Counted from the stretch's first letter, positions 1 through 64,000 are shown. The stretch is 64,000 nucleotides of DNA from Marsupella aquatica (GCA_973895155.1 OZ316892.1:20223869-20287868), one strand, 5' to 3'. Notes: generated from the letters alone by a model not told the origin. A program made the numbers and translations.

Positions 1-1249
1 ATTGCAACGACAACTCTACAACCACCTCAGTTCTTTTGTATCTACAATTTGTGAACCCCCCGATGTTCACAAAACCTGCTCGAAATGCTTAGAATGGCAC
101 GTACTCTCAGTCCAAACCTCCATTGACTTCGGCCCTATCTGTTGCCTGTGTTGCCCTCCCTCCCACCAGCTCTCGCCTCCAAAAGCTCCACACTGCAAGC
201 TTTTCCAGCGTTGCCATGGAGAGGCGGGGAGACGCTGGAAAAGGTTGCAGTGTCTAGCTTTTCCCTCGCCCTCCAAAAGCTCCCTCAGTGCCAGTAAATT
301 CCCTAACATTGCCCGCTCAAATTCTATTTTTGACCCCTAATTTGTTTTCCACCCCAAACTGGCAGCCCATGCCAGACCCCTTGACGGAGGAATAAAAATT
401 CTGAGATTAACGTTTGAGATAGACTAAAATCACTACAAAAAAAAAATCTCGAGTGTGTTACAGGATGAAAATGCTAAACTATATAAATATCACCATTGTT
501 CTCGGCCATTTATTAGATCCTGGGTTGGATCGGTGGCTTTAAAGGGGGCCTAAAATGAGACCTGGAAGACCTTTGTACAGGCGGAAATTCAAGGGAAAAA
601 CTCCTCACCATTGGATTCAGACGATCATATAATGCGATCTTGCACCAGCTAGCACACAGGACAATAGTGGGGGAAGGTCACGAGGCTTGGCATGAAGATC
701 TTAATTCTAGATCAACTGGGCGTGCTTGCACTGTAAAGGTATTGGGCAAAGAGAGTTGATTTCCCAGAATTTCTGACTCTCCAAATTCCACTTGAAATTT
801 CCACCTCGAGGTGCTTCCTACCTACCGCTTGTGGCTTTTCTTTTGACTCCTCCTCCATCCAATGCACGCTTTATCTTTCAATTGTCTTTTAGGAATGTAA
901 TCTATCACTTTGACCATATTCTGGAATGATAACACTTCCACTTTGGCAACATTTTGCAATCCATGAGCATAGTCGGTGCTTTCATGCATGCCTCCTTGTA
1001 CAGTACATGAGGTTCTAAGAATGATATGTTTGTTTTGTTTACCGTTGTCCCTTCCTAAGTGCATTTTTTCAGAGAAAATTACAATTTACAATTTCCTTGC
1101 ATGAGGTAGACTCTTGTGCAGTGCACACTCTGTAAGTGTATTATGTTGCTCTTCAGAAGTTTTGACAGGGTTTTTTAGTTCCTACATGCAAAGAACCTAG
1201 TACCTATTTAAACACCTGTCCATAATAATTTGTATGTTATGTTGCACTT

Positions 1250-1593
1250 TGTTAGATATTGTTCTAGTCTTGTGACTCATGAGCTAACCATAGTTAGTCT
1301 AACTCGGGTTAGGACTTAGCTAATGTTTGCGGTAGTGCTGTTGTGCATATAGCCAGGGCTGATGCCAGACCCTGGGGGAACTTAGGCTCATTGTTACGGA
1401 GCTAGTTGAGAGATAGGGAGAGCTTGTGCTGTGGAAGCTTGGTATGGCCGGTCGGCCTAGAGTGCAGTAAAGCTCTTGTGTGTTCCCGTGGACGTAGCCT
1501 CATGTGGAGGTGAACCACGTATCTCTCTGTGTCGACTATTGTGCGTTGGATGGTTCATGGGCTTGCCGTTACGAATGTCGTCTATGCTCAACA
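1250..1593 (+). repeat. 5' LTR
   Basis: TGTTAGATATT...GCTCAACA, directly repeated at 7759-8102. Confidence 0.97.
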
Positions 1594-1595
1594 AG

Positions 1596-1607
1596 TGGTA
1601 TCAGAGC
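1596..1607 (+). promoter_or_regulatory. Primer-binding site (tRNA-iMet type)
   Basis: TGGTATCAGAGC 2 nt after the 5' LTR, the canonical plant iMet PBS. Confidence 0.95.
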
Positions 1608-3276
1608 ATGCTTGGGAGGTGACGAGGTTTTTTCGTGACAGGTTTTTCCAGCGTTCATTGTCGATAGTACATTCGGAGTTTCGTCGCATGAAACTCGAAT
1701 GTGTGTGGCTGAGCGGATAGGTTAGTGAGAGGGATTTCTAACGGTAGTTAGAACTCGCTGATCGGTATCCGTGGTGCGGAGGAATTGAAGTTTGCGTCGT
1801 TCAGGGTTTATTCGTGTTCGACGGTATTTCGGGAAAGAGACCAGAGTTTGCGTTTTTCAATGGTGTGAGCGGTGCGGTACGGGAGGGATCGCACATTCTA
1901 GCTCAAGTTGAAGGTTGAAGCGAGCTGGTCGTTTCGGTAGCTAGATTGCTGTCGAGTTGTTACCGAGTGCGTCGTGACGAGTGAAGGAGACGTTCAGGTT
2001 TTTTCACCAGCTATGGAGCTTGTTCACATCTGAACCGGGTTTCTCTTTGTGACGTACGACTCGGTGGAAGACACGCAAAGTGCTACGGCTCAACGGGTTG
2101 ATCGCGGCGAGGCGGTCCTTTTGAGCCCGGGATTGGCACTTGACGCAAAGTGAAGGCGTCGCGGCGGAAATTTTTTACTCTGCTGGAGTTGCGGACTTTG
2201 CCGGTTCAATTTGGCAACATTTCCCGTCAGCGGCGTTCACTTTTCTCATTGGTAATGGCGGTGGCAAGGTGAGTAAACCGGGCAAATTTTTGTTGAGCAA
2301 AATTTTTGATTTAAGGGGGTCCTTTGGTGTGTGTATACACACACCTGTTTCCCCCTCCCGGCCCCCCGTTACCCCGCTTGTTTTTTCCCCCCTCCCCCTC
2401 CCGCACCCCGATTTTTTCCTTTTACGCCTCCCTCCGCAGCGCCGGCCGGCGCTTATTTAGCCGCTCGCCGGCTGCTACTCCCCACCCCGTTACGCGCCCC
2501 CCTTCGCCAGCCTTACGAAGCCGCCCCCCCCGGTCTCCCATTCAGCCGGGGCACCTCCCTCGCGACGGGCTGCCGGCGCGCGCCCTGCCCCTTTAGTGCC
2601 CCATTTCACGAACAAATACGCGGCTGCGTATTCAGCCATTTTGACCCCCGCGCCCTCCTGTACCCCACGCGAGTGCCCTGTATACTCCCTGGCCCGCCTC
2701 GCGTCGCCTATACGCTGATGCGCCTTTTTTTTTGTTTATACCTGTATTTAGTGATAAGGGGCGTTTGGACCCCCTTTAGGACCCTATTTTAAACCATTTT
2801 TCCTTTTCCTTGTTTTCCCCTTTGTGTCGGGACCTGCCGCCCTCCGTTTTAACCGCTTGGACAGGGGGAACGGCCCCCTGTGAGACCTGTCGGACTGTGC
2901 GGGAATATTCCCCAAAAAACAGAGAGCTGTTTTTTGGCCGTCCGACAAAGATTCTGTCCGCCGAACGGTAACTTTTTTGGTTCTTTTTCGGTGAGGACGT
3001 TGCCACTGGAGTTAGCAACGCGGCGCACCGATCACATCGCAATTCCGACGACGGGTTATACTGGGTATTTTGGTTATTCTCCGAGGTGGTCAAAACGGGG
3101 AAGTTTCCCAAGGTTTTACCCACCCGGACCGAAATTTGAATAACTTTTCCGTCGAATTTTGATTTTGATTTCGGCTTTCAATATTAGACTCCTAGCTTTG
3201 CGGGCTACGCGGCGGTGTTGAGTTTTGAGTTTTGTGAGAAGTTTCAAAAAAAGATGTTTTTTCGTGATTGTTTCAT

Positions 3277-6200
3277 ATGAGTGACTCGGAGGATACTGGA
3301 AGAATTGGCGTCGGTGGAGCTTCAGGATTGCGACGCTCAGACGGTGAGTCTGAGGAGGAGCTGCTACCATTTGAGGAGGAACAAGTAACACCGGTACGAT
3401 CACCTATGCGGCGTGCAGTGGAGGAAGCTGTACTACTACCAGAGCTGTTGGTAGTTGGGAAGAAGAGGGAGATGGCTAGATTCGGAGGAGTAAAGTTTGA
3501 GGTGGAGAAGTACGATGGTCGTACTGATTACTTGTTGTGGGAGAAGCAAGTGAAGGGTGTTCTACGGGCCATGGGCTTAGCTCATCTGCTCTCTTCGCGA
3601 GAGCAGTATGATGGAGAGGAGGAGATCTCAGAGAAGCAGTGGAGACAGGAGCAGGTGATTGTTGTTAATGCAGTGATGCTTTACCTGAAGCCGCACATCA
3701 TCAAGCAGTTGGATGATTATGCGGATTGCGCATCACTGTTCAAGGCTCTTAGAGAGAAGTACTACCGGGAAGATGCGTCAGACCGGCTGTACAAGAAGTC
3801 TCTCTTGATGAGCCTCAGGCTCAAGGAAGGGAGCAAGATGCAGGATCACCTGGATAAATTTGACAGTCTAGCGGTGGATCTGTCAAACCTGGGAAAAGGA
3901 GTTGAAGATGAGGATAAGGCCTTGCTTCTGCTAAGCTCCTTACCGCCGTCATATCAGGGCTTGAAATAGGTGCTCTTGTACAGAGATCTGAAGTCCATTT
4001 CGTATAATGAGGTGGTGAGCTCTTTACTGTCTGATGATGCTCAGAAGAAGCTGGGTCAATCACAGACAGCATCTTCTTCTGGCACTGCGCTCAATGTGAA
4101 CAAGGGAAGAGCAGCGCAGCGCACAAATGGGCAGAACAGGTTTAGATCTACATCACGGGGGAGATCTAAATCCAGAGGAAAATTGCAAGAGAGGAAGCCT
4201 CTTGCATGTTGGAATTGTGGCAAGCCTGGCCACATGAAAAGGGATTGTCGAGTAAAGGTCCATACTGCATCTGCTAACGCGGGATCGAGCTCACATGAGG
4301 TAGATTTACTCGATGATGATGACATATTGTGATGTCAAGGTTATGCTCTCAACGTAGTGTCAAATCCAGGTAGTGATGACTGGATTCTAGATAGTGCATG
4401 TACTTTTCACATTTGCTCTAGGAGAGATTTTTTCAATTCTTACACGGTTTCCAACGGGTCAGTGTTGATGGGAAATGGAATCCCATGTCAAGTTGTTGGA
4501 CTTGGATCTGTAAGATTTCAGATGTTTGATGGTGCTGTGAGAACGTTGAGGAATGTAAGACATATTCCCAGCATGATGAAAAATGTCATTTCACTTGGAG
4601 TTTTAGAAGCAAATGGCCATCAGTGGAGTTTTGCTAATGGTGTCCTTCAGGTTTCAACCGGTACTAAAGTTGTATTGAAGGGAAAGAGACATTGCAATCT
4701 ATACGTTTTGGAGGGCAGTGTAGTCAGTGATGAAGCCAATGCAATCTTATCTCATGAGGAGACGGCCCAGCTGTGGCACTTCCGTTTGGGCCACATGAGT
4801 GAAAAAGGTTTGGTTATTCTTCAGAAGAAAGGATTACTTTCTAATTTACAGTCTTGTAAGTTGGAATTTTGTGAGCACTGTGTGCTAGGGAAGCAGCACA
4901 AGAAACCCTTCGGAGTTGGAACTCACACCAGCAAGGAGGTACTTGAGTATGTACATAGTGATGTGTGGGGTCCAGCCCCTACTCCCTCACATTCTGGACG
5001 GTTATACTATGTCACGTTTATAGACGATTACTCAAGATATGTGTGGATATACTTTCTACACAATAAATCTGATGTTTTTGCCACTTTTAAGGAGTGGAAA
5101 GCCCAAGTTGAAAATCAAACTGGTAATAAGGTGAGATATCTTCGATCGGATAATGACGGTGAATACAGTTCCGGTGAATTTGGAACGTATTGTAAGGAGC
5201 AGGGGATTACCCGCCATCTCACAACAAGTTATACTCCTCAGCAGAATGGTGTTTCTGAGAGACTCAACCGAACACTATTGGACCGCTCGAGGAGTATGTT
5301 GAGTCAATCATGCTTACCACATGAGTTTTGGGCTGAAGCTGTCAACACTGCAGCTTATTTGGTAAATTTTTCTCCATCCAGTTCTATTGGATTCAAGACG
5401 TCATTTGAAATGAGGTACGGGCGTCCAACAGATTACTCACATCTGAGGATTTTTGGATGTGATACTTAAGTGCTTACACCTTCCCAGCTTCGATCCAAGC
5501 TAGAGTCCAAGTTGAAGAAGTGCATTTTCCTTGGCTATCAGAAAGGTGTGAAGGGTTATAGGTTATGGGATCCAGTAACCTGTAAGCTAATTGTCAGTAG
5601 AGATGTGTCCTTTAATGAATCCAGATCATCAAAGGAGGGGGAGAGTTCTCAGGACTCCCATATTGACAAGGGGAAATCTCCCATCCCGGACCGGGTTGAG
5701 GGGGAGATTAGTCATGATGCAGTTCATGAAAGGAGAGATGGAGAAGCTCCGGGCTTGGAGCTGGTTCCTGTGATGGAACAAGAGGAGCAAATTGTTGCTG
5801 GGGTACCTCAAATTCAACCAGCAGCAGCAACAGATCAGCCTGAGTCATCTACTAGAAGAACTTCCAGTCGTTCTACTAGAGCTCCTACCAGGTATGGTCA
5901 ATGGGTAGACTCATCTAAGCTAGATGATATTGACATTGCACCTGATGAAGATGATATGGCTTTGATCTTGGAAGAAGGAGAGCCTTCTTCGTATAGTGAG
6001 GCTTGTGCTTCAGAGCAGAAGCATGAGTGGAATGCAGCAATGCAGAGGGAGTTGCAATCTTTGAGTAACAACAAGACATGGGAACTGGTGGAGCTTCCAA
6101 GAGGTCAGCAAGTGGTGGACAGCAAGTGGATTTACAAGTTGAAGGACAGTCCTTCAGAGGGTGGAGATAAGATCTACAAGGCAAGGCTTGTTGCCAAGGG

Positions 6201-7545
6201 GTTCACTCAGGAGAAAGGAGTGGATTACAATGAGGTCTTTTCACCAGTGGCTAAGTATTCCACAATTCGGATCTTGTGTCAGCTTGTTGTGTTTTTTGGT
6301 CTGGTGATGGATCAGATGGATGTTGTTACTGCTTTTCTCTATGGCAACTTGGAAGAGATGATCTTCATGAGACAGCCACTAGGCTTTATGAAGAAGGGCC
6401 AAGAGAACTTAGTTTGCAGATTGCTCAAATCCTTGTATGGATTGAAGCAGTCTCCCAGACAGTGGAACAAGCGGTTTGATGATTTCATACTTGCTCAAGG
6501 TTTTACAAGGATGGTGTATGATCCTTGTGTGTATACGAAATCAGTCAAGAATGATGTATTTGGTTTCATCATTCTGGTGATCTATGTGGATGACATGCTA
6601 ATTGTGGCTAAAGATCAATCTGAGGTTAACAGTCTCAAGGCAAAATTGAGCGTTGAATTCAGGATGAAGGATCTTGGTAAGGCCAAGAGGATCTTAGGGA
6701 TGGAGATTTTTAGGAACTCTGAGACTGGACAGTTGTGCTTGAGTCAAGGCCAGTATGCGAGGAAAGTACTTGCACGATTCAACATGGAGAACTGTAAGCA
6801 AGTGAGTATTCCTTTAGCTTCGCATTTCAAGTTATCATCGGCTTTCTCTCCTACGGATGCTGTGGAGAAAGGTCTAATGGCTAAGATTCCTTATGAGAAG
6901 GCAGTAGGCAGTCTGATGTATTTGATGACTTGTACTAGGCCTGACTTGGCCCTAGCGATGGGCAAGGTTAGCAGATTCATGTCAAATCCAGGGAAGGTAC
7001 ATTGGGAAGCTGTGAAATGGATTCTCAGGTATGTGAAGGGAACACAGGACTATGGATTACTATTTGATAACAGATCAAATAGAACGTTAGTTGACTATGT
7101 AGATTCTGACTATGGAGGCTGTCTGGATACAAGGAGATCTACAATTGGGTTCGTATACACTCTTGGAGGAGGATGTATCAGTTGGAAATCTACCTTGCAA
7201 AAGTGCATATCTCAGTCTACTACAGAAGCAGAGTATGTTGCAGTAGCAGAAGCTGCAAAGGAAGCAATTTGGTTGGATAAGTTGATCGCGAAGATGGGTT
7301 TAGAGCATGGAAAAATGACTCTAAACTGTGATAGTCAGAGTGCTCTTCACTTGGCTGCTAACCAGGTGATGGATAGCAGGGTGAAGCACATTGATATCAG
7401 GTACCATTTTATCAGGCAAGCAGTGTGTGATAAAACTTTTGAGCTAGTCAAGATTGATGGAAAGCTCAATCCCGCTGATGCCTTTACCAAAGTGATTCCT
7501 TTGGAGAGTTTCTCAAGACACCGTGCTACTTTGCAGATTTTGTAG
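3277..7545 (+). pseudogene. Copia gag-pol polyprotein in one reading frame, interrupted by three stops (3967-3969 TAG, 4330-4332 TGA, 5467-5469 TAA)
   Basis: Gag KFEVEKYDG and zinc knuckle CWNCGKPGHMKRDC; protease WILDSAC; integrase LWHFRLGH...CEHC, VHSDVWG, LRSDN.GEY, QQNGVSER; RT YKARLVAKG, MDVVTAFLYG, YVDDML; RNaseH YVDSDYGG, TEAEY, KHIDIRYHF. All four ORF pieces are in the same frame. Confidence 0.95.
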
Positions 7546-7747
7546 TTGTAGTGCAAGTAGAGTTATTTAGCAATGTGTGACTATTTGTATATGGATTACT
7601 CATTCCTGTTAGGCTACGGCTTAGTTCTAGTTAACCCTTAGTTAACCCTTGTGGTTTTTAGGGGGAGACCTGGTTTGGTGATTGTCTAGAACTTCCCGCT
7701 GAGGATTCCATATGATAGCATTTAGTTCATTCCCCAAGACAAGAGTC

Positions 7748-7756
7748 AAAGGGGAG
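7748..7756 (+). other. Polypurine tract of the copia element
   Basis: AAAGGGGAG just upstream of the 3' LTR. Confidence 0.85.
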
Positions 7757-7758
7757 TT

Positions 7759-8102
7759 TGTTAGATATTGTTCTAGTCTTGTGACTCATGAGCTAACCAT
7801 AGTTAGTCTAACTCGGGTTAGGACTTAGCTAATGTTAGCGGTAGTGCTGTTGTGCATATAGCCAGGGCTAATGCCAGACCCTGGGGGAACTTAGGCTCAT
7901 TGTTACGGAGCTAGTTGAGAGATAAGGAGAGCTTGTGCTGTGGAAGCTTGGTATGGCCGGTCGGCCTAGAGTGCAGTAAAGCTCTTGTGTGTTCCCGTGG
8001 ACGTAGCCTCATGTGGAGGTGAACCACGTATCTCTCTGTGTCGACTATTGTGCGTTGGATGGTTCATGGGCTTGCCGTTACGAATGTCGTCTATGCTCAA
8101 CA
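7759..8102 (+). repeat. 3' LTR
   Basis: Direct repeat of 1250-1593, followed by the TSD CACTT. Confidence 0.97.
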
Positions 8103-11100
8103 CACTTAGGGAGTTTTGACAGGGGTGTTTTAGATTTTACCAAAAACCTAAATGTTCAATACACTTATCCATAAAGCATATTAACCATCAATAAGTGTTC
8201 AAAACATGTGTTTTAGTTTTACAAAGCCCATAAACCCTAAACTATTTGATAAGTGCATCACATAGTGCTAACCATCTATAAGTGGATATCTGGGGATTTT
8301 CAGGGAGTGTGCAGTTACAAAAGGTTGACCCCCATATGTCCTCCATGACTATAGATATGTAGCAGAAAGGTCTCATCAAGGGGATGGGTAAACTATAGGG
8401 TTTATGCTTAGGATGTCTCAAACCTCTCTGTTTTGGCTTGATCCGGTCATGGTTGCATGCACAGGGTTTTCTGGCAGTTATGTTGCGGACTGGAAAATAC
8501 CTGGTTTGCCCCTTTTGACCTAAGTCTAAAACTCTTACTTTTGGGCCGGGAGGTATTTGTTTAATGGGACCCTAAAATGAAAAGTATTACTTGATGGGAC
8601 CCCTGATGGAGGTGTTGGGTGCGTTGATTCAAGGTTAGGTCTCTCAAGACCAATCAATGGTCTAGATCACTCAGGGGGTCCTATCCGGGCCAGTAAAACT
8701 TTTCTTTTTCCAGCCCTTCAGGCTCCCTACTACTTTGACTTGTGATGCTTTGACCACCAGAGGAGTCTTCGCTCATGACAATCACGTCTTTCACATTTTG
8801 TCCTTGCAGAAAATCATTTGACATTTTGAACATTACGAACTCAGAGTTCGTGCACAGGCCCTTTAGACACGGCAAAGCCAGTGATACAGGGCTCTGTCCT
8901 TCATCGCATAATTGGTAGATGAAGTCTCGCTGGTCTCGACTGTTGACACCAACAAAGCGTTTAGCGACTACTGGTGATGGAACGGTATTTCTTTAAATGC
9001 AAACCCAGCCCTCGTTTCTGTCATAAGCCGTTTATGCCAGCCTTTAGACGTACATGTCAGGTGCCAATGTGTTCCCACATGTTGCACGTCTAAAGGCTGG
9101 CATAATATTAAGAAAGCAAACGGCTAAGCTTGCACATTAATTAATCCTGTCCCTTCCATATATTGCCCCACAGGAGGTGGGTTTCTGCAGTATATCATAG
9201 TGTACGTGATGACAGAAGTTCATCGCAGCTGGGCACCAACATTATTGTCTGCAATTCTAGGAGTGCCGTGCAGCGCAGTAACCGCGTGAGTTGTTGTGGA
9301 CACGTTGGTCAACAACTTCACTTGGAAGATCATCTCTTGCGGATGATACCTCGGTGATAGATTGGGAACTACTAGAAATCTGCTTCCACAAGCAATCCAC
9401 TTCGCTTGAGTGTACAAGAAAGGGATGGCAAGAGTAAACCATACGGTACTTCTAGCCGATTATCTGAGGTAGTGGACGCCACTGGATAGTCCTGCGCTCC
9501 ATTTGCCGGGTGCCGAGGACACTATGCGATCAACCTGCCGAATACTAAGTACGTCTTGATCGCGGCTCTACAACGTTTAACACTCTACTAACGGTGCCAA
9601 CTGAAGGCAGAAAGTTTAAGCGCGGGGAGGGGGCCGTCAACAACGATTCTGTACCTGTAGCTTTGCCGGATGGCGATATGCTAAGCTGTCACCAAGACTA
9701 TTGAAGAACTACGCTGGAGAACAATCCTTGGAGAGGACATGTACACTGCAGACTCCCCGGACCAATTCTCTGACCTTACTTTGCAGATTGAATGCATATG
9801 ACGGCAGTGTATACGACGCTCAAGGATGCTTAAGGAAGAGGATTTCTGGGCTGGCCCAATGGAGTGGGCAGTGTCTCAATAACAGCAGTCTGGTTCCGGT
9901 CGGGAGCTACACATACGTGCCTGCAGCTGCAGTAGTCCCACGAGGTATACCACATTATACCCTGCCATGCCATTCCCCGCCCCGTCCTCGTGTGCGTTGT
10001 TTTCCTGTACTAGTATAGGTGAAGCATACATTGAGAGAAACTCACTTAAAGAGAACCATCCATTGTCAGTCCGATACAATGGGCGGCCGGATGCATTGTC
10101 TTCTGCTATGAGGCAGTTGGCCACTGACGACCTAGATTGATTGATTTCTCGTTCACTTTCTCGTTCACTTGCTTTGAGGGGTGGGTCGGACTGGAAATCG
10201 GCGTGTTGATCGATCGGCCATCATTTGGACCTTCTGGGCAGGCATGCACTCTTCGCTCTTGTTTTCGTTGGGGTTCCGTGGACTTCAATATCTTTTCCAT
10301 CGGTTATTTCAGTATTTCTAAATTAGCCATACTAAGTACGTCTTGATCGCGGCTGAAATTTCTGTGTGGTGGGCATATGGGCTCAGTTCACCCTTGGCCT
10401 TGTCCTAAAGTTTTCGTCTATCGTAGATCTGCTATTAATTACTTTGACTAGCTACTGCCATCCAAGTCTGTTGTTCAGTTTCACAACACTAATGGCTATG
10501 ATCTAAGCGAGCTTTGTCAACACGGTCGTACTAAATATATACTCAGGTCTTGATATAGTTACCGAAAGCTTGTACTGTAATTTCTGGGTTGTTGGACATT
10601 CGTGATCGATTCATTGGGGCCAAAATGCTAGTTGCGGGCCCTGTCTCAATTATGTTTCTGGTTGTGTCTAATAGGTCCATCATCTTTCCAATTCACACTT
10701 GGATGTCCTCTGAGTCTACCCGCTAGGGGGTAAAGAGGCGTTAACCCTGATCTCCTGGACAAGGCTCCTTCGATACCATCATCAGTGTGCACACTTACCC
10801 CAGATGTGTGAAACCATCCACTCATCAACAGGTAAGCTAAAAGTCATGATTGCTCCACAATCATATTCTGTCAGGTTGGAAAAGTACTGTGTGGTGGAAC
10901 CAATTTTGGACTAAAACTCAATAACTGTAGATCATCTTAGTTATAGTTATTGGTCTTGGTGGTATCCTCTAGCTAGTAACATGCACTGTGTCATATATGG
11001 GTTTGGAGAGACCGTCACAGGTTCAACGCTAGTATTTGGTTTCCGTTGTCAGTAACTTGCATTATTTTATTGTATTTTGTAGTAAGATTGAAACTACAGT

Positions 11101-12108
11101 CAATAGGTGAACAGTCAGATTCCTCTATTGCTTTGGATTCTTAGTTTACCATAAGCAGCTGGTTTACCTGAAAGCAACTCGGTTAACGAAGGCTGAGGGT
11201 GACAGTCATTGTGAGCTTTACAGGCAATTATCAGTAAGATATATCGTCTTAGGATACATCGAAATTACTTAGTTCTGGTCAATTGGCATGCTGAAGATAG
11301 CTCGGTTGCTCAAAAGTTATTCTTAATTATCTCAGGAAAGTTCTATACTATGATGGAGCGAGCTCAGGAGAGATGTTCCCATATATGGTACAAGCTAGTG
11401 AAGAACTTTCTAGTATGAGCTATCAATGGGGAATTTTGGTCTTCAGACAGAGGTACTGGCCACAATGTGGTACTTCAATCTAAAGGTAGCTAAAAGCCTT
11501 ACGTATTTGAGCAAGTCTTCAATGCATGCTTGATGAGTTTCTTCTCGGCCCCATTCTTTCGTTTGTTTGTTGACTTCTTCCATGTCTGCTACGTACATTA
11601 CAGTAGCCAGTCCGCCCCGTCTGATACTGTTGTTACTGTTGTTTATGCAAAAATATGGTGGAGAAAGAGAGTACATGAGATTTGCGAGCAACTGTACAAA
11701 ACTCAGTCGCTGTCAGAATCTATATTGGATAAGTTTGTGTACCGTGGTTAGATCAACGCACAGTCATGAGGTGCTGAAGATATTGAAAATCATTTTTACA
11801 CTCTTCAACTCGATGTGAGGTAGAGAGAAGTGCAATACGTTGATGTTTACTCGATGGTCCTTGGCCTACAGGATTGCAAGGTGTGAAATCTCACAGCACG
11901 AGTGGGTCGACGGGGTACAACTTTCGTCTATCAAGGTATATTGCCATTTCTGAACACCAGCTATCAGATCAGGTTTCTGTGCCTAAACATCTGAGATTGT
12001 CTTCAAAGGGTTACTCTGGACGAGTCCAGTTACCTTTCTCAAGTGTAGACTCTAAATGTCAAAGGTTCACCTCATCAAATTTCATTGCATATCTTATCAT
12101 ACAGAATC

Positions 12109-15100
12109 ATGGCAGCTTTGGTAGTGGCCACCGAGGTTGTGGCGTTGGTGGGCGGGATCGTCGACCTCTGCAAAAGAATCTCCGACATTGCGTCCAATTT
12201 AGAGACTCTCGGAGGGACCTCGGCCAATCTTTCGACTGACATTGAAACCCTTCACTCAAGAATCCAGGATGTTCAGGAGCAACTTAGCATTCGTGGGGAA
12301 CGTGTGAATGGCAACGTGGTGAAGAAGTTGGAGACTGCGAACTCCACACTGTTGAAAGCAGAGTCGGACATACAAGATCTGAAGACAAGATTTGAAAGCA
12401 ATAAGTGTTGTTTCCTACGATGGTGGCTGTCTGTCAAATTATGTATGAATTCATTCTCAGCTAAACTTGATGAACGAATTCGATCTGTGGACAAGGCCTT
12501 CGACGATGTCATCAAAATCATGAAGGACGAGATAGAACTAAAAACTCTTGTGCAACAGGATGCCGACCTTCGACCTACCCCAACAAAAATGTCCCCCATT
12601 GATGACCTTTATGTTCCTATTGTGGAGGTACAGAATGCTGTCATCGCAGCAATTGAAAAATTGGATGGCCCTCCCTTAGTATTGTTGCATGGTGGCGTCG
12701 GCAAAGGGAAATCTACTTTAGCAAGATATGTGCATAAGTTTTATGAAAACAGAACAGAAGCGTTTCAGTATGTGCTCCTAGTCAACTGTGCAGGCAGCTC
12801 CAAATTTGATCCTTCGAACAAGCAGTATGAAATCTTGAGGAGACTTTCTCCCGCTAGCTTAACCATTAATCCAGGGAGAGAACACAATGACTTTAATATT
12901 AGGATTGCACAATCCCTCCATGAATTTTTCTTGAGTGGCAGCAAGATGTTAATCATTTTAGACGATGTCTCAGACCGTCTGTTTATCGCTGAGATGTTGA
13001 AGGCTTCTCAATGTCGTACAAACGTGAAGTACTTTGTTACTTCCCAAAATCCCGATTTGTGTAACAGCTGTAGGAAGTATTCTTTCCCTATTCCCATGAG
13101 CGATCCCAATGATCATGAGGCGAAGACGATTCTTGCAACCCTTGTTGGACTGAAGGACAACTTAATTCCGGAAAAGTTACAGGTCCGTTTCCGAAATTCA
13201 CTTTCAGACCTTTTGTTTGTTTGTTCCTTATCATGTTCAAAGTTTACGTTGGACTGTAAAATTCAAAACAATGCTCTATTTCAATGTTGTGTAGCATTGA
13301 ATTATTTAATAAGTATATGTTAAAGCTTCGTTACCAAGATTGGTTTTCCATGGTTTAATAACTATTACGGCAATATTTTGTTTGACATGCAGAGATTTGC
13401 AGATCAGATGATAAAGGCTACAGGTGGAAACCCATTAGCTCTCTCCTGTTTGGCGAGTAATTTTGCTAATAACCAAGACAAAACAAATGTGCGCGCATGG
13501 AATGAAGCCTACGGAGCACTGTGTCACATACTTGGCGAGTCAGAGAATATGACGGTCCTCTGGGGCACTTCTGATGATACTCCCCCCAGAAGTCTTTGGG
13601 CTGCCATGCAAGTTTGTATTAATTGTTTGCAGAGCCAGGATGCCAAAGATATATTGTTCTTGATGTACGCCTGCGAAGGAGAATCAGTCCCAGAGGAGGT
13701 GTTGAGAATTCTGCATGCTACAGCAAAAACTTCGGGTGGCATGTTTTCCACGTCAATTGCAGAATTATGGTCCAGGGAACTCTTGAAAGCTAGTACTAAT
13801 ACCATAGCACAAAAGCTGTTTTTTGAAAGTAAGGACCAAATAAAGTCCAAGTCATGTTCCATGTTGACGACACTGAAGCTCTACATTGACCAGCATATGG
13901 CTAGTGACCAGGAAATGCGGACTCTTTTCAGTGTTTTCAGAGGGGAAGGTGAAACTAAAGCGGATTCTAGCATCAACCATGAACGGGGCTCTGAAGTAGA
14001 ACCAATGGACAACAGGCAGACCAAAGTGGCAATCGCTCTGTGTGCATTGTACTTCGATCGAGATCATACTGATAAAAATGTAAAAGAGGCTGCAACTTGG
14101 GCTTGCGAAAAATCGCGTATGAACGACTGGAATGCTACCATCAAAGACAGGAGACGAAAGGCCATTGAGCCCCTAATCTGGTTGCTGGACCAGACAGAAA
14201 TAGACGACCCTACATGGAGAGAATCACATATCCACTGTCTGAGACAGGTACCTCCGGCAGCCCTTAAGGTTTTTGATTTATCCTCCACTTTCGATAGATT
14301 CATTTGTGCATGTTATTAACTTACCGTGTTGAACCAATGTTTCCACTGTCTAGGACTTACCTCCTGTAACGTTTGAGAAACAGTATCTTATGTATTTTTA
14401 TATGTTGCGTCATGGTGATCATATTTTCGTGTCAGCCATCCCATATCTATAAACCACAATATTGTTTTTAAGAAGTCAGAACAACAGCATGCATTTGTCT
14501 CCTGAACACTTCACGTGCATGCTGAGCTATGTTTCTGGGTTTACTGCAAGAAACAAAAACAAAAGTTAGAAATAGAAATATGCAGTGAATTTGTACTTGG
14601 GAGAAATCTTGCGGAAATCTTGCTGTGCATTACAGTTTGCCTTATTTTGAAACGAGAGGAATTTGTATCCCCGAGATTCCAGCCCGATGGATTCTCCTTC
14701 CCGAAGTAACTTGTATGACTCTTTTTAGTTTCTTTCATGATTACAGGTATTTCTAAGGTACATCTGTTTCAACGAGCTTGATGTCAGCAACATCTGTATC
14801 CTGTTGAAGTTGACGAGTTGTCCATCAGCCCAGTTGGCAATGCTCGTTGCTCTTGCCGACATTCTTGAAATCGAAGAAATACCTTTGCTGAAAAGTGATC
14901 GTGTGACTTTTGTGCAAGAACTGGTGCACATTTTGAAATCCAATGCAGATTTCAACCGAAGTATTCAGGGCGCCGCCTGGAAAGCACTAGAAAAACTTTC
15001 CTGGAAAGCTAGTAAGGAAAGGGAGTCGGATTCTATCGTACGCAGCACACCAGATCTTTTGCCCACATTGGAACGCACTCTCCGAGATTCAGATACCCGT

Positions 15101-16234
15101 GCAACAGTTGCTGCCTCGATTTTGTGGAGTCTATCATATGACGGAGATGAATCAATATCCCTCTATATTCTCACTGGAGATGGCGCCGGATTGCTCGATA
15201 GCCTGGTCAAATCTCTCTCCAAGGACGGGAACCCTAAAGTACAGGTACATGCAGCATGGGCTTTAAATAATCTAGCATGGGGACAGGACACGATCAAACT
15301 CAGAATTTTAGGTGAACATGGGGCACTGGAGGGCCTCGTGGGGGCTCTGTCCAAGATTCAGAATCCCAAATTGCAAGAAGCAGCAGCATGCGCATTGTGG
15401 GGTCTAGCTACAGGAGGGGAGTCCATCAAACTCCAAATTGCGGGTGCAGATGGGACACTTGCAGGCCTGGTCAAGTCTCTCTCGGAGGACGAGAACCCTG
15501 AACTACAGGGAAATACAGCTTTTGCTTTAAGCAATCTAGCATATGGACTGCAGCCAATGAAGACCAGAATTTTGGATGAAGCTGGGGCGCTCGAGGGCCT
15601 CGTGGGGGCCTTGTCAAAGGACCGGAATCCCAAATTGCAAAAGAATGCAGCAGGGGCTTTAGCTAATCTATCCATGGGAGGGGACTCAATGAATCTCAAG
15701 CTCAGAATTTTGGATGAAGCTGGGGCGCTCGAGGGCCTTGTGGGCGCCTTGTCAAAGGACAGGAATCCCACATTGCAAAAGAATGCAGCAGGGGCTTTAG
15801 CTAATCTATCCATGGGAGGGGACTCGACGAATCTCAAGCTCAGAATTTTGGATGAAGCTGGGGCGCTTGAGGGCCTCGTGGGGGCGTTGTCAAAGGACCG
15901 GAATCCCAAATTGCAAAAGAATGCAGCAAGGGCTTTATCTAATCTAGCCATGGGAGGGGACTCAACGAATATCACAATTGTGAAGAAGGAAGGGGCACTT
16001 GCAGGCCTGCTGAGGGCGTACTCGAAAGGCAATAATATGCTTTTGCAGAAGCACGTTGCAGCCGCGTTAGTCAAATTGGCGTCTACACAAGACCCATCAA
16101 TCAAGATCAAAGCGAGGTCCGAGGAGGGCTGGTTGGCTGCTCTGACCAAATCTGCAGCCGAGGGTGACACTGAGTTTCGAAAGGAAGCACAACGGGCATT
16201 GGAGAATCTTGAGGTCGGTAAGCCTTGGGGCTAG
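12109..16234 (+). CDS. NLR-like STAND protein: N-terminal four-helix/CC(RPW8/HeLo-like) domain, NB-ARC-like NTPase, Armadillo repeats; about 1138 aa; exons 12109-13182, 13393-14247, 14747-16234
   Basis: Both introns are GT-AG and phase 0, and the exons splice in frame. P-loop GGVGKGKSTLA, Walker B LIILDDV, RNBS-B-like YFVTSQN, GLPL-like GGNPLAL. The C-terminus has 44-46-aa ARM repeats (GALEGLVGALS...NPKLQ..AA.AL.NL). The N-terminal domain assignment is by resemblance only. Confidence 0.88.
15170..15975 (+). repeat. Coding ARM-repeat array of copy 1 (six high-identity units; three near-identical 138-bp units start at 15566, 15704 and 15842)
   Basis: AGAATTTTGGATGAAGCTGGGGCGC recurs at exactly 138-bp spacing; the preceding units are 132 bp. 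Confidence 0.93.
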
Positions 16235-18150
16235 AAATGGCTCGAGAGGTTCCTCTTAAGACTGGGCTCGTGAAGACCACCCAGAGCAAACTAAGGTATT
16301 CAGCGATTCATGTGGCATATTTTAGTTTCTCACAAGCGTGGAATTTCTCAGTTGGGAAGGACTGGTCCAAGGTTCAACTCCTATGCCCAGATCATACGAA
16401 GGACAATTGTTTATTATATCAGAGTACCCCAAGGCTTGAATAGCCATATCTGGGCTTACAGCTCACTTGAATGTCTGAATCAAAAACTTCTCCCTTGTAC
16501 GTATTCACGTTAATCTCCCAAGCTTGGGAACGCCAAGACTGATTGAAGCATCTGCTAGCAAGTAGGTAAATTCTCTTTGAACAAGGTTCAGACAGGCAAT
16601 GTTGGAGCTCCGGGGTGTCTAGGCAATTGGTCCTGTCTACGGATCCTGTGGCCCCAGACTTGATGGTTACATCACAATCATCAGATTCAGATTACTCCAC
16701 GGTAGTTCGACACCTTTGTAAGCCATGCCCAGTGATCGAACAGCACTCGCTCAGCTACCTGTTTGTGTGAAGAAGTTCTCTGCTAAGTTCGTTGGACAAT
16801 CACCAAGTTAGAGATAAGAAATCTTGTAACTGGTTGCTTAAATGTTCTGCGCTAGTCCTCCTTGTATTTCCGCAAGACGATTGTTTTTCTCTTTTGTCTG
16901 GCAAGCTCACTTTCCTGCTTGTCCTGTTTGTCCTGTTTGTCATTTCCCCCGTTTGGAATTCCGTAGACTTGAAAATTCATTCACTCTCTCGGTTGCGATC
17001 TCAGAAGTTTGAAAGGACACTTGAAAGTAATTTTCCAAGTACTAACAGAAAATGTTCTTAAATTTCAGGATAATTTGAAAGACGTGGAAGAGTAGAACGC
17101 CTCTTTGTTAGCTCTTGGAGTCTTGTCTGCTAGAAAATTGTGGAAATACCCGACGGATTCAAAATGGACCCTGACCCACCCTGTCGCCCGAGGGTCCGCA
17201 CCTCCACAGACGCAAGACGTGCGGATTCGCTGCGCTCTCTGGAATTCTGGTGAGTCCATTGATTCTCATTATTTTCGAGTTCACGGTTTTACTATCGTCA
17301 AAGTTAACGAAGAGCATTTGGAATTTTAGAAAAGCGCACACTCCGCAGTTGCGGATTTGCTTGAAAATAAATGTGCAAAAGCTTATTTCACTCCTTGGAC
17401 GAGATTTGTAGAAGCGTAACTTGAAGTTGCTGGTCCCTTTCTACGAGGATCCTTCACTCGTCCTTAATGACGTGCAAGGAGGTTAGACCTTACCCTCACC
17501 GGCAAGTCGTGGTTTTGATAAGTTGCTTCAGGTGAAGAATTATCTGTACGTGGTTTAGCTGATTGTTCTGATTCGCTTGGGTCTTGACTAATGAAAAGCA
17601 TTCAGCCGAATATCCGTTTGCTTCCAGGTCGGTGATGGTGAGCGTTTTGGAAATTGAGGTATTTCCCCCAATCCATATGAGACCCTGCTTTTCTAGGCAT
17701 GTAGTCAGTTCCCTTCCCATTTTTGCAGTCACGATTTCGACGTCTCTGAAGTTGATGCTCTGCTATTCTCGTTTCACTGTACACGGCAGACACAGTTACA
17801 ACGCAGGCGGCTCAGGTGATGCAGATACGCAAACCCTCTGAAATATTCTAACCTCATTCTTCTTTGTGAGCAGGGTTTAATTGAGGTTGCCCTGGAAGAC
17901 CTTGCTTGCAGTTGATTGTTTCACAAAGTACGAATTGGACGCCAGTAGTAAAGTAAGGACCCGAACTCCTAAATCTGATTCATACAAGTTTCAGTAAGCC
18001 TCACGAGTCTCACTGTCCAGCCAACCAGAGTGTAAATCATTTTGCCTCCAGGAAATCTACTCTCCTTGGACCTGGAAAATGGACAGTGCACAGTAGGTGA
18101 TTGTTTTAGATTTATCTAGGTGATCTGCTCAATTTACACTGTACTGAACT

Positions 18151-19594
18151 GAAATGGCAATGGTGGCAAGCAAGAAAATGGAGGACGAGAAGAAGGCTTG
18201 TCTGGGCTGCGTAATCTAATTTTCTCTGCTGTGAAGCACTTCTCTGAGGAGTTTTCACGAGAGTTGAGGAATGAGACCGGTTTTGACAACGAAGTTGCTC
18301 TACTCCGTTTGGGAGCAGAGTATTACGCTCTGCGAGAGAAACTTGGAGGCGGACTGATTGCGGCACAAGATGAGGTGCAAAGCAAGGTGAATGTAGTGAG
18401 GGAGCGAGGCACAGGTGCTGTGAACAACGTTCGGCACAGATTCTGGCCTCAGTTTGTTATTTGGAACCGGATAGAACTCTGGCAGGTCCGTTCTCATCAA
18501 TCTTTACTTAGTTGTATGTTCTTATTCGTGGAAATGAAATGAATATAGAGTTGAATAAAGTCTGGATTTTCAAACCTGTGAAGTTCCTCTGGCTCTGCCT
18601 CCCGTCATCTAACTTTGCCACCTTTACAGGCCAAGAAAAGGATATTAGCGTTCCTGGAGTTGCACGCATTACTACCTGGCAGGAGCGCCTTGCAGAGTGG
18701 AATAGAGTTTTTTAGAGGGAGACGTTAAAAGAAACCTTGGGCGCAGCATCAAGCCAATGTGAGGTTGATGTCGATTGGCCAAAACTTGTAGCACAGATTG
18801 AGAATGCCAAGCAGGAGAAGAAGAGGCTCCGAAGGCATAGAGAGCATTCTGGTTTGCAAGGGAGTGGTGGAAACATCGGCCAAATTGCCCTACACTTACA
18901 TTCTGGCCAAAGTTCTGAATCATGAGGTACGTACATGGGAATGTCTTTCTTGACTTCATCCTGGTAAAGTGTTGATATTTAGCCATGTGCTTGAATTAGT
19001 CTCTCCTGTTGAATTTAACTCAGGTAAATCACTGCCTCAAAGATGCTCGCTCAGGTGGCGAATTAAATTAAATATCTCCGATGGTTCCCCCTCACATAAC
19101 TGCAGTGGATGGAGATCAATCGATGTACCGTTGAGACTGGGATTTCCTTGTTGTTTTATCTAGGTGAGGGCAGCTGTATATACTGAAGACATATATGACG
19201 AAGCTTTGTGTGACAATGAAGGAGGGTTTCCCTACTGATTATGTTGTGAGTAGTACTATGCCACCTTAGGTTTACGGTTATGTAGGCGATGTCCCATTGG
19301 CTGATGCTCTGTATGCCCTGATTATTTACTCTCACTACTTGCACTAGTAGATTCTTCCACAAGTTTGAATCTCAATGACTCCCAATTTGAGGATTCCTTA
19401 TCAAGTTTGAGCCAGAATGGGAGGAATTGTTTTATGACAGGTAATTTCATGCACTCTTCTACAGCTTGATATTCCAGTGGATCCAACTACATATACAATG
19501 CTGGAAACGTCTGGAGTTGAAATTGATGGTCTACACTTAAGTGGTTTGTACTACTATGGATCTTACTTGTACTATTACCAAGTGTGTTGGTCAT
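18151..19594 (+). pseudogene. Truncated, internally deleted duplicate of the 5' part of FtsH12
   Basis: 18151-18544 matches 36125-36518 and 18545-19594 matches 37937-38959. It lacks the start codon and exons 2-3, and has an in-frame TAG near 18713 plus indels. Confidence 0.93.
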
Positions 19595-20997
19595 CTTACT
19601 ATAAAAGCACGAGTGAAGCCTGAAGCCTCTAGACCGCAACTTCTAATACAAACAAAACTGATAATGAGGCTCAATAAGGTCAAACTTTTAAATAGGATAA
19701 CAAAAATGACATCAACTCTAAATAAAGACAAAACTGAAATGAGGATGGACAAAAAAACAGGGATGGGACAAAGACTAACCAATCTGAGTCCAAAGGGGTG
19801 TAAGATGACAAAGTTATGACCACAAAACCACAAGAAGTTGCTGGAGTCTCTCTCTAAGTGCACACTCTAGGAACTAGCATCCAGTGTGAACTTACCTTTG
19901 GTCTGCACTACGTGATAAGTGCAAAAACATGGAACTTCCCTAAACTCTAAACACAAAACTATGCATTTCTTCATAAGAGCTACATTGCCTCCATGTAGAA
20001 TGGGCACCTTTGGCAGTGACTTGTGACTCCTAGCCTAAATTGTACATCCCTGCCATAAGGGTTTCTACTACCCAACATGATCCCTTACCCCATCAGTGCA
20101 ATTGTTATGCTCCATATAAACCCTTTACCCAACATGATCCCTGACCCCGTAAGCGCAGATGTTATGCTCGGTATAATTGCAATGCACTTATCAATAAGTG
20201 TATGTCAATGGAATTGTGCACCTACCAATTAGTTTCAATATACACTAATAGAGGATTTTCACTTATATTGTTGTTGTTTAGTGAAAGTTTTCTGGCCTCT
20301 TTGAACTGACAAAGATTGCAAAATCCACCAAAAAGGGAAGAACAATACAATGTACAGTTGTCCAGGGTTTTCACTTATGGAGTGTGCACTTAAAGAGAGA
20401 CCACTCTACCTGGAATCTGAAATTAAAAACACTCCATATTTAACTTGCACTTTTGACACACTTTCTAGAGTTCATGTGTCCCAACAGACAGACATGGCAC
20501 TAAGAGAACTCGAGCAGAACACCTTACCAACTTAAATTAGCAGTTGCTTAAAGAGCCCACCGTGGCTGTTAAGTTTCAGGCCCAATCATCCATGTCTGTG
20601 GATCTAGAATTAAGATCTGATGGCTTATGCTGAGCCTTGTGACCATTCCCCACTATCGTCCTCTATACTAGCTGGCACAAGATCACATTCTATGATATTC
20701 TGAATCCAACTGGGAACAGTTTTCCCTTGAATTTTCACCGGTACAAAGGTCTTGGTGTACAAGGGCCCCCTTTAAAGCCATCCAACCCACATCTAATGGC
20801 CAAGAACAATGGTGATTGCATTTTCATCCTGGAACAAACTTGAGAATTTTTTTCCTGTACGTATTTTAGTCTATCTTAAACACTATTAGTAGAATTTTTA
20901 TTCCTACATGAAGGGGTCTGGGTTGCCAGTTTGGGGTAGAACAAAAACATCGGGAATAAAAAAAAGAGTTTAGCGGGTTAAGGGGCAATGAAAGAAT

Positions 20998-21040
20998 GAG
21001 CTTTTGCTTTGCTTGGTAATGTACTTGTCTAATGTACCAA
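20998..21040 (-). pseudogene. Inverted continuation of the FtsH12 pseudo-exon (WYIRQVHYQAKQK)
   Basis: The reverse complement TTGGTACATTAGACAAGTACATTACCAAGCAAAGCAAAAG matches 38960-39000 and resumes exactly where the plus-strand match stops at 19594. Confidence 0.85.
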
Positions 21041-21532
21041 ACTAGCCCCATGACCTGTTCCTTGAACTAAATATATATAAAGAAAAATCTTGCGCAATAA
21101 AATTCCTATGTTATTTTGTCTCCTCCATATCCATGCAAATTCCACTTGAAATTCCCACCACTAGGTAATTCCTACCTGACACTCAATCATGCCTTCTCTT
21201 TTGACTCTCCTCCTCCATGCAACTCATGATTTGTCTTTCAATTGTCTTTTACTAATGTAATCTTTCACTTTGACCACTTACATTCTGAAATATTTATACT
21301 TCCTCTTCAACAACATTTTGCAATGCATGGGCGTAGTCGGTGCTTTCTTGCATGCCTCTTTGTACAGTGCATGAGGTTCTAAGAAGTGTTTGTTTTGTTT
21401 AGAGTTGTCCCTTGCTAAGTGCATTTTTTAGGGAAATATCAATAAATGGATGAAACCATTCAAATTGTTGTTGGATGAGCATTCAGACCATATGGAGTGA
21501 ACAGATACAGGGGGAAATCTTTGCTCAATGAA

Positions 21533-22390
21533 ATGGAGCTACTCCATGCCTTCATTCCTGAAAACTTGAGGATGCTCATCCTGTCCACACCCTTCCACTA
21601 CCTGAGGTTCGTCAAGGTGTTGTTCCACAATCAAGTCTGTTGATATCTTCAGCATATAAAGCTGAGTTCAAAAATCAGGATTTAGGATTTAGGGTTTTAA
21701 GATTGAAGGTTTTAGCAACTAACAGAGAGGAGATCATCATTTGTGTTTTCTTTGTGTCATGCAGCTACTGGAGCAGCTAACAAACCCAAACTTCACAGTT
21801 TGCTCTAAGGTTGCAGAGAATGCTGCAACCTGGAAGCGTGACGGCAATGCCGCTTTTGGCAGCCAGAATTTTGATCAAGCGTTATCTTGTGACACCAAGG
21901 TCAGTTTGGTCTTGGGGCTTATGTGGCTTCCAATAATTTTGCTCTCCTGGTTTGATTAAGTGGCTTAGGCGTGGCGTTGACCATCTATATAGTGAATGTC
22001 GTTGCAGAATATGAAAGAAGAATAAGACTTGTCCAATTATCAAACTGACAGAGCACGGAGATAAATTCAAGTGACTATAGAGCGCTTGTTTGGGCTATTT
22101 TGTTTGCATCCTTAGCTTTCTCGGTTCCAGTAGGTGATATAGTAGTTGCGATGACCACACATGTAACTAATCACATGGGCAACACATGGAAAGGGAATGA
22201 CAGAAATGAGCTAGTCTAAATACGATTGATGACATTGTTTGTGTTCTCTCATACTACACTTCCAGAAAAAAATTGCCTGTGGATGTTGGTTGGGACATTT
22301 ATGAATGCCAGGCATCCAGTTGATTCCAAGGAGGAGGACAGCAGGAAAGCCCAGGCGGTTCTTTTTATCAACAGGACTACTACTTTACAT
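21533..22390 (+). pseudogene. 5' fragment (three exon-like pieces) of a TPR / SET-MYND (SMYD4-like, Arabidopsis TPR9-like) gene
   Basis: MELLHAFIPENL from 21533; LLEQLTNPNFTVCSKVAENAATWKRDGNAAFGSQNFDQALSCDTK (21765-21899, AG/GT flanked); HPVDSKEEDSRKAQAVLFINRTTTLH (22312-22390, AG/GT flanked). These resemble the N-terminal TPR helices of plant SMYD4-like proteins as I recall them. Frame is broken and no later exons are visible. Confidence 0.65.
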
Positions 22391-25300
22391 GTAATTGTTT
22401 TCTCCTCGGACCAGTCAGACGTTATTAAAAGTCATTGCCGTAGAATATTGTCAGCAACAGCCTCAGCGTCATCATTTTGCTGTGTACCTTCAAACTAACC
22501 CAAATTCTGATGGTCCTTCCAATGCTCTGTAATACTTTGTAAGTGATGCTTTGAATAGGGCTCTACTCATTGTATCTCCAAAATTTGCATTGGAACTCGC
22601 TGACATAATATTTTCTTCTCCTAAAAATTGCCACGATCTATTCTCTTCACAATTCTCTTTGGGCATGAACTCATAAAAAATGCTTTCAATAGAGCTCTAC
22701 TCATAATGATTTTATTGACATGGAAAACCTGAATGGTTCCTGGTTTAATTAAATACATATATTAAAATGAAAGTTGCACTAATGCTAAGAAATTGCACTT
22801 TTTGGTTTGTTTTATGAGATTAGTTTTATCTCATGCACCAAGAACCATTGCACTATATCCTTGTACTATAACGAGAGAAGAACTTGCAATTCCTTGCACA
22901 CATTTTTGTGCAACTTACAATTCCCTTGCACTTAAATGAGGTAGACTCTCGTGCAGTGCACATTCTGGAAGTTTTATGTTGCACTTAGGGAGTTGTGACA
23001 GCTGTGTTTTTGGTAAGTATTTTTTTAGCTACCAAAAACCTGCACCATAAACACTTATCTATAAAGCATAATCCTTATTCTGAACTTATCAATAAGTGAT
23101 TCCAAGGAACTTATCAATAAGTGTGCCATATTTCAGTGGTATGCATGTTATGCACTTACTGAGTTCAAAACAGGTGTTTTAGAATTACAAAGACCATAAA
23201 CCCCAAAACCCTATAGTGCATAGCTGAGCTTTCAGGGGAGTGTGGACTTACAAAGTCAGAGTTCACCCGCATATTTCCTCCATGACTGTAGATATTTTGT
23301 AGAAGGGTCTCATCAAAGGCTGGGGATGGGTAAACTAGGATGTCCCTAACCTCTTGGGTCTGGCTCCCATCGCACTGGGCTTTCCGGAAGTAAAGTAACG
23401 GATTTGGAAATACCTGGTTTGCCACTTGTGACCGAACTCTAAAGGTCATACTTTAGGGGTGCCTAGGGATCTTTTGGGGCCCTTCAGGTTTGAGACTCCC
23501 TACTGCTTTGACGTGATACTTTGACCACCAGAGCAGTCTTCTCTCATGACAATCACGTCTTTCACATTTTGTCCTTGCAGAGAATCATTTCATTTTACAT
23601 TTTGAACATTACGAACTCAGAGTACGTGCACAGGCAACTTTAGACACGGCAAAGCCAGTGATACAGCCATACAGGCTCTGGCCGTCACCGCATAATTGGT
23701 AGATGACGTCTAGCTGGTCTCGACTGTTGACACCAACAAAGCGTTTAGCGACTACTGGTGATGGTACGGTGTTCGTTTAAAGGCAAACCAGCCCTCGTTT
23801 CTGTCATTGATTGCAACAATACATATTTGCTAATTTGCTGGCCGACCTCAGAGTGTACATGTCAGCTGCCGATGTGTTCCCACATGTTGCACGTCTAAAG
23901 GATGGCATGATATTAAGAAAGCAAACGGCTTAGCTTGCACATTAATACTGTCCCTTCCATATATTGCCCACAGGAGGTGGGTCTCTGCAGTATATCAGGC
24001 CTCCAATGGAACCTGAGTGTACTTAGTGTACGTGATGACAGAAGTTCATCCCAGCTGGGCACCAACATTATTGTCTGCAATTCTAGGAGTGCCGTGCAGC
24101 GCAGTAACCGCGTGAGTTGTTGTGGACACGTTGGTCAACAACTTCACTTGGAATTTCATCTCTTGCGGATGATACCTCGGTCGATAGATTGGGAACTACT
24201 AGAAATCTGCTTCCACAAGCAATCCACTTCGCTTCAGTGTACAAGAAAGGGATGGCAGGAGGAAACTCTACAGTACTTCTAGCCGATATATTATCTGAGG
24301 TAGTGGACGCCACTGGACAGTCCTGCGCTCCATTTTGCCCGGTGCCGAGGACACTATGCGGTCAGCCTGCCGAATACTACGTACGTCTTGATCGCCGCTC
24401 TACAACGTTTAATACTCTACTCACGGTGCCAACTGAAGGCAGAAAGTTCAAGCTCGGGGAGGGGGCCGTCAACAACGATTCTGTACCTGTAGCTTTGCCG
24501 GATGGAGATATGCTAAGTTGTCACCAAGACTATTGACGAACTACACTGGAGAACATTCCTTGGAGGGAGCATGTACACTGCAGACTCCCCGGACCAATTC
24601 TCTGACCTTACTTTGCAGATTGAATGCATAAGACAGCAGTGTATAAGACGCTCAAGGATGCTTAAGGAAGAGGATTTCTGGGCTGGCCCAATGGAGTGGG
24701 CAGTGTCTCAATAACAACAGTCTGGTTCCCGCCGGGAGCTACACATACGTGCCTGCAGCTGCAGTTGTCCCACGAGGTATACCACATTATACCCTGCCAT
24801 GCCATTTCCCGCCCCTTCCTCGTGTGCGTTGTTTTCCTGTACTAGTATAGGTGAAGCATACATTGAGAGAAACTCACTAAAAGAGAACCATCCATTGTCA
24901 GTCCGATACAATGAGTAATGGGCGGCCGGATGCATTGTCTTCTGCTATGAGGGAGTTGGCCGCTGACGACCTAGATTGATTGATTTCTCGCTCACTTGCT
25001 TTGAGGGGTGGGTCGGACTGAAGATCGTCTTGTTGATCGATCGGCCATCATTTGGACCTTCTGGGCAGGCATGCACTCTTCGCTCTTGTTTTCGTTGGGG
25101 TTCCTTGGACTTCAACATCTTTTCATCCGTTATTTCAGTATTTCTTTCTTCCATGCACAATCATATGGAATTTCTGTGTGGTGGGCAGATGGGCTCAGTT
25201 CACCCTTGGCTTGAATTGTCCTAAAATTTTCGTCTATCGTAGATCTGCTCTTAATTAGTTTGACGAGCTACTGCCATCCACGTCTGTTGTTCAGTTTCAC

Positions 25301-26932
25301 AACACTAATGGCTATGATCTAAGCGAGAGCTTTGTCAGCAAGGTCGTACTAAATTTATCGTCAGGTCTTGATATAGTTACCGAAAGCTTGTACTGTAATT
25401 TCTGAGTTGCTGGACATTCGTTGATCGATTCATTGGGGCCAAAATGCTAGTTGCGGGCCCAGTCTCAATGTTTCTGGTTGTGTCTAACAGGTCTATCATC
25501 CTTCCAATTCACACGTGGATGTCCTCTGAGTCTACCCGCTAGGGGGTAAAGATGCGTTAACCCTGATCTCCTGGACAAGGCTCCTTCGATACCATCATTG
25601 GTGTGCACACTTACCCCAGACCGATTATGTGTGAAACCATCCAGTGATCTACATGTAAGCTAAAAGTCATTGCTCCACAATCATATTCTGTCAGGTTGGA
25701 AAACTGCTGTGTGGTGGAACCAATTTTGGACTAAAACTCAACAACTGTAGATCTTCTAGTTATTAGTCTTGGTGGTATCCTCTAGCTAGTAACATGCACT
25801 GTGTCATATATGGGTTTGAAGAGACCGTCACAGGTTCACCGCTTGTATTTGGTTTCCGTGGTCAGCAACTTGCATTATTTTATTGTATTTTGTAGTAAGA
25901 TTGAACCTACAGTCAATAGGTGAACAGTCAGATTCCTCTATTGCTTTGGATTCTTAGTTTACCATAAGGTCCTGGTTTACCTGAGAGCAACTCAGTTAAC
26001 GAAGGCCGAGGGTGACAGTCATTGTGAGCTTTACAGGCAATTATCAGTAAGATATATCGTAGCTAGGATGCATCGAACTTACTTAGTTCTGGTCAATTGG
26101 CATGCTGAAGGTAGCTCAAAAGTTATTCTTATCTCAAGAAATTTCTATACTATGATGGAGCGAGCCCAGGAGAGATGTTCCCATATATGGTACAATCTAG
26201 TGAAGAACTTTCTAGTATGAGCTAGCAATGGGGAATTTTGGTCTTCAGCCAGAGGTACTGGCCACCATGTGGTACTTCAATCTAAAGGTAGCTAAAAGCC
26301 TTACGTATTTGAGGAAGTCTTCAATGCATGCTTGATGTGTTTCTTCTCGGCCCCATTCTTTCGTTTGTTTGTTGACTTCTTCCATGTCTGCTACGTACAT
26401 TACAGTAGCCAGTCCGTTCCGTCTGATACTGTTGTTACTGTTGTTTATACAAAAATATGGTGACAAAGAGAGTACATGAGATTTGCCAGCAACTGTACAA
26501 AGCTGAGTCGTTGTCAGAATCTAGCTATATTGGATAAGTTTGTGTACCCTGGTTAGATCAACGCACAGTCATGAGGTGCGGAAGATATTGAAAATAATTT
26601 TTACACTCTTCAACTCGATGTGAGGTAGAGAGAAGTGCATTTGATGTTTACTCGATGGTCCTTGGCCTACAGGATTGCAAGGTGTGAAATCTCACAGCAC
26701 GAGTGGGTCGACGGAAAAGGTACAGTAGCTTCTTGGGGGTACAACTTTCGTCTATCAAGGTATATTGCCATTTCTGAACACCAGCTATCAGTTCAGGTTT
26801 CTGTGCCTAAACAATTGAGATTGTCTACAAAGGGTTACTCTGGACGAGTCCAGTTACCTTTCTCAAATGTAGATTCTAAATGTCAAAGGTTCACCTGATC
26901 AAATTTCATCGCATATCTTATCATACAGAATC

Positions 26933-29900
26933 ATGGCAGCTTTAGTAGTGGCCACCGAGGTTGTGGCGTTGGTGGGCGGGATCGTCGACCTATGCCAAAA
27001 AATCTCCGACATTGCGTCCACTTTAGAGACTCTCGGAGGGACCTCGGCCAATCTTCCGTCGGGCATTAAAACCCTTCGCTCAAGAATCCAGGATGTTCAG
27101 CAGCAACTCAGCATTCGTGGGGAACGTGTGAATGGCAACGTGGTGGAGAAGTTGGAGACTGCGAACTCCACACTGTTGAAAGCAGAGTCGGACATACAAG
27201 ATCTGAAGAAAAGATTTGAAAGCAATAAGTGTTGTTTCCTACGATGGTGGCTGTCTGTCAAATTATGTATGAATTCATTCTCAGCTAAACTTGATGAACG
27301 AATTCGATCTGTGGACAAGGCCTTCGATGATGTCATCAAAATCATGAAGGACGAGATAGAACTAAAAACTCTTGTGCAACAGGATGCCGACCTTCGACCT
27401 ACCCCAACAAAAATATCCCCCATTGATGACCTTTATGTTCCTATTGTGGAGGTACAGAATGCTGTCATCGCAGCAATTGAAAAATTGGATGGCTCTCCCT
27501 TAGTATTGTTGCATGGTGGCGTCGGCAAAGGGAAATCTACTTTAGCAAGTATGTGCATAAGTTTTATGAAAACAGAAAAGATGCGTTTCAATATGTGCTC
27601 CTAGTCAACTGTGCAGGCAGCTCCAAATTTGATCCTTCGAACAAGCAGCATGAAATCTTGAGGAGACTTTCTCCCGCTAGCTTAACCACTAATCCAGGGA
27701 GAGAACACAATGACTTTAATATTAGGATTGCACAATCCCTCCATGAATTTTTCTTGAGTGGCAGCAAGATGTTAATCATTCTAGACGATGTCTCAGACAG
27801 TCTGTTTATCGATGAGATGTTGAAAGCTTCTCAATGTCGTACAAACGTGAAGTACTTTGTTACTTCCCAAAATCCCAATTTGTGTAACAGCTGTAGGAAG
27901 TATTGTTTCCCTATTCCCATGAGCGATCCCAACGATCATGAGGCGAAGACGATTCTTGCGACCCTTGTTGGACTGAAGGACAACTTAATTCCGGAAAAGT
28001 TACAGGTCCGTTTCCGAAATTCACTTTCAGACCTTTTGTTTGTTTGTTCCTTATCATGTTCAAAGTTTACGTTGGACTGTAGACTCCAAAACAGTGCTCT
28101 ATTTCAATTTTATTGAATAATGTAATAAGTATATGTTAAAGCTTCTTTACCAAGATTGGTTTTCCATGGTTTAGTAACTAGTACGGCAATATTTTGTTTG
28201 GCATGCAGGGATTTGCAGTTCAGATGATAGAGGCTACAGGTGGAAACCCATTAGCTCTCTCCTGTTTGGCGAGTAATTTTGCTAATAACCAAGACAAAAC
28301 AAATGTGCGTGCATGGAATGAAGCCTACAGAGCACTGTGTCACATACTTGGCGATTCAAAGAATATGACGGTCCTCTGGGGCACTTCTGATGATACTCCC
28401 CCCAGAAGTCTTTGGGCTGCCATGCAAGTTTGTATTAATTGTTTGCAGAGCCAGGATGCCAAAGATATTTTGTTCTTGATGTACGCCTGTGAAGGAGAAT
28501 CAGTCCCAGAGGAGGTGTTGAGAATTCTGCATGCTACAGCAAAAACTTCGGGTGGCATGTTTTCCACCAAGTCATGGTCCATGTTGACGACACTGAAGCT
28601 TTACATTGACCAGCATATGGCTAGTGACCAGGAAATGCGGACTCTTTTCAGTGTTTTCAGAGGGGAAGGTGAAACTAAAGCGGATTCTAGCATCAACCAT
28701 GAACGGGGCTCTGAAGTAGAACCAATGGAGAACAGGCAGACCAAAGTGGCAATCGCTCTGTGTGCATTGTACTTCGATCGAGATCATACTGATAAAAATG
28801 TAAAAGAGGCTGCAACTTGGGCTTGCGAAAAATCGCGTATGAACGACTGGAATGCTACCATCAAAGACAGGAGACGAAAGGCCATTGAGCCCCTAATCTG
28901 GTTGCTGGACCAGACAGAAATAGACGACCCTACATGGAGAGAATCACATATCCACTGTCTGAGACAGGTACCTCCGGCTGCCCTTAAGGGTTTTGATTTA
29001 TCCTCCACTTTCGATAGATTCATTTGTGCATGTTATTAACTTACCGTGTTGAACCAACGTTTCCACTGTCTAGGACTTACCTCCTGTAACGTTTGAGAAA
29101 CAGTATCTTATGTATTTTTATATGTTGCGTCATGGTGATCATATTTTCGTGTCAGCCATCCCATATCTATAAACCACAATATTGTTTTTAAGAAGTCGGA
29201 ACAACAGCATGCATTTGTCTCCTGAACACTTCACTTGCATGCTGAGCTATGTTTCTGGGTTTACTGCAAGAAAGAAAAACAAAAGTTAGAAATAGAAATA
29301 TGCAGTGAATTTGTACTTGGGAGAAATCTTGCGGAAATCTTGCTGTGCATTACAGTTTGCCTTATTTTGAAACGAGAGGAATTTGTATCCCCGAGATTCC
29401 AGCCCGATGGATTCTCCTTCCCGAAGTAACTTGTATGACTCTTTTTAGTTTCTTTCATGATTACAGGTATTTCTGAGGTACATCTGTTTCAACGAGCTCG
29501 ATGACAGCAACATCTGTATCCTGTTGAAGTTGACGAGTTGTCCATCAGCCCAGTTGGCAATGCTCGTTGCTCTTGCCGAAATTCTTGACATCGAAGAAAT
29601 ACCTTTGCTAAAACCTGATCGTGTGACTTTTGTGCAACAACTGGTGCACATTTTGAAATCCTATCCAGAATTCAACCCAAACATTCATGACGCTGCCTGG
29701 AAAGCACTTGATAAAGTTGCCTGGAAATCTGGTCAGGAAAGGGAGTCAGATTCTATCGTACGCAGCACACCAGATCTTTTGCCCACATTGCAACGCTCTC
29801 TCCAAGATTCAGATACACGTGCAAAAGATGCTGCCTCGATTTTGTGGTCGCTGTGTTATGACGGAGATGAATCAATATCCCTCTATATTCTCACTGGAGA

Positions 29901-31744
29901 TGGCGCCGGGTTACTCAATAGCCTCCTCAAGTCTCTCTTCCAGAATGAGAACCCTGAACTACAGGAAAATGCAGCATGGGCTTTACGCAATCTAGCATCT
30001 GAACAGGACACAATTCAGCTTCGAATTTTGGGTGAATATTGGGCGCTGGAGGGCCTCGTGGTTGCTCTCTCCAACGTTCGGAATCCCAAATTGCAAGAAG
30101 CCGCAGCGGCGGTGTTGCAGGGTCTAGCTACAGGAGAGGAGTCCATCAAACTCCAAGTTTCGGGTGTACATGGGGCACTTGCAGGCCTGGTCAAGTCTCT
30201 CTCCGAGAATGAGAACCCTGAACTACAGGAAAATGCAGCATGGGCTTTAAGCAATCTAGCAATGGGCCCGGACACAATCAAGCTACGAATTTTGGGTGAA
30301 GATGGGACGCTGGAGGGCCTCGTGGGGGCTCTGTCCAACGTTCGGAATCCCAAATTGCAAGAAGCGGCAGCGGCGACGTTGCACAATCTAACTTTAGTAG
30401 GGGAGTCCATCGAACTCCAAATTTTGGGAGTAGATGGGGCACTTGCAGGCCTGGTCAAGTCTCTCTCTCAGGACAAGAACCCTGAACTACAGGAACATGC
30501 AGCATGGGCTTTAAGCAATCTAGCAAACGGCCCGGACACAATCAAGCTACGAATTTTGGGTGAAGATGGGACGCTGGAGGGCCTCGTGGGGGCTCTGTCT
30601 AACGTTCGGAATCCCAAATTGCAAGAAGCGGCAGCGGTGACGTTGCACGATCTAACTTCAGGAAAAGAATCCATCGAACTCCAAATTTTGGGCGTAGATG
30701 GGGCACTTGCAGGCCTGGTCAAGTCTCTCTCTCAGGACAAGAACCCTGAACTACAGGAACATGCAGCATGGGCTTTAAGCAATCTAGCAAACGGCACGGA
30801 CACAATCAAGCTACGAATTTTGGGTGAAGATGGGACGCTGGAGGGCCTCGTGGGGGCTCTGTCCAACGTTCGGAATCCCAAATTGCAAGAAGCGGCAGCA
30901 TCCATTGCTGAGTCTAGCTACAGGAGGGGAGTCCATCAAAATCCAAATTGCGGGTGCAGATGGGGCACTTGCAGGCCTGGTCAAGTGTCTCTCCGAGGAC
31001 GAGAACCCTGAACTACAGGGAAATACAGCTTTTGCTTTAAGCAATCTAGCATATGGACTCCAGCCGATGAAGACCAAAATTTTGAATGAAGCTGGGGCGC
31101 TTGGGGGCCTCGTGGGGGCCTTGTCAAAGGACCGGAATCCCAAATTGCAAAAGAACGCAGCAGGGGCTTTAGCTAATCTATCCATGGGAGGGGACTCAAC
31201 GAATCTCAAGCTCAGAATTTTGGATGAAGCTGGGGCGCTCGAGGGCCTCGTGGGTGCCTTGTCAAAGGACAGGAATCCCACATTGCAAAAGAATGCAGCA
31301 GGGGCTTTAGCTAATCTAGCCATGGGAGGGGACTCAACGAATCTCAAGCTCAGAATTTTGGATGAAGCTGGGGCGCTTGAGGGCCTCGTGGGGGCCTTGT
31401 CAAAGGACCGGAATCCCAAATTGCAGAAGAATGCAGCAAGGGCTTTAGCTAATCTAGCCATGGGAGGGGACTCAACGAATATCACAATTGTGAAGAAGGA
31501 AGGGGCACTTGCAGGCCTGCTGAGGGCGCACTCGAAAGGCAACAATCGGCTTTTGCAGAAGCACGTTGCAGCCGCGTTAGTCAATTTGGCGTCTACACAA
31601 GACCCATCAATCAAGATCAAAGCGAGGTCCGAGGAGGGCTGGTTGGCTGCTCTGACCAAATCTGCAGCCGAGGGTGACACTGAGTTTCGAAAGGAAGCAC
31701 AACGTGCATTGGAAAATCTTGAGGTCGGGAAGCCTTGGGGCTAG
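26933..31744 (+). pseudogene. Second CC-NB-ARC-ARM paralog, frameshifted; exons 26933-28005, 28209-28967, 29467-31744
   Basis: Same exon structure as copy 1. 1-bp deletion at 27549/27550 just after the P-loop, in-frame 96-bp deletion near 28568, 2-bp deletion near 30902, and 792 bp of extra ARM repeats. Confidence 0.88.
29890..31485 (+). repeat. Expanded ARM-repeat array of copy 2 (twelve high-identity units; a 264-bp AB dimer present four times)
   Basis: NPELQE(N/H)AAWAL and NVRNPKLQEAAA units alternate four times, then one EDENPELQGNTAF unit and three KDRNP(K/T)LQKNAA units. Confidence 0.93.
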
Positions 31745-34657
31745 AAATGGCTGGAGAGGTACCTCTTAAGACTGGGCTCGTGAAGACTACCTAGAGCAAA
31801 GTGGCGTATTTAAGTATCTCACAAACGTGGAATTTCTCAGTTGGGAAGGACTGGTCCAAGGTCCAACTCCTATGCCCAGATCATACGAAGGACAATTGAT
31901 TATTATATCAGAGTACCCCAAGGCTTGAATATCCATGATCTGGGCTTACAGCTCACTTGAATGTCTGAAATCAAGAGCTTCTCACTTGTACGTATTCACG
32001 TTAATCTCCCAAGCTTGGGAACGCCAAGACTGATTGAAGCATCTGCTAGCAAATAGGTGAATTCTCTTTGAACAAGGTTCAGACAGGCAATGTTGGAGCT
32101 CCGGGGTGTCTAGGCAATTAGTCCTGCCTACGGATCCGGTGGCCCCAGACTTGATGGTTACATCACAATCATCACATTCAGATTACTTCACGGTGGTTAG
32201 ACACCTTTATAAATTATGCCCAGTGCTCGAACAGAACTCGCTCAGCTACCTATTTGAAATTGAGGTATTTCCCCCAATCCATATGAGACCTGCTTTTCTA
32301 GGCATGTAGTCAGTTCCCTTCCCATTTTTTCAGTCACGATTTCGACCTCCCTGCAGTTGATGCTCTGCTATTCTCGTTTCACTGTACACGGCAGACACAG
32401 TTACAACGCAGGCGGCTCAGGTGATGCAGATACGCAACCCCTCTGAAATATTCTAACCTCATTCTTCTTTGTGAGCAGGGTTTACTTGAGGCTGCCCTGG
32501 AAGCCCTTCCTTGCAGTTTCACAAAGTACGAATTGGACGCCAGTAGTAAAGTAAGGACCCGAACTCCTAAATATGATTCATACAAGTTTCAGTAAGCCTC
32601 ACGAGTCTCACTTCTGTGCAGCCAACCAGAGTGTAAATCATTTTGTCTCCAGGAAGTCCACTCTCTTTGGACCTGGAAAATGGACAGTGCACAGTAGGTG
32701 ATTGTTTTAGATTTATCTAAGTGATCTGCTCAATTTGCATTGTACTGAACTGAAAGGGTTTTAGCTTTTTTAGTATAGCTTGTATTCCATGACGGCTGAT
32801 GTCGCCTACATCAATCCGGGCCCTACTTCCTCCTGTCATCCTAAATAATTTTGAGGTCACCAGTACTTCCCAAGTCGGAATCTCACATTTATATTGGGTG
32901 CAGATTGTGAAGCATGAGGAGAGCTGGAACATAAGCGGTCTCGAAGCAATAGGACAGCTCCTCAAAACCATCCCCGAGAAACCATCTGAGAGAGCTTTTT
33001 GGAGGGGGCCTCGGTCATTCTAACAGCTTGTTCCAATCAATGTGGTGAATGCACATCAGATCCACTGTCTTACCTTTGTACTGTATCATACTTCTCGTAG
33101 TGGCATTGAGGCTGAAGGCTTTTGAATGTCCTCAGGTGTGAATGCCTGAAGGTCAAGTCGCAGAGCCATTTATTCATACCTGAAGATTAGCACAGCTCTG
33201 GCTTATGATGGTCTCAATTCTGGCCTAATAATCATTTGGAGAACTGAGGCCCATGTCTAGAAGAACACTTTTGCGGCTGAAGAGCAAAATCAAAGTTCTC
33301 TCCAGAGCATTTGGATTGAGGTCCAGTCTAGTTACATAGGAAATTTTTGAGACATTCTAGTGGTTGAGGTCAATATATCTCAAGCATCCATACTGGGAGA
33401 TATGGCAACTTTGTCTTGTGTTTTCATACTTGGTTGTGCCCCCGTTGTTGATGTTGTATCCATACTTGGAACTTGGAAAAATAAACACACTTGCCTGGGG
33501 AAGTAGATGGCCTAATAACAGAAATGGCCATCGTCATGAAACACATGGGTGTAGTAATGGGCATGCCTTTCTCGTCAGAAATTAAACCACAGCTGCCCCT
33601 TCAAGAGCTACGGGTTACGTGTAGTGTCCAAAATTCACTATTAATAGTAATTTTTTTCCAAAATAGTGGGGCAGATTGGCACCTTAGAGAAAAGGAGTGG
33701 AATGTGGAAAAAGGGAGAAGTTGTGGTTTCAAGAGACGGCAAAGTAATTGGATCAATTGGAAACCATGAAGAGATTACCTTGGGCCCGGCAGTTGAGATC
33801 GGAATTCATAGTTATAGAGCATGAGCTTGCAAAATCAGGCCTAATCCTACAGAAAATGTTAGGAAATGTTAGGACTCAGCAGATAGACAATGACAATGGG
33901 GAATTAATACCACTCCAAACAAAGTCAACAGTTTTTTGTTGGAGAAATACAGTTTGCCCTAAACTGGAAGAAAGTACCAAGGCCTACCTAGCGCCATTAG
34001 CGATGTTCCCTTTGTTTTTGAGTAGTACACTAAACCATCCCCAACCTGCAGCCCTGTTCCCTCTCCCCCTACCCCCCTCATTGGTACATTTTTTGCTAAA
34101 ATAACTTCAGAGCCTGATTTGTCCACAACTTCACTTCATTCTGATCAGATTTGGAAAAGTTATGAGTGTGAACAGCAAGACAGGTTCATGCATCCAAGTC
34201 CAGAGCTCAATCTTCTATTTTCAGTTATACTAGTTCATGTGTTTTTCTTACACGTGTGAATGCAAGGTAGTAACAATATTGACTGTGCAACGTGCGTCAG
34301 TAGTGGCGAGCGAAAGCAGATTAGGGGGGTAGTAAGGTTCACGGATGTTTTTCAGGTTTACTTTCCAGCCATCCTAATTATTTATCATATTCCGTTCAAT
34401 CATATATCACTCTATCAAAGAACCATATGTCAAACCAGGAGAGAAGGTCACATGGGCACAAGACCCATTAAAGGGGATAAAACAAAGAAAAGCCCAGGAA
34501 AATCAAGAGCCAAAAGCCAAAATACCTGAGTCCCACACAACCCCAAATGAGGTAACTAAATCGCCACCCAACAATAAACTGAAAAGCCTGGCACATTTAG
34601 ATCCTTTGATGGACATGCAATCCCTTAAACTGAAGGCCTTATGGACCTAAATGTTCA

Positions 34658-34803
34658 ATGAGATGCCTAGATGGACCATTGCAACTCTAATGGACCACAG
34701 AAACCTTATTTTCAAACGCTGGATGAGATGCCTAGATGGACCATGCAACACCAATGGACCACATAAACCTTATTTCATTTCAAGGCGTTGGATGAGATGT
34801 CTA
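34658..34803. repeat. Degenerate tandem repeat, 65-70-bp unit, about 2.2 copies
   Basis: ATGAGATG(C/T)CTA recurs at 34658, 34723 and 34793. Confidence 0.75.
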
Positions 34804-35745
34804 ACAGGGGGTGTCAAAACAACGCCATAAATGAGATACGGCCAAGTCCATAAAACTGCTTTATGGCGGACATAAGGAGTTATGGGCTACCTAAATACAA
34901 GCTCCGTAGTCTAAAATGTTTCAGCCCATAACACTTTGCTTCAGGGAGAACTTTGACACGCCCTAATGGACCATTGCTCCATTCCCGGTTTGGACTTGTC
35001 AGACAAATAGGGCCTCTGGGTTCCAACAAATGACATATGTTGCCCCAGTCGATCCCGGCCGGGTGACAGGGTCGGGCCAGGATAATGGCGGGTCGGGGGT
35101 CGGTCGGGCGTCGGGCAGGTCGGGGGGGGGGGGTCGGGTCGGGAAGGGGAGGCCGGGCCAGGAAGGGGTGGCCAGGGAGGGGCGGGATGTTTTGGGAAAT
35201 CTCGGTCCCAGTTGACGAATATAAAGGAATATCTGACAAAATACCCATTTTTGAGCCGACAAGTTGTCATTTGTCATGTCCGACAAGTCTACAACGTGTC
35301 TGACGGTGAAAACCGGGGCTCCATTGCAACAAGGATGGACCACCACAAACCTTCTTTTCCTTTGTAATAAATACACAACTTTTGGTCAGAGTGACCTGGT
35401 CCATATGGTTGCAAGGTTCATGGGACAGGTCCATCCGAGCATTGATTTCTTGCAAGATCGTAAAACCCAAAACCCCGACTGAAGGCAATGGCGAAGTCCG
35501 AGAGCCAGAAATCTGTCGACAGCTCTTCGAGATATGGCGAGAGTTGCTGAGACCTCATCCTGCTGCTGCTGAAGGAGGCGCACTCATCATTTGTTCTGTT
35601 AGATGCAGCCAATTCATGTCCCCCTCGGCGGAAGGAATGAAGAAGTGTTCGGAGGCACAGGTACTGTAGGTCCTAATGTTGACGGTGGTTTTTGATCAGG
35701 TGGCGTCACAATTTCCCAATCCCAGCCGATTCCAGGAGCAGCAGC

Positions 35746-38700
35746 ATGACCTCTTCTGCACTATTCGCCCGAGAGTGTGCAGCAGCAGCGCCACTGTGGC
35801 TGCTGCCACTCAAATCCTCTCCCACGAGCTCCGATTCTGCTGCTGTGTGCCGTACCATTGGCTGCAGAGGAGCGGACAATCGGAGGGTGATTCGGTGTTC
35901 TTCTCGCTCTTCGTCTGATTTTCGAAGGAGCTCGCAATTCGGCAATGCTAATTTAACTCGGCTTAGGCTGAATAGTAGTACCGCGTTTCAGAGTTTTACG
36001 TCATCCGGTGCATTTCTACGCAATTCGGGATTCAGTGAAAGGCGATCGCGGACATTTAGAGTTAGGGCGGAAAGTGAGAGCGGACTCGGAACATCTGGCG
36101 CTGACGATGAGCCGGCTAGTGAAGGAAATGGCAATGGTGGCAAGCAAGAAAATGGAGGACGAGAAGAAGGCTTGTCTGGTCTGCGTAATCGAGTTTTCTC
36201 TGCTGTGAAGCACTTCTCTGCGGAGTTTGCACGGGAGTTGAGGAATGAGACCGGTTTTGACAGCGAAGTTGCTCTACTCCGTTTGGGAGCAGAGTATTAC
36301 GCTCTGCGAGAGAAACTTGGAGGCAGACTGATTGCGGCACAAGATGAGGTGCAAAGCAAGGTGAATGTAGTGAGGGAGCGAGGCACAGGTGCTGTGAACA
36401 ACGTTCGGCACAGATACTGGCCTCAGTTTGTTAATTGGAACCGAATAGAACTCTGGCAGGTCAGTTCTCATCAATCTTTACTTAGTTGTATGTTCTTATT
36501 CGTGGAAATGAAATGAATGGTGTTTGAGCTGGTGGGAATGAATGAACTAGTGAATGAATGGCTTAGAGGGCTTTTAGCTGGAAATGAATGAGAGGGCGGC
36601 TGAACGGCTTTCGAGATCAAGCCTTTGGTGGTGGAGATATATCAACAAGTGAATGAATGGTTTTTTAAGGTCAATGCCCTTGACAGGGGAAAATGAGTGA
36701 ACGAATCAGTGTGTGAATGGGTTGTAATTGAAGCCTATTTCGGCAAGACCCTTTGGTTTGCTGCAGTTTGAGTATTTCACCGTGATTTGAGATTCCCTTT
36801 GTTAATCACATTTAAAACCAGACACGCCGGAAGAATGTTTTTTATGGAAATAAGAAAGAATTTTTTTACGGCTCCATGGGGGGTTTATCGTGTAGCAATT
36901 GTTGTCAAGATTAGAAATTAGTGGCTTCAGCCATCAAATTGGAGATCTAGAATTTGGAAACTAGAGTTCTGTACATTAGACTGAAGGAAGCCGTGATAAA
37001 TCGTGGAATTAGGAGCTAGCCCTCTAGCGGAACCAGATTATCAGAGTGTAGCTCGAGTACCACGGTTCAGGCCCACAAGTGTGAGCAATGAGTAATGTGA
37101 GATTCTGAGTTCATGATGGTTTCCAACAGGATAGGACACAATGGGATTTGCAACGTGCTGGGGCACTTGTCTTGTACGTTCTCCTAGTTGGATCTTTCTT
37201 GCGGGGAGCGCATATGATTGTAACAAATCCTAGACCAAGCAAAAAGGCAGTCGAAGAGACGACTGACGCTTTCTTGGAAAGCGTCATTCCAGAGCCAACC
37301 CCAGCAAATATTCGAAAGTAACTATTATGTCTATCCTCCTTTCCTTACTCACGTGAATTTCTCTGATCTCAGCAAGTTTTGAATTGGAAAACTAGTATCA
37401 ATACTATACTTATGTCGTATTGTAGTTCACCTAACCTAAATGCCAACAGGTTTAAAAAGGCAGTGTGGCGGGAGAAGGTGCCTGGAGGGTTTAATGTGAG
37501 GAAGTTCAAGCTTGGAGAGGATGGGGAATACGAGCAGGACTATTCATTTCCCGGAGATCAACCTGACGAGAATGGCAGTGACCCAAATTTTGATCCAGAT
37601 AGAGCAATCGATGAATCGGATTTGTTCACTGCAGAGGAAAAAGAACAGCTTAAGAGAGATATTTTAGAAGCAAAATCCACTGCCAATTTGGAACCTATTG
37701 CTGAAGATGAGAGGGTCCGAGCTAGAGTAGATATTACTGAGTGGATTGATCAAATGGATAACATAACACCTGAGGAGAAAGCGCAATTGAAGAAAGAAAT
37801 TGCAGAAGAAAAGGCACGTCAAGCAAAAGAGATAAGCGAACGTGCAAGTGGTGAGTGGGGCCTGAAATTGGATTGTAGTGTTCTAGGTTATTCTGAAGGA
37901 TGTAAATAGGAGGTCAGCCATTGAAGAAGGTCAGCTATAGAGTTGAATAAAGTGTGGATTTTCAAACCTGTGAAGTTCCTCAGCCTCGGCATCCCGTCAT
38001 CTAACTTTGCCACCTTTACAGGCCAAGATAAGGATATTAGCGTTCCTGGAGTTGCACCCATTACTACCTGGCAGGAGCGCCTCGCTGAGTGGAAAATGGT
38101 TTTTGAGAGGGAGACTTTAAAAGAAACCTTGGACGCAGCGTCAAGCCAATATGAGGTTGATGTCGATTGGCCAAAACTTGTAGCACAGATTGAGAATGTC
38201 AAGCGGGAGAAAGAAGAGGCTCCGAAGTCATTGAGAGCATTCTGGGTCGCAAGGAAGTGGTGGAAACATCGGCCAAAATTGCCCTATACTTACTTTCTGG
38301 CAAAAGTTCTGAATCATGAGGTATGTACAGGGGAATATCTTTGTTGACTTCAATCTGGTAAAGTTTTGATAATTAGCCATGTGCTTGAATTAGTCTCTCC
38401 TGCTGAAATTAACTAGGTGTCTTATTAAAGTAAATATCTCCGATGGTTCCGCCCCACGTAGCTGCAGTGGATGGAGATCAATCGATGTACCATTGAGCCT
38501 GGGATTTCCTTGTTGTTGTATCTAGGTGAGGGCAGCTGTATACACTGAAGACATGACGAAGCTCTATGTGACAATGAAGGAGGGTTTCCCTACTGATTAT
38601 GTTGTGAGTTTTTCTATGCCACCTTAGGTTTCCGATTATGTAGGCGATGACCCATTGGCTGCATGCTCTGTATGCCTTGACTATATACTCTCACTACTTG

Positions 38701-41700
38701 TACTAGTGGATTCTTCCACAAGTTTGAATCTCAATGACTCCCGATCTGAGGATTCGTTTTCAAGTTTGAGCCAGAATGAGAGGCATTGTTTTATGATAGC
38801 TAATTTCATTTGCACTCTTCTACAGGTTGATATTCCAGTGGATCCAACTCTATATACAATACTGGAAACATCTGGAGTTGAAATTGATGTTCTTCACCGA
38901 AGTAGTTTGTACTACTATGGTCGGATCTTACTCGTATTATTACCAAGCGTGTTGATCATTTGGTACATTCGACAAGTACAGTACCAAGCAAAGCAAAAAG
39001 CGTCAGAGAAAATCTACGACCTGCTGTCAATGAACCGACAGCACCTTATCCTTGTGAGTCTGTCACATCAAACTTTTGTCAGTAATTTCATTGTGAATTT
39101 GTAGTTTTAATGTCTAAATAATCAGGATGACGAGGAGCTGAGGTCAGTTTTGAAAACTAAACACTTTGTGTTGGTCAGCCAGAGGATGCTGCGGATAAGG
39201 CAAGATCACAGTACAAGGATGTTGTGGTCGGAGGGGACGTTTGGCTAGTCATTGAGGAGATAATGACTTACATGCGCAATCCAATGAAGTATCACAAGAG
39301 AAGAGTGAAGTTGCCCCGGGTACCTGTTTCTGACAGCTCTTGTGCAGCGGTTTTCTGGCTTGCAAGATGGCAACAAGTATTTTGTGTCTTCAATTTTGTA
39401 CTAATGATGATCAATATTGTCATTCAGTCATGGCTTTTGTAAACTATTTTTTGTCATTGAGTCATGCTGCAAAGAAGGGTTGTATTCCCTAATGTCTTGA
39501 GAAACTATGACAATGATGCAGGGAATATTAATAAGTGGTCCACCTGGCACTGGGAAGACCCTCCTTGCAAGGGCAATTGCAAGGGAAAGTGGGCTCCCTT
39601 TCGTATTTGCTTCTGGTGCAGAGTTTGTGGCAAGTGGCACCGCGACTGGGACGGACAAGATCTTTGATATTTTTTTCACTGCTAGAGCAAATGTAATGTC
39701 ACATATCACAACCTTGAAGGAATATTTCAAAATCAAGAGCTGTTCTCCAGCCCCAATTCCAGAGAAGATTACCTAGACAAGGGATATGATTGGAGTTGTA
39801 ACACAAAGAGCTGTTGTGGTGCAGGCACCATCATTCATCTTTATTGATGAAATTGATGCTTTGGCTGGAAAAGGTGTAAAGGAAGATGCAGAAAGGCGGG
39901 CTACTTTTGAGCAGCTCCTGTCTGAACTCGATGCCGAGTACGTCAGTTTACGGACTATTGTGTATATTATCTGCGATGCTGATGCTTTCAACTTTCGAAT
40001 CGATAGACTGATGTGTTAGCGCTTGCAATTTTGCTTATGTCATCCATCTGGACAGGATTTCATACTGGCAAGGACCCTAACTTCCAGCCTTTCTGCGAAT
40101 TGCATGCAGACCAGAGGACACAGATGTTGACAGGTTTGCACCTCGCCAGGCAGTGATATTGATTTGTGCAACTAATCGACCAGATGAACTGGATGAAGAT
40201 TTCATGCGTCCTGGCCGGATTGACCGTGAAATTCATATTGGTCTCCCTGGTGAAGAAGCTCGCTTGGGTATATTCAATGTTCACAGCCAAGGCAAGCCTC
40301 TTGCAAAAGACGTTGATTTTAGTAAGGTATGACCATGATGACATCTCCGACTCACCATGCTCAGAGTTCAATATCTATAGAACTGAGTAGGAATGGTCAT
40401 ATATAGTGATAGGGCTGCAGAACTCGAAGACTCGATCGTCTAATCGTGGATAAAATCTTTTTCATCTAATAGGTTCGCCTTTATATGGAATTTATTGACC
40501 AGGTCTGTAATAGTTTTAGTTCAATGACTAATTAGGGGCTGTCAATTGTCTCGACTTTTGTGGCAGCTTGTTTTTCGAACCATTGGTTATTCAGGAGCTG
40601 ACATCAGAAACCTCATCAACGAAGCGGGAATCATGGCTGTATGTGATCACTTTTCGTTATGGCAATTAGACATTGTATCGCTGAATAACGCTGATCTAAT
40701 GATGTTTGAGGAGGGCTTGGATAATTTGTAGTTTTTAATATTTGAGTACTGTGGTACCAGGTGAGGAAAGGTCATGATCAGATTACCCAGCAAGACTTTG
40801 TAGATGTGTTGGATAAGCAGCTATTCGAGGGCATGGGTGTTGTGCTAATGGACCAAGAACAGAAGAAAGCTGAGCAAAAGGTATTTCTGGAAAAGTCAGC
40901 AACAGTCTGTGGATGAAAGGTCTTACGGAGCCATAGTCACGCCTTGAAATTTTGACTTTTCTACTTTTTCTCTCCGTCTTTGTTTTCTTTCTGCTCTGTA
41001 CTCTGGGTTAAACACAATCAAATGTATTAAAGCCATGCTGCCACAACTTCTCAAGTTCGAGAACATTTACCGATTAATCGCAACCCTACAGATACCGGAA
41101 GAGAACAAGAGGTTACTTGCAGTGCATGAGGCTGGCCACGTACTACTGGCGCACCTTTTCCCACGTTTTGACTGGCATGCTTTCAGCCATCTGCTCCCAG
41201 GAGGCTCGGTAAGTTTTCTGGCCCTCGAGGGTTTCTGCCAGGCTCTAGTTGAATGAGGCTATGAGTTTATCGATTTACCTGACTTTGCCTTGTGATGTCT
41301 AAGAAGCGTCTGACTCGTTCAGTACGTGAAAGGTCGATAAAGGAGGGATCAAGTGATTGGGGAAAGTCGTAGTGCCTAAGCCTCTTACGTCAATGCTGAA
41401 AGAAGTTCTGTTCCATATTGTTGTAGGATACGGCACTTTCAGTATTCTATCCAAGACAGGAGATGTTGCAACTAGGCCATACAACAGTTGGATATGTGAT
41501 GATGCAAATGGTGGTTGCACATGGTGGCCGATGTGCTGAACGGCTCATATTTGGTGATATTAGTGATGGAGGACAGGATGATCTTGCCAGAATTTCTTCG
41601 GTATGCATTTATTTTACAGTTGGATCGGATTCGAAGTTTAAAATGTGGGATCAGGGCTCTTTGGCTTAATCTTGGTTGTGAACATTATTTTAGTTATTCT

Positions 41701-42934
41701 TGCTGAAATATGCTATTGGCCTTCGCTTCTCTCCTTTTAGCTGGCTCGTGAGTTGACCATCAGCCCTGCCAACAGCCGGCTAGGTTTGTTCCCTATGAAG
41801 TGGCGCGACACAATGGATCCACCCAAACTTCCTGGTGAAGTTGAGCTCATTCCAAATGAGGTACCTTTGTCAGGTCCTACAACCAATGTCCTTTTCTTTT
41901 TCCCTTGCAATGCGTTGAAATTATTCAAGATGTCTACCCGGATGTGGATATTTCTCTGTCAACCTTGGATGACAGGTTGCTTAAGTGATTGACACAAATG
42001 GCATAGTTTGTTTGGCACTGTCGCATTCATGTATCCTCATGAAGTTATCGTCTGATGCAGTGGGATAAACAAGGAACACAGATTGTAAACATGTCGGTAG
42101 AATTTTCCGAGCTATTCACCCGGGAAGTCACGAAGGCAAGTGCCTACAGATCTCTTTACCTTCAAGCCTTTTGGGAAGATTTTTTGAAATGAGGTGTCAT
42201 CACCTTCCTTTACAGAGAACGTGTACTCAGAATAAAGGGGTTGGGCAGTGGGTAACTGGAGTACCCGCTGGAGTGACCCAAACATCTATGCGGGTTTTGG
42301 GAGTTGTGGCTTGCATGATATTGATACCTCCTGTGCTTTTGGCAGTATGCTGAGGAAACAGAGGAGATTGCTATGACAGCTTTGTCAAAAAATCGGCATA
42401 TTTTAGAGAGACTTGCAGATGTGCTATTGGCCAATACAAAAATGAGTGGATTTGTAAGTTTTGACATTTCAGCGGTTTGTCGTGTTAAGGATCTCAATGT
42501 TACTTTCAACGGCAGCATACAAAATAATATTTGGTTGCAGTGAGCAAAATATACTGGCTAGAGTCACCGAATTGTCTGTTTTAAGCCTTCCTAATCTGCC
42601 GACTTCATCAAGAGTAGTCTTCTGATCCTTATCTCTGTGTTCTTTGTTTTGATGTTGCACCCACAGGAAGCAGACGACATTATCAGATCCATGAACCCTG
42701 TGCTTCTACCAGACTTCATGGATAGCAGCCCCGTGCCTGACTTTAAGTCATTTGAGGTATTGTTACTCGTTTCAAGATGCAGATATTGATTCTCACCGAC
42801 TTTTTATCAACCCAAGAATTACCACATCTAATCTGTCGTTCTTTTTATGATTCCAGGAGAAGGTTACACCTCCAAAGATGCGAGGTCGATATGAGGAAAT
42901 GAATATCTATGCAGCACCGCTCCATGAATGTTGA
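35746..42934 (+). CDS. FTSH12: Chloroplast ATP-dependent zinc metalloprotease FtsH12, multi-exon (first exons 35746-36459, 37130-37317, 37450-37850, 38022-38320; last exon ends at TGA 42934)
   Basis: Ser/Arg-rich transit peptide; FtsH12-type motifs IPEPTPANIRKFKKAVWR, TWQERLAEWK, WWKHRPKLPYTYFL; Walker A GPPGTGKT; Walker B IFIDEIDA; RPGRIDR; zinc motif HEAGH; C-terminus YAAPLHEC. Confidence 0.93.
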
Positions 42935-44882
42935 CACCAATTAGTTGTATCTTTGCCAAATGTCTTAGAAAGGAAATTGAATGTTTCCACAATTGTGGTG
43001 AATTTGTTAGAATAATATTATTTATAGATGCCATACTGTGCGAAAGTTGTTGCATTGGAACTCCTATCGGGATCTTTGTATCAAGATTCCCCCGTTCAAT
43101 TCCAAAACAGTTTTGACCTCTACCTTCCACAAATTTCCTTCATGTACGCATCTACCCCAAGATCTCAAAACCAGATGCTGCTCATTGTGGTCGGCAATTT
43201 TGAAATTTTAAGGCTTTAACGCGGGCAGGCAGTTTATCGTTCCCGGATTACGTATGTGCTTTCTGGGGCCAAAACTTGGGCCAAGGTACTCGATGTTTCA
43301 ACTTGAGATCTAAATGACGTTTTCCGCCTGCACTAATCTAGGGATCTAGTTGCCATACCAATATTGTGGGCTCAAACCATCTGCGACGACTTCGAAACGA
43401 GTCGTTGATTTACGTACATGACAAGTGACGTATTTCAAAAACTGGTGAGATGCGCCCGAGGATGAATTTAGGAGGCAGACATCGTGAAAATATCTTGGAC
43501 TCCGCACGGTCCATTGGGATATTTGAGGAGAAAGGTGGGATTTTACCTACATTAAGTGCTGGATTAGGCTTCCTCCCAACCCAACCCTATTAGCAGAATG
43601 AAGCTACTTTTGAACTTAATTACAGTGTAGCGGTTTGAAAGACGTGATGATCACAAGTTTGTAGACCAGGAACAATACTAACCTTTCTTGATTAATCGTG
43701 TCCGCACAATTTTGTTGATTGCATTTTAATAATGTCCACCTTCCACCTCTGTTTGGTATGCACTTCACTAAAATATGCAAAATACTCCTTCTCCCACATT
43801 TTTGTAAAGCTCAGCACCCTCTCCCATATTCTTTCTCCTAGCTATGCTTCAAAGTAAATAGTGTTTCATTGCAGAGTGAGTTCTGCATGTTTCGAAGTCT
43901 AAGTGCTGCAGAAACCAAATGAAAAACGAATCTAAATGTTGTTGCTCACCTCGAGGTCTCCAAGGAAAGGGAAAGTTCCTCTCGTTCGTTTTGATACGAT
44001 CTAAGGAAGTGCATCGAAAAGAAATATCATTTCCGTGCGCACTTGCCCTCGTGCAAAGCGAGACCCAGCTTTCAACAAGGAATGAAAACACAACTTACAA
44101 ACTAAAACCCAAGAAAGACAATGGCGGATTTCCCAAGTGATGAAGTAAGAAGTACACCGTGTTACTCTTTCTGATTCATTTACAATTCTGCTGGTTTGTT
44201 GAAAACTCTACAGATATTCCCAGCCTCTTGGAAATGTCATTTCTGCAAAATTTATGTGGAGCACACACCAATGACTGACTACTGGACGGAGGAATTTATA
44301 AAATTGCACAAAGGAAAGAAAACGGTCCCTCTCTGACACAAAGAAACGTTCCCTCTCAAGACGGCTTCGTTTGGGTTGTACTTCTTCCAATGTGAAAATG
44401 TGGTACTGTATTCTCAGTGGCCATTTGCAGTTGTGGGATGACCAACCATGGATTTCATATCGAAGAGTCAAATTACACATCAATCATATCAAGACAATTT
44501 AAATCAAAAATTTCAAAACAGATGTTCACAAAATCTTTCAGTTTTCACTACTTTTCATTTTTCGGCCTCCGTATTTTGATCGATGAGACGAAAGGCACTC
44601 CAGGAATTGTGGACTACTAGCTGCAGCTTTGAAGCCCAGAATTGCCGAGTACACACCTGCCCCAGTTACGGCCGAGTTGGAGGATGTGGCCCATGCTTTA
44701 GAGCGTTGAAGCCAGGGTTTCATACCTTCACATGGTTCTCAAGTTAGGTGCTGAAAGTGAGCAGTGAGCTTGAGAAGAGATTCGTGCTGTCCCCTCGTCA
44801 CGTAGCCAGTGAATGTGATACTTCTCACTGGAGGAGGAGACGAGGATGTGAGCTATTGTTCTACCTCTGATTTCTGGAAAGG

Positions 44883-47800
44883 ATGCCGATGGATCCGAGC
44901 TGGAAAAGTAAGGAGGGAGAGGAGGGGGCGCTAGAGGATTCGGCTCCCCTTCTCGATTCTCTTCAACATTCGACAGAATCCACCATCGTAAGCGGAACTG
45001 CAACAACATCAGGATCACCATCTTGGGTGCATGGATCTGGCGAGGCTGCTCCCGTGGTGATTGAGCTTAGCGAGACTACAAGTTAGTGCTCTGGACCCTA
45101 CCTTAGTTCTCTTGTGGCCTGGCGTAATTGGGTTAGAGGGGGTGGTTCTGTGGTCCTTGAATGTGCAAAATTGAGCATGTCCGCATGTTTTGTTAGATTT
45201 GGTTTCTGGCAGAAGTCTTGCTCGAGTGCGATACGGTGGACTCTGAGAGGTCCCGTCATTCTTGGCTCCATGTAGTCCATGATTGCGGCTAGCCTGTGCC
45301 TACACGCAGGTGACAGTCTTCTTAATCCTTTCACTAGGACGATAGCTGCCGAGTATTGGAGTTCGTATACACCAGAAGAGTATTCTTTGAGATTTCACAG
45401 GGCACAGACGGATCACAGGGCATGGACGGATTTGGGCAATGATGTGGCATTGATGGACAACTCTTTCCCATTGGGTGCAGTAGCAGGGACTGGTGGCTGT
45501 TTCGTGTCGTAGGTCACCCCAAGGCCCGCCCTACAGCATTACGCCCTCATCCTTGAATCGCAAAACATGACGTCTTCTAATTATCTTCCTTTATCTTCGA
45601 TGTTCAACCAAATTTGGAACTTCAAAATTGAATCGAGTGTAGAACCACCCAAATTCGTTGCATTGGGCAGCTTAGAAGGGGAACACCGTATTCCAGAAGA
45701 TGTTGGTTGAAGGGTGGAAGCCCTCAAGTGAGACGCGGTGAAGACTATGTACAAAACCTATCAATGGTTGTCAGTTGAGAGTATACAAGTGTCTTTGCTT
45801 TGAATTTGGCTTGAGCATAGCCTCACCGAAGGCCCAGCCAAGCGTTATCACTTGCTGGCTGAACGCCAGTGATTACATGAGGTCCTTGAACCGACAAAAT
45901 GGTCGAAGTTTCCGATTTCTCGTGTAGGCAACTTTTGAATCCAGGGATCATACTTAGACAGGCTCTCTTATTCGTGGGCCATACTGACGCCAAAACAAGC
46001 CAGTAAACTACTCAGAATAACTTAATCCCCCTATTGGATGAACGCTTTGCAAAGAAGGGGTGCCAGATTTGATTGCTTCCCTCTTCGGTCCTGGACTGAT
46101 AAAGATGCGATTGTCACAGGCCGCACCAAAGGGGCAACGGAGCCGAGTACGTCATATGACAATCAGGGTAGGGAAGCAGGCCGGGTAGGGGATATGCTGC
46201 CATACTTATACGGCAGTCACTTCCTGTCGAGATGGGGTGACAGGTATGCATGTTCACCCGACCAAAAGAGCAAATGCTGCTACGAAACTCGTTCTTTCTG
46301 CCGAGACCAGTTGATTGTTGCTTTGTTGTCAAGGAGAACAAAACTGGATAAACCTTCTGGGTAATTTGGATCAGATCTGGAACCAAGACTGTTTCTTAGC
46401 ACTCTCTGACTTGGTCTTCGTCCGTCGAATAGCTCATTATGAAATAACAGAGACAGATGAAGCTTACTCAGGCCAGATTTGCAGCTAGGACCGTTACCTT
46501 GAAGCTGATTTTATCTGTGATGTGTACGATATGACAGGATGTGGGAATTTGCCGTAGGGCTCTTTATGATCGAAGTTTGGCCCACCTCTCTTCTTCTGGC
46601 AGCTATCTACGGTCTTACAGAAGCAGCTTCAATTGCTATCTTTGGTGTTGTCGTTGGGAACTGGGTTGATAGAACTTCACGGCTGAAGGTTTGTACCTTA
46701 TTCATTGCTTCTCATATGCAAATATACATGTTCAGAATGGGGATTAGTGTTCTTCTCCACATATTCCACTTAGCCTCGTCCTAGATCTGTCACAAGAACG
46801 GCTATTTAATCGGATTATTCTTCCTTGCGTTTTAATACCAATCTAATCCCGTTGATTTTCTAGGTGGTTCAAATCTCACTGGGAGTACAGAATAGCTCCA
46901 TCGTCATCGCAGGAATAGCAGTGGTGGCTTTGCTAGGGTTCCCTGGGTCATCACTACCAAGAGGTTCAAGGGCTTTCATTACTTTGGTTGTGGTGGTGAA
47001 TGTGTGTGGTGCGTTTGCAAGGCTTGGTGGTCTTGGAAGCAACCTCGTGGTGGAACGAGACTGGTTGGTCTACTCATTCCGTTTACACTAGCTTCAAACA
47101 TATCATTAGGGCTTTTGCATACGAGACTCCTTCAAGTACCCAGCCCACTTTGGGCTTGATAAGAACGTTATTGCAAAGAGCCTCTAAAATCTTCCGAATT
47201 TCCGTGATTTAGTAGAATCCTGCAATGCATTGACTTGGAGTAAATAAGGGATTGGGAAATTACACATTTTCTCCCCTTCTAACCAAATTCTGCATTTATT
47301 TGTCAAACAGGGTTGTTGTGATTACAGAGAATCAGGCGCCAGAGATGCTCGCTCAAATGAATAGTGTCATGCGGCGTATTGATCTATCCTGTAAACTACT
47401 CGCACCTGTGCTTGTGGGAGCTCTCATGAGTTTTGTATCCCCGCTTTGGTGTGCTGTGGGGATTGCTTCCTGGAATGCTATATCGTTTGGCTTCGAGTAC
47501 TGGTTTCTACACAAGGTTTACTGGTCAATTGCCGCACTTCAGCTGAAAGCCCCATCTCCGCAGAAAAGCTCTGGTCTTGTGCTTGAAGACAGGGAGTTGG
47601 AGCCCTCCAAAGGCAGTTATCAACCAGTAGAACTTGATGAGGATGTTGCAAGTTATGAGAAGGCTACCCCCAGGACCTCCTTCTGGGAAAAAACTTTCGG
47701 AGGTTGGAGTGTCTACTGTCAGCAAGAAGTGGTGCTCCCGGGTTTTGCTCTAGCACTGCTGTATTTTACGGTCCTGAGGTATTACCTGACCCAACAGCTA

Positions 47801-49190
47801 GCAATAAGCTAGGAGGAAATGTGGACTGAAATTGTAGAATTTTATCTTGTTAGAGACTTGATGTTAGGCATCCTATGCGGATTTGAAACTGTAGGGTAGA
47901 CTACTTAAAGGCTCTGGTTTAATACCCTTAACAGTTCATCGATTTTTTGCTTTTCAACTTTTGATTCCCTTTCATAATAGTCACTTGCATCTGCAGTTTT
48001 GGATCACTGATGACAGCCGTTCTTAACTGGAGAGGAGTGCCGGCGTATGTGCTCGGATTAGCACGTGGAGTTGCAGCCTTAATAGGGATCTTGGCCACAG
48101 TTGCTTATCCTTTAGTGCATTCTCGTCTGAAGACAATCCGAACAGGGCTATGGTCAATATGGATACAGGTCCCTCCTCTATTTGGCTGGCTATATCTCCC
48201 ACTTTCTGTCCGATGCCCCTCTCAAACCAGTGGACTCCAAAATCAATTCTCTTCTGGAGTGATTGTTTTTTTTAGGAGAACATTGAGAGCCTTGTTTACT
48301 TAAAGTTCTATGTTAAATTTCAGCTTGAATTCGGCTTGTTCATGAGTTTTCTGAAATCTTGGTATGCTGTGCAGTGGTCGTTACTCTCGTTGTGTGCCAC
48401 ATCTGTCCTGGTGCACAACGGGATTGAGGCATCAATAATGCTCATTGCTGGAGTTGCAGCTTCACGCTTTGGTCTTTGGATGTTTGATTTGGCTGTCACC
48501 CAGCTTATGCAGGTAACAACTGAAGGTTTTCCATTCACGGAAGGGAAACGATTAGGCCAATTGCCTTCACTTTGAATCCTTATATGTAAATAGTTTGCAG
48601 CAGAGACGTTGACTGTGTCTATCATTAGAAACAGGATAATGTGGAGACCTATTTATCTTCCCGGAGGCTTACATGCTAAAGTATCACACATTGAAGGAGT
48701 GGAGAGACCTGTAACTCAATTTGGGCAACTGCTTTACAGGAGTCCATCCCTGAACATGAAAGGGGTGTAGTGGGTGGAGTACAAAACTCGTTGCAGTCTA
48801 TCATGGATATGCTCTCCTACGTCGTGGCGATAATCATCTCAGAGCCCCAGGTATTGTTTTACTTACTACCATTATTAGTAGTAGGAGTAGTAGTAAGTAC
48901 CGAAGTTACTCATGACTATGTGAAAAGGCTACAGCTAACGTACCCAATTTGAGATTCTCTTCCCCATATGTTGTGTGCCCAGCAACAACTTTTTGAATTT
49001 TTCATTGGGTTCGGGCACTGGGAGCTGAGTTCATTGTTTGTTATCTTTTCTGCAGAAATTTTGGATTCCAGTCATTATGTCTTACGGGTCAGTGGGACTT
49101 TCTGCTCTGTTATATGCAACCTATGCACACAAGGCTCGTGGTCATCTGTTCCATTTAGAACGGCTCTTTCACAAGTTCCGAGAGTTGTGA
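44883..49190 (+). CDS. FPN: Ferroportin / IREG (SLC40) iron-nickel-cobalt exporter, about 9 exons
   Basis: LYGSHFLSRWGDR-MWEFAVGLFM, GNWVDRTSRLK, VVERDWVVV, MNSVMRRIDLSCKLLAP, GFALALLYFTVLSFGSLMTA, ASRFGLWMFDLAVTQLMQE, GGVQNSLQS, C-terminal RGHLFHLE. Exon 1 (44883-45081) joins exon 2 (46120-46243) in phase; the start codon is less certain than the rest. Confidence 0.92.
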
Positions 49191-50200
49191 CAGTGCCATC
49201 ATCACCATACTTTTTGATAGTCTACATTTTATTCCGCAAATGACATCTTTTGACACCTGCTAAAGTACAGCACAAGAATTGATGGCTCCAGGCTCCCAAT
49301 GCTGATGCAACATACGAATGCAGAGTACATACAAATTGAAGCTGCTATTTGGTTATGGGGTTGCTTCCAGCATGTACAGTTGGAAGCAACTAGTATCCAA
49401 CCAACAGATTTGTAATGCTGGCTTAGAAGCATCAGGTCTTTAGAGGAAACCAGTTGTGACTCTATGAAAATGGTTTCAGCTACCCTGAGGTGCACAAAAA
49501 TGAATAATGTATGGACGGGAAACCCCATCAACGAAACCATGAATGTCTCAAAATGGTCACCTAACTTGCTCTGGCTCTAGCCCTTCATGGACCTAATGGA
49601 TACATTACATAGTGCGGGAAGAAGTGTTATATCATTGGTTTCATGATATTTCGGAAGTGCAACAAACTGTCGTGGGAGGTTCCATGGTAGGAATGGAAAT
49701 TGATGTTTAAGGAAATTGTTCTTGGAAGTACACAACGTGAGGCTGAGCATATGTTACTCTGGAATACTTGACTCATGCGCCAGGATTGCAAGTGTAGAGG
49801 ACGATGTGGGACGATGGTTCCCAAAACCACGAACCCTTATTTCCAGCTATGGACTGTGGAGTACTGTTTAAAAGACACTTCACCTATAAGAGCTATGGGT
49901 AACCCCTAGTTCTCATTATAAAGTGAACAAGTTCAATATTCATCCGGGTTTTCACTAGATATGGGGTTGGGCTTCACCTTGTGCAGTGAGTATTCCACAT
50001 TTTATGGTGAGTCCACTACTCACCACAGGACAAGGATGACCTCTAGCAAGGCCGGGAATGAGGCTTTTATATGGGCGGGTGTGGTTTAAGTGAAACTTCA
50101 TCTTGGTGCAGTCATATTGAACAGCACTCATTTTATGTTCTGGAAACAGCTTTCCAAGAATACACATAAATATTTCATATATAAGTATGTATACTATGCC

Positions 50201-50290
50201 ATTTACAGATTAGAATTATATCCTACTGCCATTTGAATTCACGTAATTTCCAGATTAGAATTATATCCTACTGCCATTTGAATTCACGTA
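50201..50290. repeat. 45-bp tandem duplication
   Basis: ATTT(A/C)CAGATTAGAATTATATCCTACTGCCATTTGAATTCACGTA twice. Confidence 0.9.
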
Positions 50291-51461
50291 CTTGCAATGA
50301 ACAAAACTCAAAATAAAATTGTCCAAAAAAATTGAGTTCATTCAAAGCACATTGGCTGTTTTTCTTCGCTCATCATAGATTCATTTTTGGGGGACTGTGT
50401 GCGCAAATTATTGTTGAGCAAACATCAAAATGGCACCGACTCCAATGATTCATGGAGACTGTCCTCGGGAGTTGTCTTAGGACCTGAAATGTGACAAGGA
50501 CAACTAAATTACAATATTGTAGCCCTAAACCCCAACAAATGTCATGGAATCTTGGGTTATCAATAAACCTATTAATACACTCAAGCCTCACTTGATGTGT
50601 CCTTGTCAGCATCATGTCTTCCAAATGAAATATGATTGAGCAGGGTTAAAAAGGTCTAAACATACCTGTCAGACAGACAAAAAAGTTGTTCCGGAACCTA
50701 TCTAATTTCTTTTATTGCATGGAAAAATAACTATGACTATAATCAATCAATTGTATATTCTAAAAGCAGCTAATTGAAGAGTTACATCTTTCACAGGCTT
50801 ATGTGAAGTAAATATTTAAAATGATATTCCTTTTGGGGGGAAGTTTAAAAGATTTGCACAACTTAAGTGGCAGTAAGCCCTTGCCGATTGTTGACTTCCT
50901 AAAACTGGTACAAGATATTGTATAAAATCCCCTAATGTAAGACCATGCTAGAGATGTTGCACATCAAATATGAGAATATATGGTGTACTACATCACTCCA
51001 TACCATGATAAACTCAATTTTACTATTTAAATAAGTGAATGTTATTTGTAGAATAACATATATTGTCACAAGTTGCAATTATTGGGCTTGCTGATGACCC
51101 TGTTCCAGGTTGGTAAGTAGTTTAGGGTTTAGTGTTTTAGGGTTTAGGGAAGAAAGACTGCTAGTTTTTCTTCTATCATAGATCCACTGTTCAATGCCCC
51201 ACCAGCACCTGGCCACTGGCAGGTCTTCCGGGGTTTTGCCACTCCTTCTGCACTAGTTAGATTTATTATTTAGTTTCCTTTCTTGTAGGGCCTACTTCTC
51301 TCCTGGTTCCAGCCACTCTGGTTCTTTGGGCTTCACTACCAAAGAATCTCCCGGGTGCCTTGTATTTTTGAACTAACTTCAATTGGTTTTTTTTTTTTTA
51401 AGGCAGTATGGAATGATGTTCCCGAATCCAACAACCAATCCGGGTCCCTTGCCAGTAATCA

Positions 51462-51567
51462 CACATCAAAATGTAATAATATATTCTATGCGAAAATAAC
51501 ATCAAAATGTAATAATATATTCTATGCGAAAATAACAAGGTATGTACTTTATGCCAAAATAACAAGA
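51462..51567. repeat. 36-bp tandem duplication with a degenerate third unit
   Basis: ACATCAAAATGTAATAATATATTCTATGCG...AAATA twice, then TATGCCAAAATAACAAG. Confidence 0.8.
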
Positions 51568-53336
51568 TTTATCATGGTATGGAAAGATGTTGTACACCCT
51601 ATATGTCATATTCCAGGTCCCAAGCTTGCATAGTAATCATTCCCCCCAGAGTATCCTTTGGCATTTATGACCCACTTGAGCCTGAGTTGAGCATTCTTCT
51701 GCTAATCAATTGCACGACTGGACCCTCTGCTCACAGTCACAAAGAATTGCACTCTGACTGCGTCAGAATCCGAGGGGGCCACTTCAGAAAGGTGGATTGC
51801 TGACAGTGTATGGATTTGGCGTGCTGAGTTTTGTAACTTACACAACCTCTGAAGACTCTGGGATTTTGAGAGATGGTCATCATTATATGTGCTTTCTTCT
51901 GAAAGCTGGATCCTTCACTCAGGTGCTTTGTCAGGTGTACCAAGTTTATGCTGTGCAGAAAGACCTTGGCTGACTAATGGACTAACCGTGCTTCCCTGAC
52001 AATGTAACAGAGGTACATGCTTCCGACAAGTTGGAACGTGTCCACAGTTGTATTTCATGGCAAGTGAATTTAAATATTGGGAAGTTTTGAGATTGCAATC
52101 ATCTTACTTTGGTCTATTTCGACATGCATAAAAAGTTCAGGTTGGTAGGTAGATTAGTGTTTAGTGTTTTAGAGTTTAGTTCATGTCCATAGTTCTTTGT
52201 AGGAGCATGCGACTGTAAAGTAAGTTAAATGTGGGTGTATCGGTCAATTTGGACATGGAAAAAAACAATTTCAGAGGTCTGTATAGATAAGTTGGCTAAT
52301 GTAATTGGACAAGTCGCACTGGACTGTCCACCGAATGGACATAGTTCAGTTTCAAAGTACGCTGAAGTCTGCAATTGTGTCACTTGTACACAATAAAACT
52401 TGCATTCTATGAGGCTCCCATAAGGAAAACAAGTTGCAGTCTAAAATCATCCCGTCTCCTTTCCTTTCCCGATATATTGCGAATTCCATGTCCACGAATA
52501 TGGCAAAGAACATTGCCACAACTGAGACTTTCGTGACTGTTAGACAAATCAGAACCTCCACTTACAGATATGCTGCTTGAGTCCAAGAATGTGGAAAGAA
52601 AACTGCCAGAACTAAGATTTCTTAAGAGTTAAACTTATCGGTCACTGAACAACTGCTAGACAACTTGGAGCATCATACAGAGGAGATATCCATGTTAGAA
52701 GCAAACCAGAACCGCAAATGCAAGAAATTCGTAAATCTCGTGGTCATAGCATTACACCACTGAATAGGTCAACCAACTATTTCGTGAATGTGGTCTGTTC
52801 TCCCTATTTCTGGAGTGGGCGCCAGGATCAATCGCTAGGAACATGATTAAGGGGAAACTAATTAAGCAGGAGTCTTGTTAAGTAGCAGAAGTTATTCATG
52901 TGATAATCTGTAAATAGGCGGAATGAAGAAGGAAAATTTTCTGCATTCTCAGCTTTCTGAAGAGTTAACAACCTGAGGTACCTATGTGGAACAGTAATAC
53001 AGATACATTGTGTACATAAATGGGAACGCTGCTGTGGACACCTTCTTCCGGGGCAGCTCTTGCAAGCCGTAGTGTACAAGAGAATCACCTCTTGAGGCAA
53101 TAACTGATGCGTATACCAAGGTTGGGAGCCTCAAGTTAATCAAGTTATAAGCTCATCACCCATAGCTCGGACGATTTCACTGTGGCATCTTGCAGCAGTC
53201 TGCAGCTACGTATGTGTAACTCCTGCAGCTCTCGTGTGTTTCAGGTAACTTAGTGTGTATATTTTGGTTTCAGGGGTATGAATACTTCTTTTCGGCCAAC
53301 CCCTTCTTGCTTTTCTTCTAAGATCTTCGCATCATT

Positions 53337-56300
53337 CTACAAGAGCTCCACCTCCTTATTGAACACCCAGCTGAAGCTCTTTCGTGGAGAAGGACCACCC
53401 CGCCTTCTATTCTGGTCCTGTGCTCTCTCCGCCAGTCTCCTGAATCGCTGTGGCAGATTGCAAACGAAGTCTTGTGCCCGCTGTCCATCCCTGCTCAACC
53501 CTGTCAACGACTCTACCTTCCATGTCTTGATCAAATGCTCCATGATGCTCACGTAATCGCTGGCAGTGTACACTCCCAATCGCTGGGCTACTGAGGCGTA
53601 GTTGTCGAAGAGCTTGTCATCCTCACCATCGAACATAAGGTGGGCGGGCATGGTGATCTTCTTCTTCATCATCTCCTCAAAGGCAAGGACTGAATTATTG
53701 GGATCCAGCTCGAAGATTCTACTCATCACTCTGGTGTACGCAATCTCATGCCGCTTCTCATCTGCTGCAATCATCTTGCAGATGGTCGCCAGCTTCGTAT
53801 CCCCGTACGTCTTGGCATGTCGTGCTGTGTTGTCATGAGAGATGAAAGTTGCTCGCTCCTGAAATGAGGTGTAGATGAAGCCGTTGTATGGATCATTGTC
53901 AATTTGTGGAGCCTGCGTATCAGAACCCAAGGAGTTTACTGAGACGATAGGTCCTACACAAGCGCCATCATTTTAATGTCCCCTACACTGAAGCCTTCGG
54001 TTCAGATTATTCAGTCACACAAATCTAAATCGCCATGTATGATAAGTTATTTGCTTCCTCATGAGCCGTCGGTTGTGTTAGTCATTGTCTCAGACGATTC
54101 TAAGAAGAGGTTGCATTAAAGGACGTGTACTGTTTCAATTTTACTGTCGATCCGAATGAAACATGGATCCGAATAGTCGAAGGATAGGCGAATCCCACAA
54201 CATTAATAGGCGAAGTACCAAAAACTGAGAAAGCTTACACGCATAGGTTAATTACAAATGTCGCCATATTTGGCTGAATTCGGCCCTAACGACACTGGAG
54301 CACTTTGTTGAACGAAAGTTGCCTTTCAGAGTCGACTGGGTACAAGTGAACTGTCCATTCCAGATGGAGCACACAGGACAAAATGTCCTAAATGCCAACC
54401 AATGATGTGGGATTCATCCTTAGGTGCCCACTAGCATCGCGAATTTCTTGGGTGCTTCAAATTACTATCTTTCTAGAACAAGTCAGGTAAAAGAATCCTC
54501 TGGGCTAGTGAACGAAGGAGTCATCTGGGCTACTTGGGAGAATGGACCAGAGACTCGCTATATGCCAGGAGAGGCGAGAGGGACAGAAGGAGAGAGAAAA
54601 AGAGCACCTCGTCTGATCGAACATGATGCCAGAGCAAAAGTGATCTCTGAAGAGACTACTCACGTGAGGACTTAAGTAAAAGATTCAGGGGCAGATCACG
54701 GAGCCTCTTGGGAGCTCACACCTGGGGTTCATTCCTGCCCACATGTAGAGCCTCCTACAGTCTCTCCTCTCCAAGGATTCCGGTGGACCTCTTGACTATG
54801 TACACGACAATGCCGGGGCCGAATGAGGGAACTATCAGCGACCTTCCAGAATGTACCGCCTCGTCCTGGTTGTACTCCGGGTGCACTGTTGAACACCGTC
54901 CAAAGTACTTTCCTGTGCTGCTGAGCAGCTTCCACGGTGCCTTTTTCTGCTGTGACTAAAGATGGGACTTGAGAGAAGACGAGGAATGGGGGACCACCGG
55001 AAGAAATTCCGAAATTTAACTAAGAACCCAACGGCCTCCATGCGAGTGAGGGTACTCGCTAGGCCTAGGAGAACGAAAACTCGAACCTCCTTGACCCGAA
55101 GAGGCAAAGACGAAGATGGGACACGGGCTGCTGTCAAAGACAGTTTGGATGAGGGACGTACCATTCCAGAGCCGATGAGATATTGAGTTGTCCGCTCAAC
55201 CATTTTCATATCGACTCTCCCAGACACGTATAGATACTTGTTCAGCAAATCGCCATGCCTGTTCTCCTCAGCTGTCCAGCCACGTAGCCACACTCCCCAC
55301 GGCCCATTGCTGCAGACGGTGGAGTCCCTCACGCCCTCGAATGTGTTCAACATCGTCTGGTAAGTAGGCAATGCCTCCTCGGTGATCATGTCTCCCACTA
55401 AACAGACCAGGTAGTCATCCGGTAGATTGGCAGTCCTTTCCTGCAGCTCCTTCACCTCGTCGTAGAATGTGGGGGATGAGAAAGACGGGAGGTAGTCCTG
55501 TGGCTGCCAACATTTCTCCACGGGCTTCAGCAGGGGGAGCAAGTGGTCCGTCGCCCAACCTGTCATAGACTGTACTACCTCCAGCTTCTCCTCTGGTACA
55601 TTGCTGGGGATGGATTTCTTCGTCCATAGCTGGTACGGTGTTAGCAGTGGCTTAGCTGCTTCAGAGGAGGGATTCGTTGCTGGCGACGTTCTGCTTGTCA
55701 ATCAAAGCGTACAACCACTTTTAAATCCCTATTTCCTTCTCAAGAGCCACAATTCGGGAGCGGAAGTATGGGCATAAATTACGCTCATGGAAGTATGGGC
55801 ATAAATTAAGCTCATGCATTTCAGGGAAAGTAAACGAACTCTTCTCAACAATTTATCTTCGTTACATTAAAACCTATTGAGCCCGCAAATCAACTAAACA
55901 ATGCCACACCACACTTTGATTTAAAGCACATTAACACACGGACAACAGCGTTCTTGGGCTCTTCTTCATTGTCACCACGATGTCAACCCTCGAAACAACT
56001 GGAGCCAAAGGTTCGTGACCGTTGTCCCCACCACGACATGCCCTCGGGAGTTCGTTTCCCAAAATTGCAAGTTTCTGATCAAGTCTTCAAAATGATACCA
56101 CAAGCAGCGGGATAAAAATATTCCTTTACAGAGGTACCAGAGGTACCAGAGCATCCACATTGGCACCAACCTCCTAAAGACTCCGGATGGCGATGGGACC
56201 ACCACTAGATTCGGGTAGTGAGACCAATCCTGTTACCCAAAGCACCGTGAGCGCCCCATTTCCCGCTAGGAGTAAAATAATAATAATACGCTTGGGGAAA

Positions 56301-58264
56301 TCGAACGCGCACGTGTTCTCCTAGCTACAAAGGAATTCCTAATATCACAGACGGATCTTCGAGGAGGTTTCGGAGCTGCACCTCCAGTTCAACACCGTAC
56401 TCATCACAGAACGAGTTTGGGTTCCTTTCGGGTTTTATTACGTCATTCAACACGTTGACACCCAAAAGAAAGGAAAAGAGAGCAGCGATTCTTTGGCACT
56501 AAGCCCGGTCAACAGTCCTCTGCCAAGAGTTCACCATCGGCGAAGGTGCGATGGACCGTACCGTACACTCGCTTCTCGACACGAATGCCAAGCCCAGTCG
56601 CCAATGGGGGACACTTCTACAGGAGTGCACTGGATGTGGAGTAGGTAGAGCAAAACTCATGGAGCTACGATAAAGGGAAGTTCGAGAAAAGAAACTAGTG
56701 ATTTCTTGATGATTTTACATCTACTTGTCGATGGCAAATGGCTTCGGGACGCGAGCGGTCCTTGCAGCCCGTCAACAAGACCAGGATAGAAAGTAGAGCT
56801 TAGGCAAGCGAAAGGATCGGACATGCGATTCAGAACGTGACGTAGGCACGACTCAACACAATGATATTAGATCAATTGAGCTCTGATACAGTCACCCTCC
56901 TCGGAGAAACATCCTATGGAATCGGAATTGCAAAGCAGAGTAGGAAACGATGTTGCGATCTCCAGAATCTTCGCTAATTGACACATCACAGGGGCTGGGA
57001 AACCTGAACTATGTCCACCATAGCTTCCTGTGGGGTATTTGTATCCTTTTTAGGGAGGAAATTCCATTCCACGCGGAAGATTCCCTCGGAATTGGAGGGA
57101 ACGTGGAATTCTTGGAGGTAGTCGTCTGTCGGAAAAAGATCCAACTAGAGCTGCAATAAATGAGAAAGTATTGTACGCAATGCTCGCAATTAAGGGCGAT
57201 TGGAGGCATCATTAAGTCCACGTAAAGCTAATGCACTTGGCGCCCGGAAACTATAAATGAGAGTGGGATCGTACGTATTCTCAACTTCATACGATCTGCA
57301 TCGAAGGACGAGATCACGAGATGTAGTTCGGGTGACGGGAAATGTGCTTAGCACATCTTAGCATTGGTTTCGCAGAGTCTCGGATGTTATTACGGTACCT
57401 CTGGCACGCTCCAGGAGTGAAGGTGGGCCATCCATAATAAGTTCCTTCGAACGTCGAAGTGACTCGTTGTCTGTTACTCGCACCGTCTCGTCGACAACTT
57501 ACACTGAATGAAAGCCTGAAACCCACGATAAAATAACTCTCCCTGAGAGTACAAGAATTGCGAAGTCGGCCTTGTAACAGCTCGCAAGATTCGTCAAATT
57601 AGAGAACCACATGGACAAGTTTTTAGAAGCGACGAGAGCTAGATCGGACGAAAGGGTCTTGATTTCGAACTGAGGCCTGGGCCCAGAAATTCAAATAACT
57701 GCACTAATGCATTGCAATGGAGCATGAAACAGTTGGTTGAAATAGATGCAATTCCGATTCCCAATGCAGTTTGTGAAGGAAGTTGAGGAATCGGAACTGC
57801 AAGCCGAATGGATTGAGGGAGAACTAACTACTGAATGCGCAAGGCCAAGAAAACCGAATAGCGTGCAGACCTCATTGGTTACAGTACTGTCACATCTTTC
57901 AAGGATCCCATCCAATGCAAGGCAATGTGTGGCAGCAGTTTCTCTATTGCCACTTTCCGAGCTCACGGATTGTTGAAGAATTTGTTAGTGGTTACCTCGT
58001 TTCAGTGGACACGGTCGCATGAACATTGACGATCTTGGTAGAATGCTGCAGAAGGACTCCGCCGCTGCCACAACGAGCTGGCGTATTGGGTTGAATCGTC
58101 AAAAGGCCTCCACCTCCTCCTCCGAATCCTCCTTCAGGTCCTTTGCCATGCAATCTAGCGACTTCTTTATGGGCATCACTATTACTGCTGCTGCTGCCCC
58201 CCGCCGGTGCCAAGTTAGGCACCGCTCCTACTCCTGCTCCTGCCAACGCCACCAACATCGACAT
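53337..58264 (-). CDS. SAD: Plastid acyl-[ACP] desaturase (stearoyl-ACP delta-9 desaturase family), about 457 aa; exons 58264-57996, 55690-55162, 53912-53337
   Basis: [58 protein letters not shown] (di-iron ligands), ITMPAHLM. Splice phases are consistent (2 and 0) and exon 1 looks like a transit peptide. Confidence 0.93.
55762..55815. repeat. 27-bp tandem duplication in desaturase intron 1
   Basis: GGAAGTATGGGCATAAATTA(C/A)GCTCAT twice. Confidence 0.85.
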
Positions 58265-58441
58265 GCTACAATACGAGTCCCTTACTCGCTACTGTTCAGT
58301 TCAGTCTAGTCCAGTCCAGTCCAGTTCACTTCAGCTTAGCTCCGCTCCGCTCCTTCCCTCTCGCCTTTTTTTCTCTGCTGCTGTGAATACGACAGTAGCT
58401 TTCACTTAGAAGATGGTAGTGATGGAACAAAATGCAGCAGC

Positions 58442-58633
58442 AGTTGCCTAAAGAACCGAACAGCCTGTCCAGAATACCACTGTGCAAAGAATGCCTCGCT
58501 GCAGAGGAAGATTAAATGAATTGGAAGCCGTGCGTAGAAGTTGCCTAAAGAACGGAACACCCTGTCCAGAATGTCAATGTGCAAAGAATGCCTCGCAGTC
58601 GGAGGAAGATGAAATGGATTGGAAGCCGTGCGT
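58442..58633. repeat. Diverged 97-bp tandem duplication upstream of the desaturase start codon
   Basis: AGTTGCCTAAAGAAC...TGTGCAAAGAATGCCTCGC...TTGGAAGCCGTGCGT at 58442 and 58539. Confidence 0.85.
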
Positions 58634-60567
58634 GCAGCTAAGACTTGAAGAACATAAGAAGAGAGGTGAAGCTCTGCTACCGGACGAGCTTCGTCTACAG
58701 ATAGAGCAAAGGAACGAACTTGCTCCCGTTCTAGCCGGAACGCGCTATCGAGCTCGAGGCTCGATGAATGAGTCGACGCGACGCCCACATAGATATCTAG
58801 TAGGAAACTGTAGGCCTGGGCCGCAGAGAGGAAGGAAAGAGGGAGGGAGCCCAAAAAGGAGAAAGGTATGTAGGTTCGAAAAATTGGGGGCAGAGGGTGG
58901 AACCAACGAATGTAAAGTGGAACAGACAAGAAGAGGAGGTCGCAAGTAGGGAGCAAGAAAGAGAGCGATAACAATATAACCAATAACCAAATTTTGGTAA
59001 AAAAGTGGCAGTACAGTAAGATGTTCACTGAGGGTCCAGCAGCTGGGCAGTTATACACAGACGAAGAGAGGGCGAGAGAATTATAGCGTGGTGAAAAACT
59101 ATAAAGAGCAGGAAAGAAACAAAACGAACCGCAAGTGACAATTAATGGGCACCGACGGTAGGAGGGGTGAGGGGCGACGAGGGCAGGAAGCAGGCTGGAG
59201 GATTGGAGGAGGTGTGGCCAGCCCCTGAAACTTGAACTCAGTAACGATGGCAGTGCAGTCAGGAGAAGTAGCAAGCAAAGAAAACTGCACCCCCACCACC
59301 TCTAGCCAACCAGCCAGCCAATTGAGCACTGCTCGTACTGCGGTTCCGTGGGGAGGGTAGGAACACGGAGTAGGACGATGGATGCTCCAAGAGAGAGAGA
59401 GCAGAGGTGTAGCCGACTGAAGGAGATTTCGAACACAAGTAATAAAGGCGGAAGGGCAATGTCAGATTAGTAGGTGACAGAATTGAGGGCGAAATATCCA
59501 AAATTTGTACGACGTTCACAATTCACCGCATGCTCTCAAGAGCCTTGTATCATTCTGTACTCCCACTGCTTTCAACGTTCTCAAGTGTGCGAGCCACATA
59601 CATCATTCACTTCCCTCCCTTTATTTCCTTCCTGTGAATTGAATTGATATGCAAACAATCCGACTCTCACACCTCAAACCAAGGAAAAGATTCTCTTTGT
59701 AGAGTGGGAGCGCCCACGCCTGGCTACAGAGTGATAGACGAATGCGGAAGACTCCTACAGCAACAAAATTTAAATCAAGGCAGGCAAGTAACAGGAAGGA
59801 GCGAGGCTCCCTGCAAAAGCCTGATTCCTCTCCTCCAATGCAAAGGTCCAAACCGACCTCTTCTACCATGCACTCCTCTCCTTCCAAACCAGATCCAGCT
59901 TTCGAAGACGAAGGACCTTGAACGATCTCACGAACTACCTGTGCAATAAAAAAAATGCAATGCAAGAATCTTACAGAGCTGCTCCTCTGGAAATTAAAGT
60001 GCGAGGACCTCACAGAGCAACTTGCAATTGAAATTGCCGAAATGCAAGAATATGTATCACTGTGGCAACAGGAAATTAATGATGTCTGAGGGTCTCGCAA
60101 TCGTTCTACTACAGTCTTAATTAGTCATCATACGGTCCGCATCGAAATCATCTACTATACGAATAGAACCATTGCTGACCGGATTGATGGAAATACTACA
60201 GGGAAGCGAACGACGTACCAGTCCTAGTGGCAGTACACCTCCAAAGGCAAGGCCACACTGCACCACACCTGGCCCAACAACAGTTCATTCATTCAGTTAC
60301 GGCACTCCCCTCCTGCGAATTAATAAGCCTTCCACGGCCTGCCTGCCTCCAGCCCTGCCCTCTATGCGTGCCTGCCTGCCACCGGCTACTCTTAATCAGG
60401 AGCCTTATTAATTGAGATCCACGTCTGCTTGCCCGAGACCGAAATCAGTAAACCACCCTTAATCGGAATGGTTATCCAAATTCACACTCACTTTCCTATA
60501 CAGAACTCTGCATCTCCTCCCTCTATAATTATCTCAATCCAGTGGGTTCATCTCAAGTGCAAGCTAT

Positions 60568-60699
60568 AGTACTTCACCAAAACCTGTCCAGTGAAGGCAA
60601 GCAACATGGGGAGAGCCACCAGTCAGACTAGAGAGTACTTCACCAAAACCTGTCCAGTGAAGGCAAGCAACATGGGGAGAGCCACCAGTCAGACTAGAG
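60568..60699. repeat. Perfect 66-bp tandem duplication
   Basis: AGTACTTCACCAAAACCTGTCCAGTGAAGGCAAGCAACATGGGGAGAGCCACCAGTCAGACTAGAG twice. Confidence 0.93.
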
Positions 60700-63399
60700 A
60701 GGTTGCAGTAACTAATCTGATAGATTTGCTTGCCTGCTACAAATGTACCTGGAGCAACTTTCCTGACAACTCCTAGGCAACTAATCTACCGCTCGAGGAA
60801 AGAAACAGAAAAAAATAATGTATTTTGGTATGCACGTGGCTGGGGTGGTGCCTGAAATGCTCATCTGAGGCCTGAGTATACGAATGTGCCTGGCCGAACT
60901 CCCAGACACCTTACTACAGTACAGTCCAGCGTCTGGAATTAAAGAAAACAGTGAAATGTCTTTTTTCTGGCTCCCTCCCTTGTGGAGATAGGTGCCTGGA
61001 AAGCTCATGTGAATGGGCGTCTAGGCATCCTTCCTTTTCCAGGCCAAAGGAAGGAAAAAACAACTCTGGCCCACCCACACCCAGGAAGCGAGGCAGCCGC
61101 CCAAAACAGAATTTGCGCTGGGTTTGTTTCAGGTCAACTGTAAATTCCTTCTTCTTCTTCTTGCTCTTCTTCTCTCCTCGTCCACCAACGATCCCAACTA
61201 TCCAGCTAATAGTAGAGACGGTTCGTTCTCAGTACGATGATTACACTCCCTCTAATCTACCCATCTGTCTCCTGCCTGCTCACCTCCTCCTGTAGCTACC
61301 CACTGCAAACCACCCATATGCCTAACAACAAGATGCTCACGCCGAATGCGCTCTCGGATGCTTGGTCAAGCCGTAAAAAGGTTTTCTCTGGTCTAATCTA
61401 CTTTGTAGGTACAGTACTTGACCCGTGCTTACTAAATTGAACTATGAGAATATGAGAGAATCACTCAGTCAGCCAGACTCCCCCCCCCCCCCCCCACCAA
61501 GCATGCAAGCTATAAGGGAGCCACTGTACTGTACTTTGGATGGAAAGAAGCAAATCCTCGTAACCACCATCAATGCTCCCAAGATCGGCGGCCATCATGC
61601 CGTCCCCACTCTGAGAGACGCCGCACAGCCGGTCGATCATAACACCATTAACTGCCACATGAAAGGAGGATTAAAGGAGGAGGCGAGGTCAGGCGAGGTT
61701 TGGACGTTTAGACTACAGTATCTTGGACGCCTGCACATGAGATTTAGAATGATGACTCTACACTAAGAAGGGGTACTCTACCACACTAGACCAGAATCAT
61801 CGCACCAGATTAATTCGAGACGAAAGGATCAAGATTCTATTCTGGCAATGTGGCTGCCGAGCGTCCTCGCTATTTGGCCAATATGGATTATGGACCGTAG
61901 CATGTACCATCCTCCTCGTTGAGGCACGATTCAATTCATCATCCCTTCATTATTCTCTTGGGTTCGTTCAGCTCGGTGATTGATTCTTTGGTGCTCACTT
62001 AATTAATTTAACGAGTAGACGAAAGAAGAGCGCGCGTGCGAGAGAGAGGAGGCAGAGATAGAATGATGGAGCTCAGGCAAAGAAGAAGCTGCAGAGTCGA
62101 AAGAATGTCATGCGCTCGGCGTCATAATAATAGCTACAATACAACGGGGTCGGGGGAGGCGGGACGCTGGCCGTCCGATCTGCGTCGTGCATGGCGATGC
62201 GGCCTATCTGGCCGACTAATCTTGTTTGCGCAACTCTGTAACACAATAATTTCCTGTTTGGATGAGCTGCAGACGGGTGTTGTCGTGCTTGCTCCACGCG
62301 CACGACTGAATCAAGGATGCGTGTCTTGCAGCTTTCCACCCGCCGCCCTCCTCCTCGCCGCCCTCTCGCCTCCCGCATGCAACCGCGACGGGTACCCGCC
62401 TTGCGTTCCCGCCCTCTCATAATTACCTGCTCGCGTCTCGTCCATCCATCCCGTCCGTCCGTCTCCCCATCTCTTCATCCGTCCACCCGCTGTCCGTCCA
62501 GTCCGTCCATGCACTCGTATGCCCGTCCAGCCAGTCCGTCCATGTGCTGTCCATCCGTCTATTCCATTCCCACCGTCCGTCCGGACTCGCAAGGTACCGG
62601 GTGAAGGCCTACGGGTTACTGCAGTAGGTCGTGGTAGCGGTACTAGTGGCGTAGTAAAGGAGCCGGAGAAGGTACTGTGGAAAGGATGGGGACGGTGGAT
62701 TTGGGATCGCTTCTTTCTACGCAACCTTCGTTTCTTCCGTTGAACCCTTGCTTATTTTTCCACTCTCTAGTGTAGGTTATTAGGGTTTGCATTTACACCT
62801 TTCCTTTTGAGTTGCGTGTTTGTCTGGACCTCTTTTGCTTTTACTCCATTGGAGTTGGTTTGACTCTTTTCAGTATTTTGGTCCTTTTTCCTGATTTGGA
62901 CCCCTTCCTTTTCCCTAATATACCTTGAACCCTACTACGGTACCTGGAAATTGGCATCTATAGATGGCAGGTTTCTTTTTTTTCCATCTTCTGAAAGGGA
63001 AAAGGTTCTTCCTTGAAGTTGATGTTGGGCTGGACCACGATGTTTGACCTCCCAACCAACTTGGAGCACTTAGTGAGACTTACTTTTGAGACCAAGAAAT
63101 GTCACTATTTATTTTTTTTAATTGTATTATTTATCTGTTTCAGTGAAAGGCTACTATGCACCAAACGTACTCAAGACCACCAGTAATTTAAGGAATACTG
63201 TTTGAGTTCATAACCCTGTCCAGAACATTGTTTGGAAATGACGGTTGTCTCTCTGAGTTGATTGCCAAATAATGTGGTTTGATGGGCTTCTTTTCTGCTA
63301 TTCCTATTGAGACATTGAGTTTAACCTCCTGATATTGTTTTCAAAGCTTAACAGCATTCCTCGTTGATTTTCCTTTGTTTTCTCAAGTGGGGCATGAAT

Positions 63400-64000
63400 T
63401 GATCGGCTCTTTGTTTAATTAAGGGAAACTGCAACGGTTAGACTTTCTTAGGGTTTTGACACAATCTTGGCTAGGTTAACTAGAGTAAGTTAACCGGAGT
63501 TAACATTAGTTGACTAGACTCTTCATGAAGGGATAACCCCCTTTGTATCCCATGGAGAGAGAACACTTAGGAGAGAACTTTGTGTGTGAGAGAGAGACAG
63601 AGCTTGGACCATGGAACTATGGTGATATGTCATTTTCATGTTCATAGTGAAACTCTTGGTACGGTTGTGGACATAGCCCTGGCGGGGTGAACCACGTATC
63701 TTTGTGTTGGTGTACTTGAGTGCTGAATATGATTATGAGATGTCATGCTGTCCATTTTGATCCTACAGACTTGCCTAACATATAAAGGAGTTTGGGAGAG
63801 TTCCTTGTTGAGACTCATGCTCATTTGTTGGAGAGCAAGCTAGGCTGGAGCTAGACTAGCTATCTTAGAGCTTGTATTTAGAGGCTTGGTTTGTCTATGG
63901 TGGCCAAAGTTTAGTAAATCTCCTGCATGTATTCTTGTGGACATAGCCTTGATGAAGGTGAACCAGGTATCCATGATGTTGGTGTGATGTGTGTTTGTTG
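63400..64000 (+). mobile_element. Degenerate copia-like LTR relics (two copies of the U5-type motif)
   Basis: GTGGACATAGCC...GGTGAACCA(C/G)GTATC near 63667 and 63938 resembles GTGGACGTAGCC...GGTGAACCACGTATC in the LTR at 1488-1524; possible LTR end CCTAACA at 63780. Boundaries are uncertain. Confidence 0.55.

What the first reader, a model, noticed from the sequence alone, without database searches (positions are those of the whole stretch)
12109..16234. Intact NLR-like receptor with Armadillo repeats in place of LRRs (CC/4HB-NB-ARC-ARM)
Seen: three exons splice in frame into about 1138 aa with an amphipathic helical N-terminus (MAALVVATEVVALVGGIVDLCKRISDIA...), NB-ARC-type motifs in the right order (GGVGKGKST, LIILDDV, VTSQN, GGNPLAL) and about ten ARM repeats. 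Known: plant NLRs use LRR sensors (TNP proteins use TPRs), whereas fungal and bacterial STAND receptors use WD40, TPR or ankyrin solenoids; RPW8, HeLo and MLKL four-helix bundles execute cell death. Inference: this is a tripartite executioner-switch-sensor immune or non-self receptor with an ARM sensor. I do not recall this architecture being characterised in plants. Tandem duplication and decay of the paralog fit NLR birth-and-death evolution.
Basis: partly seen in the sequence, partly recalled or inferred. Interest (0 to 1): 0.92.

Follow-up and report, generated by a model that had tools for sequence, protein, structure and literature searches.

The report
Liverwort RLS1-related armadillo-repeat immune receptor
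This is an intact gene, likely from a liverwort, for a probable immune receptor that has armadillo repeats where most plant receptors have leucine-rich repeats; that layout is already known from rice RLS1 and catalogued in Marchantia, but here the repeats are near-identical and differ in number between two neighbouring copies, which may be a fast way to change what is recognised.

Summary
Three GT-AG, phase-0 exons join into 1138 aa without a stop: a predicted four-helix CC-type N-terminus, an NB-ARC switch and an ARM array. A frameshifted tandem paralog lies 15 kb downstream. The novelty claim fails. CC-NB-ARM is a described plant class: rice RLS1 is functionally characterised, and a published NB-ARC phylogeny table puts Marchantia NB-ARC-ARM(-TPR) genes in the RLS1 cluster. 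My tree places the gene in a liverwort clade (100/97) on the same side of a 99/97 branch as RLS1-type proteins. One RLS1-type ORF implies the same intron position. An AU test did not reject the alternative grouping (p 0.17). What remains of interest: the ARM units are homogenised (85/100 identity, against at most 22 in RLS1-type proteins) and number 8 against 14 in the paralog. Replacements cluster on the predicted groove helix, as in fungal NLR repeats with high internal conservation. Positive selection was not shown (pN/pS 1.12, p 0.40). Expression and function are untested.

The parts
12109..13182 (+). Exon 1 (aa 1-358): CC-type four-helix N-terminus plus NB domain
12112..12567 (+). Predicted four-helix bundle, aa 2-153 (H2-33, 41-62, 68-97, 102-153), hydrophobic then amphipathic first helix
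   Evidence: mean pLDDT 68; Rx-CC Z 11.3, rmsd 2.1, 106 aligned; hydrophobic moment
12691..12717 (+). P-loop GGVGKGKST (aa 195-203), intact
12949..12969 (+). Walker B LIILDDV (aa 281-287), intact
13039..13047 (+). RNBS-B/sensor-1 TSQ instead of TT/SR; TSQ is common in the liverwort clade
   Evidence: meaning of TTE/Q from PMC9104254 passage
13183..13392 (+). Intron 1, phase 0, 13 codons before the GLPL proline; position shared across the liverwort clade and inferred in one RLS1-type ORF
13393..14247 (+). Exon 2 (aa 359-643): GNPLAL motif, HD1/winged-helix region and helical bridge
13855..13875 (+). MHD-equivalent CSMLTTL: His absent as in the closest homolog; W513C departs from a Trp kept in 14 of 15 relatives and in the paralog
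14248..14746 (+). Intron 2, phase 0, 499 bp
14747..16234 (+). Exon 3 (aa 644-1138): less regular helical repeats, then ARM array, stop
15188..16231 (+). Eight regular ARM units; units 4-6 are 90-95 of 99 nt identical over the compared cores
26933..31744 (+). Tandem paralog, pseudogene: two frameshifts, one 96-bp deletion, 14 ARM units, 5' units more diverged than the rest of the gene
8717..19594 (+). Segmental duplication unit (matches 23490-38959 with gaps), including a 5' fragment of the downstream FtsH-like gene

Best explanation
This is an intact CC-NB-ARC-ARM gene of an expanded liverwort clade related to rice RLS1, and it likely works as an intracellular immune receptor whose armadillo array is predicted to bind a trigger and whose four-helix N-terminus would signal cell death. 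Shown: gene structure, domains, motifs, clade placement, repeat homogenisation and a copy-number difference between paralogs. Inferred step 1: at rest the ARM solenoid and winged helix hold the NB-ARC closed. Inferred step 2: an extended peptide of a microbial or modified host protein binds the H3 groove, where the Asn of the WxxxN-like position is kept (14 of 17 units) and neighbouring positions vary. Inferred step 3: the NB-ARC opens and oligomerises, perhaps still ADP-bound given TSQ. Inferred step 4: the CC helices cluster at a membrane and trigger HR-like death, possibly with a partner as RLS1 needs RMC. Unequal crossing-over among near-identical units likely renews specificity.
For: NB-ARC and Arm above Pfam cut-offs. 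Nearest solved structures by sequence and fold are CC-NLR resistosome proteins NRC2/3/4 and ZAR1. N-terminal model matches Rx-CC at Z 11.3, rmsd 2.1. Tree of 68 NB-ARC rows: liverwort clade 100/97, RLS1-type 100/100, both plus one green-algal row split from canonical NLRs at 99/97. Shared intron position inferred from P0103, while 6 of 6 canonical fragments read through. RLS1 gain-of-function gives HR-like death and resistance (PMC10030324 sections 7 and 14). Birth-and-death pattern and 8 vs 14 units. Groove positions carry more replacements than random sets of positions (p 0.005 over all 33 positions). 3' ARM block is under purifying selection between the copies (pN 0.020, pS 0.076).
Against: No expression or functional data. 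Groove pN/pS is 1.12 in 8 independent pairs (p 0.40 against neutrality) and not significantly above other exposed positions (p 0.12). AU test on 28 rows did not reject liverwort + canonical NLRs as one clade (p 0.17). Domain-by-domain profiles give weak liverwort-RLS1 similarity outside NB-ARC (N-terminus P 15%, post-WHD P 3%), and the N-terminus and NB score higher against canonical CC-NLRs. The N-terminal fold match is within the range of generic helical bundles (Z under 13; Foldseek E 0.14). W513C and six other departures at 57 conserved columns. Two CC-like domains of other Marchantia NLRs failed to give HR (PMC12512272 passage).
Confidence: 0.6

Rival explanations
1. The protein is a regulator or helper like RLS1, acting with a fixed host partner in redox-linked cell death or senescence, and the ARM array is a scaffold whose repeat variation is neutral slippage.
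For: RLS1-D needs RMC and suppresses APX1; no pathogen ligand is described in the sections read. Groove pN/pS is not above 1. Only 4 of 30 liverwort-clade proteins have homogenised tails.
Against: RLS1-type tails show no internal homogenisation (0 of 6, at most 22/100), while the liverwort clade is expanded, with tandem copies, N-terminal swaps to alpha/beta-hydrolase and variable repeat number.
Confidence: 0.2
2. Liverwort NB-ARC-ARM proteins gained their ARM array independently of RLS1, so the shared architecture is convergent.
For: AU p 0.17 for the alternative grouping; post-WHD profiles barely align (P 3%); RLS1-type proteins keep TTR and HDM/HGM where the liverwort clade mostly has TSQ and a degenerate MHD.
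Against: 99/97 and 97/95 branches in two trees; same intron position in one RLS1-type ORF; full-length profiles align collinearly over 841 columns; HD1/WHD closer to RLS1-type (P 78%) than to canonical (P 32%); published clustering agrees.
Confidence: 0.2
3. The intact-looking copy is itself a young non-functional duplicate that has not yet gained a stop.
For: W513C at a Trp kept in 14 of 15 relatives; this copy sits in a unit with a truncated FtsH-like fragment and about 4 kb from a Copia element; pN/pS against the paralog is 0.5-0.7 in exons 1-2.
Against: 3417-nt open frame, canonical splice sites, intact P-loop and Walker B; all three coding indels lie in the other copy; 3' block pN/pS about 0.26.
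Confidence: 0.12

Closest known systems
Rice RLS1/NOE2 (LOC_Os02g10900), CC-NB-ARM (PMC10030324)
   Same: CC, NB-ARC, ARM order; similar length (1040 vs 1138 aa); neighbouring clade in the NB-ARC tree; probable shared intron before GLPL (tested with RLS1-type proteins of Paulownia, Selaginella and Ceratopteris, not the rice protein itself).
   Different: RLS1 has three recognisable, diverged ARM motifs and RLS1-type proteins keep TTR and HDM; this gene has eight regular units, TSQ, no MHD His and a tandem paralog with a different unit number.
CC-NB-ARM cluster of PMC12512272 Table S3 (ferns, lycophytes, angiosperms, 11 M. paleacea and 5 M. polymorpha rows)
   Same: Same architecture and clade; Ceratopteris 13G054700 is both in that table and in my tree (P0089); Marchantia homologs of the window gene carry the same Pfam patterns.
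   Different: The passages and rows read give a cluster label and domain lists only, with no analysis of repeat homogenisation and no function; I saw no leafy-liverwort row among places 1-90 of 96.
Fungal NLRs with high-internal-conservation WD/TPR/ANK repeats (PMC4986451)
   Same: Repeats at 85% identity or more over 100 aa, repeat-number variation, variable residues on the predicted concave binding face.
   Different: ARM instead of WD/TPR/ANK; plant NB-ARC; positive selection and allelic length polymorphism shown there, not here.
Canonical CC-NLRs (ZAR1, NRC2/3/4, Rx)
   Same: NB-ARC fold and CC-type four-helix N-terminus.
   Different: No LRR; separate NB-ARC clade; intron inside NB-ARC; TSQ rather than TT/SR.

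Membership tests
STAND NB-ARC ATPase | NB-ARC profile match with P-loop, Walker B, RNBS-B, GLPL in order | tested here: met
   Pfam PF00931 46.3 bits vs cut-off 23.5; motifs; fold matches NRC, ZAR1, Apaf-1
CC-NB-ARM (RLS1-like, broad) | N-terminal CC/four-helix domain | tested here: met
   four helices, pLDDT 68; Rx-CC Z 11.3 rmsd 2.1 over 106, tied with generic bundles
CC-NB-ARM (RLS1-like, broad) | C-terminal ARM repeats and no LRR | tested here: met
   Pfam Arm 121 bits, no LRR family reported; PDB hits are ARM proteins
CC-NB-ARM (RLS1-like, broad) | NB-ARC groups with RLS1-type proteins apart from canonical NLRs | tested here: met
   99/97 and 97/95; the alternative was not rejected by AU (p 0.17), so met with a reservation
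RLS1 orthologue group (narrow) | Falls inside the RLS1-type clade | tested here: not met
   RLS1-type rows form their own 100/100 clade; the window gene lies in the liverwort clade
CC-NB-ARM (RLS1-like, broad) | Triggers HR-like cell death when activated | not testable with these tools
   needs expression assays
RPW8 / HeLo / MLKL executioner domain | Profile or distinct structural match | tested here: inconclusive
   no RPW8, HeLo or Rx_N Pfam hit at E<=1; MLKL Z 8.4, CBL 8.7, AtMLKL3 7.8, all below Rx-CC and in the generic range
High-internal-conservation repeat NLR (fungal definition) | At least 85% identity over 100 aa between repeats | tested here: met
   85/100 in this copy (at the threshold), 94/100 in the paralog, 91/100 in P0001, by my own ungapped measure; definition
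High-internal-conservation repeat NLR (fungal definition) | Positive selection at binding-face codons | tested here: inconclusive
   7 groove positions pN/pS 1.12, p 0.40; positions 33/36/40, chosen after seeing the data, 1.74, p 0.07
High-internal-conservation repeat NLR (fungal definition) | Repeat-length polymorphism among alleles | not testable with these tools
   only two paralogs (8 vs 14 units) are available; no population data

The most novel reading that the evidence does not exclude
Leafy liverworts have turned the old CC-NB-ARM scaffold into a recombination-diversified receptor family: homogenised ARM units are shuffled and copied like fungal HET-E-type repeats, each unit reading part of an extended peptide through variable groove residues. 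That would be a natural modular peptide-recognition code on a plant NLR.
Probability: 0.3. Interest if true: 0.75.

Novelty: new member of a known kind. Interest (0 to 1): 0.38.

Why it matters
The architecture is not new, so the gene alone matters modestly. It does show that a class usually treated as a conserved oddity (RLS1) has a fast-evolving liverwort branch with tandem birth and death, N-terminal domain swaps and near-identical ARM units. If those units encode recognition specificity, they give a testable plant parallel to fungal repeat-shuffling NLRs and a natural template for repeat-programmable receptors, since designed ARM proteins bind peptides at one dipeptide per repeat (PMC6838082, abstract start).

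Tried and rejected
First junction coordinates were wrong and were corrected. No whole genome is held, so family size in this species is unknown. No expression or read evidence could be obtained, and the ESM Atlas did not complete. Word-index homolog searches missed the RLS1-type proteins; the full profile search found them. The AU test on 68 rows did not finish and was run on 28 rows. Branch-wise selection counts were not available, so only pairwise counts were used; the all-pairs p-values are pseudo-replicated and disregarded. Rejected: RPW8/HeLo/MLKL identity; NACHT class (19.6 bits vs cut-off 26.7); ARM exon as a separate gene (continuous homologs); a claim of positive selection. Foldseek on the N-terminal model gave no hit at E<=0.001. 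No complex prediction was run. Three look-ups of earlier scan findings returned nothing. A 2018 paper on R-gene origins that I recalled was not held and is not used.

Full report
Observation. The exons 12109-13182, 13393-14247 and 14747-16234 are separated by GT..AG phase-0 introns of 210 and 499 bp and give 1138 aa with only the terminal stop. Exon 1 hits Pfam NB-ARC (E 4e-12, above cut-off) and exon 3 hits Arm (E 8e-36). The P-loop, Walker B, RNBS-B and GLPL motifs lie at aa 195, 281, 307 and 370. Single homologous proteins run across both junctions, which supports the splicing without cDNA. There are eight regular ARM units from aa 791.

Origin and context. The closest homolog is from Calypogeia fissa (50% over exon 1; 63% over the NB-ARC columns). 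All 22 clade members for which I obtained a name are from Calypogeia, Marchantia or Riccia; the others were unnamed or not looked up. A leafy-liverwort origin is inferred. The gene lies in a segmental duplication, 8717-19594 against 23490-38959. The second copy has a 1-bp deletion just after the P-loop, a 96-bp deletion and a 2-bp deletion in the ARM array, and has 14 units against 8. Its 5' ARM units are more diverged (pS 0.19-0.42) than exons 1-2 (0.03-0.045) or the introns (1-5%), which suggests a mosaic made by recombination (inference).

Domains. The exon-1 profile and model match CC-NLRs best (NRC2a E 5e-12; NRC2, NRC4, ZAR1 by Foldseek). The first 160 aa model as four helices (mean pLDDT 68). 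The best NLR-related match is Rx-CC (Z 11.3, rmsd 2.1, 106 aligned), tied with unrelated bundles; MLKL and CBL score 8.4 and 8.7. Pfam gives no RPW8 or HeLo hit. RNBS-B is TSQ; a review passage links TTE/Q to ADP-bound RPP1 resistosomes (PMC9104254), so the same here is an inference. The MHD position lacks His, as in the closest homolog, and this copy alone has Cys for a Trp kept in 14 of 15 relatives; it departs at 7 of 57 conserved columns.

What is known. Rice RLS1 is a 1040-aa CC, NB-ARC, three-ARM protein whose V366A form causes HR-like death with the partner RMC (PMC10030324: passages and sections 7 and 14). RefPlantNLR notes the rice NB-ARC-ARM protein and ARM-type repeats in Selaginella (PMC8559963, passages). 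A review lists ARM among non-flowering-plant NLR sensors (PMC10586772, passages). A fern study names CC-NB-ARMs as conserved, and its Table S3 cluster holds LOC_Os02g10900, ferns, lycophytes, 11 Marchantia paleacea rows (6 annotated with ARM) and 5 M. polymorpha rows, several with ARM plus TPR (PMC12512272: passages and places 1-90 of 96 in the supplement).

Membership. A profile search of 1.84 billion representatives (150 hits listed of 2529) retrieved RLS1-type proteins of Paulownia, Selaginella and Ceratopteris; one (13G054700) is a row of that published cluster. The rice protein itself was not in hand. I built a tree from 68 NB-ARC segments chosen from my holdings (36 liverwort-type, 5 RLS1-type, 24 canonical, 3 non-land-plant-type; short fragments and redundant canonical hits left out). 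It gave a liverwort clade at 100/97, an RLS1-type clade at 100/100, and a 99/97 branch separating these two plus a green-algal row from canonical NLRs. A 28-row tree repeated this at 97/95, but the AU test did not reject liverwort plus canonical as one clade (p 0.17). Full-length profiles align over 841 columns (P 99.85%), but split by domain the signal outside NB-ARC is weak (N-terminus P 15%, post-WHD P 3%; HD1/WHD 78% vs 32% for canonical). Independent support: intron 1 lies 13 codons before the GLPL proline; by eye at least 28 of 32 liverwort-type short ORFs break off there with Val (a GT donor read through), and so does the one RLS1-type short ORF, while 6 of 6 canonical fragments read through. 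So it is a member of CC-NB-ARM in the broad sense and not an RLS1 orthologue.

The remaining distinctive feature. By an ungapped self-comparison the ARM tail reaches 85/100 identity (paralog 94, Calypogeia homolog 91), the threshold used for fungal NLR repeats with high internal conservation, which is rare in plant ANK/TPR/WD repeats (0.4%) (PMC4986451, passages). This holds for 4 of 30 liverwort-clade proteins with long tails (10 of 40 dropped as too short; the four include this gene, and one may not be an ARM repeat) and 0 of 6 RLS1-type proteins. Across 17 units of the two copies the core is invariant or nearly so, the Asn of the WxxxN-like position is kept in 14, and the most variable positions are 33, 40, 36 and 42 of helix 3 and its end (numbering and groove assignment recalled from designed ARM proteins, the asparagine ladder seen in a passage of PMC6838082). 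In 8 independent pairs the seven groove positions have pN 0.137 against 0.053 elsewhere (permutation p 0.005 over all positions, 0.12 against non-core positions); pN/pS is 1.12 (p 0.40). Variation is thus concentrated but not shown to be adaptive. Searches with ARM, NB-ARC, Marchantia/liverwort and high-internal-conservation terms listed no paper on homogenised ARM arrays in plant NLRs. I judged this from listings, the library lacks most subscription papers, and bioRxiv supplements are closed.

Mechanism. Most likely (0.6) it is an autoinhibited receptor in which a ligand on the ARM groove opens the NB-ARC, drives oligomerisation and lets the CC helices trigger defence-linked death, with repeat recombination renewing specificity. 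All four mechanistic steps are inferred. Rivals are an RLS1-like regulator with a fixed partner, convergent ARM gain, and an inactive young duplicate.

Verdict. Real, intact gene; new member of a known kind; interest 0.38. The most novel reading not excluded, a shuffled ARM recognition code in liverwort NLRs, has probability 0.3 and interest 0.75 if true.

Noticed in passing
window 1250-8102: Copia-type LTR retrotransposon with 346-bp LTRs 99.1% identical; gag-pol frame interrupted by three in-frame stops (3967, 4330, 5467) despite the young LTRs.
   Followed up: partly
window 18151-19594: Truncated duplicate of the 5' part of the FtsH-like gene that starts near 35700 (AAA and peptidase M41 exons at 39501 and 40948).
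   Followed up: partly
window 47234-48572 (+) and 53337-55701 (-): Ferroportin (FPN1) exons and an acyl-ACP desaturase (FA_desaturase_2) gene; ordinary neighbours.
   Followed up: no
protein P0002 and relatives (e.g. P0066): Liverwort-clade members with an alpha/beta-hydrolase N-terminus in place of CC; P0002 is hydrolase-NB-ARC-ARM-TPR and is close to the window gene in the tree, implying N-terminal domain swapping.
   Followed up: partly
proteins P0005, P0016, P0040: Clade members with other C-termini: a hydrophobic non-repeat tail (P0005), an ACT-like repeat hit (P0016), and a 91-aa highly conserved repeat with PUL/Cys-knot hits (P0040).
   Followed up: no
window 312-1168 vs 20598-21436 and 22911-23001: Inverted dispersed repeats at 75-81% identity, probably old transposon fragments.
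   Followed up: no
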